Shown here: positions 1-64,000 of the stretch, piece by piece | Layout: each line of letters begins with the position of its first letter | Position numbering within the stretch: position 1 is the stretch's first letter | NCBI GenBank assembly: GCA_036253495.1 | Contig: GCA_036253495.1_4125.1 | Direction: 5' to 3' (one strand) | Origin: a phage | DNA length: 64,000 bases | Notes under the pieces: generated by a model | What the model saw: only the letters and a program-made list of their open reading frames with translations | Told to the model about the DNA's origin: nothing | The model's database searches: none | Made by a program: the position numbers and the translations under genes

Positions 1-48
1 TATGTCGTAAAGATCATTAATGCGACACAACGTAGACAAGAATACAAG

Positions 49-390
49 ATGGAAATTCTACGCGGAGATAGTGAAATTCGTCTATATAATGTATCACGCT
101 ACACTAAGATACTGGTAAAACATTCTTATGAAGATGACGAGAAGTTAGCTGTAGCTAAAATTGATTCAAACACTTTCAAAGAACAAATGTTCATGGCTGC
201 TATGTCATATGATCAATTAACTTATAATAAGCTAGAAATGGGTTATAAATTACTTAGGTTATTAGAAGATCATTATGAAATTACAATTATGGACAAATTG
301 CTTACCAAAAGCCAAGAGGAACTAGAGAAAATGCATTTGTTATTAAAAAAATATATTGATGATAATTTAAATTATGGAGAAGTACGTTGA
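49..390 (+). CDS. hypothetical protein (113 aa from first ATG; frame is open to the window start, so the true start may lie upstream)
   Basis: ORF track; stop overlaps TTG start of next gene; no recognisable motif. Confidence 0.55.
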
Positions 391-1799
391 AAAGTAATTT
401 AGAAAATATACGCAAAAAAGCCGATAATTTAGTACTATGTTGTATAGGGGCTTTATTCGCTGTTACTTTAGTTTCCGGTGTTGTTCATGGTAGTTTTATT
501 ATTGCACTAATCGGTGCAGTTTTATTATTAGTAATGCTAACTCCTTTACTATTTGTTGAAAGTAATGCGTTCACTCGAACGTTGTTAAGTATAAATGTGA
601 TGTGCTGGAGTGCGTTACTAATACATCTTGGCTTAGGGATGGTGGAATGGCACTTTACAGTTTTTGTCTTTTTAAGTTTATTGATTGTATGGCGTGACTG
701 GCGTTGTGTATTAGCAGGTTCAGTACTGATTGCTATACATCATTTATTATTTGGATTGTTACAGGGTGCTGGAATTCCAATATTATTCGTGTTTTCTTTT
801 CACCATATTTCGTTATGGCACATTATAGAGCACGCAATATATGTAGTAGTACAGGCAATAGTTCTGATGTACGTAGCGTACATTATGGAGAAAGATGCAA
901 ATGAAGCAGATGAAATTCAACGAATTGCAAGATCAGTGAATTCTGAAGACGGCAATATTACTTTAGAAATACAAAATAATCATTTCAACTCCGAATTTGC
1001 ACAGACTTTTAGTAAAACAATATCAGCTATGCGTGAGGCAATTGAACAAGTACAAATTACAGTTCAGTCAATGAAAAGCAACTCCTATCATCTCGAAAGT
1101 AAAAGTAATGATTTAGCTTTCAGAACTGAAACACAAGGACAGGCACTTACTCAAATCGCTGCTGCTATGGAAGAATTAAGTGCTACATCTGCAAATACAT
1201 CTGATAACTCCAATACTGCAAAAAGTATGGTTAAAACTACAAAAGAATCCAGTACTAATGCAATTGAAAGTATCAATAATTGCAAAGAGCAGATGGATAG
1301 AATTAAAGAAGATTCTAATGCTATAGTTGCTATACTCAAAAATATAGAAACTATTGCTTTCCAGACTAATATTCTTTCTTTAAATGCCAGTATTGAAGCT
1401 GCTAAAGCTGGTGAACATGGACGTGGATTCTCTGTTGTTGCACAGGAAGTTCGTAACTTAGCAATGAAATGTGATGCATGTAGTAAAGAAATTAAAGAAA
1501 TCGTTGATAACTCCGTAAAAAACAACAACCAAGGAATAGAACAAATCAACGAAACTGCAAGTGATATTGATTCTATTGTAAAAAATGTTGATTCACTCTT
1601 GCAGTTCATTGATGATTTAGCTATAATGGCTGAACAACAAAGCATTGCAATCCTTCAGGTTACTGAGAGTGTTAATATGATGGACCGTTCAGTACAGCAA
1701 AATGCGGAGCATGTAAAGGACACAATGATGATGGTAGACAATCAACAGTCTGAAGTACATGCTTTACAAAAAGCCACTTCGATTTTTAACGTGAAATAA
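387..1799 (+). CDS. methyl-accepting chemotaxis protein-like membrane protein
   Basis: 470 aa; TTG start with GGAGA about 7 nt upstream; N-terminal ~150 aa strongly hydrophobic (several predicted TM helices); C-terminal region carries the MCP signalling-domain core [33 protein letters not shown]; intrinsic terminator immediately downstream. Confidence 0.85.
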
Positions 1800-1806
1800 T
1801 TTTAAA

Positions 1807-1832
1807 GCCAGGGTATTGACTCTGGCTTTTTT
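1807..1832 (+). terminator. rho-independent terminator
   Basis: GC hairpin gccagg..tctggc followed by TTTTTT. Confidence 0.7.
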
Positions 1833-1872
1833 CTTTGCTATTATTTTAATATTATTTAACCGAGGATATCAT

Positions 1873-2427
1873 ATGGACAATTACCTATTAATCTTACAAA
1901 TTTACAACGAACTGGGAAAACTTCTTGAAACGTGTAATTCACAGGGACGTAAATTAAGAATCGGTTTCGATTATGAAATTGAATACACAGGAGAGGGTAT
2001 TGCAACGCAGCAGATGTTCACAGAAGAAAATAAAACTATTCTGTGCGTTTACCCACATGAAGGTGATGAGGAAGACTGTGTTGTTGATTTTTCATATGAC
2101 AGTTCTTGGGCTTTTATTTCACGTAATCCTCGAATGAAAGAGGCAGTGGATTACAAAGAACCATCATATGATCCTATTGCGTTGTTCAGTACTGAGAATT
2201 TAGAAGAACAAAATTTCCAGAGTTCTGTAACTCACGATAAATTAATCACTGATGCACTTACGATTGAAGCTTTAGCACGTAACTATAAATTTGATTTCAA
2301 TCTCAATAATTATTATATGTCATATAGTGCAACAGCATCATTACTCACTGATGATCAATTAGTAGTATTACTCAAGGACTTGAAAAACTACGCACAAACG
2401 AGAAAAGAACATGAAAACACTAATTGA
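1873..2427 (+). CDS. hypothetical protein, FQ-motif paralog family
   Basis: Track ORF 1816..2427 trimmed to first ATG at 1873 (GAGGA RBS; upstream part overlaps the terminator); motif EEQNFQSS. Confidence 0.65.
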   Translation: MDNYLLILQIYNELGKLLETCNSQGRKLRIGFDYEIEYTGEGIATQQMFTEENKTILCVYPHEGDEEDCVVDFSYDSSWAFISRNPRMKEAVDYKEPSYDPIALFSTENLEEQNFQSSVTHDKLITDALTIEALARNYKFDFNLNNYYMSYSATASLLTDDQLVVLLKDLKNYAQTRKEHENTN

Positions 2428-2983
2428 TATTTTTAAAGTACTAGAAGAACTTACTCATAAGTTAGATGAACAAAAAAGAACTGAGAATATTTTTCATTAC
2501 TTCAACAATCCAATGTACCGATTAGTTTTTGATTGCAGTACTTTGTATCGTTATGCTAATATCCAAATACAACACTGCATTCAACATAAAACCAAAAATA
2601 TATGGTCAGTTGATGCTTCTTATGTGGCATCAGGCAGAGAGAGTAAATTTTTGGGTTCAGTTTCTGATTGTAGTCTTACTGTGAATAAACTCAAAGAAAC
2701 TAACGAATTAATCGTCAGAAATTTGTACGATGATTATTATGATGATGAAGAATATCTTCATATTGCACCTGAGCTACAAAATCCAGAAGAGCGAGAAGCA
2801 TATCTTTTCCAGTTGTCGTTGCTCCCAGGTTATGATATGATAGCTAAAGCTGATTTTGTATATCAACTATCAATGCAACTTGGTAGTGGGGAGTGTTCTG
2901 CTTTCAATAATCTATACAATGAAAGTACTGAAACACAAGAAGAATTATTGGAGGAATTAAATGCATTTCTCAAATCTTTATAA
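2411..2983 (+). CDS. hypothetical protein, FQ-motif paralog family
   Basis: ORF track; motif AYLFQLSL; short overlap with neighbours. Confidence 0.65.
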   Translation: MKTLIDIFKVLEELTHKLDEQKRTENIFHYFNNPMYRLVFDCSTLYRYANIQIQHCIQHKTKNIWSVDASYVASGRESKFLGSVSDCSLTVNKLKETNELIVRNLYDDYYDDEEYLHIAPELQNPEEREAYLFQLSLLPGYDMIAKADFVYQLSMQLGSGECSAFNNLYNESTETQEELLEELNAFLKSL

Positions 2984-3539
2984 TTACATGTCCGAAGAGT
3001 ATCAATATTACACTAAGATGGTTTTGAAAGTGAATGCTATTCTTAATAGTGATTTATGTAAAACTAAAAAGACATTTAATCTCCCATATATGCGTTTGGC
3101 GATTACTAAAGACCAGGAAGGTATGTATGATCATGCAGTAGTTTCGATGAATGATCTACGTGTCTTTCTGATAATTAAGTACAATAAAGAAGATTTAACC
3201 AACAACGATGGGTACATTAACTACGATTATATTATTGGAGGAAATGCTGAAGTTCCAGGGACAAGTGAATTTGCAGGGATTGTTATTTCAGGTAAAAAAA
3301 TTCCAAAGATTAATCTTAACAGTAGTACTATAGAAGAAGAACTATTCCAGTTAAGTACTATGTACAGTACTAACGAATTGGATTTATTACTTTTCAGTAC
3401 AATCGTCAATCATGAACTGGATAAGAAAGACAAATACTGTCCATTGCAACAAATTGTTCATCGTTTCAAACGTAGTGAATTTAAAAGAATTCATGAAGGT
3501 CTGGACAGTCTTATTAACAATACTGGGGATTTCTCATGA
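2961..3539 (+). CDS. hypothetical protein, FQ-motif paralog family
   Basis: ORF track; motif EEELFQLST. Confidence 0.65.
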   Translation: MHFSNLYNYMSEEYQYYTKMVLKVNAILNSDLCKTKKTFNLPYMRLAITKDQEGMYDHAVVSMNDLRVFLIIKYNKEDLTNNDGYINYDYIIGGNAEVPGTSEFAGIVISGKKIPKINLNSSTIEEELFQLSTMYSTNELDLLLFSTIVNHELDKKDKYCPLQQIVHRFKRSEFKRIHEGLDSLINNTGDFS

Positions 3540-4096
3540 AATATAGTCTTTACTATAGAGGGAAGTTCCTTGAGAAGTTTATTGAAGATTGTGTAGCTGC
3601 ACTGAGTTTAATTCGTGAAGGTGAATACATTAAAGTCAATCACACTGTACTAAGAGATCTTAATTTTTTTCTGAGTGGTGATTTGAATAATGATATGCAC
3701 TTCACAATAACGTACAACCACAAAGATATCATTGAAATCAATACACAACAACGACACATAAAAGAATACACCCGATTACGCAATACCAAGACAAAGCGTG
3801 TAGTAATTAAAAAAGGTGATGTAGAGTTGATGTGTAAAGATAGTACTGCAATAGATATCAGTACTTACTTCGATAATGAAGAAGATATGGATTGTGATTG
3901 CTTCCAGAAGAGTTTAATTATTGATGATCCGTATGTACTGTACGGTGCAGTACTGGCTCCGTTCTGTCAGAAGAACTTACCAGATGGATGTACGGTTGAA
4001 TTGAACTTGACAGAACTCATGAATGATGATATATTTGAGTACATGAGTACTAACTCCAAGGCAATGATTGAACATATTAAGGCAATCCAATGTTAA
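3536..4096 (+). CDS. hypothetical protein, FQ-motif paralog family
   Basis: ORF track; ATGA overlap; motif DCDCFQKSL. Confidence 0.65.
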   Translation: MKYSLYYRGKFLEKFIEDCVAALSLIREGEYIKVNHTVLRDLNFFLSGDLNNDMHFTITYNHKDIIEINTQQRHIKEYTRLRNTKTKRVVIKKGDVELMCKDSTAIDISTYFDNEEDMDCDCFQKSLIIDDPYVLYGAVLAPFCQKNLPDGCTVELNLTELMNDDIFEYMSTNSKAMIEHIKAIQC

Positions 4097-4575
4097 ATCC
4101 AGCAGACGTTATTAAATTTTGTAAAATTCTTGAGAAGTATTCTCATAAATTTGTGCACGAAGTACAGATAATGATTGATGGCATTCCCTTTAACTTCGTG
4201 AAAAACAACGACATTATCGCTGTGTTCTGTGGCTCATGGACATTTTGTGAACTCAACTGTCAAGAATCTCAAAATGTTATTGTGAAACGAAACATGATCC
4301 TATCAAGGGAAAGTTCAGTATTCATTGAACCAAGTGGTGAAATCATATACGAGAAAAAGAACGGCGACAGAACTTTAGATGATTTTATGGCTGAATTGAG
4401 CCTTGATAATGAGTTTCATAGAAATGCAGTACTGATACATAGTGCTATGGTGCATGAAACTAATTTAAATTCTATATCAATTAATTTCGGTGTTTATTCT
4501 TATTACAAATTTACATTTGATATGATATTTCAAACACTTAACAAACATCCTATATTCTGGAAATGCAATGAATAA
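4090..4575 (+). CDS. hypothetical protein
   Basis: ORF track; tight packing. Confidence 0.6.
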   Translation: MLNPADVIKFCKILEKYSHKFVHEVQIMIDGIPFNFVKNNDIIAVFCGSWTFCELNCQESQNVIVKRNMILSRESSVFIEPSGEIIYEKKNGDRTLDDFMAELSLDNEFHRNAVLIHSAMVHETNLNSISINFGVYSYYKFTFDMIFQTLNKHPIFWKCNE

Positions 4576-5026
4576 AGACGATTACGAATTACTGAAAAAG
4601 TTAATCCAGTACTGCCTCAATGAACTGGATAATGGTAAAGCTCGAAAATCAGGTTCATGGTTTGATGTAAGCTATCCATCAGACGGCGATGATATGATGA
4701 CATTATGGTCAAATGAAAGATACATTGATTATAGTGTAATGGATAATACTACTATAGATTATGTCAATGACAATGTATGGTATTTCAATACACAGTTAAT
4801 CATTGATATTAAAAGTATAGATTTAAGTACTGAGATTGATGAAGCAACCATATTTCAATTAAGTACTTTGTATTCTGATGAAGTGATATATCCGTTATTA
4901 CTTCTCCTACAGTTGCGAGCCATTGCAGCAGAACGTGGTTTCACATCCATATCATTTGCTCATGACATTGATGTACGAAGAGCTGAAATTACAAAATTAG
5001 TTGAGGGATATGATGGAACACTTTAG
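4568..5026 (+). CDS. hypothetical protein, FQ-motif paralog family
   Basis: ORF track; motif DEATIFQLST. Confidence 0.65.
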   Translation: MNKDDYELLKKLIQYCLNELDNGKARKSGSWFDVSYPSDGDDMMTLWSNERYIDYSVMDNTTIDYVNDNVWYFNTQLIIDIKSIDLSTEIDEATIFQLSTLYSDEVIYPLLLLLQLRAIAAERGFTSISFAHDIDVRRAEITKLVEGYDGTL

Positions 5027-5504
5027 TACTAAAGACTTTGTGGAATTGCATAAAATTCTTGAAGAAAAATATATCAATGAACAATATGGTCGATTCGAAC
5101 TGGCTCCAGATATTATTCTTAAAATACAAAAAGATGGTATGATCCGAGTTGTATTTGAGCAGAAAAGAGGTTTAGACCATGACATTTTCATGCTCTTTGA
5201 TAGCAATAGTCCTATCTATGATGCACCAAGTTTCGATACAAGCACCATTGGTTCACAATCCGCAGTCTTTCATCCAGGAACTACTGTTGTAAAAATCGAT
5301 GGTGTAGATTGCAACATGCGACCTGTATCATTGGATGAAATTGATGAAGTTGAATTTCAGAACAGTACTGTGAATAATTATAGTGCAATGTTCACCTACA
5401 TGTGCTATCTTAACAGTACTTGTTGCAAATTTCTTATGTACACATCGTATGTAAATGAAGATGAAGTACTACACTATGTATTGAAAAAACTAAGAGAATT
5501 ATGA
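5001..5504 (+). CDS. hypothetical protein, FQ-motif paralog family
   Basis: ORF track; motif EVEFQNST. Confidence 0.65.
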   Translation: MRDMMEHFSTKDFVELHKILEEKYINEQYGRFELAPDIILKIQKDGMIRVVFEQKRGLDHDIFMLFDSNSPIYDAPSFDTSTIGSQSAVFHPGTTVVKIDGVDCNMRPVSLDEIDEVEFQNSTVNNYSAMFTYMCYLNSTCCKFLMYTSYVNEDEVLHYVLKKLREL

Positions 5505-5505
5505 T

Positions 5506-6108
5506 ATGATCATTGACATGCCTATTCTTAATAAAATGCTTAACCCTGTCATTACGTTAGCTAAAAGTATTTCTAATAATGAAAAGTTGCATCTCCCATA
5601 CTCTATGTTAACGTATGCAACTGATTTTTACAGGATTGAAATCTCGGCATGTGAACAACGAATTACACTAGCATTCAAACGCCTTGGTGCTGGACTTGCA
5701 AATGATTTTGATATTTCACTGATACTTCATGGTGAATTAGAAGATAGTAAAATTCTGTCCTATGAAAGAATTCTTCGCAGTACAAATGAAATAAAATTAT
5801 TCAAAACATTTTCACATTATAATGGTTCTGATGTTTCATATTATTTTGATAAGGATTCATTTAAGAATATCAAAAGTGTTGAAGTGAAAGATTTCAGCGA
5901 AGAATGGTATTTTCAAAATACATTAATTCATTCTTTACCTTCATATGAAGAAATGAAGATGAACATTGATCTTTATGAAAAATTAAAATCAGAACTGAAA
6001 TGTAATTTTCTATTATCAATGAACTACAAAAAGATCAGTACTGATGTGGTATTGGAAGATGAACTAATGAAACGAATTTGGTCTGCTATACCAGTTATTA
6101 AGGAATAA
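5506..6108 (+). CDS. hypothetical protein, FQ-motif paralog family
   Basis: ORF track; motif EEWYFQNTL. Confidence 0.65.
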   Translation: MIIDMPILNKMLNPVITLAKSISNNEKLHLPYSMLTYATDFYRIEISACEQRITLAFKRLGAGLANDFDISLILHGELEDSKILSYERILRSTNEIKLFKTFSHYNGSDVSYYFDKDSFKNIKSVEVKDFSEEWYFQNTLIHSLPSYEEMKMNIDLYEKLKSELKCNFLLSMNYKKISTDVVLEDELMKRIWSAIPVIKE

Positions 6109-6110
6109 TA

Positions 6111-6650
6111 ATGCACATTGCAACATTATCAAATACTAAAGAATTTGAGCTATGGCCTGAGAAAGTTAACAGCTTAAGACAGCGTTATGTGAATTTCTGC
6201 CGTGGTATCAGGAAAGCCAGTAGAATGTCACATTCACTAAGCATGTCAATTGATGGTTGTGTTATGAATGCAGATAAGAACCGTTTGTACGTTGAATCAT
6301 ACAGTTCGCAAGCTCTGTACATTATGCTTCATGCTGGTACACAAATCCCACAGAATTCGATTGGTTGTTATTCAATTACATGGTCTGGACGAAAGTCTAC
6401 TAAATTATATCCGTGCAAAAGAAACGACCAATCGTTCAGTGTTGATATTAATTACTGTGAGTACACTGAAGAAGAACACTTTCAGCACAGTACTCTTCAT
6501 GATATCATTGAGTACAATGAATGCATCAATGTACTGGATAAATGTTATGATTTAGAACATAATACTGGTATCGTTGTAGTTAATAATTGCTTTTTTGATA
6601 GTGATGTACTTGATACATTAGATTATTTTTTAGAGGGTTACAATGACTAA
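6111..6650 (+). CDS. hypothetical protein, FQ-motif paralog family
   Basis: ORF track; motif EEEHFQHST. Confidence 0.65.
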   Translation: MHIATLSNTKEFELWPEKVNSLRQRYVNFCRGIRKASRMSHSLSMSIDGCVMNADKNRLYVESYSSQALYIMLHAGTQIPQNSIGCYSITWSGRKSTKLYPCKRNDQSFSVDINYCEYTEEEHFQHSTLHDIIEYNECINVLDKCYDLEHNTGIVVVNNCFFDSDVLDTLDYFLEGYND

Positions 6651-7260
6651 CATTAGAACAGAGTATGTTAAGTACGAGAAAGCACTACGTGATTTACTAA
6701 ACATTGCACCGGATTTAATTAGAGCTAAACAAACACTATTTGACAAGTACGGTCCGAAAAGTGAACTCAAGCTATCAAAAAAGGGAAAACCCACACAATA
6801 TACAACGCTGTATAATAGATATAGCGTTGGGATTTGTAATATCTATACAGATGAATTAGTACTGGAATTAACCCAAGACGATGATGAAGAAGCACATGAT
6901 TTATTTCCTGAATTTGAAGAGTGCATGTTTAGTCCAGGTAATCCAGTGTTTTTAACCTTAAATGATGGAAGAAAAACGCTAAAAGAATCGTTCATCACAT
7001 ATGATGCCAAAACTAAAACACTAATGGATATTGAATCTGGGTATAAGACTGATCTGAAATCACTTGAAGATTGTAAGGGTGCATTGTTTCAGATGGGTGT
7101 AATCACAGAGGTTACCACTACACCAGAAGAATTATGGCTTATGGTTTCAGTACTGAATGATTGGTACAAAGTGAAGAGTCTACGAAATATGTTCATTTAT
7201 ATCAAGCCTGATTGCATCAAGAAAGAAACACTAATTAACAATATGGTAATACCTGAATGA
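6643..7260 (+). CDS. hypothetical protein, FQ-motif paralog family
   Basis: ORF track; motif GALFQMGV. Confidence 0.65.
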   Translation: MTNIRTEYVKYEKALRDLLNIAPDLIRAKQTLFDKYGPKSELKLSKKGKPTQYTTLYNRYSVGICNIYTDELVLELTQDDDEEAHDLFPEFEECMFSPGNPVFLTLNDGRKTLKESFITYDAKTKTLMDIESGYKTDLKSLEDCKGALFQMGVITEVTTTPEELWLMVSVLNDWYKVKSLRNMFIYIKPDCIKKETLINNMVIPE

Positions 7261-7856
7261 AAAAAGATCCAAATGAAGACTTAATCAATTCTTTAAGTAC
7301 TATCAAAGATTTGTGGTTACGATATCGTGGATTGTATAGTGTTAAAGATACAGAAAATAACATACTCCAAAGTCTTAAAATCACGATTCGAATGCAATTC
7401 AAAAATGGAATGGCAGTTGATGTTGAGATGAACAAAACTGGAGTTTATGTATATGATGGTTCTCGAACTGCAATCTTTATGGCAGAATTCATAGATGAAG
7501 ACTGTAATCTATATTGTTCATACGACATTGAAAGTGGTGATATCGAAATGTTCGCTAATGAACCTATCCTGCTCCGTTTCACTAAATCATGGAATGAAGA
7601 TTACATTATATATCAAAATGGAGGCTTCTTAAATTCCGATGAGGAACCCATCGATAACATAGAAGAAATGGCATTCCAGAGTAGTACTGTTAATGATGAT
7701 GCATTATCTTATCAAGAAATCCTTGACACAGTGAATGGTTATGATAAGATACAGGCTGCAATGAAAGAGAACGGTATCTGTTACCTTACAGTACTGGACA
7801 AACTCTTCTACGATGAACTGTGTTCGTACCTGAACTGTATTCTCACTGAGGATTGA
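7257..7856 (+). CDS. hypothetical protein, FQ-motif paralog family
   Basis: ORF track; motif IEEMAFQSST. Confidence 0.65.
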   Translation: MKKDPNEDLINSLSTIKDLWLRYRGLYSVKDTENNILQSLKITIRMQFKNGMAVDVEMNKTGVYVYDGSRTAIFMAEFIDEDCNLYCSYDIESGDIEMFANEPILLRFTKSWNEDYIIYQNGGFLNSDEEPIDNIEEMAFQSSTVNDDALSYQEILDTVNGYDKIQAAMKENGICYLTVLDKLFYDELCSYLNCILTED

Positions 7857-8272
7857 TGATGATTCTATACCATGCAAGTACTGTTAAAATTGACAACTTC
7901 TACATTCCTTATGGTGGTTTACATATGGGAGGGAAGCATAGTGCTCTTGAGGCTGCGTTACGCAAGCTGAGAAGCCCACTGAACGTTGTTGATGCTGACA
8001 CGGTGTACTTGCATACCTTAGAAGTTGACGTTGATAACGTGCTTCTGTGTGAGGATATGGGTAGTGATGACGAATGGCGATCACTTATTGAGTATTGTGA
8101 TACTGAAGGTTACGATGCAGTTCAGTACAAGAATGAATACGAGCCGGACAATGTTCCTAGTTATATGATTTGGGATACATCTAAAGTTCGTATTGTTGAA
8201 GTTGATGCTATGCATATGGATGAAGCTGAAATGATTATCGAAGATTTTCTTGATGAATATGAAGGTGTATAA
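7856..8272 (+). CDS. hypothetical protein
   Basis: Track ORF 7853..8272 (TTG) trimmed to ATG at 7856 overlapping upstream stop (TGATG). Confidence 0.6.
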   Translation: MMILYHASTVKIDNFYIPYGGLHMGGKHSALEAALRKLRSPLNVVDADTVYLHTLEVDVDNVLLCEDMGSDDEWRSLIEYCDTEGYDAVQYKNEYEPDNVPSYMIWDTSKVRIVEVDAMHMDEAEMIIEDFLDEYEGV

Positions 8273-8796
8273 TGACTGATTCAATGACAGTACTGGTACG
8301 TACTAAGTTACTATTGAAGATTGGTGAGATTTTCACAGATCTTATGCACAATCAAATTGATATTACAGAACTAGATATTAAGCAACCGTGGGAAATTACA
8401 AGGTTCTCGGCGTTCCACCGATTGTCATATAAAGGTGAAACTGTTCTTGATTTTAATCACAAAGCAAAATTCATGGATTATGCCGCGTTGTACCGAAATA
8501 ATTATTCAGGTTGTATAACCAATAACTTCAAAGGAATAAAAGTACAGATTGAATCAATTGAATTTAACGAATTACTATATCCAGAATTTAAGTTAACTGA
8601 AGAATCTATGTTTCAGTACTCACTAATTCTAAAAGATCTAGAAACTCTAGAGTACTACAGAGAGTTAGTAGATATTTTTATGAATGTTCGTCTTTCAAAA
8701 GATATTGTGATATTCTGGTATACAGAGCGTATTACAGAGGAAGTACTTGAAGAATTTCTCGTAAATATGACAGCTATTAAGGAGAATTTATGTTAG
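8272..8796 (+). CDS. hypothetical protein, FQ-motif paralog family
   Basis: ORF track; motif EESMFQYSL. Confidence 0.65.
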   Translation: MTDSMTVLVRTKLLLKIGEIFTDLMHNQIDITELDIKQPWEITRFSAFHRLSYKGETVLDFNHKAKFMDYAALYRNNYSGCITNNFKGIKVQIESIEFNELLYPEFKLTEESMFQYSLILKDLETLEYYRELVDIFMNVRLSKDIVIFWYTERITEEVLEEFLVNMTAIKENLC

Positions 8797-9254
8797 ACAT
8801 TTTAGGAAACATTGATACGGTAAACTTTTTTATTCAAGACGCAATTATCAATATCACATCAAAGCCAATCCAAGTTAGAAGTAACTTTTATAGTGGGGAT
8901 GGTTATATGGTTGATATTGTTGAAGTTAAGAAAAATGTTTTCCAAATCAATATTCTCACACAAACGAGAACACAGATTTCTCGTATCATCATCAATAAAG
9001 ATGAAGCCGTCATTCGTTATAATTCAAAATTCATGATGTTCTTTAAAAAGAAAACTGGTATGTTCAGTACTAATCTCTTTGATGAATCATTTTATTCAAC
9101 CGATGTGGAATCTACCTTCTTCACACAAAGTACATTTATCAAATTTGATAGTATTGAGTTCGATTCAAATATCATGTCAGAAACATTACAATGCCTAAAG
9201 GTATTACATAATGAATTTACCAACTTTATCGATAGCCGAAACAAGATTAACTAA
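8790..9254 (+). CDS. hypothetical protein, probable FQ-family member
   Basis: ORF track; degenerate motif FFTQSTF. Confidence 0.6.
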   Translation: MLDILGNIDTVNFFIQDAIINITSKPIQVRSNFYSGDGYMVDIVEVKKNVFQINILTQTRTQISRIIINKDEAVIRYNSKFMMFFKKKTGMFSTNLFDESFYSTDVESTFFTQSTFIKFDSIEFDSNIMSETLQCLKVLHNEFTNFIDSRNKIN

Positions 9255-9669
9255 TATAAATGAATTAGTTAATGCTATCTTATCATGCAAATTAAAAATT
9301 GATACCAAATGTAAGTACAATGGTATTAATTTATACAAATTAAAATATTCACGAATACATAATTCAGTAAAATACATTTACGGTACTAGTCAAATCATCT
9401 TTGAAACGGTTACAGTGAACAGTAAATTACTTATTGATGTTTATATCAGTAATAAGATTAAAAATTCACAAAAAGTGTTGACAGTTTCTTCTGATAATGT
9501 TACTATGTTTGATACCAACAATAAGAAGTTAGATATTGATTTAGATGTTATTCTTGATGGTGACTTATTCCAGTACGAGTGTATTGGTCTAAATAATCCA
9601 TTTGATAAATCAGTACTAGTCAATTTAATCAAACATATTAAGGGTATTTTAGATGAAACTAACAACTGA
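9211..9669 (+). CDS. hypothetical protein, probable FQ-family member
   Basis: ORF track; motif GDLFQYEC; 44 nt overlap with upstream ORF, start uncertain. Confidence 0.55.
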   Translation: MNLPTLSIAETRLTNINELVNAILSCKLKIDTKCKYNGINLYKLKYSRIHNSVKYIYGTSQIIFETVTVNSKLLIDVYISNKIKNSQKVLTVSSDNVTMFDTNNKKLDIDLDVILDGDLFQYECIGLNNPFDKSVLVNLIKHIKGILDETNN

Positions 9670-10153
9670 TATGAAACTTTGCATTTCTTTGATTATGCGT
9701 TCATTCGATGACAAAAGGACAAGTAAAGTTACTATCACCAATGACCATTTACAATGCAGTACACTCAATAGTACTGTAGTTTTCGGATTACATAGCCTCC
9801 GTTTGACGATAGTAAATAATATTGACAATACGGCGATGTGTATTACCCCCTGCCACGTTCAGGATGAACATGGTGTTTATCTTCACCACATGGGGACTTC
9901 GTATTTCATTTTCAATGAAGAAAAGGGAGTACAAAAAGACTTTAACACGTTGTGCGTAGACGGCGGTGAATTGTTCCAGATGGGAACTTTATATCAGTGT
10001 GATTTTACTGATACATCTGAAGTACTTCCATTATTTCTTGATCTCATTAAGAATTTAGGTTCATTTACTGGTCGCTATAACAAATCATTAAAGGCACAGG
10101 CAATTCAAAATATCTCGGAAGCAATAGAATATTACGAAAACGCTGTGTCGTAA
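9653..10153 (+). CDS. hypothetical protein, FQ-motif paralog family
   Basis: ORF track; motif GELFQMGTL. Confidence 0.65.
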   Translation: MKLTTDMKLCISLIMRSFDDKRTSKVTITNDHLQCSTLNSTVVFGLHSLRLTIVNNIDNTAMCITPCHVQDEHGVYLHHMGTSYFIFNEEKGVQKDFNTLCVDGGELFQMGTLYQCDFTDTSEVLPLFLDLIKNLGSFTGRYNKSLKAQAIQNISEAIEYYENAVS

Positions 10154-10193
10154 CACCAGCACATGGATGTGCGATGACGATCAAGGATAGATC

Positions 10194-10667
10194 ATGGAGA
10201 TTAAAACTGTTGAAAACGGAAAGATTGATGACATTTTAGAGTTGGACGCTTTCAAAGTGCATGATATAATGTTTAACGTAAGAGACATTATCCAATGCCT
10301 TTTCTTGTGCAGCAAGTCAATGTATGAACATTTCCATTGCCCACGTACTAATATTTTTATACTAACTATCAGTACTGAAAACTCATTTATAATGGGTATA
10401 CCAATGAATACGAATGAAGAATATATTGATTGTGTTGTTCGTAATGATCCTTCTATCACACCACAGAGTGAAGTGCATAAGAAGAAAAATACATATACTA
10501 TTAAAGACGATAAAATTATGATGTGCGTTACCAAGGGTTTTCTACTTGACAACTTCATAATCAAAGATAGTTATCATGACTTTAAAGTATCTGAGAAGCA
10601 AGTCAACGTAGTTCTATATGCAAGTGATATCGAGAGCCTTACAGTGAAAGATCCAGACCTGGAGTAA
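10194..10667 (+). CDS. hypothetical protein
   Basis: ORF track; AGGATAG RBS before ATG. Confidence 0.65.
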   Translation: MEIKTVENGKIDDILELDAFKVHDIMFNVRDIIQCLFLCSKSMYEHFHCPRTNIFILTISTENSFIMGIPMNTNEEYIDCVVRNDPSITPQSEVHKKKNTYTIKDDKIMMCVTKGFLLDNFIIKDSYHDFKVSEKQVNVVLYASDIESLTVKDPDLE

Positions 10668-10669
10668 TT

Positions 10670-10807
10670 ATGGCTAAGAAATCTAAAGTAAACAACTTTG
10701 TTGCAAAGCACTGTAATGAGTTTAATAAGGCTCAAGTGCACGTGGACCGCAAGAAAGCTGCAAAAAATGGAAAAATTAAACACCAGTCGAGATTTTATCT
10801 CGACTAA
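10670..10807 (+). CDS. small basic protein (45 aa), hypothetical
   Basis: ATG 2 nt after upstream stop with GGAG RBS; MAKKSKVNNF...; below track size cut-off; terminator hairpin overlaps its 3-prime end. Confidence 0.4.
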   Translation: MAKKSKVNNFVAKHCNEFNKAQVHVDRKKAAKNGKIKHQSRFYLD

Positions 10808-10813
10808 TTTTTT
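10785..10813 (+). terminator. rho-independent terminator
   Basis: Hairpin agtcgagat/atctcgact followed by T-run. Confidence 0.65.
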
Positions 10814-10829
10814 GTCCGAGGAAATGTAA

Positions 10830-11666
10830 ATGTTCTTAAACTTCAAAGAGTATTCAGTACTTGATCATATCAAGATTCTATCTGAGAATCCTGAAACATT
10901 TGGTGCAGTAAAAACAGCAAATGGAGAATCTTATGATGTTTATAACATTACAGGACATACTGTTTCTGTAAAAAACAATATCCGTCCTTCGACACTAGAT
11001 ATTAATATTCGTAATAATGAAACTTATGAAACTTCACTATCATACGAATATGATTCAGATCTTAAGTCTGAAATATTCAACACACCATCAGTCCATTATT
11101 ACAAGTCAGAAGATACAATTCGTTACCGAGATACCACGATTAATGATATAGTTTTTAATCGTAGAATTAATGCCAGTGGTATAGTTTCAGTTCGTAGTAC
11201 TGATAGATTTGCAAAATATACTGTCGAAAATAATGTACGATCATTTGAAACAACTTTCCGTCTAACACAAGGTACAGAAGAAAGCAACATCACACTCCAA
11301 GAACGTTTGTCATCAGACGGGATTATTATGCGTAGTGTTGCTTTTTTCAGATATAACACCGAAGATGGGCGTCCAGTGATGTGTGATTTGGATATCACTC
11401 GTACAGGTGATAAAACAATTGCCACTATAACCTCTGGATACCGACATTCGTTTACATTAGAACTGGATGTACCTGATGCATCATTACTTGGTATTTTTGA
11501 TCCGCTGGCAGCATTTCAAGCAGAGTTAGTACTGAACCCTAAGCAGTACGAGATTCTTGATATCTTACGTAAAGGCATAGTTAATAAGTTGAAAACTTAC
11601 CAACAGTTAGGTGGTAAGATGAGTATAGTTAATACTATTCTCGAAAATATTGAAAGAGTAAGTTAA
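10830..11666 (+). CDS. hypothetical protein (278 aa)
   Basis: ORF track; GAGGAAATG RBS context. Confidence 0.7.
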   Translation: MFLNFKEYSVLDHIKILSENPETFGAVKTANGESYDVYNITGHTVSVKNNIRPSTLDINIRNNETYETSLSYEYDSDLKSEIFNTPSVHYYKSEDTIRYRDTTINDIVFNRRINASGIVSVRSTDRFAKYTVENNVRSFETTFRLTQGTEESNITLQERLSSDGIIMRSVAFFRYNTEDGRPVMCDLDITRTGDKTIATITSGYRHSFTLELDVPDASLLGIFDPLAAFQAELVLNPKQYEILDILRKGIVNKLKTYQQLGGKMSIVNTILENIERVS

Positions 11667-11686
11667 TACATGGAGATAGATTTAGT

Positions 11687-11989
11687 ATGGATACTAAATT
11701 TGAAATTAAATTCTTGACACAACCATATACTCCTAATACTGGGAAACGTTTTATTCCTGAAGGAGCAGTAGAGGTTGTTCACCCTGATGGTACTAAATTG
11801 TATTTGAATCCATGTTCATATGAGCGTGCTGTTGAAATGCTTATCATGAACTGTAAGCACAATACAAAGACAGAGGACAGTAAGTACATCAGTTATCTAT
11901 ATAGCGAGCACATCCTCGACTTCCAAGACGAGAATATGTTCATCCTTGCAATTCAAGACTTTGAAAATTGGATTGAAAATATTGTCTAA
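11687..11989 (+). CDS. hypothetical protein
   Basis: ORF track; GGAGATAG RBS. Confidence 0.65.
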   Translation: MDTKFEIKFLTQPYTPNTGKRFIPEGAVEVVHPDGTKLYLNPCSYERAVEMLIMNCKHNTKTEDSKYISYLYSEHILDFQDENMFILAIQDFENWIENIV

Positions 11990-11996
11990 AATCATC

Positions 11997-12024
11997 TGGA
12001 CATATGACAATTCAATGATATAAT
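11997..12024 (+). promoter_or_regulatory. sigma70-like early promoter (TGGACA-16-TGnTATAAT)
   Basis: -35-like TGGACA, 16 nt spacer, extended -10 TGATATAAT, about 30 nt upstream of the ATG at 12056. Confidence 0.5.
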
Positions 12025-12055
12025 GTTCGCATCTTTTTGATAAACGGAGATAAAG

Positions 12056-12442
12056 ATGAATACAAGTTCTATTCTAAAAGCAATTGGTGGTGTACTTCTC
12101 ATCGAGGTACAAGGTGAACCAAAACTATGTTGTTTAGAAGATATGAAACAAACTAAATTCTTTGGTACTGGTCAGATTTTCAATGCAATTCGTGTTTTGA
12201 ATGATAAAACAGTAGGTGACTACGGTCGTGCATGGCCTAACTATCGCAATGACGAAGGTGAAATCAGTACTGACTGGAAAACAATTGAAGCTGTTCGTCA
12301 GAATTGTGATTCAGATTGGGATTTCATTGTTGAAGTGTGTAATCAACTTCAAGAAGAAGTACCAGAGATTGTTGAACGTAAAGAAGTACTATCACAGCTA
12401 GAGAAGTTCCGTCACGGAACACTACAATACGAAGTACTGTAA
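12056..12442 (+). CDS. hypothetical protein
   Basis: ORF track; RBS ACGGAGATAAAG; preceded by promoter-like element. Confidence 0.7.
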   Translation: MNTSSILKAIGGVLLIEVQGEPKLCCLEDMKQTKFFGTGQIFNAIRVLNDKTVGDYGRAWPNYRNDEGEISTDWKTIEAVRQNCDSDWDFIVEVCNQLQEEVPEIVERKEVLSQLEKFRHGTLQYEVL

Positions 12443-12496
12443 TATCTCCGATTATTAAAACAAACTAATTAAACATTATATAAAAAGGAATTTAAA

Positions 12497-12805
12497 ATGG
12501 AAGACAACGGAATGAAATTTGATATGTTTGAAGGTGTACCAGAGTTTGATTTCAACAAGCTTGAAAATGGCGAAGAAGCAGAACTCGTAAGTGTTACCTT
12601 AAAATCGGATACTAAGAAGAAATACTCTTCAGCAGTTCGTGCTCGTTCACAAGAAGAATATGAAACGTTCATTGAAAGTATTCATTATGAAACAATGACT
12701 CGTGCAGATGGAAGTACTTATGAAGTTCGCGTTACAGTACTGAAACCTGAAGTTAATCCTCTTGAGAATTTGAAACCAGTCTACTGCTGGGGAACCTCAA
12801 ACTAA
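12497..12805 (+). CDS. hypothetical protein
   Basis: ORF track; RBS AAAAGGAA; followed by strong terminator. Confidence 0.7.
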   Translation: MEDNGMKFDMFEGVPEFDFNKLENGEEAELVSVTLKSDTKKKYSSAVRARSQEEYETFIESIHYETMTRADGSTYEVRVTVLKPEVNPLENLKPVYCWGTSN

Positions 12806-12820
12806 TACATAATAAAAAAA

Positions 12821-12846
12821 GGTCGGGAATATTCTCGGCCTTTTTG
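12821..12846 (+). terminator. rho-independent terminator
   Basis: Hairpin ggtcggg..ctcggcc followed by TTTTTG. Confidence 0.7.
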
Positions 12847-12859
12847 TCTATGAGGCACT

Positions 12860-13699
12860 ATGAAATTAAATTTTATTATCAACTTTAATGTTAAAGAAAC
12901 CGATCATTACGCATCAGAAGATGACCGTGTTGCACCAGCTTCGTCTGAATACATCAGAAATGAAAATGTCCATATGCATGAAAATTATTTCGACTTTGGT
13001 AATTTTATTATCTACCGTGGATTTAAGGATGTTGTATTCCGTTCCAGATATGAAGACTTTGAACATGCACTCATTGATGTACCAGATGAATTAGTATTCC
13101 AGTTCATGTTACTTGGTATTAAAGATTATGACTTTATAGTTTATAACCATTATACTAAGCGTATTATGATTGGTAATGATTCATATGATCTTACTTATTA
13201 TTCCAGTACTGATGAAGATTTAGAAAATATTAAACGCCGTTCTGGTGGTATACGTAATTGTTCATCTTCAAACTCCAGTAGAATGAGTGAAAGGTTTTTT
13301 GATTTCAAAAATAGCAATAATAACGACTGTGAAGACGCGGACAATACTGAACATGTAATGTTTGAAATTGACCACAATAATGGATATAATGACTTCCTTA
13401 ATGTTCTGAAGCCTTATATCAATCATAAATTCATCAAAGATGTAAATCTGGTAGCTCGTGACTTACAGTACAGTGATCGTACTGGTGGTATGCCTGTACC
13501 AATGGATCGTGTATGTACGAACAATACAGTGTTTAATGTACCACGAGAAGATGTTGCATTTGTATTTCTGGCATTTTTGAATTCAGATGCACTATGGGAC
13601 GATAATGAAAGACAATTTAGTTCAAGACATATTGAAATAATTCGTCAAAATACATTACTACTGTGGAAGAAATTTACTGAAAATACCCAGGACAAATAA
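12860..13699 (+). CDS. hypothetical protein (279 aa)
   Basis: ORF track; followed by terminator. Confidence 0.7.
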   Translation: MKLNFIINFNVKETDHYASEDDRVAPASSEYIRNENVHMHENYFDFGNFIIYRGFKDVVFRSRYEDFEHALIDVPDELVFQFMLLGIKDYDFIVYNHYTKRIMIGNDSYDLTYYSSTDEDLENIKRRSGGIRNCSSSNSSRMSERFFDFKNSNNNDCEDADNTEHVMFEIDHNNGYNDFLNVLKPYINHKFIKDVNLVARDLQYSDRTGGMPVPMDRVCTNNTVFNVPREDVAFVFLAFLNSDALWDDNERQFSSRHIEIIRQNTLLLWKKFTENTQDK

Positions 13700-13719
13700 A
13701 TTCTTGGTGATATAATGAT

Positions 13720-13752
13720 GAGTGGCAATATATCTTTGTCACTCTTTTTTTT
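13720..13752 (+). terminator. rho-independent terminator
   Basis: 9 bp stem gagtggcaa/ttgtcactc (one G-U) followed by a run of 8-9 T. Confidence 0.7.
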
Positions 13753-13760
13753 AATCCTGA

Positions 13761-14391
13761 AAGGTTCCATATGGAAATGATTAAGAGCCTAATCCACTCG
13801 AAAATGTAGAGGGTAGATGAGTAGTCCTTTCAGTACGAACAGCAGATGAAACCCGTCAGATGTGGGCATATTATGAACCCCTCACGGCAATGCGGCTGTA
13901 TAAAGAACTCCGATAAGCACACAGAGAGTTCCTAGATAGACATATAAGGATCGCACCTTACCAGATTTGCTAAGGGAGATTTCATTAGAAATTGCGGTCA
14001 ACTATTTGTACAAGATAGTTGCGTCCAAAATTTGGTGAAATCAAATACCAGTACTGTTCATATGGTACTCGTATTATGTGTCGGGATGTTTAAGACCGAC
14101 GACCGTTGCTACAAGAACCGCGATAGAGAGAAACAGAGCAACCCGCTTTCGCCTCGTTAAGAGAATTCGTGATATGAAATATGTGAAGACCACCAGCGTC
14201 AAATTTTAATTCTTTCCCCCAGTGGGGGGATGAAATATGCTCTTCCAAACCTCGTCAATATTAATTAAAACCATTTAGTACTATTAGAATTATTCAGAGC
14301 GTAGCGATGAATTAATTCTACTGATGTTGATTGAGTGCTAACGAAATCAATATCGAGTACATTATTTGATGTTTCCTAAAAAGGAATAATA
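13761..14391. other. ORF-free, GC-enriched intergenic island; candidate structured RNA, origin/packaging signal or decayed gene
   Basis: No ORF of 60 aa or more on either strand in a genome that is otherwise densely coding; local GC visibly higher than flanks (e.g. 14101-14160 about 50 percent); contains the hairpin cccccagtgggggg; only tiny peptide ORFs without credible RBS. Confidence 0.35.
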
Positions 14392-14934
14392 ATGCCTGTA
14401 TTTTCAAAGAACAAAACAACAGAGATCATTTATAAATCAAAAGAATTTGAAGTACTAGAAGAATTTGATAGAGATTCATTTGATGGATATAAAATAGTAA
14501 AAGAAAAAGGAACTATCAATCATATTGTTGAGTACATGGGAGGTGTAGAACTAGCAAAAATCACTTGTAGACCTACAAAAAACCCAGTAATTTTTTCTGT
14601 TCGCTATGGACATTACGGAGAAGAGCGATATAATTCTAATACAGTATCAAGGAAATTCCATGTTGTAGATGGGAAATTAGAAGGGGAATCCAGACAATAT
14701 AGTGTTCTTGGACTTCCTTTGTCAGTGAAGTACTTCCATCAAGGACATGATGTTACTATTGAAATTATGGATTTTATTGGGTTCAATGGTACAGTAGATG
14801 ACTTCAACTTCTATGTATTAGCAGAAGATGAAGCATTCAATATAATGATGAAGTACGGTTCTAGATTTAAATTTTTATATGAGTACAACCTGGACAGTAA
14901 ACTGTTCGATAATATCTTACAGAACTGTCTATAA
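14392..14934 (+). CDS. hypothetical protein
   Basis: ORF track; RBS AAAAAGGAA. Confidence 0.7.
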   Translation: MPVFSKNKTTEIIYKSKEFEVLEEFDRDSFDGYKIVKEKGTINHIVEYMGGVELAKITCRPTKNPVIFSVRYGHYGEERYNSNTVSRKFHVVDGKLEGESRQYSVLGLPLSVKYFHQGHDVTIEIMDFIGFNGTVDDFNFYVLAEDEAFNIMMKYGSRFKFLYEYNLDSKLFDNILQNCL

Positions 14935-14951
14935 TTAAAGGACTTAATGAT

Positions 14952-15479
14952 ATGGGGAAAAAGGATAATCCCACAAAAAACAAACATTCGGTACACTTCA
15001 GTACTGGAAAAGATAACTGGACTACTCCAAAGGAATTCTTTGAAGATTTGGATGAAGTCTGGGGATTTACACTTGATGCAGCATGTGTTAAAGAAACTGC
15101 ATTATGTGACAAGTTTTTTACACCGGAAGATGATAGTCTTTCACAGGATTGGGGAAACAATATCGTCTTTCTTAACCCACCATACAGCGACCTGAAACCT
15201 TGGCTATCTAAGGCAGTTGATGCTTATAATAATGGTGCAACAGTACTGATACTTGTTCCATCACGTACTGATACAATTGCATTTCAGGAATATGCATCTA
15301 AGCTTTGTGACTGTATTTGTTTTATTAAAGGACGTTTAAAATTTGGCATCCCTGAAGAACCAGATAAAAAGACTGATAGTGCTCCATTCCCTAGCTGTTT
15401 AATAGTACTGGATAAGTACTTAACACCAGCTAAAATCAACCATCTTAAATCTATCGGTCAGGTGATGAAGAATATATGA
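14952..15479 (+). CDS. dam: DNA N6-adenine methyltransferase, phage Dam family
   Basis: 175 aa; catalytic NPPY motif (FLNPPYSD); N-terminal WTTPKEFFEDL...FTLDAAC typical of small phage Dam-family enzymes. Confidence 0.8.
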   Translation: MGKKDNPTKNKHSVHFSTGKDNWTTPKEFFEDLDEVWGFTLDAACVKETALCDKFFTPEDDSLSQDWGNNIVFLNPPYSDLKPWLSKAVDAYNNGATVLILVPSRTDTIAFQEYASKLCDCICFIKGRLKFGIPEEPDKKTDSAPFPSCLIVLDKYLTPAKINHLKSIGQVMKNI

Positions 15480-16015
15480 AAGACACTTGTATAGTAACGT
15501 ATGGACGTATAAATCCAGTGCATTTGGGACATGGGTTAATTTTTGATAAAGCCGTATCGATGAAAGAACAATACAATGCTGATTTAAAAATATACCTTAG
15601 TACTACACAAGATTGTATTAAGAATCCATTACCACCTGAATTGAAAATGTATTACACTGAGGGTTTCTATCCAAGAATTCAACACAACATCAGTACTGAA
15701 GATAATCTTTTTGATATTATGCAGGAATTGAATGGTAAGTACAGTGATGTTCTTTTCATATGTGGTTCAGACAGGATAGAAAACTTTCAAAATGTACTTG
15801 ACAGATACAATGGAAACTTGTATAATTTTCGTAATATAAAAGCAATCCAAGCTGGTATAGACCGAACCGTTAGCAAGTACAGTTCAACTGAAATGCGTTC
15901 TTTTGCTAAGCGTGATGATTTTGAAAGCTTCAGTTCTTATCTACCAGGTGATGATAATGACTTGAAAATAAAACTTTTTAAAGATGTAATAAAATACATG
16001 AGGAAAGAACCATGA
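15476..16015 (+). CDS. HxGH nucleotidyltransferase (cytidylyltransferase fold; possible NMN adenylyltransferase)
   Basis: 179 aa; N-terminal GRINPVHLGH signature of the (H/T)xGH nucleotidyltransferase superfamily; ATGA overlap with dam. Confidence 0.6.
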   Translation: MKDTCIVTYGRINPVHLGHGLIFDKAVSMKEQYNADLKIYLSTTQDCIKNPLPPELKMYYTEGFYPRIQHNISTEDNLFDIMQELNGKYSDVLFICGSDRIENFQNVLDRYNGNLYNFRNIKAIQAGIDRTVSKYSSTEMRSFAKRDDFESFSSYLPGDDNDLKIKLFKDVIKYMRKEP

Positions 16016-16305
16016 CAGTACTCTTCAAAACTAACCCAGTACTATGGGAACAAAATGAAAGTTCAGGATATCGTAATATCCAAGTAGAATACAAAGGTAA
16101 CACTATTGTATCGGTTGTTGCGAACAAAACCCTAGGTGAATGGACATGTCAAGTGGTTCCAATGGGTTATTCATATCGTCTGGATGAAGTTGAATTTCTC
16201 GCTAATCTTTATTCACAAATGCAGTTCATTATGAACTTCCTTTGTACTGATACTGAACTTACACACGATGATGTAATCAACTTACTGGACAATTTACATG
16301 TCTGA
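16012..16305 (+). CDS. hypothetical protein
   Basis: ORF track; ATGA overlap. Confidence 0.65.
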   Translation: MTVLFKTNPVLWEQNESSGYRNIQVEYKGNTIVSVVANKTLGEWTCQVVPMGYSYRLDEVEFLANLYSQMQFIMNFLCTDTELTHDDVINLLDNLHV

Positions 16306-16588
16306 AATAAATGATATCACTTCTATCATATTGGATGAGTGTATTTTAGGATCATACGAAACATTTTCAGTACTAGACGGTATAGAACTATGGCACATTA
16401 AATGCCGTGGTATCAATGGCTTCAGTACTGAATGCAAAAAACTCTTGACTTCGTGCAGTACTGAAGGTAAACTGTGTACAGTGAGGTCATCACCGAGTCT
16501 TTCATATACTGGATATATAATTTATCTTGGAAGTGATCATTTATTCTATCTCACCAAGGAGAACTATTTTGACAAATACAAACAGTAA
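16298..16588 (+). CDS. hypothetical protein
   Basis: ORF track. Confidence 0.6.
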   Translation: MSEINDITSIILDECILGSYETFSVLDGIELWHIKCRGINGFSTECKKLLTSCSTEGKLCTVRSSPSLSYTGYIIYLGSDHLFYLTKENYFDKYKQ

Positions 16589-17186
16589 TACATATTTTCG
16601 TTACCTACGCCTTGGGCTATCACTTCGTCCAATTCGAGGTAAATGTGATTCTCTTGCTGATTTAGATTATGCATATTCCATTTATGATGATGGTGTACAG
16701 TATGTTCTGGGTGACTTCGGTGAGTTTGAAGAAACCAATGACAGTACTGGTATTATGGACGGCATTGAGAATCTAGATTGCATCGTAAACAGTTCAAGAC
16801 ATGATGTAATCAAAGAAATTCATAAATTTATTGAAACTAACACAGCAAAAACTACATGGTGTTTAGTAGGTACAGATCCACAAATGGCAATTGCTTTTGG
16901 TAATGAAGATGGATATGTAGCACAACTTATCATGGATTTTGCATCTAAAGAGAAATTTGAAGAATTCAAAGCAAAGATGGTTCAATCACTTCTTCAGATG
17001 GGTATCCCTGAAGATAAGATGCCAGAGATTCAAGATATTGAAGAATTTGTCTTAATTCCTTCAGATGAAAAATATGACGTATTATTCAGTACTCTGAACA
17101 TTCCAGGTGTTATCGTTGAAAGCTTTGATGACGATGATGGTGAAATCTACATCGAACTGGATGATGATGACGACGACGATGAATAA
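16527..17186 (+). CDS. hypothetical acidic protein with poly-Asp C-terminal tail
   Basis: 219 aa; ends ...IELDDDDDDDE; 62 nt overlap with upstream ORF so start uncertain; terminator downstream. Confidence 0.55.
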   Translation: MEVIIYSISPRRTILTNTNSNTYFRYLRLGLSLRPIRGKCDSLADLDYAYSIYDDGVQYVLGDFGEFEETNDSTGIMDGIENLDCIVNSSRHDVIKEIHKFIETNTAKTTWCLVGTDPQMAIAFGNEDGYVAQLIMDFASKEKFEEFKAKMVQSLLQMGIPEDKMPEIQDIEEFVLIPSDEKYDVLFSTLNIPGVIVESFDDDDGEIYIELDDDDDDDE

Positions 17187-17191
17187 TAATT

Positions 17192-17220
17192 ATGCCCGAC
17201 TTTGTTCGGGCATCTTTTTA
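17192..17220 (+). terminator. rho-independent terminator
   Basis: Hairpin atgcccga/tcgggcat followed by CTTTTTA. Confidence 0.7.
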
Positions 17221-17231
17221 AGGAAAAGTAA

Positions 17232-17504
17232 ATGGACTATCGAGTACTGAATAGAACATATAAAGCTTTATACAAAACATATATTGAAAGTAAAGTACAT
17301 AATCCTATCATTTATAAAAATCCAGTTTATATTATATGGAATGAATATTTTACAATGATTCAAAATTACTTTTACTCTAACGAAATCTTTATAGATGGTG
17401 AAATGCGTAAGCTAACACGCGTTGATAGTATAGGTGGTGAAATTGTGTTATTCTATACTGATTCTATTATTGGACAACAATCTATAAATTTAGAGATATT
17501 ATAA
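17232..17504 (+). CDS. small protein, IG-motif paralog family
   Basis: 90 aa; N-terminal MDYRVLNRTYK and central SNEIFIDGE. Confidence 0.65.
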   Translation: MDYRVLNRTYKALYKTYIESKVHNPIIYKNPVYIIWNEYFTMIQNYFYSNEIFIDGEMRKLTRVDSIGGEIVLFYTDSIIGQQSINLEIL

Positions 17505-17770
17505 TGAATTATAAGGATTTACATTTCACCTATAAACTAACATTTTATATGTATCGTTATGCTGATAACAACTTCATGGATAATGCATTTTATCATCGTT
17601 TGTGGAGTGATTATATAAATTCTTTACGTGAACATTTTATAGGTACTATAATTCAATACGAAGGTAAAACAGTAAAAATATTTCAAGTTGATAGTTACAA
17701 CGGGGATCTATGCTTCAAGGGTAGAGATTCTAGTGATGGATTACATGAGATTTATATCTATGAATTATAA
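17504..17770 (+). CDS. small protein, IG-motif paralog family
   Basis: 88 aa; MNYKDLHFTYK...LREHFIGTII. Confidence 0.65.
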   Translation: MNYKDLHFTYKLTFYMYRYADNNFMDNAFYHRLWSDYINSLREHFIGTIIQYEGKTVKIFQVDSYNGDLCFKGRDSSDGLHEIYIYEL

Positions 17771-18035
17771 GGATTTACAATTCACGTACAAAATTCTTCA
17801 TGAACAATATGAACGTGGTGAAGGAATATTAACTTACGATGAACGAGATTTTTTTCTTACATTGTGGTGTGAATATTTGGCAATGATTAACGAGATTTTT
17901 GTTGATAAAGAATATATGATTGACGACATGACTGTACGTATTATCAGAATTAAAAGTTATAATGGAAGTCTTGTTGGAATTTACTATAACAATGAAAAGG
18001 CGAAAAGCGGATTTGTTGATTTGGAGTATCTATGA
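17760..18035 (+). CDS. small protein, IG-motif paralog family
   Basis: Track ORF 17688..18035 trimmed to the ATG giving MNYKDLQFTYK, matching paralog N termini. Confidence 0.65.
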   Translation: MNYKDLQFTYKILHEQYERGEGILTYDERDFFLTLWCEYLAMINEIFVDKEYMIDDMTVRIIRIKSYNGSLVGIYYNNEKAKSGFVDLEYL

Positions 18036-18295
18036 ACTATAATGATTTACAATTCACGTATCAACTTTTATATGATGATATGAATAACGAATTAGGTTTC
18101 TACTATGAAGTACGTAATAAAATATGGTCAAATTATCTATCTGAGATACAACATCATTTTATAGGACTTCCAATACGTAGAAATAATAAAAACTATCGTT
18201 GTACTGATGTAGTAAGTCATAGAGGTAGGTTGCGTTTAGAATTCTACCGCAGAGACGGGGACTTCATTGGTATAAATTTACTGGATTTTAAATGA
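18032..18295 (+). CDS. small protein, IG-motif paralog family
   Basis: 87 aa; MNYNDLQFTYQ...IQHHFIGLPI. Confidence 0.65.
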   Translation: MNYNDLQFTYQLLYDDMNNELGFYYEVRNKIWSNYLSEIQHHFIGLPIRRNNKNYRCTDVVSHRGRLRLEFYRRDGDFIGINLLDFK

Positions 18296-18358
18296 TGAAA
18301 AACAACTTAAAGGAAATACAAGTATTTTATAGATTCTTATACTTGTCATATGTAACAG

Positions 18359-18580
18359 ATGAGTACTATGAAAGTGTGTATTATTTTTTTATGGCAACAT
18401 TACCGTACTATAGTAAGAGATTTATATATAGGAAAATCTATCATATCCAATGGTGAAAAATGTACCTGTACAGATGTTGTTAGTTTTAATGGTTCTTTAA
18501 CACTGTGTTTCAGATGCGATAATAATAGTGGGTCATTTTCATTAAACGTATATCAGTTAGAAGGAATAAATTTTGAATAA
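18359..18580 (+). CDS. small protein, IG-motif paralog family
   Basis: 73 aa; RDLYIGKSII...CTCTDVVSFNGSL resembles neighbours. Confidence 0.55.
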   Translation: MSTMKVCIIFLWQHYRTIVRDLYIGKSIISNGEKCTCTDVVSFNGSLTLCFRCDNNSGSFSLNVYQLEGINFE

Positions 18581-18773
18581 GTGTCCATATTGTAACAGTA
18601 CTCAATTAGCTCGTTTCCGCTTAGATTCAGACTGGGCCACTGGTGCTGGGGATTTCTTTCCCATCAATGATGATGCGGAATACACTGAAGAACAGCACAA
18701 AGATTTTGATAAATCATGGCGACCTGACATTGAGTGCATTTATTGCCTTAATTGTGAGCGTGTACATGACTAA
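18573..18773 (+). CDS. small zinc-ribbon protein
   Basis: 66 aa; CPYCN ... CIYCLNC cysteine pairs. Confidence 0.55.
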   Translation: MNKCPYCNSTQLARFRLDSDWATGAGDFFPINDDAEYTEEQHKDFDKSWRPDIECIYCLNCERVHD

Positions 18774-19029
18774 AGCTGAACTAATAGTTCATACATATAA
18801 AATGATATACAGTACTGAGTTATCCTGTGGTGCAGATAATCCAGTACTGGACTATTTTATAGAATCTTTGAAAGAACATTATATTGGTAAATCACTGATT
18901 CTTAATAATATTAATTTCACTGTAAAGGATGTAGCACCTGGAAAAAACGTACTAATAGTATGTGTTACTTCATCTGATAACCCAGTATACCCAATAACAA
19001 TAATTTTTGAGGTATTAGGTGATTTATGA
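18766..19029 (+). CDS. small protein, IG-motif paralog family
   Basis: Track ORF 18643..19029 trimmed to ATG overlapping upstream stop; LKEHYIGKSLIL. Confidence 0.6.
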   Translation: MTKAELIVHTYKMIYSTELSCGADNPVLDYFIESLKEHYIGKSLILNNINFTVKDVAPGKNVLIVCVTSSDNPVYPITIIFEVLGDL

Positions 19030-19316
19030 ATATCATTTTAATACAGAAAACATATGCTATATTGGTGAAAGATTATTCCATTACATTCGATTCACAAGAA
19101 AGTGCTCTACATAACCTATACAAAAACGTAACACAAGAATACAGAAATATGTTTTCTGACTTAGTAGTAGGAAGATATTTCAGTACTAGAAAATATCCAA
19201 AACTTCAAGCAGAGGATGTTTCTTTTTATTTCAATGGTCATATTACTATTCATAGTTTAGACCAAAATTCACCAACGTACTTAAACTTTTCATTCGATGA
19301 GGTAACCTTTTTATGA
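19026..19316 (+). CDS. hypothetical protein
   Basis: ORF track; ATGA overlap. Confidence 0.6.
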   Translation: MNIILIQKTYAILVKDYSITFDSQESALHNLYKNVTQEYRNMFSDLVVGRYFSTRKYPKLQAEDVSFYFNGHITIHSLDQNSPTYLNFSFDEVTFL

Positions 19317-19495
19317 GAACATTATTTTTTATCTGGAGTCTTTTTTCTCTTGCAGTACTGACAGTTGCAGGTGCTTATTCATTTTTAACAATGAATACAT
19401 GGTATATCAATTTACTATTTCCAATTGTCGGTGTAGGTTTAGGATTTACTTTACATAGTGTATGTAAGGATTTCAATGACAAATCAAACAAATGA
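19313..19495 (+). CDS. small hydrophobic (membrane) protein
   Basis: 60 aa, two hydrophobic segments. Confidence 0.5.
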   Translation: MRTLFFIWSLFSLAVLTVAGAYSFLTMNTWYINLLFPIVGVGLGFTLHSVCKDFNDKSNK

Positions 19496-19760
19496 AGTAC
19501 TTATTGCTGAAACAATGAAGATGATTTATAGTATTACTACAGCACAGAATATGCCCTATCCCATTAAGTCTTTATTGAGGACCGTGTATCTTGTGACTGT
19601 GCAGGAATACTATAAATCCAAGCACAAAAGCATTATTAGTGTTTATCGTGATTATGAAAGGATTCGTATTTTGTACTGGAACAAGAACCGAGTACGTTCT
19701 GAATGTGACCTTGCGGACTTCAAATTAGAGAATCTTTATTGTTATAAAGCGGGACAGTAG
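19476..19760 (+). CDS. hypothetical protein
   Basis: Track ORF 19458..19760; start placed at internal ATG, uncertain. Confidence 0.5.
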   Translation: MTNQTNEVLIAETMKMIYSITTAQNMPYPIKSLLRTVYLVTVQEYYKSKHKSIISVYRDYERIRILYWNKNRVRSECDLADFKLENLYCYKAGQ

Positions 19761-19818
19761 TATAAGTAGTGATATAATTGTTGGTATGGAATAATAACTA
19801 ACACAAGGAGCGTGTAGA

Positions 19819-20547
19819 GTGATTGACCGTATCAGATTTGCCAGCGAGTTAGCAAACCAATTAAACATTGCAAATTTCCAAATGCTAACATCCGTAATGG
19901 CAGAACATGCAACTGCATATTCAGTAAGTGGTGTCCAATGCGGACAAGAGAATTTACTAGCTGATGTATACAGTGAAGTGCAAGGTAAACAATATTCAGT
20001 CAAAACATACAAGGATAAGTTTGTTAGTCTGTATATGAACGGCGATATTGAAGAAGAACGTAAGTTTACCGATTTTATTATTGAACGTCGTGTATCAGGT
20101 GTGTCAAACCCGAATGCTGCAAGTGATGTAGTATTTGATGAAGTACTGAAAGATATATACGAAAATGAAGCGAAAAGTAAGAATCATTACAATGTACGTG
20201 AAACTAACACAGTGCTCTTGGGATATGATGAAGACGAATTTTTCTATTATTTCCGTATAACTGAAGTACCTTTTGATTATAAAAAACCACATACCACATG
20301 TGCTCGTGAATTTACTGAAAAGAGTAAAAACTACAAAAAGCACGAAGGCAATCGTTGTAGTGTAAATGGTTATGATGAGAATGGTGTACACATTTATGAA
20401 TGGGTACATCCGAACTGTCAGACTTACACACGTTGCCTTAAAAAGAGATATAATTTAGAAGAACATGAGTCTTTCTACTTCAAAGTTAAGAAGCAAGATT
20501 ATAACAGACCAGACGATTCTGAATTACTTGGTATGATTTACTTCTAA
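19819..20547 (+). CDS. hypothetical protein (242 aa)
   Basis: ORF track; GTG start with AAGGAG RBS. Confidence 0.65.
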   Translation: MIDRIRFASELANQLNIANFQMLTSVMAEHATAYSVSGVQCGQENLLADVYSEVQGKQYSVKTYKDKFVSLYMNGDIEEERKFTDFIIERRVSGVSNPNAASDVVFDEVLKDIYENEAKSKNHYNVRETNTVLLGYDEDEFFYYFRITEVPFDYKKPHTTCAREFTEKSKNYKKHEGNRCSVNGYDENGVHIYEWVHPNCQTYTRCLKKRYNLEEHESFYFKVKKQDYNRPDDSELLGMIYF

Positions 20548-20555
20548 GGTAAGTT

Positions 20556-20834
20556 ATGAATTTACAAAGAGATGTGTGGACATATGAATATCTTTTAGAA
20601 CTTTATGGTGATATGTATATTAAAAATAAACCATACATAGACGATATAAGGGCTATGATAGATGATTTTTCTTCTGAGTTTATTCCACTTTATACTAATA
20701 AAGAAGTTACACATAAATCAATGAATAAATCAGGTATCATTGATGAAATTGATTTTGATACACATGGTGTGTATTTTTATATTATTTTCTCCAATGATAC
20801 TGTTGGTATATACACGTATAAAGAATTAAAATAA
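20556..20834 (+). CDS. hypothetical protein
   Basis: ORF track; terminator downstream. Confidence 0.65.
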   Translation: MNLQRDVWTYEYLLELYGDMYIKNKPYIDDIRAMIDDFSSEFIPLYTNKEVTHKSMNKSGIIDEIDFDTHGVYFYIIFSNDTVGIYTYKELK

Positions 20835-20839
20835 GTACA

Positions 20840-20867
20840 GGCCAGCATGGATTGCTGGTCTTTTTTG
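20840..20867 (+). terminator. rho-independent terminator
   Basis: Hairpin ccagca/tgctgg followed by TTTTTT. Confidence 0.6.
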
Positions 20868-20877
20868 TAGGTACATT

Positions 20878-21177
20878 ATGGACAAAATACAATTAGTTAG
20901 TAGTACTATAACAATGCTTGCTGATGTTGCCAGATGGAGCAGTGGTGGTTCCGTTAGTACTATGCTCGGTATACTCACGCAATACACCTATACATGCAAT
21001 GGAATGTTATATGGTAAGGAGGTTGAAATTGATGATCCCTATGGAATTCCCATATCATATGACCGAGGTGTAATAAAAAGGGTTACTCTGAGACTAACAT
21101 ATCATCCATATTTTGTAGTAGAACTTCCAGATGGAAAATTAAGAGAATATGTTGCTAAAAGGTTAAAACTAAAATGA
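20878..21177 (+). CDS. hypothetical protein
   Basis: ORF track. Confidence 0.65.
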   Translation: MDKIQLVSSTITMLADVARWSSGGSVSTMLGILTQYTYTCNGMLYGKEVEIDDPYGIPISYDRGVIKRVTLRLTYHPYFVVELPDGKLREYVAKRLKLK

Positions 21178-21752
21178 ATATTGTAGAATTAAGTACTAAG
21201 CTGATTACTATGCGTAACGAGTGGTACAATTGGTATTATAACGGTACTGACATGGATTTTTCAAAATATCCATTTATGGAATCAGGATGTGATTCAAGAT
21301 ACCGCTGGTTGAGTAAAGATGATTCTGGTTTACATATTCGAGTTGATGATAGTGGTCAGGGAATTATAAAAGATTTACTTCAAGTTGAAGAACTCGTCCA
21401 TGATGAGTGGTGTGATAATGATCCATACCTAGGAAATATAATTTATGTAACTGAAGATGATTGTATATTCGTCATTCAGCGTCATGGTGATTCTATGTTT
21501 TATATAGCAGACAGCAGTACACCTGAAGGTGCAGCATCAGATGGTCTTATTCCTAAGATTAATATATTAGATTTTGGCTTACCTGAGCACTTCCAGATGA
21601 GTACTCTATTCGATATTCCACCGTTTGAGTTCTTTGACGAATTTAAATTGTACTACAGTGATCTTCAGAAATTGAGTACAGAGAGTCGTATTGAAATAAC
21701 TGTCAGGTACATGGACGGGGCAAAATTAACCGACACGGGGATAGAATTTTGA
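21174..21752 (+). CDS. hypothetical protein, FQ-motif paralog family
   Basis: ORF track; motif PEHFQMSTL. Confidence 0.65.
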   Translation: MNIVELSTKLITMRNEWYNWYYNGTDMDFSKYPFMESGCDSRYRWLSKDDSGLHIRVDDSGQGIIKDLLQVEELVHDEWCDNDPYLGNIIYVTEDDCIFVIQRHGDSMFYIADSSTPEGAASDGLIPKINILDFGLPEHFQMSTLFDIPPFEFFDEFKLYYSDLQKLSTESRIEITVRYMDGAKLTDTGIEF

Positions 21753-22438
21753 TTAAAGATTTAGATAGAATTTTATATGTACTAAGGGGTGTAATTACTT
21801 TACAACCACAGATTAACCGCATGGAGAGAGCCTTTGAATTAAAATCAAGAGAAACTCCATATTCACATATATCAAATGTAGTTGGCTCATTCTGCTCTGA
21901 AGACTCTGCATATGATATATATGTGTGTGAAGTACAGCCCAGTAATGATCTTGGTTTTGCAATCTTCGATAAAAATCAAGTACTGGTCAGTATGTTTCAG
22001 TGCAATAATCCTTTCTGGAAAACATGCCTGTACCCTGATTGGGCTATGCTTGACCCTACGAAGAGTAAGATTAAAGTATATGACTCTAAGAATGAAGAAG
22101 TTGTTATTGATTTGGATGAATCAATGACAGAGGAAGAACACTTCCAGCTTATGATGATGCGTGCGATGCCAGACTATGAAGCAATGATTAACACAGTACA
22201 ATACATTAAGGATACGATGAGATCATTGTGTAATCATGAGTTTTGTCATCCAGTATCTTATGAACATTTGGATTTAGATTTCAGTACTATCAAGTTTAAA
22301 GATAGTGTTATTGAATATATCCAAGAGAACACTAAATTTGATTTTATTAGTACAATGACAAATAATCCAAATACTAATTTCAGGCATCAGTACAATGAAT
22401 CTTTGTCTAATGGTCGAGATACCAGTTGGTGGAAATAA
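21749..22438 (+). CDS. hypothetical protein, FQ-motif paralog family
   Basis: ORF track; motif TEEEHFQLMM. Confidence 0.65.
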   Translation: MIKDLDRILYVLRGVITLQPQINRMERAFELKSRETPYSHISNVVGSFCSEDSAYDIYVCEVQPSNDLGFAIFDKNQVLVSMFQCNNPFWKTCLYPDWAMLDPTKSKIKVYDSKNEEVVIDLDESMTEEEHFQLMMMRAMPDYEAMINTVQYIKDTMRSLCNHEFCHPVSYEHLDLDFSTIKFKDSVIEYIQENTKFDFISTMTNNPNTNFRHQYNESLSNGRDTSWWK

Positions 22439-22439
22439 T

Positions 22440-22703
22440 ATGAATATCCAAGATAGATTGCAATTGTTGCACACACTTGAAGAAGCTGCTTTTGAACTTG
22501 TTAATAAAATTGCACAAGAACTCCCAAAAGGAACCAACATTCGTGTTCGTGAAATGGATTATTTAACGGGAGAAATTGAAGAAAAAGTTCTAACAGTGAT
22601 CAAAGTAACATACTATGAATCAGAGTTATCAATTCAATGTAAGTCAGATAATGGTTACGTTTCCTACTATGGCACAGATGTAGATATAGAGGTAATTAGA
22701 TGA
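22440..22703 (+). CDS. hypothetical small protein
   Basis: Track ORF 22395..22703 trimmed to ATG just after upstream stop. Confidence 0.55.
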   Translation: MNIQDRLQLLHTLEEAAFELVNKIAQELPKGTNIRVREMDYLTGEIEEKVLTVIKVTYYESELSIQCKSDNGYVSYYGTDVDIEVIR

Positions 22704-23845
22704 GTAATTTACGAGAAATATACAATGATTTAATGGAACTATGTGAATCTAATGATGCATTTTTCTATATAGATCACACAAGCCCTGGTGGTGGTTTATA
22801 CCGTGTATTCACCTATCGTCTGGCATCTTATACCGATTTCACAAATAAAAATGCACTAGAAACTCGTGGTTCTATGTGGGAAATTGATTCCAACGGAATT
22901 ATGATTCGTTGTGCAGCACGTACAATGAAAAAGTTCTTCAATGCATATGAAAACCCGTACACAATGTTCAGTACTGATACTACCTGTGATGATATTGCGG
23001 TTGTAATGCCTAAGCTAGATGGATCTATCATCAGCACATTCCGTGATAATGATGGTGAAATCCGTTGCAAATCACACACTTCGTTATCTTCTGACCATGC
23101 TATTAACAGTACTCGACTTTTGAACGAGAACCAAAATCTCTATCAATACATTGATGAAGCAGACCGTTTGGGCTATACTGTGAATCTGGAATACACAAGC
23201 CCAGAGTATCGAATTGTGTTACCATATCAGGTGGAACAGTTATTTGTTCTTAACGTTCGTCATCGTATTAGTGGTGAGTTGTTATGCGGTAAAGCACTAC
23301 GTGATAAGTTTCCATGCCTTTCACAGTACAGTACTAATATGACAGGTAATGACATTCATCATACATTCCCGATTATGCCTACATTTAAAGAGTCAATCGA
23401 TAAAGTACGTTCTATGATTGACATTGAAGGTTTTGTGTGTATAATGAAAGATGGTACAATGTGCAAAATCAAAACTGACTGGTATTGCTCTTTGCATTTA
23501 ACAAAAGATTCCATTCTTATTGATTCCCATTTATATGAAGCTGTACTGACTGGTGCAAGTGATGACTTAAAACAATTGTTCAGTACTGATACATATGCTA
23601 TGGATAAGATATTAAGAATGGAACAATTGGTATTTTCGTGCTATAATGCTTTACAAGATGAGGTAGAAAGCTTCGTCCATGCATACAAGCACTTAGAGCG
23701 AAAGGAATTCGCACAAAAGGTTCAGCAAGATTTACCGAATGTATTGAACCGACAAGGCTTGGCCTTTGCGTTGTACAATGGCAAAAGTGTCGATTATAAA
23801 GAGACTTTACTAAAGTACTACAAAGATGTACTAAAGGATTTTTAG
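22700..23845 (+). CDS. rnlA: RNA ligase 1 (T4 RnlA-like)
   Basis: 381 aa; nucleotidyltransferase motif I KxDG (VMPKLDGSI); N-terminal and C-terminal blocks (EIYNDLMELCE, IMKDGTMCKIKTDWY, GASDDLKQLF) colinear with T4 RNA ligase 1 as recalled. Confidence 0.85.
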   Translation: MSNLREIYNDLMELCESNDAFFYIDHTSPGGGLYRVFTYRLASYTDFTNKNALETRGSMWEIDSNGIMIRCAARTMKKFFNAYENPYTMFSTDTTCDDIAVVMPKLDGSIISTFRDNDGEIRCKSHTSLSSDHAINSTRLLNENQNLYQYIDEADRLGYTVNLEYTSPEYRIVLPYQVEQLFVLNVRHRISGELLCGKALRDKFPCLSQYSTNMTGNDIHHTFPIMPTFKESIDKVRSMIDIEGFVCIMKDGTMCKIKTDWYCSLHLTKDSILIDSHLYEAVLTGASDDLKQLFSTDTYAMDKILRMEQLVFSCYNALQDEVESFVHAYKHLERKEFAQKVQQDLPNVLNRQGLAFALYNGKSVDYKETLLKYYKDVLKDF

Positions 23846-23874
23846 TACTAACTAGCCCAGCACAAGGAGAAGTG

Positions 23875-24129
23875 ATGGCTAAACCTAAGTATAAAAATGA
23901 TGGTTCCCTTTCTCCTACTGAGTTCAGGAAAATACAACAAGAAATCGATGATTTACAGCACAAACGCTCAATGAAAGGTGTGAAGATTAGTAAGAAGCGA
24001 ATCGAGAATACTTTTGGGTGTAGTAGTACTGAATATAAGAAGAAAAGGAAACCAAAGGATGTTAAGCCGAGAATACATGATGTAACTCGCTATACATCAA
24101 AACGTGAAAATAAATTCGATCCACTATAA
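23875..24129 (+). CDS. small basic protein, hypothetical
   Basis: Track ORF trimmed to ATG with AAGGAGAAG RBS; Lys/Arg-rich. Confidence 0.6.
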   Translation: MAKPKYKNDGSLSPTEFRKIQQEIDDLQHKRSMKGVKISKKRIENTFGCSSTEYKKKRKPKDVKPRIHDVTRYTSKRENKFDPL

Positions 24130-24138
24130 GGAGTTCAT

Positions 24139-24375
24139 ATGAAAGTTGAAGTTCAGCATAGTATTGTTCAGGATATGTCAGTGGTTAAGTTTCTTTCTCT
24201 GAAAGATTACTTCAGATGTATCAAGTTCCTTGAAGAATCTCAATTACAGTGGACCCCCTTAAAGTACAGTTCATCCAATGACACTGCTAGTATTCGTTGT
24301 GATGAAGCTGTACTTGTAAAAATCTCCAAGCGATTTGGAGTTGGGAAATACAATGAAAAACAATCATTCAAGTGA
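24139..24375 (+). CDS. hypothetical protein
   Basis: ORF track. Confidence 0.6.
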   Translation: MKVEVQHSIVQDMSVVKFLSLKDYFRCIKFLEESQLQWTPLKYSSSNDTASIRCDEAVLVKISKRFGVGKYNEKQSFK

Positions 24376-24607
24376 TTTGTTATATTATAAAGTACTATCA
24401 GAATGTTTGACAGATGTATTGTACCGTGAGAGTAATACTCTACGTGCAAAATATATTAACAAAAGAGTACGTTATAAATCATCTTATGATGGGATGAATG
24501 TTTATGGTAAAATCACTAATGTATATGTAGATGATGATTTTACATTGAATATCACTGTCGATAATTGTATTGGTATCTCAATTGATGATATTATTGAGGT
24601 AATCTAA
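24353..24607 (+). CDS. small protein, IG-motif paralog family
   Basis: Track ORF 24335..24607 trimmed to internal ATG; LRAKYINKRVRY. Confidence 0.55.
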   Translation: MKNNHSSDLLYYKVLSECLTDVLYRESNTLRAKYINKRVRYKSSYDGMNVYGKITNVYVDDDFTLNITVDNCIGISIDDIIEVI

Positions 24608-24918
24608 TGAATAAAGCATTAAAAGAACTTCATAATTTAATGAATGCAGAAATTGAATTAACTAATACTATTTCTGAAATTGTTCATGATATGATTACAC
24701 AATACAAGAAATCACTCATTGGTAAGAAAGTTGAATGCTGGGATTACAACACTAAAACATGGTTCGAAACTATCATTAGTGATGTTAATGTTAAATTTCA
24801 TGTAGTTACTCATCACATTTCTGACGAGTGCTATGTAGAAGTAACTATAGGACACAACACGCGACATGAACGTTTTTCGTGGTACAATCTAAAGAATGTG
24901 AAATTTATTGAGGATTAA
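24607..24918 (+). CDS. small protein, IG-motif paralog family
   Basis: 103 aa; KKSLIGKKVEC. Confidence 0.6.
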   Translation: MNKALKELHNLMNAEIELTNTISEIVHDMITQYKKSLIGKKVECWDYNTKTWFETIISDVNVKFHVVTHHISDECYVEVTIGHNTRHERFSWYNLKNVKFIED

Positions 24919-25851
24919 ATGCCAACTATTACACTAACAGTTGGATTGCCAGGATGTGGTAAAACCACGTGGGCAGTGCAAGAAATTAAAAAAGCAAAGT
25001 CCAAGACTATCAACATCAACCGTGATGATATTCGAGAGTCTATGGCTGGGTCACATGATGCTTATAAATTCACTGATGCGAACGAGAAGTACGTAACTAA
25101 TCAACAGTTCAGTGCAGCAAACGCCGCAGCAGCGAATGGATGGAACATTATTGTGTCCGATACGAACCTGAAACAAGGTTTTCGTGATGAATGGAAACGT
25201 TGGGCTAAAGATAATGGCTACGACTACAAAGAAAAGAACTTCTACGAAGATTTTGTACCGAATGAAGACCGTGGTGCAGATGTTCATGAATTCTTTAAGA
25301 TTAAGGAATTCGTGAAGCTCTGTAAGAAACGCAACCTTCTTCGTGAGCGTTCAGTACAAGATGAAATCATTGACACTATGGCAGATACGTACTATTATAG
25401 TAAGGCGATGCACATTGGTTACTATGGTAATGCACGTGAAGCTGCTATCATTGTTGATATCGACGGTACTCTTGCTCATAAGTGGGGACGTAACCCGTTT
25501 GATGAAAGTACTGTCCTTCAGGATACACCAGATGAAGAAGTAATTCTGTCTGTCATTGCTGAGGCTGTTTTCCATAAGCGTAAGGTAATCGTCATGAGTG
25601 GGCGTACTGAAGGGTGTCGTGCTGATACTGAACAGTGGCTTAAGAATTGGGGCATTCCCTACGATGTATTGTTAATGCGAGCTATCGATGATAAACGTCC
25701 TGATGATGTTGTCAAATTCGAGTTGTATATGAATAACGTTGTTAATCATTACGATGTTAAGAAAGTATTTGATGACAGGGCCGCCGTTGTATTCATGTGG
25801 CGTAAGCTACTAGGCTTGAAAGTATTTCAGGTGGAACCTGGACTATTTTGA
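24919..25851 (+). CDS. pseT: polynucleotide 5-prime kinase / 3-prime phosphatase (T4 Pnk-like)
   Basis: 310 aa; N-terminal P-loop GLPGCGKTT; C-terminal HAD phosphatase motif IVDIDGTLA; colinear with T4 Pnk as recalled. Confidence 0.85.
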   Translation: MPTITLTVGLPGCGKTTWAVQEIKKAKSKTININRDDIRESMAGSHDAYKFTDANEKYVTNQQFSAANAAAANGWNIIVSDTNLKQGFRDEWKRWAKDNGYDYKEKNFYEDFVPNEDRGADVHEFFKIKEFVKLCKKRNLLRERSVQDEIIDTMADTYYYSKAMHIGYYGNAREAAIIVDIDGTLAHKWGRNPFDESTVLQDTPDEEVILSVIAEAVFHKRKVIVMSGRTEGCRADTEQWLKNWGIPYDVLLMRAIDDKRPDDVVKFELYMNNVVNHYDVKKVFDDRAAVVFMWRKLLGLKVFQVEPGLF

Positions 25852-25857
25852 TTATTA

Positions 25858-25892
25858 CAAAGGGATCAGTACTGATCCCTTTTCTTTTAATT
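25858..25892 (+). terminator. rho-independent terminator built on a perfect 20 nt palindrome
   Basis: agggatcagtactgatccct (perfect inverted repeat with CAGTACTG core and two GATC sites) followed by a T-rich tract. Confidence 0.7.
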
Positions 25893-25903
25893 TAGGTGAT
25901 ATA

Positions 25904-26164
25904 ATGGATAATAGTTATGATGTACATTTCAAACAATGCCAGTTGGTTTTACACTCCCTAATGGAAGAGTTGCGAATCAAGTACATAGGCAAAATTGCTA
26001 CATGTTTATCAACTGGAAGACGTGGGCAAATTGTAGAGATTTATTATTCTCCACTTAGTGATGAAATTAAAATAAAAGCTAAAATATTCCTAACTGGATC
26101 TAACAATTTCTTGGGTGAACATATGGTAAAAATTATCTCTGAATTATCGATAACGGATGAATAA
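25904..26164 (+). CDS. small protein, IG-motif paralog family
   Basis: 86 aa; LRIKYIGKIATC. Confidence 0.65.
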   Translation: MDNSYDVHFKQCQLVLHSLMEELRIKYIGKIATCLSTGRRGQIVEIYYSPLSDEIKIKAKIFLTGSNNFLGEHMVKIISELSITDE

Positions 26165-26166
26165 AC

Positions 26167-26433
26167 ATGGATATTAATAAAGATTTTAGATTTATCAATT
26201 CGCATATACAAGTACTGAAAACATTAGTAAAACAAGTATCAGAAAAATACACAGGAACTTATGTTAGATGTGCTTTTGATGCAAATGACTGGCAACGAAT
26301 TATAAAAATAGATTCAGTTTATCTTGATACAAATAATAGTATTACAGTTTCAGGTATTGATATGTATGGTCATCGATATCAATTTACTACAAGAGCCACA
26401 ATAACTACAGTGGATGGATATGAATACGAATGA
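26167..26433 (+). CDS. small protein, IG-motif paralog family
   Basis: 88 aa; VSEKYTGTYVRC. Confidence 0.65.
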   Translation: MDINKDFRFINSHIQVLKTLVKQVSEKYTGTYVRCAFDANDWQRIIKIDSVYLDTNNSITVSGIDMYGHRYQFTTRATITTVDGYEYE

Positions 26434-26719
26434 ATTCCAAGCATTATTGAAAACATTATATCTTCTTAAAGAAGAATCTCTTGCAATGTATAATGAAAAA
26501 CAATACAAGTTTGAAGAACAACTCATTCATTTTCATGATGAATATCTTGACTTTTTGAATAAAAAATACTCAAATGTTCAGTGCAAATATCGAGGTAGTG
26601 ATGTTATTATTACCGAAATCGAATCCAGTACTTACGGATATCCATACCTTTGTTGCAAATATATCCCAAGTAATATAACATTTCGCTCAAGAATGTATTC
26701 GAGGTTTATTTTTTCATGA
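26414..26719 (+). CDS. small protein, probable family member
   Basis: 101 aa; ORF track. Confidence 0.6.
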   Translation: MDMNTNEFQALLKTLYLLKEESLAMYNEKQYKFEEQLIHFHDEYLDFLNKKYSNVQCKYRGSDVIITEIESSTYGYPYLCCKYIPSNITFRSRMYSRFIFS

Positions 26720-26997
26720 ATAATGATTCATTGAAGTTTTTTTATTATCATTATCGTATTTTACGTAGTTTATATTTTTCAGAATCCGATGAAAGATTAC
26801 TAACATCATTATCAGTACTGATGGATAATTACGAGAACGAATTATCAAAAGTGGTTTTTGGTGTCAATGTTCTAGATGATACCGATTTAACATGGACAAT
26901 TATTGAAGTGGCGACCTGGAATGGTAATATTTTGTACAGGTGCGAACGAGCAGGTTTTTTATGGGATGCAACATATGACGAGATTAGAATTGTATGA
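26716..26997 (+). CDS. small protein, probable family member
   Basis: 93 aa; ATGA overlap. Confidence 0.6.
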   Translation: MNNDSLKFFYYHYRILRSLYFSESDERLLTSLSVLMDNYENELSKVVFGVNVLDDTDLTWTIIEVATWNGNILYRCERAGFLWDATYDEIRIV

Positions 26998-27274
26998 CAG
27001 GCAAGTGAAATTGATAAGAGATACTCGTCGTTTCTTTCATACTCAATTAGTAGACCCATGTTATGATATTTCCGATTTCCTTGAAACCTATCTCCTTGAT
27101 CTAACTACACCACTGCTTAAAAAATACGTAGGAACAAAAGCTATATATCTTGGAAGAGAAGTTGAAATTACCAACATATCATATTCTTATGGGGCATACA
27201 TGTATACGGCAAAATCTGATAATGGACAAAGATATTATGCAATACGATCAAGAGAACTTACTATTATTGGATAG
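26975..27274 (+). CDS. small protein, IG-motif paralog family
   Basis: Track ORF 26903..27274 trimmed to internal ATG; LKKYVGTKAIYLGREVEI. Confidence 0.55.
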   Translation: MTRLELYDRQVKLIRDTRRFFHTQLVDPCYDISDFLETYLLDLTTPLLKKYVGTKAIYLGREVEITNISYSYGAYMYTAKSDNGQRYYAIRSRELTIIG

Positions 27275-27302
27275 GCATCTTGCTATTCTTATCGACCTTG
27301 TG

Positions 27303-27566
27303 ATGGAAAGTGATGTAAAAATTTTTGAAAGTAGATTTCTTGAGGATTATAAAACTGAATTGCAAGAACTGTACAAAGGTAAAAAAGTATTACTTAGTAC
27401 TGGTGACTATGGTAAAATTGAGTACGTGTATTATGAATGGAAAAAGGTTATATATTTTATAAAAACCAAAATAAAATACCAAAATAAAACAAGAACCTAT
27501 AAAGCATATTACGATTCAAATGAGATAGAGATTATATATGACCAACACGTTAATAACAAAAAGTGA
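27303..27566 (+). CDS. small protein, IG-motif paralog family
   Basis: Track ORF 27150..27566 trimmed to first ATG after upstream stop; ELYKGKKVLL; start uncertain. Confidence 0.5.
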   Translation: MESDVKIFESRFLEDYKTELQELYKGKKVLLSTGDYGKIEYVYYEWKKVIYFIKTKIKYQNKTRTYKAYYDSNEIEIIYDQHVNNKK

Positions 27567-27861
27567 ATTAGATTATTTGAATTATATAAACAGATACTTT
27601 CTGATTCTATATAATATACTTCTTGAAGAACAATGCACTAAATCAAACCATCAGTTATATAACTATATTAACTGTATAATTAGTGAAATATATGAATCAT
27701 TGGAAAAGAGATTTAAGTACAGAACTATTAAGTGCGAAGATGATATTGTATATATTCATGGTGTTTTTGGTACAGGATATGGAATATTCGTTGATTATAA
27801 AATACACCCATTTGATCCGTACATAGAAAATAGTATGTACATAGAAGAGATTGAACTATGA
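27538..27861 (+). CDS. hypothetical small protein
   Basis: ORF track. Confidence 0.6.
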   Translation: MTNTLITKSELDYLNYINRYFLILYNILLEEQCTKSNHQLYNYINCIISEIYESLEKRFKYRTIKCEDDIVYIHGVFGTGYGIFVDYKIHPFDPYIENSMYIEEIEL

Positions 27862-28175
27862 CACAAGAAGAATATAATAAATTAATAATGTACGAGAATC
27901 ATTTTAATTATTGTCTGAAATGGTTATTGTACATTGATAACGTTGAGATGGATATGTACAGAAAAGAGGTGAATAAACGTGTTAAAGATTTCTATTACGA
28001 ATTGACTGATCTTTTTTATAATAATGTAGTATATGAAGCAAATACCAGTCGTGATTATGACCTTTATATCAAGCAAATATGGGGTACTGACTACGGTCTG
28101 ATGATTGATTGCAGTACTGATGTTAATACAGACAGACCCAGTACTACATTGTATCTGGATGAGATTTTCATATGA
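27858..28175 (+). CDS. hypothetical small protein
   Basis: ORF track; ATGA overlap. Confidence 0.6.
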   Translation: MTQEEYNKLIMYENHFNYCLKWLLYIDNVEMDMYRKEVNKRVKDFYYELTDLFYNNVVYEANTSRDYDLYIKQIWGTDYGLMIDCSTDVNTDRPSTTLYLDEIFI

Positions 28176-28474
28176 ATGAACTATTACTTTGTCATAAAAC
28201 ATACATTATGCTATTCAGAACGTGCCATGATATGCGAATTGAGGGGATACTAGACTACCCAACTATGATGATTAACTTCAGGGTGTTAATGGATTCATAT
28301 TCACAATCTGTTATTGATGCATTTGAAGGTAGAGAAATAAAGTTCAAAAATGCCAGGACAAATAATGAGCTATGTGATACAATTAAATCAGTGGGGATTT
28401 CGGTTCCAAATGTGTACGTAATCCCATTGATGTACGGAAAAGTAGTATCCACTAACGAAATTATTAGTATATGA
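28172..28474 (+). CDS. hypothetical small protein
   Basis: ORF track. Confidence 0.6.
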   Translation: MNELLLCHKTYIMLFRTCHDMRIEGILDYPTMMINFRVLMDSYSQSVIDAFEGREIKFKNARTNNELCDTIKSVGISVPNVYVIPLMYGKVVSTNEIISI

Positions 28475-28770
28475 TTAAAACATTATATGAAGCAGAAGAA
28501 ACATATAAACTTCTGTGGGAAACTTTTATTTTTGACAAATACTATAATAGAACTGAATGGTTAGAGGTAAGTAAAATATATCTTCAAATTTTAAATGATT
28601 ATTTTTGTCCGTTCGTTGCTGAATGTAAAAATAATCCAATTGAAGAAATTAATATAATCGAAATAGTAGATGGGTTTGGTGCGTGGTTGATATACCAAGA
28701 CAACTATCACTTTTCTAATTATATCGAAGATATCGGTAAAATAATTGTAATTAAAGGAGTCATACTATGA
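28471..28770 (+). CDS. hypothetical small protein
   Basis: ORF track. Confidence 0.6.
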   Translation: MIKTLYEAEETYKLLWETFIFDKYYNRTEWLEVSKIYLQILNDYFCPFVAECKNNPIEEINIIEIVDGFGAWLIYQDNYHFSNYIEDIGKIIVIKGVIL

Positions 28771-29384
28771 TTTATGCACTATACGTACTATACGTACTTG
28801 GTCTGGTTATTGGTTGGTTTTTGGCAAAATCTTACAACCGTAATGCACTGGCATACACAGTATTTGGTATTATTTTTACGCCAGTACTAGAACTAGGTTT
28901 ACTAATTATTATGGGTCGCCGTGACATGACACCAGTCATTGACGATAATCGTGATAAAGCAGTACATGATGTACCAGTTTTTGAAGGATATACGCCAACT
29001 TTAACTGTTGATGACGTTTACATTGATGGTGCTGCTGAAGAAGTTAAATCAGTTCAGGAAGAAGTTGAAGAAGTTCCAGTAAAAGAAGAACCACAACCAA
29101 AAGCATCAACAACTAAAACAAAAGCAAAAACTTCTAAGAAAACAAAAGGTCGCAAGACTAGCACTAAAAATACCAAAAAAACCAGTACAACTCGCAAAAG
29201 CACTAAAACTGATAAGGAAGCATCTTCCAGTACTACCAGTACTGATGATGGTACAAGCACTGTTCTACTGACAGCAGCAACAACTGCCGCAATTATCAGT
29301 ACTTCATCCTATAGCGACTCATCTTCCTCTTATGACAGTGGCTCTTGTGATAGTTCAAGCTCAAGTTCAGGAAGCTGTGATTAA
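28767..29384 (+). CDS. membrane-anchored protein with Lys/Thr/Ser-rich low-complexity tail
   Basis: 205 aa; two N-terminal hydrophobic helices, acidic linker, then KASTTKTKAKTSKKTKGRKTSTKNTKK... and Ser/Cys-rich C terminus. Confidence 0.6.
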   Translation: MIYALYVLYVLGLVIGWFLAKSYNRNALAYTVFGIIFTPVLELGLLIIMGRRDMTPVIDDNRDKAVHDVPVFEGYTPTLTVDDVYIDGAAEEVKSVQEEVEEVPVKEEPQPKASTTKTKAKTSKKTKGRKTSTKNTKKTSTTRKSTKTDKEASSSTTSTDDGTSTVLLTAATTAAIISTSSYSDSSSSYDSGSCDSSSSSSGSCD

Positions 29385-29728
29385 TGGTTCCGTTATCATC
29401 TGAACTAAGGTACTTCGAATCTCTCCTTGATCTTCAATCAGAATTCGTTAGTACCTTAAAAAATAAATTAATAGGCAAAAAAGTAAAATTCACTCAAGAG
29501 TATATTGACCACATCAATAAGGCTAAGGAGGATGAAGTAGATTCTGACTGGATTTATTGTGATGATGAAGCTTCTCATATCAACGAAAATACAGTTATGT
29601 TTATTACTTTGTTGCGAGTAAAGAATTCATCAATCTATGTTGATGTTGAATATGAAAATCCAAAAAGTTCTGAATGGTACGGATTCACTTACCGTTTAGA
29701 TCGTTTAGAACTAATAGAAGAGGAATAA
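29384..29728 (+). CDS. small protein, IG-motif paralog family
   Basis: 114 aa; LKNKLIGKKVKF. Confidence 0.6.
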   Translation: MVPLSSELRYFESLLDLQSEFVSTLKNKLIGKKVKFTQEYIDHINKAKEDEVDSDWIYCDDEASHINENTVMFITLLRVKNSSIYVDVEYENPKSSEWYGFTYRLDRLELIEEE

Positions 29729-29971
29729 ATGATTTTATTTTTTGCTTTGTATGGTGTAGGAGTACTGAGTACATTTATCAGTACTTTTCTTATCATCAAT
29801 TGGGGTTCTTTTAAAGATACCCCTACCACAATGATTAATATTAGTACCTGCTCTATGTTATCAGTACTGTGGCCTGTGTCGTTGGTGTATCTTTTCATTT
29901 CAATCTGTAAAGATTTTTACGATACACTAACAAAATTCAAGAAGAAGAAACATGACAAAGACGGAAATTGA
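29729..29971 (+). CDS. small membrane protein
   Basis: 80 aa; two hydrophobic segments. Confidence 0.55.
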   Translation: MILFFALYGVGVLSTFISTFLIINWGSFKDTPTTMINISTCSMLSVLWPVSLVYLFISICKDFYDTLTKFKKKKHDKDGN

Positions 29972-30206
29972 ACAGTTAAAGATGTTACAATCGTTATCTG
30001 ATGATTTTGTCCAACGTGCTAAGCACAAATATATTGGTCAAGAAATTCTTCTTAAACACTCCAGAGGTTGGCAAAAAATATGCATAAGAGATATGGGAAC
30101 ATATTATGGTGATGTGCGATATTACGTAGATTGCTATGTTAATGACCAAATTGCCAATACTCAAGTTGTCACCTATGATAAAATTATATGGATTAAAGAA
30201 CAATGA
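29952..30206 (+). CDS. small protein, IG-motif paralog family
   Basis: 84 aa; AKHKYIGQEILL. Confidence 0.6.
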   Translation: MTKTEIEQLKMLQSLSDDFVQRAKHKYIGQEILLKHSRGWQKICIRDMGTYYGDVRYYVDCYVNDQIANTQVVTYDKIIWIKEQ

Positions 30207-30946
30207 AACATTTCTTAGAAGTAACAGTTCCTGATGAAAAAGATTTGTATATAGTAGGAGACATTCACGGTAATGCAAAACTATGGGAACATACCAAGAA
30301 AGAATTTGGTATTACTCCTGAAGATTATGTATTCAGTTTAGGCGATTTAATTGACAGAGGTGAGCAAAGTGCTCACCTTTTGTTTGAGTTTTTATTCGCT
30401 GAGAATCGATATATGATCATGGGCAATCATGAATCGATGTGTATTGATTCTGCAACTCATCGTGACTGGTATCATTGCTGGACACAGAATGGGGGCGATA
30501 AGTTCCTGGAAGAAGTTGGTGTATCAGGAGTGGAATTCTTCCGTCAGTACTTGAACCAGCTACCTATGATTATCCAAATCAATCACAGAGGACTCAAGAT
30601 TGGCCTCGTACATGCAAGTGTAGACCTTAAGCACACTGACTGGAATAAGTTCATTACTGGGACAAAATCAATGTCCAGTGATACAATTGAGTCATGCCTA
30701 TGGGACAGAAAGACATTTGATTTCTGTAAAGCTAACAACGTCTTTAATGCACCACGTATTGCTAACGTCGATTACGTTCTTAGTGGTCATACCGCTGTGT
30801 TTGATCCCCTAATTTATGGAAACCGTATCTGGATTGACAGTCAGTTCCTTACTGGTGATTTGACTATTGCTACCCCACAAGGTGGTAAGATGCGTTATTT
30901 GCGTAAAGAAAAAGACGAATATTCATTCAGTCGATTCAAAAGGTAA
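30203..30946 (+). CDS. serine/threonine protein phosphatase (PPP-family metallophosphatase)
   Basis: 247 aa; motifs GDIHGN, GDLIDRG, GNHE. Confidence 0.85.
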   Translation: MKHFLEVTVPDEKDLYIVGDIHGNAKLWEHTKKEFGITPEDYVFSLGDLIDRGEQSAHLLFEFLFAENRYMIMGNHESMCIDSATHRDWYHCWTQNGGDKFLEEVGVSGVEFFRQYLNQLPMIIQINHRGLKIGLVHASVDLKHTDWNKFITGTKSMSSDTIESCLWDRKTFDFCKANNVFNAPRIANVDYVLSGHTAVFDPLIYGNRIWIDSQFLTGDLTIATPQGGKMRYLRKEKDEYSFSRFKR

Positions 30947-30951
30947 TTATT

Positions 30952-31230
30952 ATGCATGACATGATTGATAGTGCATTAACCGAATTTAACTTTTTTAAAA
31001 AATCACTCGATACAATAATCAATGATACCAACCAACAAATGAAAGACCATTTAAGTGATAAATTGGTTGGTCGTTGGGTTGAGCTACCATATATAGATGG
31101 AACTACTGTTGGTGTGATTCATAGAATTGTAACAATTCATGAAGTGAAGGTGTATGTTGAAATTTTGGTTGACAATGAAACTAACAAATGTTTTGTACAA
31201 TTAAGCACTGAAGATTTAACTTTTTTATAA
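30952..31230 (+). CDS. small protein, IG-motif paralog family
   Basis: 92 aa; LSDKLVGRWVEL. Confidence 0.6.
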   Translation: MHDMIDSALTEFNFFKKSLDTIINDTNQQMKDHLSDKLVGRWVELPYIDGTTVGVIHRIVTIHEVKVYVEILVDNETNKCFVQLSTEDLTFL

Positions 31231-31239
31231 GGATATAAA

Positions 31240-31467
31240 ATGAAAGTAATTTATGTTCAGGTTGAAAAATATCAAACTGAAGATGGTCGCATTTTTGATT
31301 CAGCTAAACAAGCTGAGCATCATGAACGTATTATTTCTGGTGTTCGTCGCATTTGTCCTAAATGTAACGGAACACAACAAGTTCCCGATGAAGAATTTCG
31401 TCGCTATTATGCATGTCCAGATTGTGATGGTAAAGGATATGTAGAAAAACAAGAGGTATGGAAGTGA
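31240..31467 (+). CDS. small DnaJ-type zinc-finger protein
   Basis: 75 aa; two CxxCxGxG repeats (CPKCNGTQ, CPDCDGKG). Confidence 0.6.
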   Translation: MKVIYVQVEKYQTEDGRIFDSAKQAEHHERIISGVRRICPKCNGTQQVPDEEFRRYYACPDCDGKGYVEKQEVWK

Positions 31468-31877
31468 AACTATATTGCTTAACAAACATGTACTGTCAGG
31501 GTGTTCAGGCTGGCATTCAGGCATTTCATGCTGGTATTAAACTCGTCAAAGATTATGAAGGTTCAGTATTCAGTACTCTAATCGATGAATGGTATAATGA
31601 GCACGAAACTATTGTAATTCTCAATGCTGGCAACCAAGATAAATTAACCACTCATTACGAGAATCTATCCAAACAGGGCAAGGTTCCATTTGCTAAATTC
31701 AATGAACCAGGTTTGAACGATACCCTCACTAGTGTAGCAGTACTATGCACTGAAGAAATGATTGATGACATGGCACTGATGCGTACTAACGACCCAATGA
31801 CTGATTTACAGCTATGTCACAAATACGGTCATATGTACGAAACACTAAAAGCTATGAGTACAATGAGGACTATTTGA
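31458..31877 (+). CDS. hypothetical protein
   Basis: ORF track. Confidence 0.6.
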   Translation: MEVKLYCLTNMYCQGVQAGIQAFHAGIKLVKDYEGSVFSTLIDEWYNEHETIVILNAGNQDKLTTHYENLSKQGKVPFAKFNEPGLNDTLTSVAVLCTEEMIDDMALMRTNDPMTDLQLCHKYGHMYETLKAMSTMRTI

Positions 31878-33073
31878 TGAATTTTCCTGAAAAGATTTTC
31901 GTCGCAAGACGTTTTGTTAGTGGGGATCAGGTTGACGGATATATTATCGACGCAACTAAAATGCACACTAAAGCATTTGAAACTAAGAAAGAACGTGTTG
32001 AGTACTGGGCAAGAACCAATAATATGCCGTCACTTATACTCGACAATGAACCGAAAAAAGGTTTTGCTATTGTTCAAAAATTGATTCACAGTGGGCGTGA
32101 TACCTATTTTGTTTGTCGTCACCCAGAAGGATTTGAGTTCAATATCACTGCAAACAATATGCTGGACTTAATCACACACAATGATATCGTTAATGGTGTA
32201 TTCCAAGATGCTATGTTCTTTAATAATAATCTTGAACTCATCAATGGTAATACAAAAACATTTGCTAAGATGCAAGAGAAGCAAGAAAAAGCTGAAGAAC
32301 GTAAAAGCGTTGTTGGTGAGTTGAAAGTTGGTGATGGATTCCTTTATAACAAAAAAGAGTACTACTATTGTGGTCGCGTTCATGCTCTTTGTTTGAAGAA
32401 AACTAAAGAATTCTCTTTACCTAACAAAAGTTCTTTCTATCATATGGTGTATTGTATCGCTGATGGTACATATGGTGTATGTGCAAGCCTTGACCGATAC
32501 GAATTAACACCCAGAGCACTCCATAACGTTAAAACAACAATGGAAGCTGAAATTGTTAAAGCAAATGCGTATTTCAATACGTACCGAATGCGAACTGAGA
32601 ACGCATTAGGTGAATGCAATAGACCAGTACTGATCAGTACTAAATCATTTAAAAGTACTGATATGAAAGTAAAATACACTGAAATCACTAAAGATGTTCT
32701 TGTTAATGGTCGTTTCAATGAAAACGTATTATTCATGACTGAACAGAATGGTCAAAAATATCGTGTATTCTTTGGTATTTCAGATAACAACAGCAGAAAT
32801 TCCTATGGATATTATCGCCATGATTATTCTATAGCGTACAAGGGTGATTTTGAAAAATACTGCGGATACCCAGTGGAAGTTGATGCGAATGGTGTAATGT
32901 CAATGGATGTTGATATCGATGAACATACATCTTTCAATACATGGCGTGGTTATAATTCACCTTTCTATCCACCAACCAAACGATACAGTAATAATACATC
33001 AGAATCTAATAAAAAACCTATGGTTCATATTAGCACTGACTGTCCTATTTTTTATGGAACCTATTATCTATAA
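31877..33073 (+). CDS. hypothetical protein (398 aa)
   Basis: Track ORF 31814..33073 trimmed to ATG overlapping upstream stop (ATGA). Confidence 0.6.
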   Translation: MNFPEKIFVARRFVSGDQVDGYIIDATKMHTKAFETKKERVEYWARTNNMPSLILDNEPKKGFAIVQKLIHSGRDTYFVCRHPEGFEFNITANNMLDLITHNDIVNGVFQDAMFFNNNLELINGNTKTFAKMQEKQEKAEERKSVVGELKVGDGFLYNKKEYYYCGRVHALCLKKTKEFSLPNKSSFYHMVYCIADGTYGVCASLDRYELTPRALHNVKTTMEAEIVKANAYFNTYRMRTENALGECNRPVLISTKSFKSTDMKVKYTEITKDVLVNGRFNENVLFMTEQNGQKYRVFFGISDNNSRNSYGYYRHDYSIAYKGDFEKYCGYPVEVDANGVMSMDVDIDEHTSFNTWRGYNSPFYPPTKRYSNNTSESNKKPMVHISTDCPIFYGTYYL

Positions 33074-33082
33074 GGGAATATA

Positions 33083-34501
33083 ATGAGCATTTTAGCAATT
33101 CTGGAACAAATCAAAAAGACTTCAAGTACACTTGGTAAGAAAGCAATCCTTGAAGAAAACAAAAACAATGAAACACTCAAAAAAGTACTGAAATATACGC
33201 TAGACCCTACTATCGTAAGTGGCTATAAGAAGCTACCAGACGCTACTGACGTGTATCAACATATGACGTTAGATGAAGCTATTGATAAGCTAGAATGCAT
33301 CTATAAGCGTGGTGTGACGGGTAATACAGGGCGTGATTTCATTGCTTCAGTACTAGGTTCTGTTTCCGACGATGACCAGGAAGTTCTCCGTAAAATGCTC
33401 ACGAAGAACCTTGATTGTGGTATTCAGGAAAAGAACTGTAATGATGTATTCGGTAAAGGCTTCATTAAAGATGAACCTTATATGCGTTGTTCATTGATTG
33501 ACAAGAAAACTGCTAAGAACATCAACTTCAAAGATTATGGTTATGCAGTCGCTGAGCATAAATTAGATGGGATGTATATGAACCACGTTGTTATCAATGC
33601 ATCATTAACATCCACTTCCCGTAATGGTAAGATTTATGACTTCCTCGGTTGTCGTGATGCTGAAATGGCTGGCCTTGCTCATCATATCCAAAGTACAGAT
33701 GAACGTTTCAGTAGTGGTGTAGTCTTTATGGGTGAGGGTTTAGTACTGGATACTGATGGGGAAACTATTCTTCCACGTACAACTGGTAACGGCATCATTC
33801 AGAAAGCTGGTAAGGATACTATCACCCAAAACGAAGCAATGCGTACTGTATTTGTACTATGGGATGTAGTGCCATACGATGCATATTGTGATGGTATCTG
33901 GGATGTAAAACGTAAGGAACGTCGCGAGATTCTCGAAGGTGCAATCAATGCATTAGGTAGTGAATTCGTGCGTATGGTTGGATATCGTAAGGTGAAGGAT
34001 CTCAAAGAAGCCTTTGCTTACAACTCTGAACTCATGAGTTCAGGTGAAGAAGGTTCAGTACTGAAATGTGAAGATGGTATCTGGAAATCTCATACTTCTC
34101 CTAAGCAGTTGAAAATGAAATTGAAAATGCAACTGGACTTGCGTATTGTTGGTTTCAATGAAGGTGAAGGTAAGCGTAAAGGTATGCTTGGTTCTTTACA
34201 ACTCGAAAGTGCTTGTGGTACACTGAAAGTAAGTGTTGGAACAGGCATTAAAGAGAAAGACGCTGAATGGACATTTAAAACCATTTGGGAAAGAATGCAA
34301 GAACTCATTGGCAAAGTTGTTACAATAGAGTGCAATGACGTAGTATATGATAAGCGTACTGGTGAGCCATCACTATTTTTACCAGTGTTTATTGAATTTA
34401 GATTTGACAAAAACACGTGTGACGATTATACTCGTATTTTAGAAATTCGCGAGAGTGCAGTTGAAGTGTTCTCTAACAGTATTATTGAATCAATTTCGTA
34501 A
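33083..34501 (+). CDS. ATP-dependent DNA ligase (T4 gp30-like)
   Basis: 472 aa; ligase motif I KxDG (AEHKLDGMY); N terminus ILEQIKKTSSTLGKKAILEENKNNE resembles T4 DNA ligase. Confidence 0.85.
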   Translation: MSILAILEQIKKTSSTLGKKAILEENKNNETLKKVLKYTLDPTIVSGYKKLPDATDVYQHMTLDEAIDKLECIYKRGVTGNTGRDFIASVLGSVSDDDQEVLRKMLTKNLDCGIQEKNCNDVFGKGFIKDEPYMRCSLIDKKTAKNINFKDYGYAVAEHKLDGMYMNHVVINASLTSTSRNGKIYDFLGCRDAEMAGLAHHIQSTDERFSSGVVFMGEGLVLDTDGETILPRTTGNGIIQKAGKDTITQNEAMRTVFVLWDVVPYDAYCDGIWDVKRKERREILEGAINALGSEFVRMVGYRKVKDLKEAFAYNSELMSSGEEGSVLKCEDGIWKSHTSPKQLKMKLKMQLDLRIVGFNEGEGKRKGMLGSLQLESACGTLKVSVGTGIKEKDAEWTFKTIWERMQELIGKVVTIECNDVVYDKRTGEPSLFLPVFIEFRFDKNTCDDYTRILEIRESAVEVFSNSIIESIS

Positions 34502-34515
34502 CGGATGATAATATC

Positions 34516-35592
34516 ATGATTGACAATGCTATTATACAAAGTGTGAATTTATTTTTATCAAGTGATGCATTGTCAATCTCTAATACTATTTGGAAAGAGA
34601 AATACAAATGGCTTCCAGAAAATTTTAGTTTTGATATGCTGGAAACTGATTCGTATAGTGAAAATAATAACAATATTCATGGTTTTGTCCGAACTGGTAA
34701 AAATGGATATACAAAAATGTATTTTCATAGTTGTGATGTTTGTAAACAAGATTCGTCATTGCACGGTCTTGGTATTTTCGCATCTGTACGAAGTAATTTG
34801 GAAAAAGGTATAGTTGCATGTGATTGTTCCATAACTTCAAAACTAACAAAATATCAATATATTGCTAAAATTTATAAAAAATGTTTGGAACTTGGATACG
34901 AATTTATTGGATTTAATGAGGATTGGGAATCAACACAGCCAAAAGGACTAATCCATCTAAAATTATCATGTAATATTCATGGATTATGGAATACAACAAC
35001 AATTGATAATTTACTGTTCCACTCTAAAGGTTGTAAGGAATGTGGGAGACGTAAAATCAGCCAAGCTAGAACAATTGGAGATGAATTCCATATAAATGAG
35101 TTTTTCAAAACAGGTAAATTTAGTAAAGGTAGTAAGTTTTGGCGTTCTGACCGTTTGAATACTTATGGTTACAAGAATTATTGGTTTTATGAATGTTCAG
35201 TATGTCATATGGTAGTTGAATCACAGATTGGTAACCTAAAGGATGGAAAAGTACCATGTTTATGTAATGGAAACATCCAACAACAATGCTATATAAATTT
35301 AGTACTTGACAATAATATTCCAATTGCATTAAAATATGGTATAGCAAACAACTTCACAACGAGAGAAAAATCTCAAAATAAGCATTCAATCTATGATATT
35401 GTAAACAGTGGTGTTTGGGAATTTGAAACAGTATCATTGTGTAAATCAGCAGAAGCGGAATGTAAGAGAATTTTCTCACCAGTACTTGAAGCTCGTGAAA
35501 TGAAAGATGGATATACGGAAACTACATCACCATTAGATATTGACAAAATCATTGAAATATATGAGAATTGGGGTGGTGTGCGAATAAAATAA
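34516..35592 (+). CDS. Cys-rich hypothetical protein
   Basis: 358 aa; several Cys pairs (CDVC, CKEC, CSVC); no confident family assignment. Confidence 0.6.
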   Translation: MIDNAIIQSVNLFLSSDALSISNTIWKEKYKWLPENFSFDMLETDSYSENNNNIHGFVRTGKNGYTKMYFHSCDVCKQDSSLHGLGIFASVRSNLEKGIVACDCSITSKLTKYQYIAKIYKKCLELGYEFIGFNEDWESTQPKGLIHLKLSCNIHGLWNTTTIDNLLFHSKGCKECGRRKISQARTIGDEFHINEFFKTGKFSKGSKFWRSDRLNTYGYKNYWFYECSVCHMVVESQIGNLKDGKVPCLCNGNIQQQCYINLVLDNNIPIALKYGIANNFTTREKSQNKHSIYDIVNSGVWEFETVSLCKSAEAECKRIFSPVLEAREMKDGYTETTSPLDIDKIIEIYENWGGVRIK

Positions 35593-35604
35593 CTGGAGGT
35601 GATT

Positions 35605-36396
35605 ATGAAATTTGTTGTAACGTCAGACGTACACGGTGGCACTGATTACCTCCATAGTGGTGATTACAGTGATACAGTACTGATCATTGCAGGGGACTTT
35701 GATGAAGCTAAACGCAGTCGTTATCGTACTGGTATCGAATCCCTGTGCAAGCAGTTCAAGAATGTAGTACTGGTTCCTGGCAACCACGAGTACTACGGTT
35801 CAAACATTCACAAGACTAATAAAGTTCTGTCCGATATGCAAGATGAGATTCCAAATTTCATCTTTTTGCAAAACAAATTTGTATGGCTGGATGGTGTCCT
35901 GCTCGTTGGTAGTACTCTGTGGACAGACTTTGACAAAGGTAATTCCATGACGAAGTTTGATGCTCGTCAGAAGATGAACGATTACAAACATATTCGTCAT
36001 GGAACAACATCCGAGCCTTGGCGTAAGAAACTGACACCCGAAGATACTGAGTTCATGCATCACAAAGATAAACAATTTATCAAAAATTCAGTTGACACAG
36101 TACGCTTAATGCAGGATAATGATTTCAAGGTCATCGTGATTACCCATCACGCACCGAGTTTTCAAAGTGTTTCGCCAAAATATAAAAACGATTCACTGAA
36201 TGGTTGTTACTGTTCAGACATGGATCAGTACATTGAAGATTTGGGTGCTGATGTTTGGATTCATGGTCATGTTCATAGTAGCTTTGATTACCACATCGGT
36301 AAGACACGTATCATTTGTAATCCAAGAGGTTACGAATCTTATAGTGGAGCTTGTGAGAATTTCGATTACAATCCCAAATTGGTATTCGAAATCTAA
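35605..36396 (+). CDS. calcineurin-like metallophosphoesterase
   Basis: Track ORF trimmed to ATG with GGAGG RBS; motifs SDVHGG, AGDFDE, GNHEYYG, GHVHSS. Confidence 0.8.
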   Translation: MKFVVTSDVHGGTDYLHSGDYSDTVLIIAGDFDEAKRSRYRTGIESLCKQFKNVVLVPGNHEYYGSNIHKTNKVLSDMQDEIPNFIFLQNKFVWLDGVLLVGSTLWTDFDKGNSMTKFDARQKMNDYKHIRHGTTSEPWRKKLTPEDTEFMHHKDKQFIKNSVDTVRLMQDNDFKVIVITHHAPSFQSVSPKYKNDSLNGCYCSDMDQYIEDLGADVWIHGHVHSSFDYHIGKTRIICNPRGYESYSGACENFDYNPKLVFEI

Positions 36397-36404
36397 GGAT
36401 TACT

Positions 36405-36800
36405 ATGATATATACATTGCATACAAAAGACAAAATGATCGTAATCAATGGAAGTACTCGTATGTTCCAAAGATATGGTATGCGTCTAGTGACTTATTGT
36501 GATAAAGTTCAATTCTATGATGATAAGAAAGGAATCAATTCAGTACTGAAAGATAGGTATCACTATAGTCGTGATATCCAGAGAGCAGATGATTTGGATT
36601 CTTTTAGTGGTAAAGTGTACGTTGTTGTTTGTGATGATAGTAAAGGTGATGTGTTACCTTTCAGTACTTTTGCATGTAATATGTTCTTTAGAAATGAACT
36701 CCCTGATTCATTCAGAATGATTGAGGTTGATTTTGATACCATACCGTGTGGAATTCGTTTAGAATTTCTTAACGCACTGGTATCAATTAGGGAGTACTGA
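36405..36800 (+). CDS. hypothetical protein
   Basis: ORF track; AAGGA RBS. Confidence 0.65.
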   Translation: MIYTLHTKDKMIVINGSTRMFQRYGMRLVTYCDKVQFYDDKKGINSVLKDRYHYSRDIQRADDLDSFSGKVYVVVCDDSKGDVLPFSTFACNMFFRNELPDSFRMIEVDFDTIPCGIRLEFLNALVSIREY

Positions 36801-37183
36801 TGAAACTTATTACTGTGTACACAATTGTATATAATAACGAAATCAAGTACGTGTTAAATGCAAACTTACACCACACTAGAGGTGAAACAAAGTTACAACA
36901 GAACAGTACAGAAATCTCTCACTACTGGCTGGATGATGATTCAGTTGAAGTGTATATTGATGGTCGTGCTGAATACTATGATGCAGTTTTCTTTGAAGAT
37001 TTAGATAAATCGAACGAATTCTTCATTTATGTCAGTACTGACCAATATTATACGCATTCTTTGTTTGACATTACCAACACTTCTGTGTATGATACAGGTA
37101 TGGTTAGGTTACTGAAGATAGACCCAACTCTGTACAACAAAGAAACAATTTACGGTTTACTAGATTTTACAAGAAAATTGTAG
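36800..37183 (+). CDS. hypothetical protein
   Basis: ORF track; ATGA overlap. Confidence 0.65.
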   Translation: MKLITVYTIVYNNEIKYVLNANLHHTRGETKLQQNSTEISHYWLDDDSVEVYIDGRAEYYDAVFFEDLDKSNEFFIYVSTDQYYTHSLFDITNTSVYDTGMVRLLKIDPTLYNKETIYGLLDFTRKL

Positions 37184-37208
37184 ACAAATACGAACACTGT
37201 GATATAAT
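37181..37208 (+). promoter_or_regulatory. sigma70-like early promoter (TAGACA-16-TGnTATAAT)
   Basis: TAGACA, 16 nt spacer, GTGATATAAT; about 36 nt upstream of the ClpP-like gene. Confidence 0.5.
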
Positions 37209-37243
37209 ACTCACATCAATGAAACAATAGAGGAAAATATACA

Positions 37244-37939
37244 ATGACTCAACAATTTATGTTTGGTGGTTATGCGAATGGTGAAACAACTAACATTTCA
37301 ATTCCATATGTAGTTGAAAAAGTTAATGGCAACGAACGTACTTATGATCTAGCATCTCGTATGATGCAAGACCGTATCATTTTCCTTGATACTGATTTCA
37401 ACGACCAGATGGCACATATCATCAAGCAACAATTGGTGTGGTTGGATTCTCAAGGTTCTGAACCAATTACTCTTTATATTTCCTCGCCGGGTGGTAGTGT
37501 TCATGCAGGTTTGGGTATTTCTGATATTGCTAAATCTTGTGTATCACCAATCCGCACAGTAGTGATGGGTTATGCAGCATCAATGGGTTGCTACACACAA
37601 TCAGTAGTTGGTACTAAAGGTTATCGTCTTGGTGGTAAACGCTCGTACTTTATGTGTCACCAAGTAAGTTCTGGTACACAAGGTCTGATCACTGATCAGA
37701 AAATTGCACTAAAACACTCTGATGCATTGAACACATTGCTGACGAAAGAAATCGCTGAAGCTGTAGGTGTTTCTCATGAAAAACTACTAGAAGATGCGGA
37801 CCGCGATTTGTGGTTGAGTGCAGATGAAGCACTTGAGTATGGTGAACTTGGATTTATCGATGGTATTATCCTTGGTCCACGTAATGAAAAAGGTCAATAC
37901 CTAGTTAAACGTCGCGGTGGCGTGGAAGAGTGGGTATAA
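37244..37939 (+). CDS. clpP: ClpP-family serine peptidase
   Basis: 231 aa; ClpP signature blocks ISSPGGSV.AGLGI and MGYAASMG (catalytic Ser), His in MCHQ, Asp in DADRDLW. Confidence 0.85.
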   Translation: MTQQFMFGGYANGETTNISIPYVVEKVNGNERTYDLASRMMQDRIIFLDTDFNDQMAHIIKQQLVWLDSQGSEPITLYISSPGGSVHAGLGISDIAKSCVSPIRTVVMGYAASMGCYTQSVVGTKGYRLGGKRSYFMCHQVSSGTQGLITDQKIALKHSDALNTLLTKEIAEAVGVSHEKLLEDADRDLWLSADEALEYGELGFIDGIILGPRNEKGQYLVKRRGGVEEWV

Positions 37940-37965
37940 TTCAGTACTAAAACTTAAAATATATT

Positions 37966-37990
37966 ATGCCTCACTATGTGGGGCATTTTC
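37966..37990 (+). terminator. rho-independent terminator
   Basis: Hairpin tgcctca/tggggca followed by TTTTC. Confidence 0.55.
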
Positions 37991-38002
37991 TAAGGAGTTA
38001 AA

Positions 38003-38296
38003 ATGTCAAAGAAACTTGTACGAAACTCTAGCACTGAAGAAGTTGAAATTCTTGATGATTCGGAATTCATCAGTACTGCACTAGAGCAGATCAGTACTCA
38101 AGCGTTAGCACTAAAAGACATTAAAGAATCAGAAGACCTACTGGTTGGTATGGCTGAAATTCTTGAATTGATGCAAGAAGTTCTTATGAAGAACAATATT
38201 AAACCAATTGATGCGGTGCAATATGCTGCAAATTTGCGAGCCGAACACGGTTCATTCAACGAGAAAAAAGCTGTCAGCACAGAAGATAAGGAATAA
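38003..38296 (+). CDS. hypothetical acidic protein
   Basis: ORF track; AGGAG RBS. Confidence 0.65.
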   Translation: MSKKLVRNSSTEEVEILDDSEFISTALEQISTQALALKDIKESEDLLVGMAEILELMQEVLMKNNIKPIDAVQYAANLRAEHGSFNEKKAVSTEDKE

Positions 38297-38300
38297 TACA

Positions 38301-38747
38301 ATGGCTAATGAACAACACAAAGAAGGTTATGACGCGTTTAAAAACAAAGTAGTTTTTAACAATGAACAGCTAAAATCACAGCACCCACTATTCCGTCAAG
38401 GCTATCGTGCTGCACAAGCTGACGCAATGAAGAAAAACAATGTAACCTTCCCAACTACATTGTTTGATATTCCTAAACGTCCTGAAGTGTTTAAGGCTGA
38501 TTGGACTGATATTATGGCAGCAACTAAACGACCACGTTTTGCAAAACTACATACCGACGAAGGTAAATGGCTGCTAATGGGTATCATGAAAGCTGTTGAA
38601 AAACGTGCACATACTATTGTCCGTTATCGTGATGTTGTTACTATGGTAGATGAAGCATTTGATATTGTACTTCAGTACGGCTACGATGAAGGTGTATTAA
38701 CTGTTGAAGATTGTCAACAATATAACTATACACCGACCGAAAAGTGA
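38301..38747 (+). CDS. hypothetical protein
   Basis: Track ORF 38208..38747 trimmed to ATG with AAGGA RBS. Confidence 0.65.
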   Translation: MANEQHKEGYDAFKNKVVFNNEQLKSQHPLFRQGYRAAQADAMKKNNVTFPTTLFDIPKRPEVFKADWTDIMAATKRPRFAKLHTDEGKWLLMGIMKAVEKRAHTIVRYRDVVTMVDEAFDIVLQYGYDEGVLTVEDCQQYNYTPTEK

Positions 38748-38757
38748 TTAAATAAAT

Positions 38758-38780
38758 GGGAGTCATTGTACTCCCTTTTC
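38758..38780 (+). terminator. rho-independent terminator
   Basis: Hairpin gggagt/actccc followed by TTTTC. Confidence 0.6.
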
Positions 38781-38795
38781 GCATAGGTAAATTAT

Positions 38796-39149
38796 ATGAG
38801 TAAAGTTTACATTTCTGTTGATATGGATTATTCATCTGATCCTATATGGACTTCTAAAACAGGAGACTATTGGATTAATGATGATCTTGATGGATACAAA
38901 AAACTTTTTAGTGCAGGTTTAATGCATAGCTTGTATGTTTACCAGCAAATTTGGGAGGCATCCAATTGGAGTTCATATCTGTCACCATCGGATATGATAA
39001 ATGTGGAAGCACCTGGGATGTTTATGATCCAACAAGCATCACATATATTAAGTCAAGCTTGTGCAGTACAAATAAAGAAGGAGTTTCCTGACTGGCACGT
39101 CTTTTATTGGTGCGACGCAAGTAACACTAGGAAGGAGGTAATACTTTAA
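38796..39149 (+). CDS. hypothetical protein
   Basis: ORF track. Confidence 0.65.
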   Translation: MSKVYISVDMDYSSDPIWTSKTGDYWINDDLDGYKKLFSAGLMHSLYVYQQIWEASNWSSYLSPSDMINVEAPGMFMIQQASHILSQACAVQIKKEFPDWHVFYWCDASNTRKEVIL

Positions 39150-39658
39150 TGATCTTTAAAATCACTAAAGAAAGCAGTATTGAGTTCTCAAAAAATATGT
39201 TTTTAATAAATGAGTACGCAAAAAATATCAGTACTGAAGCAATAGAAATAACCAAGAAATGGTACGATAATTATTTGAATACAAGAAAATGGTATCATAA
39301 AATTAATGATTACCAGTGGTTTCTTACTACTATAACTGAGGGAGATGGACTAGTATTAAGATATAATTGTATGAATTTTAATTACATTGGACTTGATTTC
39401 AATTCAACAATTGTTGGTATGGATATTAAAAAAATTAGAAAATTAACATCAATCAATACTAAGGAAATATATGAAGAATCGGGTAAAGTTTGGGAAGCTG
39501 TAACATTTATGATTAAGCACTCGTCATTTATGTATAGAAATTATGATATTAGTATGGATTTACAAGGTCGTAATATCCCATATACTTTAGATGAAAAACA
39601 ATATCATCACATGAAAATGTGTGAAGAGATGGTTGAATCTTTAAAATTAAAGGAGTGA
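39149..39658 (+). CDS. hypothetical protein
   Basis: ORF track; ATGA overlap. Confidence 0.65.
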   Translation: MIFKITKESSIEFSKNMFLINEYAKNISTEAIEITKKWYDNYLNTRKWYHKINDYQWFLTTITEGDGLVLRYNCMNFNYIGLDFNSTIVGMDIKKIRKLTSINTKEIYEESGKVWEAVTFMIKHSSFMYRNYDISMDLQGRNIPYTLDEKQYHHMKMCEEMVESLKLKE

Positions 39659-39659
39659 T

Positions 39660-40181
39660 ATGAACTATAATCAATTATCACAAGAAGATACTGATATTTG
39701 GCTAAAGAACGTAAACAATACGTTGGAACTTGTGCGACAATGTATTTCGGAAGCTGACCGTGTATCAGACGAAGCTAAAGAAAAAACATACAAACACTTT
39801 CACCGTAATATCTTCATGAAAATTTATGCACTTACTATGTATAATATGTACAAACCATCTGATATTTTTATTGGGTTGTATAGTGGGGCGATGTTCACAT
39901 TAGGTGGGATTTTTTCAGATACTGGTCGTACATTAGAACAAAACGAAAAAGATGTTATCGTGGCAGTTGATAAGATTATGAATAAGGAAGTGGATTTCAT
40001 TCTGGAAATCGTTCGTTGCTGGAATGTTTATAGCTCAAAACCATTTGACATTACACAGAAAGATATAGTAGACTATATGCGTATTTTACGTACACATCAG
40101 ATCTGTAAAGAACTATTAACCAATTTAGGGACATATGATGAAACATACAACGTGGTTGAAGATAGCCAGTGTCGTTGCTGA
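39660..40181 (+). CDS. hypothetical protein
   Basis: ORF track. Confidence 0.65.
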   Translation: MNYNQLSQEDTDIWLKNVNNTLELVRQCISEADRVSDEAKEKTYKHFHRNIFMKIYALTMYNMYKPSDIFIGLYSGAMFTLGGIFSDTGRTLEQNEKDVIVAVDKIMNKEVDFILEIVRCWNVYSSKPFDITQKDIVDYMRILRTHQICKELLTNLGTYDETYNVVEDSQCRC

Positions 40182-40617
40182 GGAAAGTAAGTGTCTTTCC
40201 CAGAAAGTAGGTTGTGTTATTGTAAAGAATAACCGAGTATTGAGTACTGGATATAACGGTACACCATCAAAGCAACCTAACTGTTGTGATGTTAATAAAC
40301 ATCTCGTAAACAATGGTCAATTTCAAAATTGGATTGATGAAGATGCAAAACACTTACATCACGAGTGGAGCAACATTCATGAGATCCATGCGGAAATGAA
40401 TGCATTACTATATAGTTCACCACAAGAACGTCAGGGTGCAACACTTTACACCACACTCCAACCGTGCTATACTTGTTCTAAGTTAATCGCTGGTAGTGGT
40501 ATTTCTCGTGTAATTTACGAAAAATCGTATCCTCGCACTCCACCAGAAGCTATTAAAGTACTGGAAGATGCTGGGATTATTGTAAATTGTATCTATGATA
40601 ATGGACTCAATAAATGA
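40135..40617 (+). CDS. cd: dCMP deaminase
   Basis: 160 aa; zinc-binding deaminase motifs HAEMNAL and PCYTCS. Confidence 0.85.
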   Translation: MMKHTTWLKIASVVAEESKCLSQKVGCVIVKNNRVLSTGYNGTPSKQPNCCDVNKHLVNNGQFQNWIDEDAKHLHHEWSNIHEIHAEMNALLYSSPQERQGATLYTTLQPCYTCSKLIAGSGISRVIYEKSYPRTPPEAIKVLEDAGIIVNCIYDNGLNK

Positions 40618-40874
40618 CAATGGTATATTTGTTTCTAGGTTGTATTGTTATATTTGTATTGTTTGCTATCTATTGTTTAGTTGATACTGATTATTCAATG
40701 CGTGGTAATAAGAATTATCAAGTACGTTTTTCCCCGCATAATAACAAGTACTACATTGTGAATGTTAGCCACACTACTGGTCGTGAAATGAAAGTAACTG
40801 GTAGATTTGGCTTTACAATTTACTATGATAACCAAATTGATGTTGATTATGTTGTTGAAAAGTTAAATAAATGA
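40614..40874 (+). CDS. small membrane protein
   Basis: 86 aa; N-terminal hydrophobic helix; ATGA overlap. Confidence 0.6.
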   Translation: MTMVYLFLGCIVIFVLFAIYCLVDTDYSMRGNKNYQVRFSPHNNKYYIVNVSHTTGREMKVTGRFGFTIYYDNQIDVDYVVEKLNK

Positions 40875-40875
40875 G

Positions 40876-40901
40876 AAAAGGAGCCTATGGCTCCTTTTTT
40901 A
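40876..40901. terminator. bidirectional rho-independent terminator between convergent genes
   Basis: aaaaggagcctatggctcctttttt: symmetric hairpin flanked by A-run and T-run. Confidence 0.7.
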
Positions 40902-41276
40902 TTATGCTTTTTTACGTAGGATGTATTGTCCATTATGTAATTTAATTTTGTGAATCATGTACATAGTGCAAAACCCTTCAATACCTGCTTCTTCATCTTT
41001 CAATTTAATGAAGAAAGTATTATCTCTTAGGCTTTCTACAAGGCTTTCATCTGAATCTTCGAAATTCATGATATATGAATCTTTATTTCTATACACCATC
41101 TGAACATATTCATAAACCTTACCGCTTTCATCGATTAGATCATAAGTATGTGCTGAACGTTGTTTTAAAATATATAGTTTACCAAGAATAGCTGCTCCAT
41201 TAATTTTAGCACCAGTAATTTCGATACCATTAATAGAAAAAGGAAGTCTTCCGGTTAATGCAATTGGTTTACCCAT
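40902..41276 (-). CDS. hypothetical protein, paralog of the N-terminal domain of the Ig-like repeat protein
   Basis: Track ORF 40902..41318 trimmed to internal ATG giving MGKPIALTGRLPF..., matching the N termini of its two paralogs; GGAGAAG RBS. Confidence 0.6.
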   Translation of the reverse strand: MGKPIALTGRLPFSINGIEITGAKINGAAILGKLYILKQRSAHTYDLIDESGKVYEYVQMVYRNKDSYIMNFEDSDESLVESLRDNTFFIKLKDEEAGIEGFCTMYMIHKIKLHNGQYILRKKA

Positions 41277-41336
41277 TATTATTATACTTCTCCAAGTAAA
41301 GTGCATGATAATTTTCATGCACTATATTATTAAAAA

Positions 41337-43763
41337 TTAAGCACTGATTGTTACAGTTGCAGTATCAGTTTTATTGCCATTCGCAGTAGTCACTGTAATG
41401 ACTACAGTACCTTCTTCTAGAGCAGTTACTAATCCATCATCACTAATAGATACTTTAGTAGGTTCATCTGCACTATAAGTTACTGATTTGTTAGTTGCGT
41501 TAGCTGGAAGAACTTCTGGAACTAGTTGAACTGTTTTAGTACCTGATAGTGAAAGATCAGTGGCTTTAGGTGTTAAACCAACGCTGGATACTGGTACTGG
41601 AATATTAACAGTTACAGCACATTTTGCAGTTTTTGCACCATCAGTAGTTTTTACAGTGATATCAGCAGTACCGTTTGCAACAGCAGTGATTAAACCACTT
41701 GCACTAACAGTTGCGACCCCAGCAGCAGAAGTACTATAAGTTACTGCTTTGTTAGTTGCATTAGCTGGTAGTACAGTTGGTGTTAGTTGTTGAGTTGCAC
41801 CAACAGATGTTAAAGTTGCTGTTGTTGGAGAAACAGAAACACTAGCTACAGGAACTGGGATTGACACAGTAATGACACCTTGACCTGTTTTACCACTTCC
41901 ATCAGCGGCAGTTGCGATAATGTTTGCAGTACCGTTAGTTAACGCAGTTACAACACCAGTACTAGCATCAACTTTCGCTACAGCAGGTGCACTAGAAGAC
42001 CATGTTACAGCTTTATTAGTTGCGTTAGCTGGAAGAACTTCAGCAGCCATTGCTTGAGTTGCGTTAACAGCAGTCAATGTTTTAGTTGCTGGTGTAACAT
42101 TAATAGTTGTTACTGGAACTGGAATTGCTACAGTTACTGCACAAACCGCAGTTTTTGCACCATCAGCGGTTGTTACGGTGATGTTAGCAGTGCCATTTGC
42201 TACAGCAGTTATCAATCCTGAAGTGCTAACAGTTGCTACACCCGCATTAGAAGTACTATAAGTTACTGCTTTATTGGTTGCATTAGTTGGTGCAACCGAT
42301 GGTGTTAGTTGTTGTGTTGCACCAACAGATCTTAAAGTTGCTGTTGTTGGAGAAACAGAAACACCAGTTACTGGTACTGGAATATTAACAGTTACAGCAC
42401 AAACTTTACTAAAGCCACCATCAGCAGTAGTAGCCGTGATATTAGCAGTGCCATTCGCTACCGCAGTGATTAAACCACTTGTACTAACGGTTGCAACACC
42501 AGCAGCAGAAGTTGCGTATGTTACTGCTTTGTTACGAGCATTAGCTGGTAGAACAGTTGCAGTTAATTGCTGTGTTGCACCAACAGAAGTTAATGAAGCG
42601 GTTGCAGGTGTTAGGTTAATACCAGTTACTGGGATCGTCACATCAATAATTGATTGTGCGGTTTTTTCACCATCAATAGTTGTTACGGTAATAGTGGCAG
42701 TACCATTATTAACAGAAGTTACTAAACCGTCATCATCAACTTCTGCTACTGTAGGTGCAGAAGATTCATAACGAACTTCCTGATTTGATGCAGTTCTTGG
42801 TAGTACCGTTGCTGTTAATGGTTCATTTGCACCAATAGTAGTGAATGTATATGTTTCAGGTGTTAACGTAACACCAGTTACTGCTGTTTGAACTTTAATA
42901 GAAGAAGTATCAGTAAATGAACCATCTTCAGATGTTGCAGTAATAGTAACATCACCATTGGATACACCTGTTACCAACCCAGAATCTTTATCAACTGTTG
43001 CAACGGATGGAGCAGATGAAGTCCATATAACTTTCTTGTCTGTTGCTGAGGCCGGAGTAACTTCAGCTAACAATTGTTGAGTTGACCCAACGTTTACAGT
43101 TGCAGATTTAGGAGAAACGGTAACACCAGTAACACCAGTACTGACAACGATAGAACACACATCTGTGAAATCACCATCGTGAGTTGTTACGGTTACATCA
43201 GCATTGCCATTTGCAAGTGCAGTTGCTAGACCTGTTTGAGCATCAACTTCAACGATTGTAGGAGCAGATGAAGAGTAGGTTACTGCCTTGTCTTTTGCAT
43301 TAGATGGAACTACTTGGGCTGATAGTTGTTTTGTTGCACCAACTTTAAGAGATGCATCTTTGGGTGTAATTACAACACCAGTTACGGGGATATCAGCATT
43401 AACATAATCGCGTTTTACGATACGACCATTATTTAATTTAATAACACGACCCATATAAAGCATAGTATACCCCATGCTAATACCATCATCAACATAGATC
43501 ATGAATGAATTGTCTTGAACCATATTAATTGCGTCTGCTGGTTCAACAGAATTTGGAATGTCGATACCACGAGTATCATACCAACGCATGGAAACTTTGT
43601 AATAGATATCACCATTATCATTGATGAGATCATACACGTTACCGGAACGTTGACGGTTAATATATAAAGTTTCCGTTAACACCTTACCATCGATTTTAGC
43701 GACAGAAACTTTAATACCACCAATACCAAAAGGCAATTTACCTTCACTAGATATTGCTTTCAT
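41337..43763 (-). CDS. virion-associated Ig-like (Big_2-type) repeat protein, Hoc-like decoration/adhesin candidate
   Basis: 808 aa; N-terminal ~130 aa domain shared with flanking ORFs, then about seven tandem ~90 aa repeats with VTGV..P.......G.TQQL...V.P.NATNK.VT..SS....ATV...GL.TAV.NGTA.IT pattern; late promoter upstream. Confidence 0.75.
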   Translation of the reverse strand: MKAISSEGKLPFGIGGIKVSVAKIDGKVLTETLYINRQRSGNVYDLINDNGDIYYKVSMRWYDTRGIDIPNSVEPADAINMVQDNSFMIYVDDGISMGYTMLYMGRVIKLNNGRIVKRDYVNADIPVTGVVITPKDASLKVGATKQLSAQVVPSNAKDKAVTYSSSAPTIVEVDAQTGLATALANGNADVTVTTHDGDFTDVCSIVVSTGVTGVTVSPKSATVNVGSTQQLLAEVTPASATDKKVIWTSSAPSVATVDKDSGLVTGVSNGDVTITATSEDGSFTDTSSIKVQTAVTGVTLTPETYTFTTIGANEPLTATVLPRTASNQEVRYESSAPTVAEVDDDGLVTSVNNGTATITVTTIDGEKTAQSIIDVTIPVTGINLTPATASLTSVGATQQLTATVLPANARNKAVTYATSAAGVATVSTSGLITAVANGTANITATTADGGFSKVCAVTVNIPVPVTGVSVSPTTATLRSVGATQQLTPSVAPTNATNKAVTYSTSNAGVATVSTSGLITAVANGTANITVTTADGAKTAVCAVTVAIPVPVTTINVTPATKTLTAVNATQAMAAEVLPANATNKAVTWSSSAPAVAKVDASTGVVTALTNGTANIIATAADGSGKTGQGVITVSIPVPVASVSVSPTTATLTSVGATQQLTPTVLPANATNKAVTYSTSAAGVATVSASGLITAVANGTADITVKTTDGAKTAKCAVTVNIPVPVSSVGLTPKATDLSLSGTKTVQLVPEVLPANATNKSVTYSADEPTKVSISDDGLVTALEEGTVVITVTTANGNKTDTATVTISA
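41500..43300 (-). repeat. in-frame tandem coding repeats (Ig-like domain array)
   Basis: Near-identical DNA segments recur at about 270 nt spacing; these also create the spurious antisense ORF 42274..42771. Confidence 0.6.
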
Positions 43764-43799
43764 ATACTTTCCTTTATAAATTGTATTGTAGTGTTATAT

Positions 43800-43807
43800 T
43801 ATTTATA
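43800..43807 (-). promoter_or_regulatory. T4-type late promoter TATAAATA
   Basis: Reverse complement of tatttata, about 36 nt upstream of the minus-strand start at 43763. Confidence 0.55.
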
Positions 43808-43831
43808 TTATACCAAAAGTATTTTAGGATT

Positions 43832-43854
43832 AAAAAAAGGAGTCCGAAGACTCC
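43832..43854 (-). terminator. rho-independent terminator (minus strand)
   Basis: Hairpin ggagtc cgaa gactcc; the A-run on + reads as a T-run on minus. Confidence 0.65.
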
Positions 43855-43867
43855 TTAAAATATAAAG

Positions 43868-44383
43868 TTATTGGAAACGAGCATACGGTGGGAATCTGGT
43901 TTGGTCAGGCCAATCTTTCGGAGAGAAGTAAGCAGTGAATTGCATTTTATCATTTGAATAAAGAACAAAATCATCTGGCTTTATTATAACTTTAGACAAC
44001 GAATTTGGCTCCACGTTCGTTCTTCTGAAAATTATTTCACCATTATGTAATTTTATTTTATTACTTTGATATTGAATACCAAAACCATACTTATTATTAA
44101 TAGCATCAGCTTCTTTTATGCAAAATGTATTATTTGCTAAAGATTTAGCAATTTCAGCATCGTCATCATCATACAACAATGTTGATTTATCTTTATTTCT
44201 ACCTGTGATTTTTATATCTTTGTAAATCTTGAAATTTTCAGATATTAAATCATATGAATCGAATGTTCTTTGTTTTATAACATACAATTCTTTAACAAAT
44301 ACTTGCCCTTCTATCTTTGCAGCAGTAACCTGCAATCCACCTATAACAAATGGAAATTGATCTAAGCCAGCTATTGGTTTCAT
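43868..44383 (-). CDS. hypothetical protein, paralog of the N-terminal domain of the Ig-like repeat protein
   Basis: 171 aa; MKPIAGLDQFPFVIGGLQVTAAKIEGQV...IKLHNGEII parallels the other two paralogs. Confidence 0.65.
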   Translation of the reverse strand: MKPIAGLDQFPFVIGGLQVTAAKIEGQVFVKELYVIKQRTFDSYDLISENFKIYKDIKITGRNKDKSTLLYDDDDAEIAKSLANNTFCIKEADAINNKYGFGIQYQSNKIKLHNGEIIFRRTNVEPNSLSKVIIKPDDFVLYSNDKMQFTAYFSPKDWPDQTRFPPYARFQ

Positions 44384-44517
44384 AACATCTCCTTACCTTA
44401 AAAATGGGATTGTAAACTGCCTCCCAATATGATACCATAGTTCAAATGGTCAATTGGTAAATCAATGAACTTAACAAAAACACTTGATACTACAGTCATA
44501 ATTGTTCAGTTTTGCAC

Positions 44518-44546
44518 TTGACATAATTGATCAATTATTGTACTAT
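44518..44546 (+). promoter_or_regulatory. sigma70-like promoter (TTGACA-17-TACTAT)
   Basis: Consensus -35 TTGACA, 17 nt spacer, -10 TACTAT, about 35 nt upstream of 44582. Confidence 0.5.
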
Positions 44547-44581
44547 TATTTATGTTCCTTAACTCAAATCCGAGGTAATCA

Positions 44582-45187
44582 ATGAAACGAATCTTGAAAG
44601 AGATTGTACAAACCGTTGTTTTAATCGCTGCATTAAACTTTCCGGCAGCGGCAGAAGTTTCAAAAAAATCATCTGTTTTTCTATTAAATGAACATGTTGT
44701 GTCAATTGATGGTGAACTAAATGATGAAACTGTACAAGAAGTGAAGAAGTTGTGGAAAGAAACAAGATTTAAAATTTTAACAATTACATCACCTGGTGGA
44801 GATTTTGATGCAGGATTAGATTTGGGATTGTTTGTGGCTGCTAAAAAGTTAACTGTTTATGTCCCAAAGCAATGTAATTCGTCTTGTAGTCTGGTTTTTT
44901 TCTCTGCATCATCTGAACGTAGGGATATGAGTGATACCGCAGTGATGGGTTTACATAACATCTCACTAGTATCTACGAATGGTGCAGATCCAGATACGAC
45001 ATTCGTTTCAGTTAGACAGTTGATGGAGTTTACACATCAAGTCTCAACTAAAGTTGGGTATCTTTTTACACTGTACGCACATAACGGTATCCCCGCTGAA
45101 ACACTCATTGATATCAGTACTAAACATGGTGAGGATATCGTTGTCTTACGAAGATCAGATCTCGTTAAATGGGGAATCATTCAATAA
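44582..45187 (+). CDS. secreted ClpP/S49-like (crotonase-fold) protein, possibly a divergent or inactive peptidase
   Basis: 201 aa; N-terminal signal-peptide-like segment; ITSPGGDFDAGLDLGLFV resembles the ClpP SPGG block, but the catalytic Ser context is not canonical. Confidence 0.4.
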   Translation: MKRILKEIVQTVVLIAALNFPAAAEVSKKSSVFLLNEHVVSIDGELNDETVQEVKKLWKETRFKILTITSPGGDFDAGLDLGLFVAAKKLTVYVPKQCNSSCSLVFFSASSERRDMSDTAVMGLHNISLVSTNGADPDTTFVSVRQLMEFTHQVSTKVGYLFTLYAHNGIPAETLIDISTKHGEDIVVLRRSDLVKWGIIQ

Positions 45188-45314
45188 AAAGTTGTATTTT
45201 TTATGAAGCAATGATATAATCCTAATACTAATTCATGATTTTGGTTAAGGGTGGTGTACTGCCACCCGATTTTAAGATATAATGGTTGTACATTATCAAC
45301 CAAGGAAACAAAAA

Positions 45315-45578
45315 ATGACAGAATTATCACATCTTCAAGGCTGGACAGAGTTCATCTTCTATGCTACTATAGTTACATATGGAATCATTGTTCTTTTATC
45401 AGTGATTATGGCAAGTGATTTCAAGAGTGGTTTTCTTGAAGAAAATGGTGAGTTTTCTTCTAAAACTGAAAAGTACTTTTATTATTTCTTTAAAATTTCG
45501 TATACAATTTTACTCATAATTTTGGGTTTACTATTGTATTTCATGTACACAATCTTAGATGTAATGCATCTTTTATAA
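45315..45578 (+). CDS. small membrane protein
   Basis: Track ORF 45282..45578 trimmed to ATG with AAGGA RBS; two hydrophobic helices. Confidence 0.55.
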   Translation: MTELSHLQGWTEFIFYATIVTYGIIVLLSVIMASDFKSGFLEENGEFSSKTEKYFYYFFKISYTILLIILGLLLYFMYTILDVMHLL

Positions 45579-45589
45579 CGGAGATATCA

Positions 45590-46192
45590 ATGACTTGTAT
45601 TATTGCTTACACTGATGGTAACACATCTTTTATCGCGGGTGACAAACTGGGTAGTAATGGTTTCACTAAAGCAATTCAAACTGAACCAAAAGTGTTTGAA
45701 AAAGAATTCATCAAAATCGATGAAAGTGGATTGAATCGCACCAAAGAAGTTATGGCAATGGGATACACGTCGAGCTTCCGCATGGGACAATTGCTGACGT
45801 ATAAACTTGATTTACCTGAACAGCAATCAAACCAAACATTCTCACAGTACTTAGTACTTGAGGTAATCCCACGTATTCGCACACTCTTCAAAGAAGAATG
45901 GGGTGCTCGTGATACAACTCAAGACGTTGGTGGTGGACAGTTTATTATTCTCCACAATCATACAATTTATGAAGTTCAAGAGGATTTTTCAGTACTCCAA
46001 CCTAAGACACAAATTACATCTGTTGGTAGTGGTACATATCATGCAATTGCAGCTATGCAAGCATATATTGAAGTTCAAAAAGAAACAGGTGTTAAGATGG
46101 TTGATCGCACCGATTCTATCTTCAAAATTGTAAGTGATAATGTTACCAGCGTTAGTGCTGAGTATGATTTACTAAGCTATCCTAAGCTGTAA
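45590..46192 (+). CDS. HslV/proteasome-like Ntn-hydrolase peptidase candidate
   Basis: 200 aa; Met-Thr N terminus then CIIAYTDG.TSFIAGD and later SVGSGTYHAIAAMQAY, resembling HslV blocks. Confidence 0.5.
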   Translation: MTCIIAYTDGNTSFIAGDKLGSNGFTKAIQTEPKVFEKEFIKIDESGLNRTKEVMAMGYTSSFRMGQLLTYKLDLPEQQSNQTFSQYLVLEVIPRIRTLFKEEWGARDTTQDVGGGQFIILHNHTIYEVQEDFSVLQPKTQITSVGSGTYHAIAAMQAYIEVQKETGVKMVDRTDSIFKIVSDNVTSVSAEYDLLSYPKL

Positions 46193-46200
46193 TACAAAAA

Positions 46201-46228
46201 AGGGGATTCTTATAATCCCCTATATTAA
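46201..46228 (+). terminator. probable rho-independent terminator
   Basis: Perfect 8 bp hairpin aggggatt/aatcccct; downstream tract is AT-rich rather than a clean T-run. Confidence 0.4.
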
Positions 46229-46252
46229 TTTAATAAGGAGAGTATTATAACT

Positions 46253-46465
46253 ATGATAACTATCAATTACTTTTCACTATGCTTTGTTTATTTTGTTGTT
46301 GTATTTCTAGCAGTTGTAGCGTACAATAATATTAAATGTATATATAAAATTATCAAAAACAAAGAGAAATTCAATGGATGGATGATATATCACATTGTCA
46401 TCTCGGTTGTGTGTATCTTATTTGTATACGATTTGAGTTCATTAGGTACAGTAGGTAAGCTATGA
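46253..46465 (+). CDS. small membrane protein
   Basis: 70 aa, two hydrophobic helices. Confidence 0.55.
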   Translation: MITINYFSLCFVYFVVVFLAVVAYNNIKCIYKIIKNKEKFNGWMIYHIVISVVCILFVYDLSSLGTVGKL

Positions 46466-47214
46466 TTTCTGACTCTTTTATAAAAAATAAAGGTAATAAA
46501 CGTGTATTGGTTATTTCCGGTGCAGGTCTATCCGTTGAAAGTGGGATGGAACCGTTTCGCATGGACGATGGCCTATGGGATCAATTTCAAATAAATGATG
46601 TATGTAACATTGCACGTCTTAGTACTAAGTATCATTTAGTACACACTTTCTATAATACATTACGTGTTAAAATGAAAGATTGTGTTCCTAATGATATGCA
46701 TTATTATATCAAATCTATAGAAGATACATACGGTGATAACTTTTTACATATGACTTCGAATATGGATGATCTCTATACTCGTATTGGTGGCAATGAATTA
46801 AAGTTACATGGTAATTTAAAAGAAGTTATTGAGAATTTTACAATTGGTGGTGACGATTATAGTATTGTGGATTGTGGTTATGAACCGTACATTCCGAAAG
46901 AAGGTGTCTTTGCGAAACCAAACGTAGTGTTCATTGGTGAATATTATCGTTATGTTGATGGTGAAAAACTCCCAATATACGATGAGCGTAATTTAGTATT
47001 GCAATCCTTAACAGAAGATGATACAGTTGTAGTCATTGGTAGCAGTGACACAGTACTGAAATGGTCACATCTGGTTGCGTGTTTACCATGCTTTAGTGTT
47101 AATATCAACATCAGAAAAAATGATAACGATTTCATGTTCAATGAAAAAATTATAAAACCAGCTACAAAAGCGATTCCAGTACTGGAAACTATCATTAAGG
47201 ATAGAATGAAATGA
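46462..47214 (+). CDS. Sir2-family NAD-dependent protein (deacylase/ADP-ribosyltransferase/NADase family)
   Basis: 250 aa; Rossmann motif ISGAGLSVESGMEPFR and catalytic-region LHGN; ATGA overlaps at both ends. Confidence 0.75.
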   Translation: MISDSFIKNKGNKRVLVISGAGLSVESGMEPFRMDDGLWDQFQINDVCNIARLSTKYHLVHTFYNTLRVKMKDCVPNDMHYYIKSIEDTYGDNFLHMTSNMDDLYTRIGGNELKLHGNLKEVIENFTIGGDDYSIVDCGYEPYIPKEGVFAKPNVVFIGEYYRYVDGEKLPIYDERNLVLQSLTEDDTVVVIGSSDTVLKWSHLVACLPCFSVNINIRKNDNDFMFNEKIIKPATKAIPVLETIIKDRMK

Positions 47215-47759
47215 TTCGAGAAGTACCTCTAGGTGAGTATGGTAAACGAGCAAACTTTGTATTCTGTTACTTCTTTGCTCGAAATTGTAACCCATATAAA
47301 GGTTATGATTTAAATGATATCCCTGTTGTGAATCTGGTATTACTCCAGCTTCGTTGGGATGGTTTACTGGGTGGTTGTGGTGGAACAGTTGAAGATACCG
47401 ATGCCACCTTAGAAGATGCACTATTCCGTGAAATTCAGGAAGAGATGGATTATAATATTTTCATCGAACAACTGAAACCATTGAAAACTTACGAACTATA
47501 TCCAGGAGCACATACTCATAGCTATAGTTATGAAGTTACTTACGAAGAATTGAAAGCGATTCGCGATGGATACTGTACTGCTAAACATGCAAGTGCAGAA
47601 GTGGCTGGTGTTAATTTATGTCACATTTCTCGTTATTCAAAGGGACAAAACCGAGAAGCAGGATATAATAATCTTATGACACAAAACTTCATAGGAACTG
47701 CTAAAATGGAATTAGAACATCTTGTTCAATCCGAGAATTTACTGATTAGTTACTTATAA
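47211..47759 (+). CDS. Nudix hydrolase-like protein
   Basis: 182 aa; Nudix-box-like GGCGGTVED...REIQEEMD with slightly non-canonical spacing. Confidence 0.55.
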   Translation: MIREVPLGEYGKRANFVFCYFFARNCNPYKGYDLNDIPVVNLVLLQLRWDGLLGGCGGTVEDTDATLEDALFREIQEEMDYNIFIEQLKPLKTYELYPGAHTHSYSYEVTYEELKAIRDGYCTAKHASAEVAGVNLCHISRYSKGQNREAGYNNLMTQNFIGTAKMELEHLVQSENLLISYL

Positions 47760-47770
47760 GGTGAATTATA

Positions 47771-48103
47771 ATGTCTTACTCAATGTTTCTGGATGATATT
47801 CGTGATCCTGAAAAGTATTATCCAAATCAAAACATGGTTTTATGTCGTGATTATGAAAGTGCATGTGCTTATGTAAATGAACATGGTTTACCACAATTTA
47901 TTAGCTTCGATCATGACTTAGGTGATGTTGGGGAGGATGAAAAAACAGGGTATTCATTTGCAAAATTTCTAATTGATTATATGGTCGAAAACAATATCAG
48001 TACTGGATTCGATTATATTATTCATAGCAGTAATCCTGTAGGGAAGGTCAACATTGACACATACTTACAGAATGGTTTTAGATTTTTGAGAGGGGACAAT
48101 TGA
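47771..48103 (+). CDS. hypothetical protein (conserved-looking FLDDIRDP / DHDLG / HSSNPVG motifs)
   Basis: 110 aa; immediately downstream of the Sir2-Nudix pair. Confidence 0.6.
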   Translation: MSYSMFLDDIRDPEKYYPNQNMVLCRDYESACAYVNEHGLPQFISFDHDLGDVGEDEKTGYSFAKFLIDYMVENNISTGFDYIIHSSNPVGKVNIDTYLQNGFRFLRGDN

Positions 48104-48399
48104 CAAAACATCATATACAAAGCTTTATAATCACAAGTGTTATATTTCTTGTTGTGTTTTGGTTCTTCTATCATCAAGATCAAACCAAGCACCGAAATAT
48201 ATACTACCGTACTGCTGTTGTTACTGACATAGGGCAGTGTGAAGAAAATACATGTTCATTTACTTATAAGACTGAAGATGGGTCTATTAAGTATGGAGCA
48301 TCAAGGAAACCAGTTTCAGTTGGGCAAATTGTTTACAATGAATGCTGGACAGAAAAGGCTCGCGGTCACCGCTGCTACGTTGACTATGAGCCACAATAA
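48100..48399 (+). CDS. small membrane protein
   Basis: 99 aa; N-terminal hydrophobic helix; ATGA overlap. Confidence 0.55.
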   Translation: MTKHHIQSFIITSVIFLVVFWFFYHQDQTKHRNIYYRTAVVTDIGQCEENTCSFTYKTEDGSIKYGASRKPVSVGQIVYNECWTEKARGHRCYVDYEPQ

Positions 48400-48463
48400 G
48401 AAGTGTCTGAGTCTATAATCTACCGTAGAGCACAAGGATGTGCTCATAACTCAAGGATGTTTT

Positions 48464-49903
48464 ATGAAAAAATACACAATTGACACAAACGTACTACTAT
48501 CCGATCCAAATGCAACCGTAGCATTTGATGGGGCAGCAGTGATTCTACCATTCACTGTTCTTGAAGAACTTGATTCAATCAAGAGCCGTAATGTTGACGT
48601 ATCACGTGATGCACGTTTCGCAATCCGTAACATCGATGCAATTCTGAAAGATGCTACTCATGAAGAAATCAGCAGTACTGGTGTTAATATTGCCAATATC
48701 CACAAAAATATGGATGCATCCAGTAAGCTATTCGTTATGACGAATGAAGAAGCTGAAGCACTTATTCGTATGGGCGGCAGTGAAGATAAAGTAGAAACTC
48801 TACTTAAAAGTACTGTACCAGATGACAAAATCATTCTAGTGGCTTTGGCATCACAATCAGTACTGGTAACTCGCGACATTAACATGCGTATCAAAGCAAT
48901 GAGCTACGGTGTTGAGGTACAAGATTACCGTCATGACGTTGCAATCGAAGATAGTGAGTTGATTCATATTGGTCAGCACCACCTTGATATTGATTTCTGG
49001 AAAACATTCAGTGAAGTTAATAATGCTGAAATTAAATCCCAACAAGAAGGTCGCCGTCTATATCACTATATTCCAACCGCATTGATTCAAGATGTTCTAC
49101 CAGATAATCTATGTATTGGTGATTATCTATATGATAATGCTGATGTACTATTCGTATACGAAGGTCAATCTGCTATCGAAGAAGAAGACGGTTCACTAAC
49201 ACCTGAAGATATTTTGGTATTCCAGGATATTGGTCAAAGTATCGCTCTTCGTGCTAAAGTTTGGGATATTAAAGCAAAGAATATTCAACAGGCACTAGCA
49301 ATTAACAGTATTCTTGACCCTGATGTACATTTGACAGTACTACTCGGTTCAGCAGGTACTGGTAAAACATTGATTACTGTTGCTACTTCACTCGAATTAG
49401 TGCTGGAAAAACGTAAATACGATCGTATAATCTTCTCCAAAACACAAGATTCTCAATTTGAAGAAATTGGTTTCTTGCCTGGTTCTGAAGCTGAAAAGGT
49501 CATCCCATTCTGTGGGGCTGCAATCGATGCTCTAGAGTATCTACACAAAGATGATGCTAACCCACAAGGTAGCATTGAAGAGATTCTCAAACGTAACGTA
49601 ATGCAGTTTAAAGCATTGAACTTTATTCGTGGTCGTTCTTTCACTAATACAATTCTAATTGTAGATGAATTCCAGAACATCACCCCTGCACAGGCAAAGA
49701 CTATTCTTACCCGTGCTGGACAAAACTGTAAGGTTATCATTATGGGTAACTTAGCACAGATTGATAGTAAGTTTATTAGTCCAGTGAACAGTGGTTTGAC
49801 ATATGTAACTGAAAAATTCAAAGATTGGGAAGGTTGCCGTATCATTGAATTGGAAGGTGTAGTACGTTCTGCACTCGCTGAGTTTGCAGAAGAAAATATG
49901 TAA
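48464..49903 (+). CDS. phoH: PIN-domain / PhoH-like P-loop ATPase (PhoH2-type)
   Basis: Track ORF trimmed to ATG with AAGGA RBS; N-terminal PIN-like IDTNVLLSDP, Walker A LLGSAGTGKT, Walker B IVDEFQN. Confidence 0.85.
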   Translation: MKKYTIDTNVLLSDPNATVAFDGAAVILPFTVLEELDSIKSRNVDVSRDARFAIRNIDAILKDATHEEISSTGVNIANIHKNMDASSKLFVMTNEEAEALIRMGGSEDKVETLLKSTVPDDKIILVALASQSVLVTRDINMRIKAMSYGVEVQDYRHDVAIEDSELIHIGQHHLDIDFWKTFSEVNNAEIKSQQEGRRLYHYIPTALIQDVLPDNLCIGDYLYDNADVLFVYEGQSAIEEEDGSLTPEDILVFQDIGQSIALRAKVWDIKAKNIQQALAINSILDPDVHLTVLLGSAGTGKTLITVATSLELVLEKRKYDRIIFSKTQDSQFEEIGFLPGSEAEKVIPFCGAAIDALEYLHKDDANPQGSIEEILKRNVMQFKALNFIRGRSFTNTILIVDEFQNITPAQAKTILTRAGQNCKVIIMGNLAQIDSKFISPVNSGLTYVTEKFKDWEGCRIIELEGVVRSALAEFAEENM

Positions 49904-49910
49904 TCTATTA

Positions 49911-49939
49911 TTGACATTAAATGTGTTCATTGCTATAAT
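49911..49939 (+). promoter_or_regulatory. consensus sigma70 promoter (TTGACA-17-TATAAT)
   Basis: Perfect -35 and -10 hexamers with 17 nt spacer, about 32 nt upstream of 49972. Confidence 0.65.
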
Positions 49940-49971
49940 GAACACACCATTATCGAAGAAGGAAGTAAATC

Positions 49972-50160
49972 ATGGCTAAACAACCTAAGAAAAAAGAACC
50001 AGAAGTTAAAGTTAAAAAAGTGAAAGTTATTCAATCCAAAGAACAACGCACTTATGAGCTACGTAAAGCTGAAACTTTAAGTGGGCTTCAGTCTCTACGT
50101 AAGCAAGGTGTACTAACACGTGCACAATATCGTGAACTGGTTGCACAAAAAGGTTTTTGA
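49972..50160 (+). CDS. small highly basic protein, possible nucleic-acid-binding
   Basis: 62 aa; MAKQPKKKEPEVKVKKVKV...; GGAAG RBS; driven by consensus promoter. Confidence 0.65.
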   Translation: MAKQPKKKEPEVKVKKVKVIQSKEQRTYELRKAETLSGLQSLRKQGVLTRAQYRELVAQKGF

Positions 50161-50263
50161 TTTAACGCGTTTTTTTGGAGTTCTTAATAAATACTTTCAT
50201 AAGAATAATAATACTTTTTATGAATTTAAAAAGAACTCCATGTGTTATTTCAGTAAGTTTTTC

Positions 50264-50291
50264 ATCCCTGTCAATTGGCAGGGATTTTTTA
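50264..50291 (+). terminator. rho-independent terminator
   Basis: Hairpin atccctg/cagggat followed by TTTTTT; preceded by a 9 bp inverted repeat pair (50177-50185, 50231-50239). Confidence 0.6.
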
Positions 50292-50304
50292 TTGGTGGTA
50301 AACT

Positions 50305-51051
50305 ATGGATCTTGAAAAACAAACCGAAGCAATCATCACCGAACTAATCAAAATTGGTTATAAATGCCCATTTATCTATGGTTCGTGGAATACTTTTTGT
50401 TTGTATAAGTATGATGACAAATTACCAAATGATATTGATGTTATTAATATAGTACCAGAAGAGTTTGAAGAAGGTGAGTTCTCTGTAAAATTAGATTGTA
50501 TTGATATACCTGTCAATATTGAATGTATGACTCTCAATCATCTTCGTGTCGAATTAATGCGTGGTGATGTTAAATACTATACCATCGGTTTTGGTACTAT
50601 TGTACCGAAATGTGCAAATCATCTTTTGATGTACCTTGGTCATATCGGTTCGGTTATGATGACACGCCGTAACAGTGAGATTCGTAAAATTTGCAGTACT
50701 GCATCAGATAAAGCCTTTAATAAAGGAAAAAAGAAGTTGACAGTACTGGAAGATTACGATAAGATGTTAGGACTAAAGAACATCTGGCATAGCATTCACT
50801 TCATCTATATCATTACGCATTATTACAATCTGTACAGATCCAACACTGAACATGAAATGAATATTGCGTCAATGAAACAAGAGTTTGATGTGCTTGAAAT
50901 GCTGAACATTCGCGACAACATATATAAGATATATGATGAAACATATGGTGATTATCATGTAAAAGCACAAGCTGTTATTGATTATGCGAAACCGATTCGT
51001 AACAAACTGATGACTGAATTTAGAAAATTATACCCCAAGGAGGATGTATGA
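50305..51051 (+). CDS. hypothetical protein, possible minimal nucleotidyltransferase fold
   Basis: 248 aa; N-terminal YGSW...(13)...NDIDVI resembles the GS...DxD pattern of Pol-beta-type nucleotidyltransferases (weak). Confidence 0.6.
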   Translation: MDLEKQTEAIITELIKIGYKCPFIYGSWNTFCLYKYDDKLPNDIDVINIVPEEFEEGEFSVKLDCIDIPVNIECMTLNHLRVELMRGDVKYYTIGFGTIVPKCANHLLMYLGHIGSVMMTRRNSEIRKICSTASDKAFNKGKKKLTVLEDYDKMLGLKNIWHSIHFIYIITHYYNLYRSNTEHEMNIASMKQEFDVLEMLNIRDNIYKIYDETYGDYHVKAQAVIDYAKPIRNKLMTEFRKLYPKEDV

Positions 51052-51114
51052 AAGATACTTTCAGAGGTCGCATGACTTTCCATTAAGGAACTTTAACTTA
51101 ATGGAGAAAATAAT

Positions 51115-51672
51115 ATGTTCTTTGACCAAACATTTACGTTGTACCATGATTCTGGAAAAGTAGAGATTGTTGATAATCTTCTACAATATATTGCTGACCA
51201 CGAAGGGGTTGATCTATTTCACAGCAAAATGAAATTTGATTTATCCGAGTTCAACAAGAAGAATCGTGAATCATTCTGGAAAAATCGTTTCTATTACGAA
51301 ATGTATCCTGAAAAGTTTGTAGGTTATTATCTCTGTACTGAAAAAGGTTTATTAGTATCGCCTGATTTACTTATGGGTGAATACATGGTTCTCTATAATG
51401 AGTACTGGGAACATAAACGTAAGGCCCGTGACACCGAATGGCGACACAAACGCTCTTACATGTACAAGCATAACCATTCTCGCTACAAACGTCCTAAGAC
51501 CCAACAAGAGCGTCGTATGGCGTGTGCAGTACTGAAGGATGATGGTGAACCTGATATTCGTGGAAAACGCAAGATGCGTTCACTACCGACATATTGGGAC
51601 GATTTTAGAACAAGACACAGTACTGGCTGGAAATACAGTACTAAGCGTAAAAAACAATACAAAGGGAGCTAA
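51115..51672 (+). CDS. hypothetical basic protein
   Basis: 185 aa; Arg/Lys-rich C-terminal half. Confidence 0.65.
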   Translation: MFFDQTFTLYHDSGKVEIVDNLLQYIADHEGVDLFHSKMKFDLSEFNKKNRESFWKNRFYYEMYPEKFVGYYLCTEKGLLVSPDLLMGEYMVLYNEYWEHKRKARDTEWRHKRSYMYKHNHSRYKRPKTQQERRMACAVLKDDGEPDIRGKRKMRSLPTYWDDFRTRHSTGWKYSTKRKKQYKGS

Positions 51673-51687
51673 TGCTCCCTATTTTTA
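51664..51687 (+). terminator. probable rho-independent terminator
   Basis: Hairpin gggagc taat gctccc followed by TATTTTTA; overlaps the stop codon. Confidence 0.5.
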
Positions 51688-51700
51688 TAGGTTAAACGTT

Positions 51701-52030
51701 ATGAGCAAAGTTGATGTTGATGTAGTTATTGGCTATATTGAAATTGAACAGTGTTGTATTGATACATTGATTGACACTCTTAATAAGTACCGTGCAGAGT
51801 ACAAGGGTAACATTAGTCTTTCACCGGACGGTGGTTACGGTGGATTCGATGGATACAATGTAATTTGGACACGAGAAGAAACGGATGAAGAATACAATAT
51901 CCGTTTGCAGTTAGAATCACAACGTCGCGAAGAAATTGAACGTCAAGAAATGAAACATTTAATGAACAAGAAATCATTAAGTGCTGAAGAGAAATCTAAA
52001 CTTCTAAAATATATCAAGGATTACATGTAA
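51701..52030 (+). CDS. hypothetical protein
   Basis: Track ORF 51539..52030 trimmed to first ATG after upstream stop. Confidence 0.6.
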   Translation: MSKVDVDVVIGYIEIEQCCIDTLIDTLNKYRAEYKGNISLSPDGGYGGFDGYNVIWTREETDEEYNIRLQLESQRREEIERQEMKHLMNKKSLSAEEKSKLLKYIKDYM

Positions 52031-52677
52031 TGAAAAATGTAACTCAAGAAAAGATTCTGTATCACGCTAAACATAACGGTTCTTTCAATATTATTAGCCG
52101 AGAATACGTTGGTCATATGGCTAAGTTGATTGATAATTTACTGGAATTTGATTTCCTGAATTGGGAAACTAATGATCTTTGGTATGAATACGCGGGACAG
52201 CAATGGGAACGTGATTATGATAATGCAACACATTCATACACTATCACCAAAGCAGGTGAAGTTCGTTTAGCCATTATGCGTTGTGCATATGCTTACAAAA
52301 ATCACAAAGGTGAAGAAAAACATACTCGTAGAAATGAAGAGCTATTGCTTCTCATGGAATCAGCAAAAATTACAATGCATGATTTGTTCCACCACCCACG
52401 TTGGTATGAAAATCTAACCAAAGCAGAGTACAAAGCGTTGCGTTACATTGATGAACAGAACAAAACGCCAATTTTAGTAGATGAAAGTGACGGTGAACTA
52501 AGCCTCAAATGTGTATTTGACAATTCCAGTACTGAGAGCATTGCTGACATTTCAGTACAAATGGCACTTAAAGCTATGGAACTATTCAAGACGCAATACC
52601 AAGGTACAAATGCCGATGAAATTGAGCGTGAGTTCATTACACGCGTACAGATTGCATTAGCTAAGACCAAAACTTAA
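52030..52677 (+). CDS. hypothetical protein
   Basis: ORF track; ATGA overlap. Confidence 0.65.
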   Translation: MKNVTQEKILYHAKHNGSFNIISREYVGHMAKLIDNLLEFDFLNWETNDLWYEYAGQQWERDYDNATHSYTITKAGEVRLAIMRCAYAYKNHKGEEKHTRRNEELLLLMESAKITMHDLFHHPRWYENLTKAEYKALRYIDEQNKTPILVDESDGELSLKCVFDNSSTESIADISVQMALKAMELFKTQYQGTNADEIEREFITRVQIALAKTKT

Positions 52678-52695
52678 AAACATTGGAAAATAATC

Positions 52696-52881
52696 ATGAA
52701 AAGACTTGCATATGTATTAGTATTAATGTTAATATCATCTTGTTCACTAATGGACTTTAAATACAGTACACAATACTATTCAGTGTTTGAAGAAGCACCA
52801 GATAACTGTTTACTAGAAAGTAATCAGATGTATGTCATTAATGGTGAAACAAAATTACAATACATTTGCAAAGAGGATTAA
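52696..52881 (+). CDS. small putative lipoprotein
   Basis: 61 aa; signal peptide with lipobox-like LISSC. Confidence 0.55.
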   Translation: MKRLAYVLVLMLISSCSLMDFKYSTQYYSVFEEAPDNCLLESNQMYVINGETKLQYICKED

Positions 52882-52884
52882 TTC

Positions 52885-53118
52885 ATGAAAAAGATTATCA
52901 TTTCTTGTTTAGTTGCTGGGGCAACCTTACTCGTAGGCTGTGCACCTAAAGTTAACGAGATGGATGCAGAAATGATCCGTAAGGACTTAACTAAACTGAA
53001 TCATAATGGCACACTCTATGCCTGTCATGAGATGCGACACGGACAGGATCTAAATCTTATGTGTCGCAAAATTGTTAACCGCAAACGCTTAACAACAGTC
53101 CCAAAGGATGCTCAATGA
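52885..53118 (+). CDS. small putative lipoprotein
   Basis: 77 aa; signal peptide with lipobox LLVGC. Confidence 0.6.
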   Translation: MKKIIISCLVAGATLLVGCAPKVNEMDAEMIRKDLTKLNHNGTLYACHEMRHGQDLNLMCRKIVNRKRLTTVPKDAQ

Positions 53119-53140
53119 AAGACGTAATGGGATATAAACT

Positions 53141-53500
53141 ATGAGTGATTATGTTGCATTCCTACATCGTTTTGGTAAAGCTGAAGAAAAGCACATCATT
53201 CGTCTACCAGCTTATGGTGAGAAAGACTGGTACAAAAGTACTATCAGTGTAGGTGCATTCCGTGACCGTGAAGCTGAATTCTTTCTCGGTAAACAACATG
53301 AACGAGAGGTACTTTGCTCCCTTTGGCGTTTAGACGAATGGGATGAAGAGAATGCAAGAACTGCGGTATCAATGCTTAAAATTGTTGGCATTGAGAACTA
53401 TCAGCACCCATATGATCTCTTACCTACGTTTGAACATGCTTCGTTATTTGACTTTTACAAAGCAATAGGGTACGATTATAAAAAGAAACGTTACATTTGA
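53141..53500 (+). CDS. hypothetical protein
   Basis: ORF track. Confidence 0.65.
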   Translation: MSDYVAFLHRFGKAEEKHIIRLPAYGEKDWYKSTISVGAFRDREAEFFLGKQHEREVLCSLWRLDEWDEENARTAVSMLKIVGIENYQHPYDLLPTFEHASLFDFYKAIGYDYKKKRYI

Positions 53501-53507
53501 GGATATC

Positions 53508-54125
53508 ATGACAACATCACAAAAGTACTGGTGGATTTTGGGACACCCTGAATTTATCAATAAAGACTACGTTGATGCTCGCATTGATGTTGAGCCACAC
53601 GATGTATGTCCCATCACCAATCGTATTGAAGATTATCCGGTACTGAATACAAAAACACAGTACTGGATCGAAATGCTAACTCCGTTTTTCGATGAAGACG
53701 AAGGGAAGTTCGTTCGTGGACATGAGTACGAGTTGGATTGTGGTGGTGATACATATGAAGAAGCAATTGATAATTTATACACCAAGATCCTAGAAAAGTA
53801 TGGTGATTACACACAAGAAGAAGCGGAAGCTAAGTATGATGCTGTACATCAGCGTGTAGTGACGAAAAGTGCTTTTCCTTCATCAATGTTCCAACCAGAA
53901 GAACTTCGTAACACATGGGAGAACTCAAAATTATCTGAAATTGAACTTGATTATATTCCAGGTGATATTGAAAACATTAAAGGTACAATAAAAGCCTTGA
54001 AAGAATTCCTCAAAACTTGTACAATAGAAGAACAAGAAGAGGCAAACAAACATTTACAATCAGAGGAATGTAAACTATGGGTGCTTGAGGAATCACTTAG
54101 AAAAGGTATAGACTACAACATATGA
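53508..54125 (+). CDS. hypothetical protein
   Basis: ORF track. Confidence 0.65.
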   Translation: MTTSQKYWWILGHPEFINKDYVDARIDVEPHDVCPITNRIEDYPVLNTKTQYWIEMLTPFFDEDEGKFVRGHEYELDCGGDTYEEAIDNLYTKILEKYGDYTQEEAEAKYDAVHQRVVTKSAFPSSMFQPEELRNTWENSKLSEIELDYIPGDIENIKGTIKALKEFLKTCTIEEQEEANKHLQSEECKLWVLEESLRKGIDYNI

Positions 54126-54490
54126 ACCCGAAATTGCTTAAACTGGTAGAAGAACTCCGTGAGATGCCGCCGATTGAACAAGTCGGTAATTACAAACGGT
54201 ATAGAGTAATTGCTCGTGCACTGGATAAGAAAGGTCGAGTACTGGCTACTCGTACCAACTCTTACACACAGACTCACCCTAAGCAGAAAGGCTTTGCAAT
54301 TCGTGCGGGTCGCCCTCAAGGGGAATTTTTACACGCTGAAATTTCGTGTCTTCTTGCTGCTCGTGCTGAAGTACATACTCTTCTTATCGCTCGTGTAAGT
54401 AAAGATGGAATTCCAGTTCCAGCAAAACCTTGTGAGATTTGTACATTAGCAATTCAGGAGTACGGGGTAAAAGAGATTATCCATACATGA
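54122..54490 (+). CDS. small cytidine/deoxycytidylate deaminase-like zinc-binding protein
   Basis: 122 aa; HAE (LHAEISCLL) and PCxxC (PCEIC) zinc-deaminase motifs. Confidence 0.6.
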   Translation: MNPKLLKLVEELREMPPIEQVGNYKRYRVIARALDKKGRVLATRTNSYTQTHPKQKGFAIRAGRPQGEFLHAEISCLLAARAEVHTLLIARVSKDGIPVPAKPCEICTLAIQEYGVKEIIHT

Positions 54491-54708
54491 AAATTGAACG
54501 ATATCAGCACCATACTGTACTGTTTGGTGAATCAATAATGTACTATTATATTTTTGAGCCAAAACATTCGTTACAAATAACTATATACGAAAATGGTAAA
54601 TTTAAAGATACCAATTTCCCATTACATGAATTGGCATTATATTCCAGTACTGATCACTTTAAGCATTTAGTATTTGTATATTGTATTCCAAATGAAAACG
54701 AGGAATAA
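54487..54708 (+). CDS. hypothetical small protein
   Basis: Track ORF 54439..54708 trimmed to ATG overlapping upstream stop. Confidence 0.55.
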   Translation: MKIERYQHHTVLFGESIMYYYIFEPKHSLQITIYENGKFKDTNFPLHELALYSSTDHFKHLVFVYCIPNENEE

Positions 54709-54710
54709 CT

Positions 54711-55121
54711 ATGTTAGAAGATGAGTTTCTAAAATTAAGTAGAAAGATATTTGATATACTAGGTGATGAAACAGATTTCAATCTAAGCGATAAAGATATC
54801 CCATTGGAAGATGGTGGTTTCTTTTTCGCATTTGGATCTACGTATAATCTGGATATTTCAAAGCCTATCAGTGATGATAGTGATTATACTGCAACAACAT
54901 ATTTTGATTTCCAGCTTAATGGACACAAAGAGCGTTTACTAACGTACAGACGTAAAGGTAGTTTCAATAGAACCGAGATTACATTAATGGATTTTGAGAA
55001 ACGCATCGAACTCGCGAAGAAACATCCATTCATCAGTACTCATGCGTTTAATAGGCTAATCGATCTATTAGACAGTTATCCAGAGACAATACGAGGGTCA
55101 TTACGTTTAAATGCAGATTGA
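54711..55121 (+). CDS. hypothetical protein
   Basis: ORF track. Confidence 0.65.
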   Translation: MLEDEFLKLSRKIFDILGDETDFNLSDKDIPLEDGGFFFAFGSTYNLDISKPISDDSDYTATTYFDFQLNGHKERLLTYRRKGSFNRTEITLMDFEKRIELAKKHPFISTHAFNRLIDLLDSYPETIRGSLRLNAD

Positions 55122-55296
55122 AATTTTAAAAAAAGAATATGATGGTGAAAGTCTATATGATATCCAAAGAGATGTGCATGAAGCTTTTGATTCAAGATTT
55201 AACCCATTAGCTGAACAAATCCCACAAGATGAATATGGCTTCCAACAAGGTACATTTACTGTAACTATTACATGGAGTCCAGATAAGACTAATTAA
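55111..55296 (+). CDS. hypothetical small protein
   Basis: 61 aa; ORF track. Confidence 0.5.
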   Translation: MQIEILKKEYDGESLYDIQRDVHEAFDSRFNPLAEQIPQDEYGFQQGTFTVTITWSPDKTN

Positions 55297-55396
55297 ACTA
55301 TTCATTGGTTGCAGTGCAATTGCAATTTATATGTTATGCCCAGCACCAATTAACACTGTTATGCTAATATGGTCAGTTGTTATTTTGTCTATTCTA

Positions 55397-55421
55397 TAAA
55401 GCACCCAAGTGGTGCTTTTTG
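55397..55421 (+). terminator. rho-independent terminator
   Basis: Hairpin agcacc/ggtgct followed by TTTTT. Confidence 0.65.
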
Positions 55422-55554
55422 TGTTTGTACAGTACTTAATCAATTGCACTTTTCCTTGATTTAGGTCAAGAGAAAAAGGCCAATATGAGGCTATAATGCT
55501 CTTTGTTGAAGTTAAATAAATTCACCCAAACGAATAACATACAAGGAATGTGAA

Positions 55555-56496
55555 ATGCAAATAGATAAATTATATACGGACGTAACTAACTTCCTCAACC
55601 AGAGTAACGCTGATTTAACAAATGAAAATGCAAATAAAGACGCTAAATGTGTTAATACACATCGTGATTTATTGGCAGGTATTCTTTCTAAACATTATTC
55701 CCAAGATGTGATTCCTGATGAATTGATGAAGTGGCATAATGAAGGTTACGGTCATATTCATGATTTAGACTATTACATTAGCCCATTAACAAACTGTTGT
55801 TTAGTTAATTATCCTGATATGCTTGCTAATGGCTTCATGATTGGTTGTGCCAAGATTGAAGAACCAAAAAGCTTTGGGGTAGCTTGTACAGTACTAACAC
55901 AGATTGTTCAGGCTGTGGCAAGTTCACAGTACGGTGGTCAGTCGTTGGCTCACATTGACACTGGCCTTGCACCATATGTACAAAAGTCATGGGATAAACT
56001 TCTAGAAAAACAAAAGAAATACAATCTTAGTACTGAATTCATCGAAGATGAGTTGCGTAAGGAAGTTTATGACGGTTGTCAAACAATTCTATATCAAACA
56101 AACTCAATGATCAGTACTAATGGTCAGGCTGCGTTCATTTCTTTGAGTTTAGGATTAGGTACATCTAAATTTGAAAAACTAATCACTGAACAATATTTGA
56201 AAGTACATGAAAATGGACTAGGTAAAGATAAGATTACTCCAGTATTTCCTAAAGTAATATTCTTTCTTCAGGATGGAATTAATATGAATACCAATGATAC
56301 TAACTATGATCTTAAACAGTTAGCTATGCGTTGTGCATCAAAAAGAATCTATCCAGACTTTGTTTCTGTACCATTGAACCATAAAGTAACTGGAAGTACC
56401 AGTACTGCTGTTACTCCTATGGGATGCAGAAGCTTCTTAGGTAAATGGGAAGATGAAAATGGCAACGAACAGTACAATGGCCGTTTCAATTTGGGT
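55555..56496 (+). CDS. nrdD: anaerobic ribonucleoside-triphosphate reductase NrdD, exon 1
   Basis: N-terminal 314 codons of a class III RNR; the frame runs into the interruption and stops at 56523; proposed 5-prime splice site after ...GRFNLG (exon ends in U). Confidence 0.75.
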
Positions 56497-57666
56497 AGAC
56501 ATACATGCCCCATTGCTGAGTGATCAGTAATTGCAAACACGTTAACATGCTGGAACCCCCTAAAGCCATAAACACTACAACGCAATCTTAATAGATAAAC
56601 GTGAATGTTACGAGAGTAGAAAAAAGTTTTATGGATATATAATAAGTTGTAAATCATATTATATGTACAATGGGAAATCAGCAGCCAAGCCATCATTAAT
56701 ATAATGGTGGAAGGTTCAACGAGTATAATACGTGACTCTAATATTAAAACTTCCATAAATAATATTTTATGGAGGATATATAATGAGAAAAGGAAGTATA
56801 TATAAAATAGAATGTATAGTAACTAATAAAGTTTATATTGGACAAACCGTTTTATATCCACCGATGAAAAGATGGGTGGAACACTGCCAAAACAATGATG
56901 AAAAATCATGTATTAGTAAAGCTATTAAAAAATTTGGTTTTGAAAATTTCACATTTCAAATTTTAAAAACTAATATTGATTTAAATAATCTTAATGATGA
57001 AGAAATAAAATATATTGAAATTTATGATAGTTATAAGAATGGTTACAACTCAACATTAGGTGGTCACCAAACCTTTAATGGAAGTAAAATAACTGAACTT
57101 GATGCTATAAAAATTATAGAATATATTAAATCATATAAAGATCTTTCATTCGTAGAAATAGCAAAAACTTTAAATGTTCCATACGGCTGTGTAAGTGATA
57201 TAAATTGTGGCGAAACTTGGTATCAAATAAATGAAACATACCCTATTAGAGATAACAAAAGAAATAAGATTGAAGATAATATAGATTCAATTTATGAGTT
57301 ATTGAGAAATGGTGTTTCTAGTATAGAAATTGCAAAAATATATAATGTTTCAAATGTCACCATTTGTAACGTTAATAATGGAACAATCTATCGAAACGAA
57401 TCAGTTGAATACCCAATTTTTAAACCACAAAATTCATCAAAACGACATTCTATTGAAATAGTTTCTAAGATTATTGATATGTTAATTAATACAGATAAAA
57501 ATTATTCTGAAATTGCAAAATGTTTAAATGTAGGAAGAAAAACTGTTGCAAATATCAATAACGGTTCTGGATATAAAGAACTATCAAATGAACTTGGTTA
57601 TATATCATTTCCTCTTCGTTAGAGTATGGTGTACTCTAATCCTTCATGAAAGTGAAGGTACAAATG
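56497..57666 (+). mobile_element. probable group I intron interrupting nrdD, carrying a GIY-YIG homing endonuclease ORF
   Basis: 1.17 kb separating two halves of nrdD; exon 1 ends in T, the interruption ends in G (candidate omega-G); GCCCC a few nt inside the 5-prime end can pair with exon GGGU (P1 with U-G wobble); ~285 nt structured segment precedes the ORF, as in the T4 nrdD intron. Confidence 0.6.
56783..57622 (+). CDS. GIY-YIG homing endonuclease (I-TevII-like)
   Basis: 279 aa; N-terminal GIY-YIG module (GSIYKIECIVTNKVYIGQT); repeated helix-turn-helix-like segments downstream; lies within the nrdD interruption. Confidence 0.8.
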   Translation: MRKGSIYKIECIVTNKVYIGQTVLYPPMKRWVEHCQNNDEKSCISKAIKKFGFENFTFQILKTNIDLNNLNDEEIKYIEIYDSYKNGYNSTLGGHQTFNGSKITELDAIKIIEYIKSYKDLSFVEIAKTLNVPYGCVSDINCGETWYQINETYPIRDNKRNKIEDNIDSIYELLRNGVSSIEIAKIYNVSNVTICNVNNGTIYRNESVEYPIFKPQNSSKRHSIEIVSKIIDMLINTDKNYSEIAKCLNVGRKTVANINNGSGYKELSNELGYISFPLR

Positions 57667-58530
57667 GTTGTCTCAATCAACCTACCGCTAATTGCTCTTG
57701 AAAGCACTACTGATGGTGATTTCTTTGATAAGATAGATGAGCATATGAACATTGCATACAGAGCACAGATGAACCGTGTAGAGCGTTTAAAAGGTACTAA
57801 GGCTAAACAGAACCCGATTCTGTTCATGGAAGGTGCTCTTGCACGTCTTGATGCAGAAGAAACTATTGACAAACTCTTCTACGATGGTTATGCTAGTATT
57901 AGTATTGGTTATGTAGGATTAGTTGAATGTTCAGAGATTTTGACTGGTTCAATCAGTAAAGAGTTCTGTATGTCAGTACTGAATTATATGAAAGTCAAAT
58001 GCGATGAGTTCAAAAAAGAGAGTAACATAGCTTTTAGTCTATATGGAACCCCAGCAGAGTCACTTTGCTACAAATTTGCACGTTGCATCGAATCTAAGTA
58101 CCCTTCAGTACTAAAACGTGATTACATCACAAATTCCTTCCATCAACCAGTATGGGTAGAAAGTTCACCATTTGATAAGTGGAGTTACGAAGAGGGCTTT
58201 GCTTACCTCAGCAATGGAGGAAACATCAGTTATGTGGAATCACCCAACCTAAGTAACAATATTCAAGCACTTGAGACTTTAGTCAATTACGCTTACACAA
58301 AGATTCCATATTTTGGCATCAACCAGCCAATTGACCAGTGTTTCGAGTGTGGGTATAAAGGTGAGTTCAGTGTAGATAAACACGGTTTTCATTGTCCAGT
58401 ATGTGATAATCGCAATGAGAAGACAATCTCAGTGATTCGTCGTGTTTCTGGATATTTGGGGAACCCATCGTCTCGTGGATTCAACAAAGGCAAACAACAA
58501 GAATGTTGTGAGCGTATACAACACAAATAA
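57667..58530 (+). CDS. nrdD: anaerobic ribonucleoside-triphosphate reductase NrdD, exon 2
   Basis: C-terminal part with zinc ribbon CFECGY...CPVCDN and glycyl-radical motif RRVSGYLG; exon junction reads ...FNLG|VVSINLPLIALE. Confidence 0.75.
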   Translation, partial: VVSINLPLIALESTTDGDFFDKIDEHMNIAYRAQMNRVERLKGTKAKQNPILFMEGALARLDAEETIDKLFYDGYASISIGYVGLVECSEILTGSISKEFCMSVLNYMKVKCDEFKKESNIAFSLYGTPAESLCYKFARCIESKYPSVLKRDYITNSFHQPVWVESSPFDKWSYEEGFAYLSNGGNISYVESPNLSNNIQALETLVNYAYTKIPYFGINQPIDQCFECGYKGEFSVDKHGFHCPVCDNRNEKTISVIRRVSGYLGNPSSRGFNKGKQQECCERIQHK

Positions 58531-58538
58531 GGTACATT

Positions 58539-58871
58539 ATGGATTTAAAGCCAATTGTAGTTAACAAATATAAAGAACCATATGATGTGTATATTGGTCG
58601 TGGGTCTAAATGGGGAAATCCATTTACCCACATTAATGACAAACAAACAAAGGCAGAGTTTATAGTTCCGACACGAGAAGAGTCGATTGAGAAGTTCAGA
58701 GAGTATCTTATCCAAAGAATTGAAAATGGTGAGGTTACTATCGAAGAACTACTTGAATTGGCTGGGAAGCGTCTTGGGTGCTTTTGTAAGCCAAAATCAT
58801 GTCATGGTGATGTTCTTGTAGAAATAGTGAGTGCAATATTAGATGAATTACCAGACGATAATCAAGGATGA
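58539..58871 (+). CDS. conserved phage protein of unknown function
   Basis: 110 aa; motifs YDVYIGRGSKWGNPF and GCFCKPKSCHGDVL. Confidence 0.65.
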   Translation: MDLKPIVVNKYKEPYDVYIGRGSKWGNPFTHINDKQTKAEFIVPTREESIEKFREYLIQRIENGEVTIEELLELAGKRLGCFCKPKSCHGDVLVEIVSAILDELPDDNQG

Positions 58872-59322
58872 TTTAGTCAATGGAGAGGGAGTTAGATGCT
58901 CCCTTTTTGTTTCAGGGTGTAGCCACGGATGTGAAGAATGCTTCAACGAAAAAGCATGGGATTATCGCAGTGGGGAAGTATTCAGTACTGAAACAGTTGA
59001 AATCATCCTGAATGAACTTAACAAGCCATATGTACAAGGATTATCCCTTTTAGGTGGTGATCCATTGATGCCAAAGAATATCAGTACTGTTATTGAGTTA
59101 TGTAAAGTAGTAAAAGAAAAATATCCAAATAAAGATATTTGGTGCTGGAGTGGTTATACTTTAGAGGAAATAATAAATAATCATGCCTCCGCAATACTAG
59201 AGTACATTGATGTATTAGTTGATGGTAAATTTATTCTTGAAGAAAAGAATTTAGAATTACCATTTAGAGGCTCTAATAATCAACGTATTCTTCGTAAAGG
59301 AGTAGATTATGCGTTATCTTGA
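58843..59322 (+). CDS. nrdG: anaerobic ribonucleotide reductase activating protein (radical SAM)
   Basis: 159 aa; N terminus MNYQ...VNGEGVRCSLFVSGC and cysteine cluster CSHGCEEC typical of NrdG. Confidence 0.85.
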   Translation: MNYQTIIKDDLVNGEGVRCSLFVSGCSHGCEECFNEKAWDYRSGEVFSTETVEIILNELNKPYVQGLSLLGGDPLMPKNISTVIELCKVVKEKYPNKDIWCWSGYTLEEIINNHASAILEYIDVLVDGKFILEEKNLELPFRGSNNQRILRKGVDYALS

Positions 59323-59467
59323 TATTATTTCTGAAAAGATACAGAAACGTGGAAATGAGTGGGTTGTTACTGACCACACAGGGAAGAAAGTTCTCGGTCG
59401 TCACCCAACCAGAAAAGAAGCACTTAAACAATTAAGAGCAGTTGAATTTTCTAAACACGGCGGTTAA
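59309..59467 (+). CDS. small hypothetical protein (52 aa)
   Basis: ATG overlapping the end of nrdG; below track size cut-off; terminator downstream. Confidence 0.35.
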   Translation: MRYLDIISEKIQKRGNEWVVTDHTGKKVLGRHPTRKEALKQLRAVEFSKHGG

Positions 59468-59474
59468 TATGAAG

Positions 59475-59500
59475 AAGCACCCTTTGGGTGCTTTTTTTAT
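59475..59500 (+). terminator. rho-independent terminator
   Basis: Hairpin agcaccc ttt gggtgct followed by TTTTTTT. Confidence 0.75.
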
Positions 59501-59505
59501 ACTAT

Positions 59506-59513
59506 TATAAATA
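59506..59513 (+). promoter_or_regulatory. T4-type late promoter TATAAATA
   Basis: Exact TATAAATA about 32 nt upstream of the tail-fibre-like gene start. Confidence 0.6.
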
Positions 59514-59544
59514 CACTATGGATATCTAGATAAAAGGGATATAT

Positions 59545-62244
59545 ATGGCAAAGAAAATATATGGTGGCATTGATGTTACACATAATGTAACAGTCAAAGG
59601 TAAGAGAAGTGTTCAGAGCATCAATGATAACGTATTTGATGAAAATGGCAATCTCACAATAGATGCATATACACAAGATGATATGCTGGAAATGGTTGGT
59701 ATGTTACCCATTTCTCGTTATGGTACACAAAACTATCTACCTGCTGGTGTCAATGGTACAACAGTTGGTTCTTCAGAAAATGCTAGTTCCAGAAATACAA
59801 AATTATTTTTGGAAGATGATAACACTTTAGTAATGTTACGTCCGGGTACTAATGGAAGTTCACAGGGGATTTATTATAGTTATATGACCCAGGCGGTTGG
59901 TACAACAAATACAAGTCGTATGGTTAATACTACTCGTGCATATAAACCAAATTATTTTGGTGCTGGGTATGCAGTTTATTTGTATCCAAGCAGTGATGAT
60001 ATTACTTGTGGTTTGGTGAGAACTGAAAATTCTGATGGTACATATATTGATAGAGTTTTTGTTTCAGTCAATAATGGTACTATGAATGATACAATGCACA
60101 CTGGTATTATTCTATCAGACCATACAGCCGTACAACCTTTTGGTGCAATACAATTTGTTATTCGTGCTGAAGATGGTTCATTATACTTTTTCAGTTTAGA
60201 TACACCAAGCAATACTCTTAAAATATCCGTTACTAAAGTTACTTTTAGTCCAAGTAATAACCCAGGTGGTGGTACTTATAGTGTTACTAGAATTACTGGT
60301 TGGGCCACAAGAACTTTTTATAATGCAATGGTATATGATGACAATATTGTTCCAACTATGAAAATAAATTCAACAAATACCAATGATAATCCATACGTTT
60401 TAATTCCAAGTGGTATTATTGGGTTTGGTGTTTATATGACAGATCCAGATTTATATGTTGCACAGAAATCTGGTACATCCGAATTCAGATTTAGATTATG
60501 TGGTGATATGTGGATGACAAATGGACGATATGACACACGCCCACAACATGGTTTTAGTATGACTTTTGATGTTGTGACAAAACAATGTAAATTAGATAAT
60601 ATGTTAACGACTACACCAGTTGCTGTTAATGACACGGGTTCAAGTATGAATGTAACGGGTCAATGCATAACAAAAGATCCATTTTATCTTCACGCGGGTC
60701 TGCGTAATATTTTTAGTAATTATTGCTATGTACCATCAACTGGTGATGCATTTTGTTCATTCTCACCAAACCTCGCAGAAGCATTGAACTTATCATATGC
60801 GAAATATCCACCACAGTCATTGTTTAATTTAATGAATGTTAGAAGTGTATCAGCAACTAATTTTATTAATGGTGTAGTATCACCAAGATTTGGTTCAGCA
60901 GTTGGTTCATACCAAGTAGGTGTAGAGTTATTACCAAATAACAGTACTAAACAATATTCAAGACGTTCTGGTGATGGTCGTTTTTATCCATCCTATGCTG
61001 TACATAAAGCTACACCGAACTTCACATTTAAGTCTCTAGACTATGGTACTGTTCCTGGTTATGAACCAACACCAGACCGAGCGTTTATAACTACACCAGA
61101 ATCTAGAATTTTTATAAGTTCAATTTCTGGATCAACGGTAACGACTAATGGTGGTGTTTTGGTGGCTGATAATAGAACATCAACTCCTATTAGTTTTGAT
61201 TATAAAGGTAATGTACTGAATAATGGTACAATCAGTATGTCTCAAGATATAATGAATGCTATTCGAAATTCCGAATTTGCTAAAGTTGCTAGTTCATGGA
61301 ATATATCACCAGAATCAATAAAAACATTATCTGTATTTGTTCCACAACAAACTGATATTCCTGTTTTTGGTGTTCTTGCAGCATCTACTACAGCCCGTGG
61401 TCTATATATTCGAGTTGTTGAATTGAATGTCAATACAAGAACTGGTGATATTACAACGTGGTCGTTCAAACGTTTAGTACATGAAAGTGTTCAAGCTGGG
61501 GATTACAAAACAGATACCGCATATCATCTTGATAGTGGAAGTATTGGTATTACTATATATGATGCGGGTTCTTTCTACTTCATTGGTGGTGGTATTCCTG
61601 GTTTCTTTAATACAGTTGGTAATACAAACTCTCCATTTTTCCGTGCTACAGTGGATAAAGCGACAGCCCAATTTAATAATTTCCATATAGCTGGTGGACG
61701 TCCGATCTATGCATTAGATGGTCAACCATTCGCTTTACCTAACATTGGGTTTGGTATTCTTCAAAGTATAGATAATAATAACAAAACAATTTTTAGAACA
61801 TATGGTACAACATTAGCGGATTATAATGCATGGACTGATAAAGGAAATCCAGTTATATGTCTTGTTTCCCAAGATGTTGCTCAAGGTTTTATTATATACT
61901 TCACCGAAGAGACACCAGTACTGATATCCGGTAAACACTATACATTACCAATATCAAATATAGATTTAACAACTGTGAAAGCAAATCCTGCCAATACTAC
62001 ATTTTATGTGTATATTAAATTAGTACAGGGTATTGCAAACTATCATATATCAACAACTGAATTAGCTGAAACTCATTCAATATTCTGGATTGGTACAGTG
62101 AAAACTGATAATTTACAAATAACCGAAATTAATATAGAAAAACGTTCTCGTTTAGACCTGTTTGGTTCATCATTCAACGCTGCCGGAAGTTCCTTCCCAG
62201 TAAGTTCTGGGTTCCCTTCAAGTTCTGGTAATGTGAATTGGTAA
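59545..62244 (+). CDS. tail fibre / receptor-binding protein candidate
   Basis: 899 aa; Gly/Ser/Thr/Asn-rich; late promoter; N-terminal block MLPISRYGTQNYLPAGVNGT shared with the ORF at 62856; C-terminal block shared with 62255..62845. Confidence 0.6.
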   Translation: MAKKIYGGIDVTHNVTVKGKRSVQSINDNVFDENGNLTIDAYTQDDMLEMVGMLPISRYGTQNYLPAGVNGTTVGSSENASSRNTKLFLEDDNTLVMLRPGTNGSSQGIYYSYMTQAVGTTNTSRMVNTTRAYKPNYFGAGYAVYLYPSSDDITCGLVRTENSDGTYIDRVFVSVNNGTMNDTMHTGIILSDHTAVQPFGAIQFVIRAEDGSLYFFSLDTPSNTLKISVTKVTFSPSNNPGGGTYSVTRITGWATRTFYNAMVYDDNIVPTMKINSTNTNDNPYVLIPSGIIGFGVYMTDPDLYVAQKSGTSEFRFRLCGDMWMTNGRYDTRPQHGFSMTFDVVTKQCKLDNMLTTTPVAVNDTGSSMNVTGQCITKDPFYLHAGLRNIFSNYCYVPSTGDAFCSFSPNLAEALNLSYAKYPPQSLFNLMNVRSVSATNFINGVVSPRFGSAVGSYQVGVELLPNNSTKQYSRRSGDGRFYPSYAVHKATPNFTFKSLDYGTVPGYEPTPDRAFITTPESRIFISSISGSTVTTNGGVLVADNRTSTPISFDYKGNVLNNGTISMSQDIMNAIRNSEFAKVASSWNISPESIKTLSVFVPQQTDIPVFGVLAASTTARGLYIRVVELNVNTRTGDITTWSFKRLVHESVQAGDYKTDTAYHLDSGSIGITIYDAGSFYFIGGGIPGFFNTVGNTNSPFFRATVDKATAQFNNFHIAGGRPIYALDGQPFALPNIGFGILQSIDNNNKTIFRTYGTTLADYNAWTDKGNPVICLVSQDVAQGFIIYFTEETPVLISGKHYTLPISNIDLTTVKANPANTTFYVYIKLVQGIANYHISTTELAETHSIFWIGTVKTDNLQITEINIEKRSRLDLFGSSFNAAGSSFPVSSGFPSSSGNVNW

Positions 62245-62254
62245 TGGAGATAAT

Positions 62255-62845
62255 ATGGCTTATAAATTTAGATCTGATGTGGAAGCGTATGCTTCCGTTA
62301 AATCACAAGGAAAAAATACTGGGACCACGATAACTGATCGTTCTGGTAATGTGTATCAAGCTGATGCTAATGGGAATGTTGATGTACCACTCATGAGTAC
62401 AGATGATGTGAATTACATTACCAGTTCCTTTCCGTTATCACAATTTGGTTCACTTTACAGTACTGAACCATTGGGTATTTCTGCTGCTGGTTTCAATTTA
62501 ACTTTCAGCAAAGAATTACCGTTATTCATGGCGGGAGCGGCGTATACCCTCCCAGCTAAAACAATAACGGACCCAGGAGTTACTGGAACTAATATTGAAA
62601 CACATTATGTATATGTTATATTAGATGTTGGGGTAGCTGACTACCTCATTTCTAAAACTCAACGCCCTGAAAGTAGTGTTAATATGTACATAGGACAACT
62701 GACAGTTTTCCCAGATGGCATTACAGGGGTCAGTATAAATAAAGTGTCAAGATTTGACGACTTCAGAGTAAGTGCTACAAAAATTGGTTCAGCTATCCCT
62801 ATCAGTTCTGGTACACCAGATGTGAATAGTGGGACAGAATGGTAA
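62255..62845 (+). CDS. tail-fibre-associated protein (shares C-terminal module with the upstream fibre gene)
   Basis: 196 aa; YTLPAKTITDP...HYVYVILDVG...SINKVSRFDDF parallels HYTLPISNIDL...FYVYIKLVQG...NIEKRSRLDLF; both end in SSG..W. Confidence 0.55.
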   Translation: MAYKFRSDVEAYASVKSQGKNTGTTITDRSGNVYQADANGNVDVPLMSTDDVNYITSSFPLSQFGSLYSTEPLGISAAGFNLTFSKELPLFMAGAAYTLPAKTITDPGVTGTNIETHYVYVILDVGVADYLISKTQRPESSVNMYIGQLTVFPDGITGVSINKVSRFDDFRVSATKIGSAIPISSGTPDVNSGTEW

Positions 62846-62855
62846 AGGAATATAT

Positions 62856-64000
62856 ATGGCTTCGAGACGAATTATAGGAAACGCAGAAATACTAGGGAAT
62901 TTGAAAATTAATGGAAAGTATGCATTACGTTCCTTTAATGGATTCCCTGCTGATTCTGCTGGTAATATCACTTACCAATATTATGACAAAGCGGAAGTGG
63001 ATCAAATGTTTGATATGCTTCCTGTTTCAAGGGTAGGTGATCAAGATTACCTACCGATGAGTATTAACGGTACATTTGAAGGTGCTTCTTCCTTTTCATT
63101 TGCAAAAATAATGCAACCTTGTATCATTGAAAATGATGGTACTGGTGTAATTTTACGTGCAGGTACAAATGGAAGTTCTTATGGTTTCTATTATGCTTAT
63201 ATAAAAAATATAAGAGATATAGAAACATTAACTCAAGATAATATAATTACAACCAACACGATGTATAGACCTTCTGTGCTACCAAGTACTGATTACATTT
63301 ATGAATTTTATGGGTCAAATGCATATGAATTACTATTTTGGGAATCGACTGATAGAGCATCATACTACCTTACATTAACAAATGAAACATTAAATGAATC
63401 TGCTCATAAACACTGTAGAATTCCAAAAACAGCAATAACAAATAAACCAATCTATGCACACATCGTAAATGATTCAGTTTATATATGGTGTATGGATTCA
63501 AGTGTATTGAGTAGTGTTCGCGGGTGTGCATTTATCATATACACAGTACCTTTAACTGCATTTAATACTGGTTCAGTTTCGACAGTAACACAGATTAGTG
63601 GTTATTCAGGAAGAACTATAAGAAATGTAACATACACTGCATCTAATAATATTCGTGTTTATGATAGTTATTCAGTGTTGGGTTCAGGTGGTGATGCACT
63701 AATAGCATATGATAATGGTGTTTCCAGAATAGATTATTGGGAAAATAACGCATTTAATACCCAAGCAGTTCTTAGCCCTGATGGTACAAAAATAAGAGTA
63801 GCGATATATCCAGGGTTTCGTGTCTTTACCGCAACAAAAACATCTAGTGTATATGCACTTGGTATCAGCTTTACATATGATATCAGTACTAAAACAATGA
63901 CACTTGACGGTTCTGAACGTGGTCCAATCAGAGTATCAGCTAATACATCAACTGGTAGTATAACAGTGAGTAACCCGTTTTCAATCAATATGGAAAACTT
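62856..64000 (+). CDS. second tail-fibre-like protein, 3-prime truncated by window end
   Basis: ATG 10 nt after upstream stop with AAAGGAA RBS; frame open to position 64000; N terminus paralogous to 59545 ORF (MLPVSRVGDQDYLPMSINGT; LRAGTNGSSYGFYYAY). Confidence 0.6.
   Translation, partial: MASRRIIGNAEILGNLKINGKYALRSFNGFPADSAGNITYQYYDKAEVDQMFDMLPVSRVGDQDYLPMSINGTFEGASSFSFAKIMQPCIIENDGTGVILRAGTNGSSYGFYYAYIKNIRDIETLTQDNIITTNTMYRPSVLPSTDYIYEFYGSNAYELLFWESTDRASYYLTLTNETLNESAHKHCRIPKTAITNKPIYAHIVNDSVYIWCMDSSVLSSVRGCAFIIYTVPLTAFNTGSVSTVTQISGYSGRTIRNVTYTASNNIRVYDSYSVLGSGGDALIAYDNGVSRIDYWENNAFNTQAVLSPDGTKIRVAIYPGFRVFTATKTSSVYALGISFTYDISTKTMTLDGSERGPIRVSANTSTGSITVSNPFSINMEN

What the first reader, a model, noticed from the sequence alone, without database searches (positions are those of the whole stretch)
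40902..44383. Minus-strand late block: an Ig-like repeat protein and two stand-alone copies of its N-terminal domain
Three consecutive minus-strand genes share a ~125 aa N-terminal domain (M-K-x-I-x...P-F-x-I-G-G-I/L...IKL.NG). The middle gene fuses it to about seven Big_2-type Ig-like repeats. A TATAAATA late promoter lies upstream of the long gene and terminators bracket the block. The repeat array is near-identical at the DNA level, so it is prone to expansion and contraction and may act as a variable adhesin or capsid decoration.
Basis: partly seen in the sequence, partly recalled or inferred. Interest (0 to 1): 0.5.

Follow-up and report, generated by a model that had tools for sequence, protein, structure and literature searches.

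The report
Variable Ig-repeat virion protein locus
A giant E. coli phage carries three neighbouring genes that share a small "anchor" domain found in virions of related phages, one fused to eight Ig-like domains; the number of domains and genes at this spot changes even between nearly identical phages, but this kind of phage surface protein is already known.

Summary
The window is from a RaK2-like jumbo coliphage (Asteriusvirus; 99-100% identical to phage A4 across this block). Three minus-strand genes share a ~120-aa N-terminal domain (33-42% identity, BLASTP E 1e-20 to 1e-33). The middle gene adds EIGHT Big_2 domains, not seven.

Two claims fail or need changing:
- The repeats are not near-identical. 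They are 52-83% identical at DNA level, with a longest shared word of 33 nt.
- One "stand-alone copy" (171 aa) is a deletion scar. An 11.4-kb microhomology-mediated in-frame deletion removed most of a 1881-aa gene and three further genes still present in a close relative. In A4 the scar also carries a premature stop.

Repeat number does vary. Contigs with an identical 124-aa gene carry 8, 7 or 6 Big_2 units, and more distant relatives carry 0-9.

Orthologues were detected in virions by mass spectrometry (phAPEC6 gp347, the highest coverage of 62 proteins; CBB_112). The N-domain has no Pfam family and no PDB fold match.

Best reading: an N-terminal virion anchor, probably on the capsid, that displays a dispensable Ig-like rod. 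It is functionally Hoc-like. This is a new member of a known kind, of moderate interest.

The parts
40876..40898 (.). Bidirectional intrinsic terminator shared by gene 1 (-) and the converging + strand gene 40614-40874
   Evidence: Ten-pair stem, -14.1 kcal/mol, z -4.55, followed by a U-rich tail.
40902..41276 (-). Gene 1: 124-aa stand-alone N-domain protein, stop codon included. The mechanical ORF extends to 41318, but that start is unlikely.
   Evidence: Hits phrog_10468 and phrog_33171 at E 3e-18 and 3e-16. 100% identical to A4_463 and found unchanged on 15 public contigs. The AF2 model has pLDDT 83 and is all-beta.
41300..41323 (-). Stable hairpin between gene 2 and gene 1 with a poor U-tract. 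It may be a weak terminator or an RNA-stability element. It contains the spurious ATG at 41318.
   Evidence: -12.4 kcal/mol, z -4.3.
41337..43763 (-). Gene 2: 808-aa protein made of an N-domain plus eight Big_2 Ig-like units
43386..43763 (-). N-terminal anchor domain of gene 2 (aa 1-126)
   Evidence: The AF2 model shows the same beta topology as gene 1, then a low-confidence hinge at aa 120-122. Among 9 near-identical alleles there are 6 synonymous sites against 1 non-synonymous site.
41340..43385 (-). Array of eight Big_2 units, 84-88 aa each: R1 43134-43385, R2 42882-43133, R3 42630-42881, R4 42372-42629, R5 42114-42371, R6 41850-42113, R7 41592-41849, R8 41340-41591
   Evidence: Pairwise identity is 41-85% at aa level and 52-83% at nt level. 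R4, R5 and R7 form the youngest subgroup.
42114..42371 (-). Unit R5, the unit absent from phage A4 and from the 722-aa and 638-aa alleles. It is a 258-nt in-register indel whose endpoints can be placed anywhere between about 42130-42387 and 42147-42404.
43800..43807 (-). TATAAATA, a T4-type late-promoter-like motif 44 nt upstream of the gene 2 ATG. It is embedded in TATAATATAAATA.
   Evidence: position conserved in A4, UE-S1, ph0011, JNE01, CBB and EJP2. PMC5259590.
43837..43856 (-). Intrinsic terminator after gene 3: UUCG tetraloop, 8-bp stem, U7 tract
   Evidence: -11.7 kcal/mol, z -3.2.
43868..44383 (-). Gene 3: 171-aa deletion remnant. It consists of the N-domain, the first ~35 aa of an Ig-like unit, and the last 11 codons of a different gene.
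43901..43909 (-). Deletion junction: 9-nt microhomology (CCTGACCAA on the coding strand) where the 5' end of the 1881-aa gene joins the 3' end of the 567-aa gene of the relative
   Evidence: The 5' arm is identical for 483 nt and the 3' arm for 146 nt with 1 mismatch.
44426..44453 (-). Sigma-70-like promoter candidate upstream of gene 3 (TTGACC-16-CATATT). It is weak evidence only. A distal CATAAATA lies at 44547-44554 (-), 171 nt before the ATG.
   Evidence: The number of promoter-like hits in the region is no higher than in shuffles.

Best explanation
The block is the hypervariable 'anchor-plus-display' locus of RaK2-like jumbo phages.

Anchor. The ~120-aa N-terminal domain is a compact all-beta module resembling tandem SH3/Tudor-like barrels. 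It has a conserved but unstructured N-terminal arm. It is proposed to be the constant part that fixes the protein to the virion surface, most probably as one of the still unassigned high-copy decoration proteins of the T=28 capsid.

Display. In gene 2 a flexible hinge joins this anchor to a rod of eight Big_2 Ig-like domains. The rod is estimated at roughly 30 nm, taking ~3.6 nm per domain from the invasin rod (recalled from prior knowledge, not checked here). It would project from the particle and give weak, accessory adhesion to host-surface or environmental glycans, in the way T4 Hoc does.

Expression. Gene 2 and the downstream gene 1 are probably transcribed late from the TATAAATA motif. 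Gene 1 supplies a bare anchor that fills the same or a paralogue-specific site without a rod.

Gene 3. It is what remains after an 11.4-kb in-frame deletion removed a second, much larger display array.

The display parts are dispensable. They change by in-register recombination between diverged repeats, by microhomology deletion and by allele exchange. The anchor is kept under purifying selection.

Shown here: domain content, homology, synteny, the variation among relatives and the deletion. Shown by others: virion presence of orthologues. Inferred: the anchoring role, capsid location, adhesion and late timing.
For: DOMAINS
- Big_2 x8. The N-domain hits phrog_33171/phrog_10468, both labelled 'virion structural protein'.
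- AF2 models have pLDDT 83 and 85. The conserved residues 1-13 are disordered. A low-confidence hinge at aa 120-122 is followed by a confident beta-sandwich.

VIRION PRESENCE OF ORTHOLOGUES
- phAPEC6 gp347 is a 125-aa N-domain-only protein at the syntenic site. MS gave 8 unique peptides and 75.2% coverage, the highest of 62 proteins, above the major head protein at 74.9%.
- CBB_112: 4 peptides, 24.3% coverage.
- The phAPEC6 and 121Q capsids show a second-layer protein equimolar with the major capsid protein and a hexamer-centre protein. Neither is assigned to a gene.

ARCHITECTURE ACROSS THE FAMILY
- There are about 100 clusters among 1.84 billion representatives. In almost all listed hits the domain starts at residue 1, while total length runs from 102 to 1859 aa.
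- The C-terminal parts are Big_2 (43 of 89), Invasin_D3/Big_1, HYDIN-like Ig or unrecognised.
- Bare-anchor forms occur in several separate clades.

DISPENSABILITY AND PLASTICITY
- Big_2 counts at the syntenic locus are 0, 1, 2, 6, 7, 8 and 9.
- Contigs with an identical gene 1 carry 8, 7 or 6 units.
- The window differs from A4 by one clean 258-nt unit in otherwise 97-100% identical DNA (mostly 99-100%).
- An 11,380-nt deletion has a 9-nt microhomology at its junction.
- The remnant carries a nonsense mutation in A4.
- The anchor of gene 2 shows 6 synonymous against 1 non-synonymous site.

EXPRESSION
- NATAAATA lies 38-45 nt upstream of the ATG in seven orthologous loci.
- TATAAATA occurs only 3 times in the window against 10.7 expected.
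- The late-promoter proposal for CBB and GAP32 is in PMC5259590.
- Terminators.
Against: - No structure or experiment places the N-domain on the capsid or on any particular site. The same papers describe unassigned fibres and decoration proteins on the collar and tail sheath.
- MS sequence coverage is only a rough proxy for abundance.
- phAPEC6 has capsid fibres although its orthologue has no Ig domain. The Big_2 rods are therefore not the fibres seen there.
- The anchor role is inferred from architecture and conservation, not from an interface.
- Binding of these Big_2 units to any ligand is untested.
- Late timing rests on a motif only. Gene 3 has no proximal late motif.
- Whether the three paralogous anchors (33-42% identical, in three separate clades) bind the same site is unknown.
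Confidence: 0.6

Rival explanations
1. The N-domain anchors the proteins to the tail rather than the head, at the sheath rings, collar or neck. The Ig arrays would then contribute to the 'hairy' or whisker-like appendages described on the tails of 121Q, phAPEC6 and CBB. Everything else (display, accessory adhesion, variability) stays as in the main explanation.
For: - phAPEC6 and 121Q have unassigned fibres at three annular positions on the sheath, and 12 elongated decoration proteins at the collar and at the distal tail.
- The CBB authors suggested that Ig-like proteins could be related to the whiskers.
- RefSeq labels several orthologues 'major tail protein'.
Against: - The 'major tail protein' label comes from the Big_2 part only. 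The PHROG tail-protein hits all map to the repeats.
- phAPEC6 and 121Q have the hairs, yet their orthologue has no Ig domain at all.
- Coverage as high as that of the major capsid protein fits a capsid-wide protein better than a few rings, though a sheath-wide 150-copy protein is not excluded.
Confidence: 0.22
2. The long protein is a true receptor-binding or host-range determinant needed for infection. Its repeat-number changes would then be adaptive switches of host specificity.
For: - The locus is the most variable part of the region in otherwise 99-100% identical phages.
- RaK2 gp496 was listed by its authors among possible phage-host interaction proteins.
Against: - The well-studied relatives PBECO4, 121Q and phAPEC6 infect E. 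coli with no Ig domain at this locus.
- There is no distinct C-terminal tip or lectin domain. The protein ends with a Big_2 unit.
- Losses of 1-2 units, and of 11.4 kb of a sister array, are tolerated.
- These phages encode separate large tail-fibre sets.
Confidence: 0.08
3. The block is decaying baggage. The stand-alone and long proteins would have no present function in this phage and would simply be on their way to loss.
For: - Gene 3 is a deletion scar and is pseudogenised in A4.
- 121Q carries an N-domain remnant upstream of gp471.
Against: - Gene 1 is identical on 15 contigs.
- The anchor of gene 2 shows 6 synonymous against 1 non-synonymous site.
- All eight units keep open reading frames and strong Big_2 scores.
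- The syntenic gene is kept across at least four genera and is found in virions.
Confidence: 0.05

Closest known systems
RaK2 gp496 / CBB_112 / GAP32 Ig-domain protein / phAPEC6 gp347 / 121Q gp471 / PBECO4 gp098 (phrog_33171, phrog_10468)
   Same: - Same N-terminal domain.
- Same genomic position: antisense, next to the dCMP deaminase cluster, with a ClpP-like protease gene on the other side in the Asteriusvirus and RaK2 loci.
- Same late-type motif upstream in CBB. The PBECO4/121Q/phAPEC6 loci have TATAAATA only 195-281 nt upstream, and RaK2 shows none.
- Virion proteins by MS in phAPEC6 and CBB.
   Different: - Those proteins carry 0 or 1 Big_2 unit. Here there are 8, plus two more paralogues in tandem.
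- The three paralogues in the window belong to three different clades of the family.
Phage A4 A4_463-A4_466, and the alleles on public contigs L013-L020
   Same: The block is 97-100% identical at DNA level in 150-nt windows (mostly 99-100%), with the same genes in the same order.
   Different: - A4 lacks unit R5 (722 aa). Its copy of gene 3 has a 4-codon deletion and a stop at codon 66.
- Other alleles have 6 units.
- Others keep the undeleted 14.9-kb block.
T4 Hoc (highly immunogenic outer capsid protein)
   Same: - The proposed mode of action: a dispensable, late-expressed virion-surface protein in which one domain binds the particle.
- A string of Ig-like domains projects outward for weak adhesion.
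   Different: - In Hoc the capsid-binding domain is C-terminal and the Ig domains are N-terminal. Here the order is reversed.
- There is no sequence or fold similarity of the anchor to anything in the PDB.
- The Ig type is Big_2.
- Capsid location is not shown.
Ig-like (Big_2) domains appended to phage structural proteins, e.g. the lambda gpV C-terminal domain (Fraser et al. 2006, cited in PMC5259590)
   Same: Big_2 domains added to a structural protein as accessory surface decoration.
   Different: Here the carrier is a dedicated small anchor domain rather than a tail-tube or capsid protein. The array is long (8 units) and copy-number variable.
Bacterial intimin/invasin adhesins
   Same: Rod of tandem Big_2/Big_1-type Ig-like domains. 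Some family members even carry Invasin_D3.
   Different: There is no beta-barrel membrane anchor, no signal peptide and no C-terminal lectin-like tip. The N-terminus is a phage-specific domain.

Membership tests
Pfam Big_2 (PF02368) repeat proteins | Matches to the Big_2 profile above the gathering score | tested here: met
   8 stretches, 437 bits against a 22.8-bit cut-off, E 4e-134. The AF2 model of unit R1 is a confident beta-sandwich.
RaK2-like 'virion structural protein' N-domain family (phrog_33171 / phrog_10468) | Significant profile match of the N-terminal ~120 aa | tested here: met
   best E per gene is 2.9e-18 (gene 1), 1.5e-13 (gene 2) and 5.3e-20 (gene 3); all three lie inside a family of about 100 clusters.
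RaK2-like 'virion structural protein' N-domain family (phrog_33171 / phrog_10468) | Syntenic position: antisense, next to the dCMP deaminase cluster, with a ClpP-like protease gene on the other side | tested here: met
   In CBB, EJP2 and fHe-Yen9-04 the far-side neighbour is a cytidyltransferase or NMN adenylyltransferase rather than the protease.
RaK2-like 'virion structural protein' N-domain family (phrog_33171 / phrog_10468) | Presence in purified virions | not testable with these tools
   Shown for the orthologues phAPEC6 gp347 and CBB_112 by MS. Not shown for this phage.
T4 Hoc-type capsid decoration | Tandem Ig-like domains on a dispensable late protein | tested here: met
   Big_2 x8. 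Natural loss of units and of a sister array. Late-type motif.
T4 Hoc-type capsid decoration | Homology to Hoc, with a C-terminal capsid-binding domain | tested here: not met
   The anchor is N-terminal. No PDB sequence or fold match. No Hoc family among the Pfam or PHROG hits.
T4 Hoc-type capsid decoration | Binding at capsid hexamers | not testable with these tools
   Unassigned hexamer-centre and second-layer densities exist in phAPEC6 and 121Q, but there is no assignment to a gene.
Major tail (tube) protein, as annotated in RefSeq for RaK2, CBB and others | Tail-tube fold or homology outside the Ig domain | tested here: not met
   The PHROG 'major tail protein' hits align only to the Big_2 units. 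The N-domain model has no tail-tube match.
Intimin/invasin adhesins | Outer-membrane beta-barrel anchor and C-terminal lectin-like tip | tested here: not met
   Pfam finds only Ig-type domains. The protein starts with the phage N-domain and ends in a Big_2 unit.
T4-type late promoter | TATAAATA about 10 nt upstream of the transcript start, in front of a virion gene | tested here: met
   Sequence present at -44 from the ATG. The position is conserved in 7 loci. The motif is depleted elsewhere in the window.
T4-type late promoter | Dependence on a phage late sigma factor, with late timing | not tested
   The phAPEC6 paper mentions a phage-encoded sigma factor. No transcript data were examined.

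The most novel reading that the evidence does not exclude
The ~120-aa N-domain would be the long-unassigned high-copy decoration protein of the T=28 RaK2-like capsid, either the second layer equimolar with the major capsid protein or the hexamer-centre plug. It would represent a new decoration fold (tandem small beta-barrels plus an N-terminal arm) that serves as a universal socket. Paralogous anchors would load different Ig-like rods, from 0 to more than 1,700 aa, onto defined capsid positions. A phage lineage could then re-dress its head by simple recombination or deletion at a single locus.
Probability: 0.35. Interest if true: 0.55.

Novelty: new member of a known kind. Interest (0 to 1): 0.35.

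Why it matters
Ig-like surface arrays on phages are known, and this gene family has been noted in RaK2, CBB and phAPEC6. The finding therefore does not open a new category. Its value is practical.

1. It names a concrete candidate for the capsid decoration densities that two cryo-EM studies of 121Q and phAPEC6 left unassigned. The candidate is the 124/125-aa N-domain protein, which has the highest MS coverage in phAPEC6.
2. It shows a natural series of alleles in otherwise near-identical phages: 8, 7 or 6 units, and a 14.9-kb versus a 3.5-kb block. That series is ready-made for testing what Ig-like display does for a gut jumbo phage.
3. It corrects misleading database labels ('major tail protein').
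4. The anchor could serve as a display scaffold for jumbo-phage engineering, as Hoc does in T4.

Tried and rejected
SEARCHES THAT FOUND NOTHING
- PDB sequence search with an N-domain profile: nothing below E 0.1.
- The afdb50 fold library was unavailable.
- The search for related loci in viral contigs and genome contigs with the gene 2 anchor.
- megablast against complete E. coli genomes.
- Literature searches for a high-resolution RaK2-like capsid structure that assigns the decoration proteins.

READINGS CONSIDERED AND REJECTED
- Near-identical repeats that slip. The identity matrix rules this out.
- Gene 3 as a purpose-built stand-alone domain. The deletion junction rules this out.
- The weak Peptidase_S24 Pfam hit of gene 3 (E 0.0023, below the cut-off). 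This was treated as noise from a shared small beta-barrel.
- Diversifying selection on unit R2. Synonymous changes are equally concentrated there, so it looks like an exchanged tract.
- The sigma-70 promoter scan gives no more hits than shuffles, so no weight was placed on it.


Full report
CONTEXT

The window is AT-rich (about 34% GC). Apart from the block in question, it is coded almost entirely on the plus strand. Megablast places it in the RaK2-like jumbo coliphages, genus Asteriusvirus. The closest record is Escherichia phage A4 (355 kb). The dCMP deaminase gene next to the block is about 83% identical in PBECO4, 121Q, phAPEC6 and others.

The block 40902-44383 is a three-gene antisense island. 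It sits between a dCMP deaminase cluster and a cluster of ClpP-like/HslV-like protease, Sir2, Nudix and PhoH genes. An N-domain gene occupies the same antisense position next to the deaminase cluster in every relative examined. These were PBECO4, 121Q, phAPEC6, RaK2, CBB, EJP2, JNE01, UE-S1, ph0011 and Yersinia phage fHe-Yen9-04.

CHECK OF THE OBSERVATION

The three ORFs exist as described. Pairwise BLASTP gives 33-42.5% identity at E 1e-20 to 9e-34. All three hit phrog_33171, and genes 1 and 3 also hit phrog_10468. Pfam has no family for this domain.

The middle protein (808 aa) has eight Big_2 stretches (E 4e-134), not about seven. The unit boundaries fall at aa 127, 211, 295, 379, 465, 551, 639 and 725.

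The first ORF should be read from the ATG at 41276 (124 aa). That start reproduces the family's N-terminus (MGKPIA...), follows a GGAGAA ribosome-binding site, and agrees with A4_463. The upstream ATG lies inside a hairpin.

The claim that the array is near-identical at the DNA level is wrong:
- Pairwise nucleotide identity is 52-83%, mostly about 60%.
- Only R4, R5 and R7 are a younger subgroup (72-83%).
- The longest exact word shared by two units is 33 nt.

REGULATORY ANATOMY

- Gene 3 is followed by a textbook intrinsic terminator at 43837-43856: UUCG loop, U7 tract, -11.7 kcal/mol.
- Next comes TATAATATAAATA, with TATAAATA at 43800-43807. An AGGAAA ribosome-binding site and the gene 2 ATG follow, 44 nt after the start of the motif.
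- TATAAATA occurs only three times in 64 kb, against 10.7 expected. One of the other copies is also 32 nt upstream of a long ORF (59545).
- NATAAATA sits 38-45 nt upstream of the ATG in A4, UE-S1, ph0011, JNE01, CBB and EJP2.
- The CBB paper proposed ATAAATA as the late promoter of structural genes in CBB and GAP32 (PMC5259590). Late expression is therefore plausible but untested.
- Between gene 2 and gene 1 there is a stable hairpin without a good U-tract, and no promoter motif. Gene 1 is probably co-transcribed with gene 2.
- A bidirectional terminator closes the block at 40876-40898.
- Gene 3 has only a sigma-70-like match that is no better than chance, plus a distal CATAAATA.

WHAT THE N-DOMAIN IS

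A profile search of 1.84 billion cluster representatives finds only about 100 clusters. In almost all listed hits the match begins at residue 1, while total length runs from 102 to 1859 aa. A fold search of viral models extends the fold only to Agrobacterium jumbo phage Atu_ph07 and a few uncultured phages.

The parts that follow the domain are Big_2 in 43 of 89 representatives, Invasin_D3/Big_1 in several, HYDIN/ASH-type Ig in others, or unrecognised.

AlphaFold2 models gave the following:
- The gene 1 model (pLDDT 83) is a compact all-beta domain with one short helix.
- Residues 1-13 are disordered in the model, although K3, I5, P12, F13 and G17 are among the most conserved positions.
- The model of gene 2 residues 1-210 (pLDDT 85, pTM 0.51) shows the same N-domain, a low-confidence hinge at residues 120-122, and a confident Ig sandwich.

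The constant N-terminal position, the conserved but unstructured arm, the flexible hinge and the interchangeable Ig-type cargo are what one expects of an anchor domain. That role is an inference.

VIRION EVIDENCE FROM THE LITERATURE

The phAPEC6 orthologue gp347 is 125 aa, consists of the N-domain only, and sits at the syntenic site. It was found in purified virions with 8 unique peptides and 75.2% coverage. That is the highest coverage of all 62 virion proteins, above the major head protein (74.9%) and the sheath (68.0%) (PMC7247149). CBB_112, which has the N-domain plus one Big_2, was found with 4 peptides (PMC5259590). RaK2 gp496 was flagged by its authors as a possible host-interaction protein (PMC3622015).

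Cryo-EM of phAPEC6 (10 A) and 121Q shows three sets of features. None of them is assigned to a gene:
- an elongated second-layer protein equimolar with the major capsid protein;
- a hexamer-centre protein;
- fibres and decorations on the collar and sheath.

I found no later high-resolution structure of this phage group. A very abundant 14-kDa virion protein with no assigned place is a natural candidate for one of these densities. This favours the capsid but does not prove it.

The RefSeq label 'major tail protein' stems from the Big_2 part only.

VARIATION AT THE LOCUS

Across relatives the syntenic gene carries the following numbers of Big_2 units:

| Phage | Big_2 units |
|---|---|
| PBECO4, 121Q, phAPEC6 | 0 |
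| RaK2, EJP2 (CBB 218 aa, per its annotation) | 1 |
| JNE01 | 2 |
| UE-S1 | 6 |
| A4 | 7 |
| this window | 8 |
| ph0011 | 9 |

Against A4 the block is 97-100% identical at nucleotide level in 150-nt windows (mostly 99-100%), except for one clean 258-nt indel that removes exactly unit R5.

Fifteen public contigs encode a gene 1 product identical to the window's. Next to it they carry long genes of 808, 722 or 638 aa. These correspond to all eight units, loss of R5, or loss of R1 and R5.

The R5 junction is the same in A4, L013 and L017. It lies in the conserved last strand (VCAVTV) of R4 and R5, as expected for in-register unequal recombination between neighbouring units that are 72% identical.

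Among nine alleles, differences cluster in R2. Both synonymous (11 of 24) and non-synonymous (8 of 15) sites are concentrated there, so R2 looks like an exchanged tract rather than a target of selection. The anchor shows 6 synonymous against 1 non-synonymous site.

GENE 3 IS A DELETION SCAR

Its tail after the N-domain begins like an Ig-type unit and then stops. Representatives P0021 (1095 aa) and P0022 (1859 aa) match it at 76-78% identity over its first ~158-169 residues, and they continue where it ends.

A 359-kb contig (GCA_011911785.2) has a protease gene, a gene 1 and an 808-aa gene whose products are identical or near-identical to the window's. In that contig the block reads 1881 aa, 832 aa, 629 aa, 567 aa, 808 aa, 124 aa, and spans 14,862 nt against 3,482 nt here.

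- The window's gene 3 is identical to the first 483 nt of the 1881-aa gene.
- From 43909 downward, the sequence is identical, with one mismatch, to the last codons of the 567-aa gene plus the intergenic region. Both proteins end in PDQTRFPPYARFQ.
- The two arms overlap in a 9-nt microhomology, CCTGACCAA, at 43901-43909.

An 11,380-nt in-frame deletion therefore produced the 171-aa ORF. In A4 and two metagenomic contigs the remnant has a further 4-codon deletion and a stop at codon 66. A simple series fits the data:
1. 8 units plus the long array;
2. 8 units plus the scar (this window);
3. 7 units plus the scar (L013);
4. 7 units plus the broken scar (A4).

In an NJ tree of anchors the three window paralogues fall in three separate clades. 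Bare-anchor forms appear in several clades. This suggests repeated loss of cargo with retention of the anchor.

INTERPRETATION

The best-supported reading is a modular virion-surface protein family with two parts:
- a conserved N-terminal anchor, proposed to mount the protein on the particle, more likely on the T=28 capsid than on the tail;
- dispensable Ig-like rods that give accessory adhesion, working like T4 Hoc without being related to it.

In Hoc the capsid-binding domain is C-terminal, and nothing in the PDB resembles this anchor. Eight Big_2 units with short proline-rich linkers (IPVPV) would form a rod of roughly 30 nm. That figure is my estimate from the published invasin rod, not a measurement.

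Rival readings are set out with the evidence for and against each. They are a tail anchor, an essential receptor-binding protein, and pure decay.

VERDICT

Three things are new here:
- the corrected anatomy: eight diverged units, and one 'stand-alone copy' that is a deletion scar;
- the documented allele series among near-identical phages;
- the nomination of the N-domain as a candidate for the unassigned decoration densities.

This is a new member of a known kind, of moderate interest.

Noticed in passing
window 59506-59513 (+), ORFs 59545-62244 and 62255-62845: A second TATAAATA lies 32 nt upstream of an 899-aa ORF (phrog_3573, function unknown). That ORF is followed by a 196-aa ORF (phrog_26864) that matches the same profile's C-terminal part. 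A third TATAAATA (62734-62741) lies inside that second ORF. The motif is depleted in the window (3 found against 10.7 expected).
   Followed up: partly
L014 + L023 (GCA_011911785.2, record 236617-251478); also L012 (GCA_012813795.2): In close relatives the same block is 14.9 kb and reads 1881, 832, 629, 567, 808 and 124 aa. In the similar block of L012, and for the 567-aa ORF here, the ORFs after the first consist of Ig-like units of another type (recurring 'DWxDQxGxWxYD'-type motif) and, where read, start without the N-domain. They may be anchorless proteins, or pieces of one giant gene split by stops or sequencing errors.
   Followed up: partly
window 42882-43133 (unit R2 of gene 2): Among nine alleles that are otherwise near-identical, R2 holds 8 of 15 non-synonymous and 11 of 24 synonymous variable sites. 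This looks like a short recombination or gene-conversion tract.
   Followed up: partly
L006 2873-3004 (121Q gp472, just upstream of gp471): The annotated 43-aa ORF reads ...GQDQFPFTLGGYLVDGVNIKG..., which is the start of an N-domain. The 121Q/PBECO4 lineage therefore seems to carry the remnant of a second paralogue.
   Followed up: no
window 41283-41285, 43838 and 44216-44227, compared with phage A4 (L001): Apart from the R5 indel, the only length differences from A4 are three small ones. There is a 3-nt indel between the ribosome-binding site and the ATG of gene 1, a 1-nt change in the U-tract of the terminator after gene 3, and a 12-nt in-frame deletion inside gene 3 of A4.
   Followed up: partly
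window 44582-45187 and 45590-46192 (+); 37244-37939 (+): Two protease-like genes lie directly beside the block (a phrog_26024 'protease' ClpP/crotonase-like gene and an HslV-family peptidase). By synteny with relatives, a ClpP-type protease gene (231 aa) lies further upstream and is annotated there as head maturation protease. The neighbours by synteny are Sir2, Nudix and PhoH genes. The role of these extra proteases is not known.
   Followed up: no
window 39660-40181 and 40135-40617 (+): The dCMP deaminase ORF overlaps the preceding ORF by 47 nt when read from the first ATG. Relatives annotate the deaminase with different starts (462-483 nt), so its true start is uncertain.
   Followed up: no
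L011 3916-4953 (Yersinia phage fHe-Yen9-04 g095c) and representatives P0045, P0076: Some family members carry 220-520 aa after the N-domain that match no Pfam family. They are possibly unrecognised cargo domains.
   Followed up: no

What the first reader, a model, noticed from the sequence alone, without database searches (positions are those of the whole stretch)
46462..48103. Sir2 - Nudix - unknown three-gene module with overlapping stops and starts
A Sir2-family protein (GAGLSVESGMEPFR, LHGN) is translationally coupled to a Nudix-like hydrolase (REIQEEMD), followed by a small protein with conserved-looking motifs (FLDDIRDP, DHDLG, HSSNPVG). Sir2 domains are best known in bacterial anti-phage systems as NAD-depleting effectors, so a phage-borne Sir2 next to an ADP-ribose/NDP-sugar hydrolase suggests a phage NAD/ADP-ribose processing module, either for host takeover or to counter NAD-depletion defences. 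An HxGH nucleotidyltransferase (possible NMNAT) at 15476-16015 could belong to the same metabolism.
Basis: inference. Interest (0 to 1): 0.6.

Follow-up and report, generated by a model that had tools for sequence, protein, structure and literature searches.

The report
Phage sirtuin–Nudix–cREC RNA-repair cassette
A giant E. coli phage carries a tightly packed gene set (a CobB-like sirtuin, a NUDT16-like Nudix hydrolase, a 'cREC' receiver-fold enzyme and a PIN-PhoH RNA nuclease/helicase) that comparative genomics had already predicted to be an NAD-dependent RNA-end repair system; it is real and conserved, but no one has tested what it does.

Summary
The three ORFs are real (46462-47214, 47211-47759, 47771-48103) and every quoted motif is present. 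The window is 99.3% identical to Escherichia phage A4, an Asteriusvirus jumbo phage. Gene 1 is a CobB-like true sirtuin: catalytic His, Asn and Asp are kept, the Cys4 zinc site is lost, and it matches no defence-system model. Gene 2 is a NUDT16-like Nudix with an intact REx2EE. Gene 3 is not unknown. It is a cREC domain (PF20274) with a confident receiver fold.

The trio is the core of a probable six-gene operon ending in a PIN-PhoH gene. The block is conserved across Rak2-like jumbo phages, where Nudix and cREC are often fused into one protein. Sirtuin-cREC linkage recurs in other gene orders beside RNA ligase or a kinase in rV5-like and Mydovirus phages. It is absent near 80 cellular CobB relatives.

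Iyer et al. 2022 already described this neighbourhood in silico as a sirtuin-centred, Tpt1/KptA-like RNA repair system. This window is a variant without the 2H gene. The defence-type Sir2 analogy and the NMNAT link are not supported. The biochemistry is untested.

The parts
46201..46221 (.). Terminator-like GC hairpin (8 bp stem) with T-runs on both strands. It follows the HslV-like peptidase gene and is the likely upstream boundary of the cassette's transcription unit.
   Evidence: Consensus scan only.
46253..46465 (+). 70-aa ORF with two hydrophobic segments (small membrane protein). Its stop overlaps the Sir2 start (ATGA).
   Evidence: Annotated as A4_470 in phage A4. No Pfam or PHROG family. 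A small ORF of 64-80 aa occupies this position in relatives.
46462..47214 (+). CobB-like sirtuin of a phage-specific clade. It has GAGLS (20-24), FR (32-33), TSNMD (98-102), catalytic H116, KPNVV (152-156) and GE (159-160). There is no Cys4 zinc ribbon. An insertion of about 9 aa follows the FGE loop.
   Evidence: Pfam SIR2 4.6e-19 and phrog_2162 8.9e-72. PDB CobB 3e-21, or 8.8e-40 with the clade profile. AF2 model pLDDT 89.2; Foldseek best match CobB, TM 0.76/0.84. Clade invariants. Zinc-site loss.
47211..47759 (+). NUDT16/X29-like Nudix hydrolase. R73, E74, E77, E78 and E130 are conserved with human NUDT16. The last Gly of the Nudix box is Asp here.
   Evidence: Pfam Nudt16-like 4.9e-19 and NUDIX 5e-6. 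phrog_9999 3.9e-85. PDB NUDT16/X29 4e-13 to 5e-11. Alignment. Fused to cREC in GAP32 and in four IMG/VR jumbo loci, L006-L008 and L011 (301 aa), and in L010, which lies on a 357,154-bp contig, the length of Serratia phage BF (302 aa).
47771..48103 (+). Stand-alone cREC ('cyclic-phosphate processing receiver') domain protein. Invariant residues are D8, D9, R11, P41, F46, D47, H48, D49, L50, N88 and G91.
48100..48399 (+). 99-aa protein with an N-terminal hydrophobic anchor and a Cys-rich C-terminal part. TTG start overlaps the cREC stop. Conserved at this position in all Rak2-like relatives.
   Evidence: phrog_14661 1.1e-34. 40% identical to GAP32_121. Same position in L001-L011.
48464..49903 (+). 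PIN-PhoH fusion (PhoH2-type predicted RNA nuclease plus ATPase/helicase). Last gene of the cassette. An alternative GTG start lies at 48440.
   Evidence: Pfam PIN_4 1.2e-21 and PhoH 1e-43. phrog_2765 2.3e-161. Conserved downstream partner in all 11 jumbo loci.
49911..49939 (+). Perfect sigma-70 consensus (TTGACA, 17 nt spacer, TATAAT, with TG extension) immediately after the PIN-PhoH stop. Likely start of the next transcription unit, marking the downstream boundary.
   Evidence: 12/12 match. Consensus scan only.
22700..23845 (+). T4-type RNA ligase 1. Possible sealing partner of the proposed repair pathway. It lies 22.6 kb upstream and is not part of the operon.
   Evidence: Pfam RNA_lig_T4_1 1.8e-15 and T4_Rnl1_C 7.2e-15.
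24919..25851 (+). T4-type polynucleotide kinase-phosphatase (P-loop kinase plus HAD phosphatase). Possible end-healing partner, not part of the operon.
   Evidence: Pfam HAD_PNKP 5.5e-42 and AAA_33 3.7e-14.

Best explanation
The three genes are the core of a conserved, probably co-transcribed six-gene cassette of a Rak2-like (Asteriusvirus) jumbo phage. The order is small membrane ORF, zinc-less CobB-like sirtuin, NUDT16-like Nudix, cREC, membrane/Cys-rich protein, PIN-PhoH. It is a member of the sirtuin-centred phage neighbourhood that Iyer, Burroughs, Anantharaman and Aravind (2022) predicted to be an NAD+-dependent RNA-end repair system.

Shown here: the gene identities, intact catalytic motifs, predicted folds, the operon-like layout, conservation of the block, the Nudix-cREC fusion in relatives, and independent sirtuin-cREC linkages next to RNA ligase or a kinase in other phage families.

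Inferred mechanism: when host RNases cut tRNA or mRNA and leave 2',3'-cyclic or 2'/3'-phosphate ends, the sirtuin uses NAD+ to ADP-ribosylate the RNA phosphate. [quoted passage not shown] The NUDT16-like Nudix cleaves the ADP-ribose pyrophosphate to give AMP plus phosphoribose. It could act on the free by-product or on stalled RNA-phospho-ADP-ribose, an activity known for human NUDT16. PIN-PhoH would unwind or trim the RNA. The phage's Rnl1 and Pnkp, elsewhere in the window, would seal the ends.
For: Identity and intact active sites.

Operon layout: 4-nt overlaps or 11-nt spacers with SD-like sequences. A terminator-like hairpin sits at 46201-46221 and a perfect promoter consensus at 49911-49939.

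Conservation: the same block occurs in A4, ELP-22, GAP32 and 7 IMG/VR jumbo contigs. The Nudix and cREC tblastn counts per host genus are identical for the jumbo group (Escherichia 33/33, Klebsiella 10/10, Salmonella 9/9, Erwinia 8/8, Yersinia 4/4).

Fusion: the Nudix-cREC fusion protein of GAP32 (301 aa) is 51% and 59% identical to the two window ORFs.

Independent contexts: rV5 has Rnl1, cREC, Sir2 as coupled genes. Mydovirus has cREC, an AAA_33 kinase, Sir2 and an ATP-dependent ligase. T5 has Sir2 plus HAD_SAK_2, an RNA-repair-associated phosphatase family.

Specificity control: none of 80 loci around the closest cellular CobB-like relatives has cREC, Nudt16-like, PIN-PhoH, Rnl1, Pnkp, HAD_SAK or 2H within 6 kb. 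74 of 78 of those keep the zinc CxxC pairs that the phage clade has lost.

Substrate site: the jumbo clade has a ~9-aa insertion after the FGE loop, no Cys4, and TQN changed to TSN. From general knowledge of sirtuin structures, the FGE loop and zinc module border the peptide-substrate cleft, so this region appears remodelled.

Literature: the prediction itself (PMC9503650 section 3.7.3; PMC7824862 section 3.4.8). Human NUDT16 removes ADP-ribose from RNA phosphate-ADPr made by TRPT1/KptA and PARP10 (PMC6582358). Rnl1 and Pnkp are present in the window.
Against: No biochemical or genetic data exist for any protein of this clade (literature searches). The closest characterised homologues of the sirtuin are protein lysine deacylases. 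The catalytic His needed for deacylation is invariant here, so a protein substrate is not excluded.

The T4-type Pnkp/Rnl1 pair heals 2',3'-cyclic phosphate ends without creating a 2'-phosphate, so a Tpt1-like step is not obviously needed. That pair is also more than 20 kb away. From general knowledge, PIN nucleases leave 3'-OH/5'-P ends, not cyclic phosphates.

The 2H gene of the published configuration is absent from this window, and apparently from Asteriusvirus as a whole. In relatives that 2H gene is best matched by the anti-CBASS Acb1 family and lies beside NAD-salvage genes. That arrangement fits a counter-defence island as well as it fits repair.

Outside the jumbo group, the neighbours of 60 other viral cREC genes are heterogeneous, with only about 9 ligase or kinase genes among 134 neighbours. 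A Vibrio phage sirtuin of the same clade has none of these partners within 6 kb. Phage early regions are generally rich in nucleic-acid enzymes, so some of the linkage may be passive.
Confidence: 0.45

Rival explanations
1. The sirtuin is a protein lysine deacylase, a phage copy of the host CobB function. It remodels the host or phage acyl-proteome during takeover. The Nudix, perhaps with cREC, destroys the O-acyl-ADP-ribose or ADP-ribose by-product.
For: The best sequence and structure matches are E. coli CobB, archaeal Sir2 and SIRT5, all deacylases, over the full length. The whole NAD-binding and catalytic network is invariant in the clade, including the His used as general base in deacylation. 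From general knowledge, some Nudix enzymes hydrolyse O-acetyl-ADP-ribose.
Against: The Cys4 zinc module is lost, whereas it is kept in 74 of 78 close cellular relatives. The clade has an insertion at the FGE loop. The CobB/SIRT5 Y-x-x-R pair reads Y64-x-x-L67 here, with the Arg shifted by one position. The recurrent partners are RNA ligase, a Pnk-like kinase, HAD_SAK, cREC, 2H and PIN-PhoH rather than acyltransferases or protein-modifying genes. Cellular CobB-like genes show none of these linkages. This reading gives cREC and PIN-PhoH no role.
Confidence: 0.22
2. This is a counter-defence module against NAD-derived or nucleotide immune signals, or against NAD depletion. Nudix plus cREC, with the Acb1-like 2H in relatives, degrade ADP-ribose-derived or cyclic-nucleotide second messengers or toxic ADPr-phosphates. 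The sirtuin has an accessory or unrelated role.
For: In GAP32 and 7 other jumbo loci the cassette is preceded by a 2H protein whose best Pfam match is anti-CBASS Acb1 (5.7e-16; homologous to KVP40 gp57B). It lies 2-5 kb from NadV and, in GAP32, an NMNAT-Nudix gene, which is a NARP2-like NAD salvage pair. Iyer et al. also propose that phage Nudix and cREC domains counter soluble ADPr derivatives.
Against: An NAD-consuming sirtuin with an intact active site is the most tightly coupled gene of the block, and that runs against an NAD-sparing role. In this window both the 2H and the NAD-salvage genes are absent, yet the Sir2-Nudix-cREC-PIN-PhoH core is retained. The sirtuin-cREC pair recurs next to RNA ligase or a kinase in phages with no such island. 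There are no PADLOC or known anti-defence family hits for the three proteins.
Confidence: 0.2
3. This is a macromolecule-marking system for host takeover. The sirtuin ADP-ribosylates a host protein or nucleic acid, or uses or removes NAD caps on RNA. The NUDT16-like Nudix trims the mark to phosphoribose or decaps RNA, and cREC removes the remaining phosphate. PIN-PhoH then degrades the marked or decapped host RNA.
For: NUDT16-family enzymes are RNA-decapping enzymes. They also convert protein- or RNA-linked ADP-ribose to phosphoribose (Pfam name; PDB hits; PMC6582358; PMC4680915, listed). A T4 Nudix, NudE.1, decaps NAD-RNA in vitro (bioRxiv 10.1101/2024.04.04.588121). PIN-PhoH is a predicted RNA nuclease/helicase. 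From general knowledge, some sirtuins are ADP-ribosyltransferases.
Against: No macrodomain or other reader or eraser partner is present, and no target is identifiable. This reading does not explain the linkage to RNA ligases and end-healing phosphatases or kinases in other phages.
Confidence: 0.1

Closest known systems
Sirtuin-centred NAD+-utilising RNA-repair neighbourhood, configuration 1 (sirtuin + 2H + Nudix + cREC + PIN endoRNase; prototype Serratia phage BF), predicted in silico by Iyer et al., Viruses 2022 (PMC9503650)
   Same: Same phage group (Rak2-like jumbo phages) and same sirtuin clade. Nudix, cREC and the PIN(-PhoH) gene are adjacent in the same order. Serratia phage BF itself appears among the tblastn hits.
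   Different: No 2H gene lies in the 64-kb window, and apparently none in Asteriusvirus. Nudix and cREC are separate genes here, not a fusion. NAD-salvage genes are not nearby. Added here: the Nudix is specifically NUDT16-like, the 2H of relatives is Acb1-like, the sirtuin has lost its zinc site, and a conserved membrane protein belongs to the block.
E. coli CobB and class III sirtuins (SIRT5, archaeal Sir2-Af1/Af2)
   Same: Full-length homology (profile E 8.8e-40) and the same fold (TM 0.76/0.84, 28% identity). GAGxS, FR, N/D and the catalytic His are conserved.
   Different: No Cys4 zinc ribbon. TQN is replaced by TSN. The Y-x-x-R Arg is shifted by one position. There is a ~9-aa insertion after the FGE loop. 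The gene context is phage-specific and absent around cellular homologues.
Tpt1/KptA RNA 2'-phosphotransferase pathway (Tpt1, then cyclic phosphodiesterase, then macrodomain phosphatase)
   Same: [quoted passage not shown]
   Different: There is no homology. Tpt1 has an ART-type fold and this protein is a Rossmann-fold sirtuin. The by-product processors here would be cREC and Nudix instead of 2H and a macrodomain. The activity is entirely untested.
Human NUDT16 / Xenopus X29 (U8 snoRNA decapping, ADP-ribose and ADPr-conjugate pyrophosphatase)
   Same: Pfam Nudt16-like 4.9e-19 and PDB hits at 4e-13. R-E-x-x-E-E and the downstream Glu are conserved.
   Different: This is a phage protein. The last Gly of the Nudix box is replaced by Asp. 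It is fused to cREC in relatives. Its substrate is unknown.
Phage T4 Pnkp-Rnl1 tRNA repair (counter to the PrrC anticodon nuclease)
   Same: Homologues of both enzymes are encoded in the window. The theme is the same: repair of RNase-cut RNA. Rnl1 is directly adjacent to cREC-Sir2 in rV5.
   Different: T4 has no sirtuin or cREC in this pathway (general knowledge). Here Pnkp and Rnl1 lie more than 20 kb from the cassette.
Mycobacterial PhoH2 (PIN-PhoH RNA helicase/RNase)
   Same: The last gene of the cassette has the same two-domain architecture.
   Different: The context is phage rather than cellular. The relation to PhoH2 biochemistry rests on my own knowledge and was not tested here.
Phage NAD+ reconstitution pathways NARP1, NARP2 and NARP3
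   Same: Relatives carry NadV and an NMNAT-Nudix gene (NARP2-like) 2-5 kb upstream of the cassette. The theme of NAD supply for an NAD-consuming enzyme is shared.
   Different: None of the three genes is a NARP enzyme. NadV is absent from the window. The HxGH ORF at 15476-16015 is not demonstrably an NMNAT. NARP definitions are taken from PMC13464706.

Membership tests
Sirtuin / SIR2 family (PF02146) | Profile match above the curated threshold | tested here: met
   69.5 bits against a cutoff of 24, covering positions 1-178 of the 180-position model. PDB CobB 3e-21.
Sirtuin / SIR2 family (PF02146) | NAD-binding and catalytic network: GAGxS, FR, (T)QNxD Asn/Asp, catalytic His-Gly | tested here: met
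   GAGLS 20-24, F32-R33, N100, D102 and H116-G117 are all invariant or nearly invariant in the clade. The Gln of TQN is Ser here.
Sirtuin / SIR2 family (PF02146) | Cys4 zinc ribbon in the small domain | tested here: not met
   The 36-aa segment between HG and KPNVV has one Cys and no CxxC. The same holds in about 35 nearest cluster representatives. More distant relatives and 74 of 78 cellular relatives have two CxxC motifs.
Sirtuin / SIR2 family (PF02146) | NAD-dependent lysine deacylase activity | not testable with these tools
   Needs enzyme assays.
Defence-associated SIR2 NADases (ThsA, DSR1/2, SIR2-HerA, SPARSA and similar) | Match to defence-system SIR2 models, and a partner or fused sensor domain (SLOG, HerA, pAgo, TIR, long DSR arms) | tested here: not met
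   No PADLOC hit at E<0.1. The protein is a 250-aa single domain. Neighbours are Nudix, cREC and PIN-PhoH. The 50 listed structural matches are all sirtuins; the annotated ones are deacylases, none a defence SIR2.
Nudix hydrolases, NUDT16-like subfamily (PF00293 / PF22327) | Profile matches above curated thresholds | tested here: met
   Nudt16-like 69.3 bits against 27. NUDIX 27.0 bits against 21.1.
Nudix hydrolases, NUDT16-like subfamily (PF00293 / PF22327) | Catalytic Nudix-box residues REUxEE | tested here: met
   R73-E74-I-Q-E77-E78 are invariant in 20 phage homologues and align with RELREE of human NUDT16. E130 aligns with the Glu of the NUDT16 'LEVLG' segment.
Nudix hydrolases, NUDT16-like subfamily (PF00293 / PF22327) | Terminal Gly of the canonical box (GX5EX7REUXEEXGU) | tested here: not met
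   The position is Asp (REIQEEMD). The effect on activity is unknown.
cREC (PF20274, cyclic-phosphate processing receiver domain) | Profile match above threshold and a receiver (CheY-like) fold | tested here: met
cREC (PF20274, cyclic-phosphate processing receiver domain) | Conserved acidic active-site residues equivalent to the receiver DD pair and phospho-acceptor Asp | tested here: met
   D8, D9, D47 and D49 are invariant in 61 sequences, as are R11, H48 and N88.
cREC (PF20274, cyclic-phosphate processing receiver domain) | Never paired with a histidine kinase; found with RNA-repair or NAD-processing genes | tested here: inconclusive
   The immediate neighbours here are Sir2, Nudix and PIN-PhoH. 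The neighbours of 60 other viral cREC genes gave no histidine-kinase family among the 25 most frequent Pfam hits but were otherwise heterogeneous. The window was not scanned exhaustively for kinases.
cREC (PF20274, cyclic-phosphate processing receiver domain) | Cyclic phosphodiesterase or phosphatase activity | not testable with these tools
   The activity is predicted only; the papers describe cREC as experimentally uncharacterised (PMC9503650).
Iyer et al. 2022 sirtuin-centred phage RNA-repair neighbourhood, configuration 1 | Phage-clade sirtuin adjacent to Nudix and cREC genes | tested here: met
   Consecutive, co-directional, coupled genes. The same block occurs in 10 related loci.
Iyer et al. 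2022 sirtuin-centred phage RNA-repair neighbourhood, configuration 1 | PIN-domain endoRNase in the neighbourhood | tested here: met
   PIN_4 plus PhoH at 48464..49903.
Iyer et al. 2022 sirtuin-centred phage RNA-repair neighbourhood, configuration 1 | 2H phosphoesterase in the neighbourhood | tested here: not met
   tblastn with the GAP32 2H finds nothing in the window at E<1. Escherichia phages are not among the top ten genera carrying it. It is present directly upstream of Sir2 in L003 and L005-L011.
Tpt1/KptA RNA 2'-phosphotransferase | Homology to the Tpt1 ART-type fold | tested here: not met
   The protein is a Rossmann-fold sirtuin. Only a 'works like' claim is possible.
Tpt1/KptA RNA 2'-phosphotransferase | [quoted passage not shown] | not testable with these tools
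   Needs biochemistry or yeast tpt1-delta complementation.
NARP2-type NAD+ salvage (Nampt/NadV + NMNAT) | NadV and NMNAT genes present | tested here: not met
   No NadV homologue in the window by phmmer. The HxGH ORF at 15476-16015 falls below Pfam thresholds and shows 20% identity (E 0.006) to a phage NMNAT-Nudix N-domain. Relatives do carry NadV near the cassette.

The most novel reading that the evidence does not exclude
The phage sirtuin is a nucleic-acid-directed sirtuin. It would be an NAD+-dependent RNA phosphate ADP-ribosyltransferase / 2'(3')-phosphotransferase that evolved from a CobB-like deacylase by losing the zinc ribbon and remodelling the peptide cleft. cREC would be a new receiver-fold cyclic phosphodiesterase or phosphatase. 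The NUDT16-like Nudix would clear RNA-linked or free ADP-ribose(-phosphate). Together they would form a repair route, convergent with Tpt1, that lets jumbo, T5-like and rV5-like phages survive RNA-cleaving host defences.
Probability: 0.35. Interest if true: 0.8.

Novelty: new member of a known kind. Interest (0 to 1): 0.42.

Why it matters
About 985 of the 50,697 phage records searched, including T5-like, rV5-like and Rak2-like jumbo phages used in phage therapy, encode this sirtuin clade. Not one member has been assayed. If the published prediction holds, it would be the first sirtuin acting on RNA and the first enzymatic activity shown for a receiver-fold cREC domain. It would also be a second, independently evolved solution to the Tpt1 reaction, and would explain how large phages withstand tRNA- and mRNA-cleaving defences. 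If the enzyme is instead a deacylase or part of a counter-signalling module, it would still reveal a widespread way for phages to use host NAD+. The Asteriusvirus version is a minimal form without 2H or NAD-salvage genes, in an E. coli phage, which makes it convenient for experiments.

Tried and rejected
1. Defence-type Sir2: PADLOC gave no hit for the sirtuin or cREC, and the structural matches are deacylase sirtuins. Rejected.
2. Domain fusions that might reveal the sirtuin's substrate: an exhaustive profile search gave 9847 hits. Ten long hits were scanned in Pfam and showed only SIR2, plus one WG repeat. Uninformative.
3. General cREC context: Pfam on 134 neighbours of 60 other viral cREC genes gave a diffuse picture, with a few RNA/DNA ligases and kinases. 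This is weak support only.
4. Cellular context: the 80 best bacterial relatives of the sirtuin have none of the partner genes. This served as a negative control and yielded no new leads.
5. 2H gene in this phage: not found in the window or in Asteriusvirus.
6. NMNAT claim for 15476-16015: no PDB match and sub-threshold Pfam. The only clear match is the PHROG 'cytidyltransferase' family. Not accepted as NMNAT.
7. An apparent 'NMNAT-Sir2 fusion' annotated in a Klebsiella Mydovirus record turned out to be an annotation artefact. The real ORFs are cREC, a kinase, Sir2 and a ligase.
8. Horizontal-transfer signature: the GC content of the module is ordinary for the window.
9. tRNA genes near the module: none in the window.
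10. Experimental literature on phage sirtuins or cREC: none found.


Full report
OBSERVATION. Every quoted motif is present. The Sir2 stop and the Nudix start overlap (ATGA). The Nudix and the third gene do not overlap; they are separated by 11 nt containing GGTGA. Two further 4-nt overlaps tie in the flanking genes: a 70-aa membrane ORF (46253..46465) upstream, and a 99-aa membrane/Cys-rich ORF (48100..48399, TTG start) downstream. All three proteins score far above curated Pfam thresholds, so chance is not an issue.

SOURCE. The region is 99.3% identical to Escherichia phage A4 (ON286972.1, 355 kb, genus Asteriusvirus). It is 74-77% identical to other PBECO4/G17-like jumbo phages. In A4 the genes are annotated 'Sir2-like protein' followed by 'hypothetical protein' entries.

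GENE 1, THE SIRTUIN. The Pfam SIR2 match has E 4.6e-19. NCBIfam gives only sub-threshold CobB-type matches, and PADLOC defence models give no hit.
- The best solved relatives are E. coli CobB (3e-21, or 8.8e-40 over the full length with a clade profile), then archaeal Sir2 and SIRT5.
- An AlphaFold2 model (pLDDT 89.2) superposes best on CobB (TM 0.76/0.84, 28% identity).
- GAGLS, F32-R33, N100, D102, H116-G117, KPNVV and the GE of the FGE loop are invariant or nearly so in the clade.
- The differences from canonical sirtuins are consistent across the clade. The Cys4 zinc ribbon is absent although a hairpin of the same length (34-38 aa) with a (D)IGY motif remains. More distant members of the same subfamily still carry CxxC...CxxC. 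TQN is TSN. The Y-x-x-R of CobB/SIRT5 reads Y64-x-x-L67-R68. The jumbo branch has an insertion of about 9 residues right after the FGE loop. From general knowledge of sirtuin structures, the zinc module and FGE loop border the peptide-substrate cleft, so I infer that this region is remodelled.

GENE 2, THE NUDIX. It belongs specifically to the NUDT16/X29-like subfamily (PF22327, 4.9e-19; NUDIX 5e-6; PDB NUDT16/X29 4e-13 to 5e-11). R73-E74-x-x-E77-E78 and E130 are invariant in 20 phage homologues and align with the human enzyme. Only the terminal Gly of the box is replaced, by Asp. Human NUDT16 cleaves the pyrophosphate of ADP-ribose attached to proteins. It also removes the ADP-ribose signal from RNA 5'/3'-phosphate-ADPr made by PARP10 and by TRPT1/KptA (PMC6582358).

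THE UNIT IS LARGER THAN THREE GENES. A terminator-like hairpin at 46201-46221 follows the preceding HslV-like peptidase gene. A perfect sigma-70 consensus at 49911-49939 follows the PIN-PhoH gene at 48464..49903 (PIN_4 1.2e-21 plus PhoH 1e-43). These are consensus matches only. Together with the tight gene spacing they suggest one six-gene transcription unit.

The block Sir2, Nudix, cREC, membrane protein, PIN-PhoH is conserved in A4, ELP-22, Cronobacter phage GAP32 and seven IMG/VR jumbo contigs. In GAP32 and five of those contigs Nudix and cREC are one 301-302-aa polypeptide. The GAP32 fusion is 51% and 59% identical to the two window ORFs. That fusion is strong evidence that the two proteins work together. 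Across the phage collection, the Nudix and cREC counts for the jumbo group match genus by genus (Escherichia 33/33, Klebsiella 10/10, Salmonella 9/9, Erwinia 8/8, Yersinia 4/4).

INDEPENDENT CONTEXTS OF THE SAME SIRTUIN CLADE. tblastn finds the clade in 985 phage records.
- In rV5 the order is Rnl1, cREC, Sir2, as coupled genes.
- In a Klebsiella Mydovirus it is cREC, an AAA_33 (Pnk-like) kinase, Sir2 and an ATP-dependent ligase.
- In T5 it is Sir2 followed by a HAD_SAK_2 'Swiss-army-knife RNA repair' phosphatase.
- A Vibrio phage member has no such partner within 6 kb.
- As a control, the 80 closest relatives in species-representative bacterial genomes are 25-34% identical chromosomal CobB-like genes. 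None has any of these partners within 6 kb, and 74 of 78 keep the zinc cysteines.

The linkage and the zinc loss are therefore features of the phage clade, not of CobB-like sirtuins in general.

PRIOR KNOWLEDGE. This neighbourhood has already been described computationally. [quoted passage not shown] They also list the rV5/Mydo and T5-like configurations. They propose that the sirtuin acts like KptA/Tpt1 on RNA 2'-phosphates, while the partner enzymes resolve cyclic phosphates or process ADPr>P. I found no experimental work on any member.

WHAT IS DIFFERENT HERE. In GAP32-type relatives the gene just upstream of the sirtuin is a 2H protein. Its best Pfam match is now the anti-CBASS Acb1 family (5.7e-16), and it is homologous to KVP40 gp57B. 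NadV lies 2-5 kb upstream in all eight of those loci, and GAP32 also carries an NMNAT-Nudix gene there. In the window, and apparently in Asteriusvirus as a whole, both the 2H and the NAD-salvage genes are missing and an HslV-like peptidase gene lies upstream. The conserved core is therefore Sir2, Nudix, cREC, membrane protein and PIN-PhoH. The window also encodes T4-type Rnl1 (22700..23845) and Pnkp (24919..25851), 21-24 kb upstream.

MECHANISM. The best-supported reading is the published one, with two refinements.
- The shown facts are gene identity, intact catalytic residues, folds, layout, conservation, fusion and context.
- The inferred pathway starts with an RNA phosphate left by a host RNase. 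[quoted passage not shown]
- cREC opens the cyclic phosphate, or dephosphorylates, either on the RNA end or on the by-product.
- The NUDT16-like Nudix cleaves the ADP-ribose pyrophosphate. The behaviour of human NUDT16 suggests it might also rescue RNA-phospho-ADP-ribose intermediates.
- PIN-PhoH handles the RNA, and Rnl1/Pnkp seal the ends.

I put this at about 0.45. The closest characterised homologues of the sirtuin are deacylases. T4-type Pnkp/Rnl1 does not need a Tpt1 step. The cREC context outside these phages is diffuse. The Acb1-like and NadV neighbours in relatives fit a counter-defence island equally well.

The rivals are a CobB-like protein deacylase with by-product clearance (0.22), a counter-signalling or NAD-conflict module (0.20), and a marking or decapping takeover system (0.10).

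THE NMNAT SUGGESTION. ORF 15476-16015 does carry HxGH and belongs to PHROG 'cytidyltransferase' families (5.5e-54). However, it is below Pfam thresholds, has no PDB relative, and is only 20% identical (E 0.006) to the NMNAT-like half of GAP32_112. It is translationally coupled to a Dam methyltransferase and lies 30 kb from the module. No link to the cassette is supported.

VERDICT. The feature is a new member, a minimal 2H-less variant, of a phage system that is already predicted but experimentally untouched. Interest is moderate. The discovery is not new, but the underlying question of whether a sirtuin acts on RNA is open and directly testable in an E. coli phage.

Noticed in passing
window 17232-18580: A tandem array of at least five small paralogous ORFs (73-115 aa). 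Four begin with a shared motif (MNY[KN]DL[HQ]FTYK...) and several overlap at their ends. This looks like a locally expanded gene family of unknown function.
   Followed up: no
window 14952-16015: A Dam-type N6-adenine DNA methyltransferase (Pfam Dam 4.2e-32) is translationally coupled (ATGA overlap at 15476-15479) to the HxGH cytidylyltransferase-like ORF (phrog_3041 5.5e-54). The pairing of a methylase with a nucleotidyltransferase-fold protein is unexplained.
   Followed up: partly
window 16527-17186: This ORF ends in a long acidic tail (DDDDGEIYIELDDDDDDDE).
   Followed up: no
window 44582-46192: Two protease-like genes lie just upstream of the cassette. One is a ClpP/NfeD-like protein (phrog_26024 2.4e-60; Pfam only weak). 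The other is an HslV-like peptidase (phrog_1040 3.6e-21; NCBIfam HslV sub-threshold). They occupy the position where relatives carry the 2H/Acb1-like gene.
   Followed up: partly
window 34516-35592: A protein with three CapR homology domains (Pfam CapR 1.9e-18) lies between an ATP-dependent DNA ligase (33083-34501) and a calcineurin-like phosphoesterase (35605-36396).
   Followed up: no
L003 4300-4746 (GAP32_118) and L005-L011: The gene annotated 'RNA ligase' upstream of the sirtuin in GAP32-type jumbo phages is a 2H phosphoesterase. Its best Pfam match is the anti-CBASS Acb1 family, and it is homologous to KVP40 gp57B. Its presence beside NadV suggests that an anti-defence island abuts the cassette in those phages.
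   Followed up: partly
L087 5021-8090 (Klebsiella phage vB_Kpn_K45PH128C2, OY978796.1): The record annotates a 1089-nt pseudogene 'nicotinamide-nucleotide adenylyltransferase' over the sirtuin region, but that frame contains 30 stop codons. The real ORFs are cREC (114 aa), an AAA_33 kinase (135 aa), Sir2 (258 aa) and a ligase (433 aa).
   Followed up: yes
proteins P0132 and P0133 (close homologues of the window sirtuin): Two members of the jumbo-phage sirtuin clade have GNGL instead of GAGL and have lost the FR dipeptide (PYH / LYD). They may be inactive or altered in NAD binding.
   Followed up: no
L005 and L009 (IMG/VR jumbo contigs), between Sir2 and Nudix: An extra ORF of 122-123 aa is inserted between the sirtuin and the Nudix genes in these two relatives. 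Its identity was not determined.
   Followed up: no
window 49911-50285: A perfect extended sigma-70 promoter consensus (49911-49939) drives a 62-aa lysine-rich ORF (49972-50160, phrog_24119). It is followed by a strong terminator-like hairpin (50264-50285), forming a compact stand-alone transcription unit right after the cassette.
   Followed up: partly

What the first reader, a model, noticed from the sequence alone, without database searches (positions are those of the whole stretch)
48464..50291. PIN-PhoH fusion followed by a perfect consensus sigma70 promoter driving a small lysine-rich protein and a structured 3-prime region
The PhoH-like ATPase has an N-terminal PIN-like nuclease domain. 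Directly downstream is a textbook TTGACA-17-TATAAT promoter, a 62 aa highly basic protein, then a region with a 9 bp inverted-repeat pair 45 nt apart and a terminator. The basic protein could bind DNA or RNA, and the structured region could be an sRNA or attenuator.
Basis: partly seen in the sequence, partly recalled or inferred. Interest (0 to 1): 0.4.

Follow-up and report, generated by a model that had tools for sequence, protein, structure and literature searches.

The report
Conserved RNA hairpin in jumbo phages
In a giant E. coli phage, a strong host-type promoter drives a tiny basic protein whose transcript ends in a folded RNA that related giant phages of several genera also carry, even where the protein gene has been lost, so the uncharacterised RNA looks like the important part.

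Summary
The window is an Asteriusvirus (Rak2-like jumbo coliphage), 99% identical to phage A4. These are a PIN+PhoH protein, a perfect TTGACA-17-TGnTATAAT promoter, a 62-aa basic ORF, a 9-bp inverted repeat 45 nt apart, and an intrinsic terminator.

The PIN-PhoH fusion is the known PhoH2 architecture and has already been noted in jumbo phages, so it is ordinary. The small ORF is a real gene under purifying selection. It belongs to a tiny phage-only family (phrog_24119) of unknown function, and I found no evidence that it binds nucleic acid.

The new result concerns the "structured 3' region". Within Asteriusvirus it is more conserved than the codons upstream (19% variable columns against 40-71%). 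A homologous hairpin-plus-terminator sits at the same syntenic position in Eneladusvirus, Mimasvirus, unclassified Erwinia phages and Xanthomonas phages. It carries an invariant (G)ACUCCAUGU(U)GUU tract. Mimasvirus-like phages have lost the small gene but kept the promoter, RNA and terminator.

Helix P1 shows covariation and G·U-only substitutions on the + strand. Twelve of 16 relatives, but not this window, also have a terminator/antiterminator alternative. No Rfam family matches.

The most likely reading is an undescribed regulatory RNA. Whether it acts in trans or in cis is unresolved.

The parts
48464..49903 (+). PhoH2-type protein, 479 aa. N-terminal PIN domain (aa 4-156, nt ~48473-48931) and C-terminal PhoH ATPase (aa 269-473, nt ~49268-49882). 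Read directly: PIN acidic residues (IDTN, LEELD, PDDK, TRDIN), Walker A GSAGTGKT, Walker B LIVDEFQ.
   Evidence: Pfam. phrog_2765, E 3.4e-161. NCBIfam RNA5-3helPhoH2, 162.7 bits, below the equivalog cut-off of 680. PDB 3b85 PhoH, E 2.9e-21. Annotated PhoH-like in phage A4.
49911..49939 (+). Sigma-70 consensus promoter: -35 TTGACA (49911-49916), 17-nt spacer, extended -10 TGcTATAAT (49931-49939).
   Evidence: The extended -10 has 1 variable column of 9 among Asteriusvirus; the -35 has 4 of 6 variable. A promoter sits at the same position in other genera.
49923..49945 (.). Perfect 9-bp palindrome GTGTTCATT / AATGAACAC straddling the -10 hexamer. Significance unknown; relatives have different palindromes here.
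   Evidence: Read directly. Relatives compared.
49972..50160 (+). Small basic protein gene, 62 aa, phrog_24119. Predicted disordered K-rich tail (aa 1-22), helix 23-44, turn QGVLT, helix 50-59. Conserved core LxxLR+xGVL(T/S)RxQ(Y/F)R...KG.
   Evidence: Third codon positions are 71% variable against 40% for first and second positions, which indicates purifying selection.
50163..50247 (+). Conserved structured RNA hairpin. Outer helix UAACGCG (50163-50169) pairs with UGUGUUA (50241-50247). Helix GGAGUUCUU (50177-50185) pairs with AAGAACUCC (50231-50239). Inner helices lie around AUAAAUA (50187-50193) and the AAUAAUAA loop motif (50204-50211).
   Evidence: Fold. Conservation. Family homology. CM hit 50171-50290 on the + strand, the only hit in the window.
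50231..50251 (+). Invariant tract AAGAACTCCATGTGTTATTTC. It has 0 variable columns among Asteriusvirus. It contains ACUCCAUGU, the core shared with all other genera as GACUCCAUGUUGUU.
50264..50291 (+). Intrinsic terminator: AUCCCUGUC-AAUU-GGCAGGGAU followed by U6. It ends the PhoH2 and small-gene transcripts. It is annotated as a terminator in phages G17 and UE-S1.
50305..51051 (+). Downstream 248-aa gene ('NT248'). Its RBS and ATG begin 14 nt after the terminator U-tract with no promoter in between. It is syntenic with the RNA element in most genera and absent from 121Q-type Asteriusvirus.

Best explanation
Shown:
- Positions 49911-50291 form one short transcription unit read by host sigma-70 RNA polymerase.
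- A consensus promoter drives a small basic protein gene. The transcript ends, at a strong intrinsic terminator, in a roughly 125-nt structured RNA (hairpin, A/U-rich linker, terminator).
- This RNA module is the evolutionarily constant part of the locus across Rak2-like jumbo phages.

Inferred:
- The module works as RNA, not as DNA or protein.
- In this phage it is most likely a 3'-UTR-borne small regulatory RNA. It would be released or stabilised as the 3' end of the early transcript.
- Its invariant ACUCCAUGUGUUAUUUC tract and A/U-rich linker next to a U-tailed terminator would be the business end, through base-pairing or binding of a conserved host or phage factor.
- The upstream PhoH2 (PIN RNase plus RNA helicase) is an ordinary member of a known family. 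The small protein is a lineage-restricted accessory that the RNA does not need in cis.
For: - Conservation within Asteriusvirus. Positions 50177-50290 have 19% variable columns and 0.935 mean pairwise identity. The small CDS has 71% variable third positions and 40% variable first and second positions. Fisher p = 3e-11 and 9e-4.
- Copy number. The element is single-copy in each of 36 phage records at 90-96% identity.
- Other genera. The same module (AUAAAUA ... AAUAAUAA ... GACUCCAUGUUGUU, then a terminator) follows the homologous small gene in Hallingskeid, XaC1, Yen9-04, BF and metagenomic jumbo contigs.
- Synteny. cREC-TM-PhoH2-[small gene]-element-NT248-p185 is conserved.
- Loss of the small gene. 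In GAP32, CBB and 4 other Mimasvirus-like loci the small gene is gone. A TGnTATAAT promoter, a remnant of the gene's 3' end, the RNA and the terminator remain.
- Separability. In contig L014 the module sits upstream of the small gene, so the two can be separated.
- Helix P1. 87% of cells are paired, against 36-58% in slid controls. Five of 14 pairs change on both sides. The covariation score is reached by 1 of 500 shuffles. Core substitutions are A>G and C>U on the 5' strand, which keep G·U pairs only in the + strand RNA.
- Strand. + strand CM scores are 50-90 bits, against 17-28 bits on the - strand.
- Shape. Terminator with U6 preceded by an unpaired A/U-rich stretch, as in Hfq-type sRNAs (established knowledge).
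Against: - There are no expression data for any of these phages.
- In this window half of the invariant tract is buried in the GGAGUUCUU/AAGAACUCC helix.
- No enriched complementary target was found in the 64-kb window.
- Twelve of 16 relatives carry an antiterminator-like helix competing with the terminator. The element nearly always sits directly in front of NT248. Both points favour a cis role, at least ancestrally.
- The CM link between the window's element and the other genera is weak on score alone (20 bits, E about 0.2). It rests on synteny plus shared motifs.
- The sequence set is small and related, so the covariation statistics are modest.
Confidence: 0.4

Rival explanations
1. Cis-acting transcription attenuator or antitermination element. 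The hairpin and a factor bound to it decide whether RNA polymerase stops at the terminator or reads through into NT248 and the genes beyond. The factor could be the small basic protein, a host protein, or ribosomes terminating on the small ORF. This would be analogous to leader attenuators, lambda N-nut or HK022 put.
For: - NT248's RBS and ATG start 14-25 nt after the U-tract with no intervening promoter, in the window and in all other genera.
- In 12 of 16 non-Asteriusvirus members an upstream segment (UGGCCUU) pairs with the terminator's 5' arm (AAGGCCA). Duplex energy is -9 to -14 kcal/mol against -3 to -6 for shuffles.
- In four members the minimum-energy fold contains this helix in place of the terminator hairpin or with it altered.
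- The two strands change together in Hallingskeid (GGGCUU / AAGCCC) and in L024 (AUUAGUGCCU / AGGCCACUAAU).
- The small ORF's stop codon lies only 0-8 nt (4 nt in Yen9-04/BF) before the antiterminator's 5' strand.
Against: - The window and all Asteriusvirus members have no antiterminator. Duplex energy is no better than shuffles, and the terminator state is favoured by about 10-15 kcal/mol.
- 121Q-type phages lack NT248 yet keep the element at more than 90% identity.
- In L014 the element is separated from NT248 by a promoter, the small gene and a second terminator copy.
- Mimasvirus-like phages lack the small protein, so it cannot be an obligatory partner.
Confidence: 0.25
2. No dedicated regulatory role. 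The hairpin plus terminator is a 3'-end protection and insulation module for the PhoH2 and small-gene mRNAs. It is kept uniform because such promoter/terminator cassettes are the places where homologous recombination swaps genes, as with PeSLs.
For: - The locus is an indel hot spot. NT248 is present or absent. A 426-aa gene is inserted in JNE01. A YadA-anchor gene is inserted in L014-L016 together with a duplicated terminator. The small gene is present or absent.
- Genomes are mosaic. Only 54% of the window aligns to 121Q at 79% identity, with scattered patches of at least 95% identity.
- Stable 3' hairpins protect mRNAs from 3' exonucleases (established knowledge).
Against: - Recombination within a genus cannot explain a 14-nt invariant tract, invariant loop motifs and a covarying helix across five genus-level groups whose flanking proteins are 35-77% identical.
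- A generic protective hairpin needs no conserved loop or bulge sequence.
- The element is single-copy, unlike PeSLs.
Confidence: 0.15
3. DNA-level element. Candidates are a late promoter (the ATAAATA motif proposed for Rak2-like late genes), a protein operator, or a replication or recombination site formed by the nested inverted repeats.
For: - ATAAATA is invariant in all 26 sequences. It matches the late-promoter motif predicted for CBB and GAP32 (PMC5259590).
- The element is an AT-rich palindrome. The DNA of the minus strand also folds better than shuffles (z -5.6).
Against: - The substitutions in P1 are wobble-compatible only on the + strand RNA.
- The base before ATAAATA varies (A, G or C), unlike T4-type TATAAATA.
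- A transcript started there would lack the covarying 5' strand of P1.
- ATAAATA is common by chance in a 64% A+T genome.
Confidence: 0.08
4. The small protein, the RNA or both are partners of the adjacent PhoH2. The protein would be a PhoAT/VapB-like inhibitor, or the RNA a dedicated substrate or decoy, of the PIN RNase-helicase.
For: - Linkage of PhoH2 with the promoter-RNA unit is conserved in every genus examined.
- Mycobacterial PhoH2 is co-expressed with a small interacting protein, PhoAT (PMC7390352).
Against: - PhoAT lies upstream and is co-transcribed. Here the gene upstream of PhoH2 is a 99-aa membrane protein, and the small gene has its own promoter downstream.
- The small gene is absent from Mimasvirus-like phages, and other genes are inserted between it and PhoH2 in several phages.
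- RaK2-type phages have PhoH2 and the small protein but no element.
Confidence: 0.08

Closest known systems
PhoH2 proteins (PIN RNase fused to PhoH RNA helicase; mycobacterial PhoH2/PhoAT, Andrews & Arcus)
   Same: Same two-domain architecture, with intact PIN acidic residues and Walker A/B motifs. The fusion has already been noted in jumbo phages (PMC7824862).
   Different: Scores far below the NCBIfam equivalog cut-off (163 against 680 bits). It is phage-encoded. No PhoAT-like upstream partner was seen (the upstream gene is a membrane protein). Activity is untested.
3'-UTR-derived, Hfq-type small RNAs of enterobacteria (e.g. CpxQ, SroC, DapZ; from my own knowledge)
   Same: The RNA shares the terminator of a parent mRNA. 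The 3' region is more conserved than the coding region. It has a stem-loop, an A/U-rich stretch and a U-tailed terminator. In some relatives it has its own promoter.
   Different: No expression, processing, Hfq-binding or target evidence exists. It is phage-encoded. Part of the conserved tract is base-paired. No sequence or structure match to any Rfam family.
Transcription attenuators and processive antitermination RNAs (leader attenuators; lambda N-nut; HK022 put; from my own knowledge)
   Same: The order is promoter, structured RNA, terminator, then the next gene with no promoter of its own. Most relatives have mutually exclusive terminator and antiterminator helices. A small basic protein is encoded next to the RNA, as N is next to nutL.
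   Different: The window itself has no antiterminator. No boxA/boxB-like or put-like similarity was detected. The protein is dispensable in some lineages. The element persists where the downstream gene is deleted.
PeSL promoter-terminator cassettes of T4-like phages (PMC2839356, PMC4122927)
   Same: A conserved regulatory cassette (stem-loop terminator next to a sigma-70-type promoter) flanks gene insertions and deletions between related phages.
   Different: As I recall them, PeSLs are short and present in many copies per genome (not checked in the papers). This element is single-copy, about 125 nt long, has extra conserved helices and motifs, and is conserved across genera.
ncRNAs found by RNA-seq in the related jumbo phage PA5oct (PMC7318152)
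   Same: These are abundant non-coding transcripts in a phage of the same broad clade, which also depends on host RNA polymerase.
   Different: No homology. The PA5oct ncRNAs resemble nothing except phage MIJ3, and PA5oct was not found by the motif scans.
SHOCT domain (Pfam PF09851), for the small protein
   Same: The helix-turn-helix pattern L..L+..G.L(T/S)...(F/Y) matches. There is a weak Pfam hit and a weak profile hit to a protein made of SHOCT-like repeats.
   Different: 14.6 bits against a gathering score of 27. Basic residues stand where SHOCT has acidic ones. The function of SHOCT itself is unknown.

Membership tests
PhoH2 (PIN-PhoH) | N-terminal PIN domain with the conserved acidic active-site residues | tested here: met
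   Pfam PIN_4, E 1.2e-21, aa 4-156. D in IDTN, E in LEELD, D in PDDK and D in TRDIN read from the translation.
PhoH2 (PIN-PhoH) | C-terminal PhoH P-loop ATPase with Walker A and B | tested here: met
   Pfam PhoH, E 9.6e-44. GSAGTGKT and LIVDEFQ present. PDB 3b85, E 2.9e-21. NCBIfam PhoH2 model, 162.7 bits, below the equivalog cut-off of 680.
PhoH2 (PIN-PhoH) | ATP-dependent RNA unwinding and RNA cleavage | not testable with these tools
   Needs biochemistry.
PhoH2 (PIN-PhoH) | Co-transcribed small upstream partner (PhoAT) in the mycobacterial systems | tested here: not met
   The upstream gene (48100-48399) is a 99-aa membrane protein, phrog_14661. It ends 64 nt before PhoH2.
Sigma-70 promoter | -35 and -10 hexamers at 17 nt, extended -10 TG | tested here: met
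   12/12 match plus TG. Two perfect sites in 64 kb against 0.07 expected. The -10 is conserved in position across genera.
Sigma-70 promoter | Transcription starts there in infected cells | not testable with these tools
   No transcript data for Asteriusvirus were found.
Intrinsic terminator | G+C-rich stem-loop followed by a U-tract | tested here: met
   9-bp stem with 5 G-C pairs, 4-nt loop, U6. Invariant in Asteriusvirus apart from the loop.
Any described RNA family (Rfam 15) | Score at or above a family's gathering threshold | tested here: not met
   Best scores are 24 bits against thresholds of 37 to 141 bits, in the window and in two relatives. The hits are driven by the terminator.
Conserved structured RNA (the family defined here) | Same syntenic position, hairpin P1, motifs AUAAAUA / AAUAAUAA / ACUCCAUGU, then a terminator | tested here: met
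   Motifs at 50187-50193, 50204-50211 and 50235-50243. Synteny. A CM built without Asteriusvirus finds 50171-50290 (+) as the only window hit, but at only 20 bits, E about 0.2.
Trans-acting 3'-UTR / Hfq-type sRNA | U-tailed terminator preceded by an unpaired A/U-rich stretch and a stem-loop | tested here: met
   Predicted structure.
Trans-acting 3'-UTR / Hfq-type sRNA | Conserved, accessible seed complementary to target mRNAs | tested here: inconclusive
   A 21-nt invariant tract exists but is half base-paired. There is no excess of complementary sites in the window. The host and the rest of the phage genome were not searched.
Trans-acting 3'-UTR / Hfq-type sRNA | Accumulates as a discrete small RNA | not testable with these tools
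   Needs a Northern blot or RNA-seq.
Transcription attenuator / riboswitch-like leader | Antiterminator helix mutually exclusive with the terminator | tested here: not met
   In the window and all Asteriusvirus members the duplex energy is no better than shuffles. The terminator state is favoured by about 14 kcal/mol in the window and by about 10-15 kcal/mol across the Asteriusvirus members. The feature is met in 12 of 16 members from other genera.
Transcription attenuator / riboswitch-like leader | Lies between a promoter and a downstream gene that has no promoter of its own | tested here: met
   NT248's ATG is 14 nt after the U-tract. The same holds in other genera. It does not hold in 121Q-type phages, which lack NT248.
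PeSL cassette | Many homologous copies per genome in hyperplastic regions | tested here: not met
   One place per record in all 36 Asteriusvirus genomes. No second copy in the window at up to 3 mismatches or by CM.
SHOCT domain (small protein) | Pfam PF09851 at or above the gathering score | tested here: not met
   14.6 bits against 27, E 0.028.

The most novel reading that the evidence does not exclude
The hairpin is a jumbo-phage-specific regulatory RNA with a mechanism of its own. One possibility is a protein-independent or small-protein-assisted antitermination RNA that makes host RNA polymerase read through the adjacent terminator. Another is an anti-Shine-Dalgarno-like RNA (the ACUCC tract) that acts on host or phage translation. 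On this reading the small SHOCT-like basic protein is an optional cofactor, and the RNA has been retained across Rak2-like phages infecting Escherichia, Erwinia, Yersinia, Serratia, Cronobacter, Pectobacterium and Xanthomonas because it contacts a conserved host machine.
Probability: 0.2. Interest if true: 0.75.

Novelty: new member of a known kind. Interest (0 to 1): 0.5.

Why it matters
Rak2-like jumbo phages are being developed for therapy against E. coli, Klebsiella, Erwinia and other pathogens, yet more than 80% of their genes and all of their non-coding elements are uncharacterised.

This locus gives a concrete, testable candidate. It is a single-copy structured RNA with its own promoter and terminator. 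It is better conserved than the neighbouring proteins and is kept across several genera even when the flanking ORFs come and go.

If it is a trans-acting RNA, it would be one of few conserved sRNAs known in virulent phages. If it is an attenuator, it defines how a block of early genes is gated.

It also warns annotators. The current records annotate only a terminator, spurious ORFs or predicted promoters over it.

The PIN-PhoH fusion and the consensus promoter, by contrast, are ordinary.

Tried and rejected
- Rfam. I scanned the window region and two relatives. Nothing came near a gathering score.
- Micro-ORFs over the element (+ strand 75-aa and 46-aa ORFs, and 'MCYF...'). Rejected. A 4-nt indel, a 1-nt indel and a 20-nt deletion among relatives break the frames. 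Only the first 3-4 codons are alike across genera.
- T4-type late promoter reading of ATAAATA. Not favoured. The preceding base varies, and such a transcript would lack the covarying 5' strand of P1.
- PeSL membership. Rejected because the element is single-copy.
- Small protein as ribosomal protein bS21. This came from a remembered resemblance to KAGVLAEVRRRE. hhalign gives a probability of 0.2%, so it is rejected.
- Foldseek against the PDB (best E = 1.2, eL19 helices) and a PDB sequence profile search. The only PDB profile hit below E 0.2 is a de novo designed TIM barrel (7osu_A, E 0.0025, no qualifying stretch), which I treat as a chance match to a helical, low-complexity profile.
- Search for complementary targets of 50225-50262 in the window. 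Counts equal the chance expectation.
- MAFFT alignment of the non-Asteriusvirus elements (A4). It put P1's 5' strand out of register because of a 4-nt insertion. I replaced it with a manual, anchor-based alignment imported with N as padding (A7). MAFFT added two gap columns, and I took these into account.
- CM-made alignment A9. Not used for pair counts, because it mixes in minus-strand and partial hits.
- First structure job with phage-record sequences.
- Literature searches for AGTACT in jumbo phages and for ncRNAs in GAP32 or CBB. They found nothing relevant.
Full report
**What the window is**

The region is 99.1% identical to Escherichia phage A4 (Asteriusvirus, 355 kb). It is about 80% identical to 121Q, PBECO4, phAPEC6, G17 and about 30 other Rak2-like jumbo coliphages.
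- In A4 the three genes of the finding are annotated as 'PhoH-like protein' and two 'hypothetical proteins'.
- G17 and UE-S1 additionally annotate the terminator.
- Over the part of the window that aligns to 121Q (34.3 kb of 64 kb), identity is 79.5%.

**Check of the observation**

- The 479-aa protein (48464-49903) has Pfam PIN_4 (aa 4-156, E 1.2e-21) and PhoH (aa 269-473, E 9.6e-44).
- Eight bases after its stop codon lies TTGACA-17-TATAAT with an extended -10 TG (49911-49939, 12/12). Only two perfect sites occur in 64 kb, against 0.07 expected.
- The 62-aa ORF (49972-50160) has a good Shine-Dalgarno sequence and pI 10.4.
- GGAGTTCTT (50177-50185) and AAGAACTCC (50231-50239) are 45 nt apart.
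- The RNA of 50158-50296 folds to -42.5 kcal/mol, z = -6.8.
- A terminator follows: 9-bp stem at 50264-50285, then a U-tract.

**PhoH2**

The PIN-PhoH fusion is the known PhoH2 architecture, an RNA helicase coupled to a PIN RNase.
- It hits NCBIfam 'RNA 5'-3' helicase PhoH2' at 163 bits, far below the equivalog cut-off of 680. It also hits phrog_2765 and the PhoH structure 3b85.
- The PIN acidic residues and Walker motifs are intact.
- The fusion has already been described for jumbo phages (PMC7824862). Mycobacterial PhoH2 has been characterised with its small partner PhoAT (PMC7390352).
- Here the upstream gene is a membrane protein, not a PhoAT-like gene.
- This part of the finding is correct but ordinary.

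**Promoter**

- Among nine Asteriusvirus sequences the extended -10 is nearly invariant (1 of 9 columns varies). The -35 is not (4 of 6 vary). 121Q-type phages have GGGACA-17-TATAAT.
- RaK2 has its own perfect TTGACA-17-TATAAT before its homologue of the small gene.
- Eneladusvirus and Mimasvirus-like phages have TGnTATAAT with a TGAAAC/TGGAAC -35. This is the 'divergent RpoD-like' type described for CBB and GAP32 (PMC5259590).
- A promoter at this position is therefore conserved. The 'textbook' -35 is a lineage detail.
- The relative PA5oct depends on host RNA polymerase. No transcript data exist for Asteriusvirus.

**Small protein**

It is a real gene.
- Third codon positions vary in 71% of columns, against 40% for first and second positions.
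- Protein identity is 80-93% within the genus.
- Homologues of 80-98 aa exist in RaK2-type Klebsiella phages, Erwinia phage Hallingskeid, Xanthomonas phage XaC1 and metagenomic jumbo contigs.
- The family is tiny. It has 13 clusters at 90% identity and 7 representatives among 1.84 billion proteins. It is phrog_24119, function unknown.
- The conserved core is LxxLR+xGVL(T/S)RxQ(Y/F)R...KG.
- The lysine-rich N-terminus is specific to Asteriusvirus and RaK2. Distant members instead carry a 35-aa C-terminal extension.
- AlphaFold2 (pLDDT 79) gives a disordered tail and a helical hairpin.
- No significant fold or sequence relative exists. There is only a sub-threshold SHOCT-like pattern.
- Nucleic-acid binding remains a guess.

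**The 3' region within Asteriusvirus**

- The non-coding stretch 50177-50290 has 19% variable columns and 0.935 mean pairwise identity.
- The PhoH2-small gene spacer has 78% variable columns, and the 16 nt after the stop codon have 81%.
- The 21 nt AAGAACTCCATGTGTTATTTC (50231-50251) never vary.
- The element is more conserved than first and second codon positions (Fisher p = 9e-4) and than third positions (p = 3e-11).
- It occurs once per genome in 36 records at 90-96% identity.
- Indels of 1, 4 and 20 nt show that it is not coding.

**The same element in other genera**

- Behind the distant homologues of the small gene lies a related sequence: AAACAACAU-(UG)AUAAAUA-...-AAUAAUAA-...-GACUCCAUGUUGUUU, a short linker and an intrinsic terminator.
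- A pattern scan of IMG/VR and of metagenomes recovered it almost only from 300-380-kb contigs.
- BLAST finds it in GAP32, CBB, Serratia phage BF, Yersinia phages Yen9-03 and Yen9-04, six Erwinia pEa_SNUABM phages, Kaldavass, Hallingskeid, XbC2 and XaC1.
- Synteny is constant: cREC - membrane protein - PhoH2 - [0-2 extra genes] - [small gene] - element and terminator - NT248 (homologue of 50305-51051) - p185.

Three natural 'experiments' are informative.
- (a) In GAP32, CBB and four other Mimasvirus-like loci the small gene is absent. A TGnTATAAT promoter lies about 60 nt upstream of the hairpin. A remnant of the gene's last codons is still recognisable (AAUGGCACUCCAUUUCUGGCC against CAAUGGACUCGCACUUAAUUUCUGGCC).
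- (b) 121Q-type phages lack NT248 but keep the element.
- (c) In contigs L014-L016 the element follows an inserted YadA-anchor gene and precedes the small gene's promoter. The small gene then has only a copy of the terminator.

So the RNA module is separable from both neighbours, and it is the constant. RaK2-type phages lack it and have an unrelated AGTACT-palindrome hairpin instead.

**Structure and strand**

- Every member folds into hairpin P1 plus a terminator.
- The pair counts come from a manual anchor-based alignment of 13 distinct non-Asteriusvirus sequences. In it, P1 and P2 together have 87% of cells paired, against 36-58% when the partner is slid. Five of the 14 P1 pairs change on both sides. 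The covariation score is reached by 1 of 500 shuffles.
- The distal part of P1 differs completely between lineages yet stays complementary: AUAUA/UAUAU in Yen9-04, CGAAG/CUUCG in XaC1, CUA/UAG in Hallingskeid.
- The core 9 bp changes only by A>G or C>U on the 5' strand. These changes keep G·U pairs in the + strand RNA and would be mismatches on the other strand. There is one exception, in GAP32.
- A covariance model built without Asteriusvirus scores 50-90 bits on the + strand of its relatives and 17-28 bits on the - strand. It finds 50171-50290 (+) as the only hit in the window, but only at 20 bits, E about 0.2. Homology of the window's element therefore rests mainly on synteny and shared motifs.
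The 5' strand of the outer helix is variable and the 3' strand is invariant.

**Terminator/antiterminator alternative**

- In 12 of 16 non-Asteriusvirus members a segment just upstream of P1 (UGGCCUU) can pair with the 5' arm of the terminator (AAGGCCA). Duplex energy is -9 to -14 kcal/mol, against -3 to -6 for shuffles. The fraction of shuffles as good is 0-0.03 for ten of the twelve and 0.10-0.17 for L082 and L048.
- In four members the minimum-energy fold contains this helix in place of the terminator hairpin or with it altered.
- The two strands change together in Hallingskeid (GGGCUU/AAGCCC) and in L024.
- The window and all Asteriusvirus members, XaC1 and L023 lack it. In the Asteriusvirus members, including this window, and in XaC1 and L023, the terminator state is favoured by about 10-15 kcal/mol.

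**What it most likely is**

Shown:
- a conserved transcription unit made of promoter, small ORF, structured RNA and terminator;
- conservation of the RNA, with covariation, across genera;
- independence of the RNA from the ORF.

Inferred:
- It acts as RNA (probability about 0.8 overall).
- For this phage I favour a 3'-UTR-borne small regulatory RNA (0.4). It has a constitutive U-tailed terminator, an A/U-rich unpaired linker and an invariant tract. It persists without NT248 and, in relatives, without the ORF.
- A cis-acting attenuator or antitermination role (0.25) fits the relatives better. It would also explain how NT248 is expressed, since its start lies 14 nt after the U-tract with no promoter.
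- Less likely readings are a plain 3'-end/recombination cassette (0.15), a DNA site or late promoter (0.08), or a PhoH2 partner (0.08).
- These readings are not all mutually exclusive, so the probabilities need not sum to one.

**Novelty**

- No Rfam family matches.
- The genome records annotate only a terminator, small spurious ORFs or predicted promoters over the element.
- The papers I could search do not mention it.
- It is thus a new family of a known kind of thing: a phage-encoded structured regulatory RNA.
- The PIN-PhoH protein and the promoter are already-known kinds.

**Caveats**

- There are no expression data.
- The sequence set is small and phylogenetically structured.
- The manual alignment was imported with N padding.
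- The link between the Asteriusvirus form and the other genera is weak by model score alone.

Noticed in passing
window 1-64000: The palindrome AGTACT occurs 177 times against 17.8 +/- 4.1 expected, about ten-fold enrichment, mostly inside genes. None lies between 49342 and 50694. RaK2's hairpin after its small gene is built from two AGTACT sites. No paper mentioning this was found.
   Followed up: partly
window 46462-49903: Conserved gene string Sir2 (46462-47214), Nudt16-like NUDIX (47211-47759), cREC cyclic-phosphate receiver domain (47771-48103), 99-aa membrane protein (48100-48399), then PhoH2. It is syntenic across Rak2-like genera. It fits the NAD+/ADP-ribose and RNA-repair conflict systems discussed in PMC7824862.
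   Followed up: partly
window 50305-51051: The 248-aa gene is an indel. It is present in A4-type and JNE01-type phages and in most other genera, and absent from 121Q-type Asteriusvirus and RaK2. It has no Pfam or PHROG hit. By eye it has a GS...DxD pattern (YGSW...DIDV) like nucleotidyltransferase folds. It starts 14 nt after a strong terminator.
   Followed up: partly
window 49923-49945: A perfect 9-bp palindrome GTGTTCATT-GCTAT-AATGAACAC is centred on the -10 hexamer of the consensus promoter. Relatives have different palindromes at or just after their -10 (ATGATA...TATCAT in 121Q, TGTTAACA in EC.P1). It may be an operator or chance.
   Followed up: no
window 15798-15826: The only other perfect TTGACA-N17-TATAAT in the window.
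   Followed up: no
L014-L016 ~2021-2791; L006 1166-2446: The gap between PhoH2 and the small gene's promoter is an insertion hot spot. Three metagenomic Asteriusvirus contigs carry a 253-268-aa collagen-repeat / YadA-anchor gene there, with the RNA module and a duplicated terminator. JNE01 carries a 426-aa gene there. Hallingskeid and XaC1 have one or two extra genes there.
   Followed up: partly
L027, L094, L040, L046 (Mimasvirus-like loci), just upstream of the hairpin: The remnant of the small gene forms a 7-10-codon mini-ORF (e.g. AUG GCA CUC CAU UUC UGG CUU GUA GAA UGA) that overlaps the 5' strand of the putative antiterminator. CBB, GAP32 and L111 have AUU or ACG instead of AUG, so a leader-peptide reading is not consistent.
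   Followed up: partly
window 18293-19347 and about 20 other patches: Patches of at least 95-100% identity to 121Q sit in a background of 79% identity, and only 54% of the window aligns at all. This points to strong mosaicism and recent recombination between Asteriusvirus lineages.
   Followed up: no
window 46201-46221 and 51663-51680: Two hairpins score as terminators on both strands (AGGGGATT...AATCCCCT and AGGGAGC...GCTCCCT). They may be bidirectional terminators between + strand genes.
   Followed up: no
L123 (Yersinia phage fHe-Yen9-03) 1247-1280; L009 2750-2854: Public records place predicted -35/-10 signals (Yen9-03) or a 34-aa 'hypothetical protein' (Hallingskeid) on top of the conserved RNA hairpin. 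These are probably annotation artefacts.
   Followed up: partly
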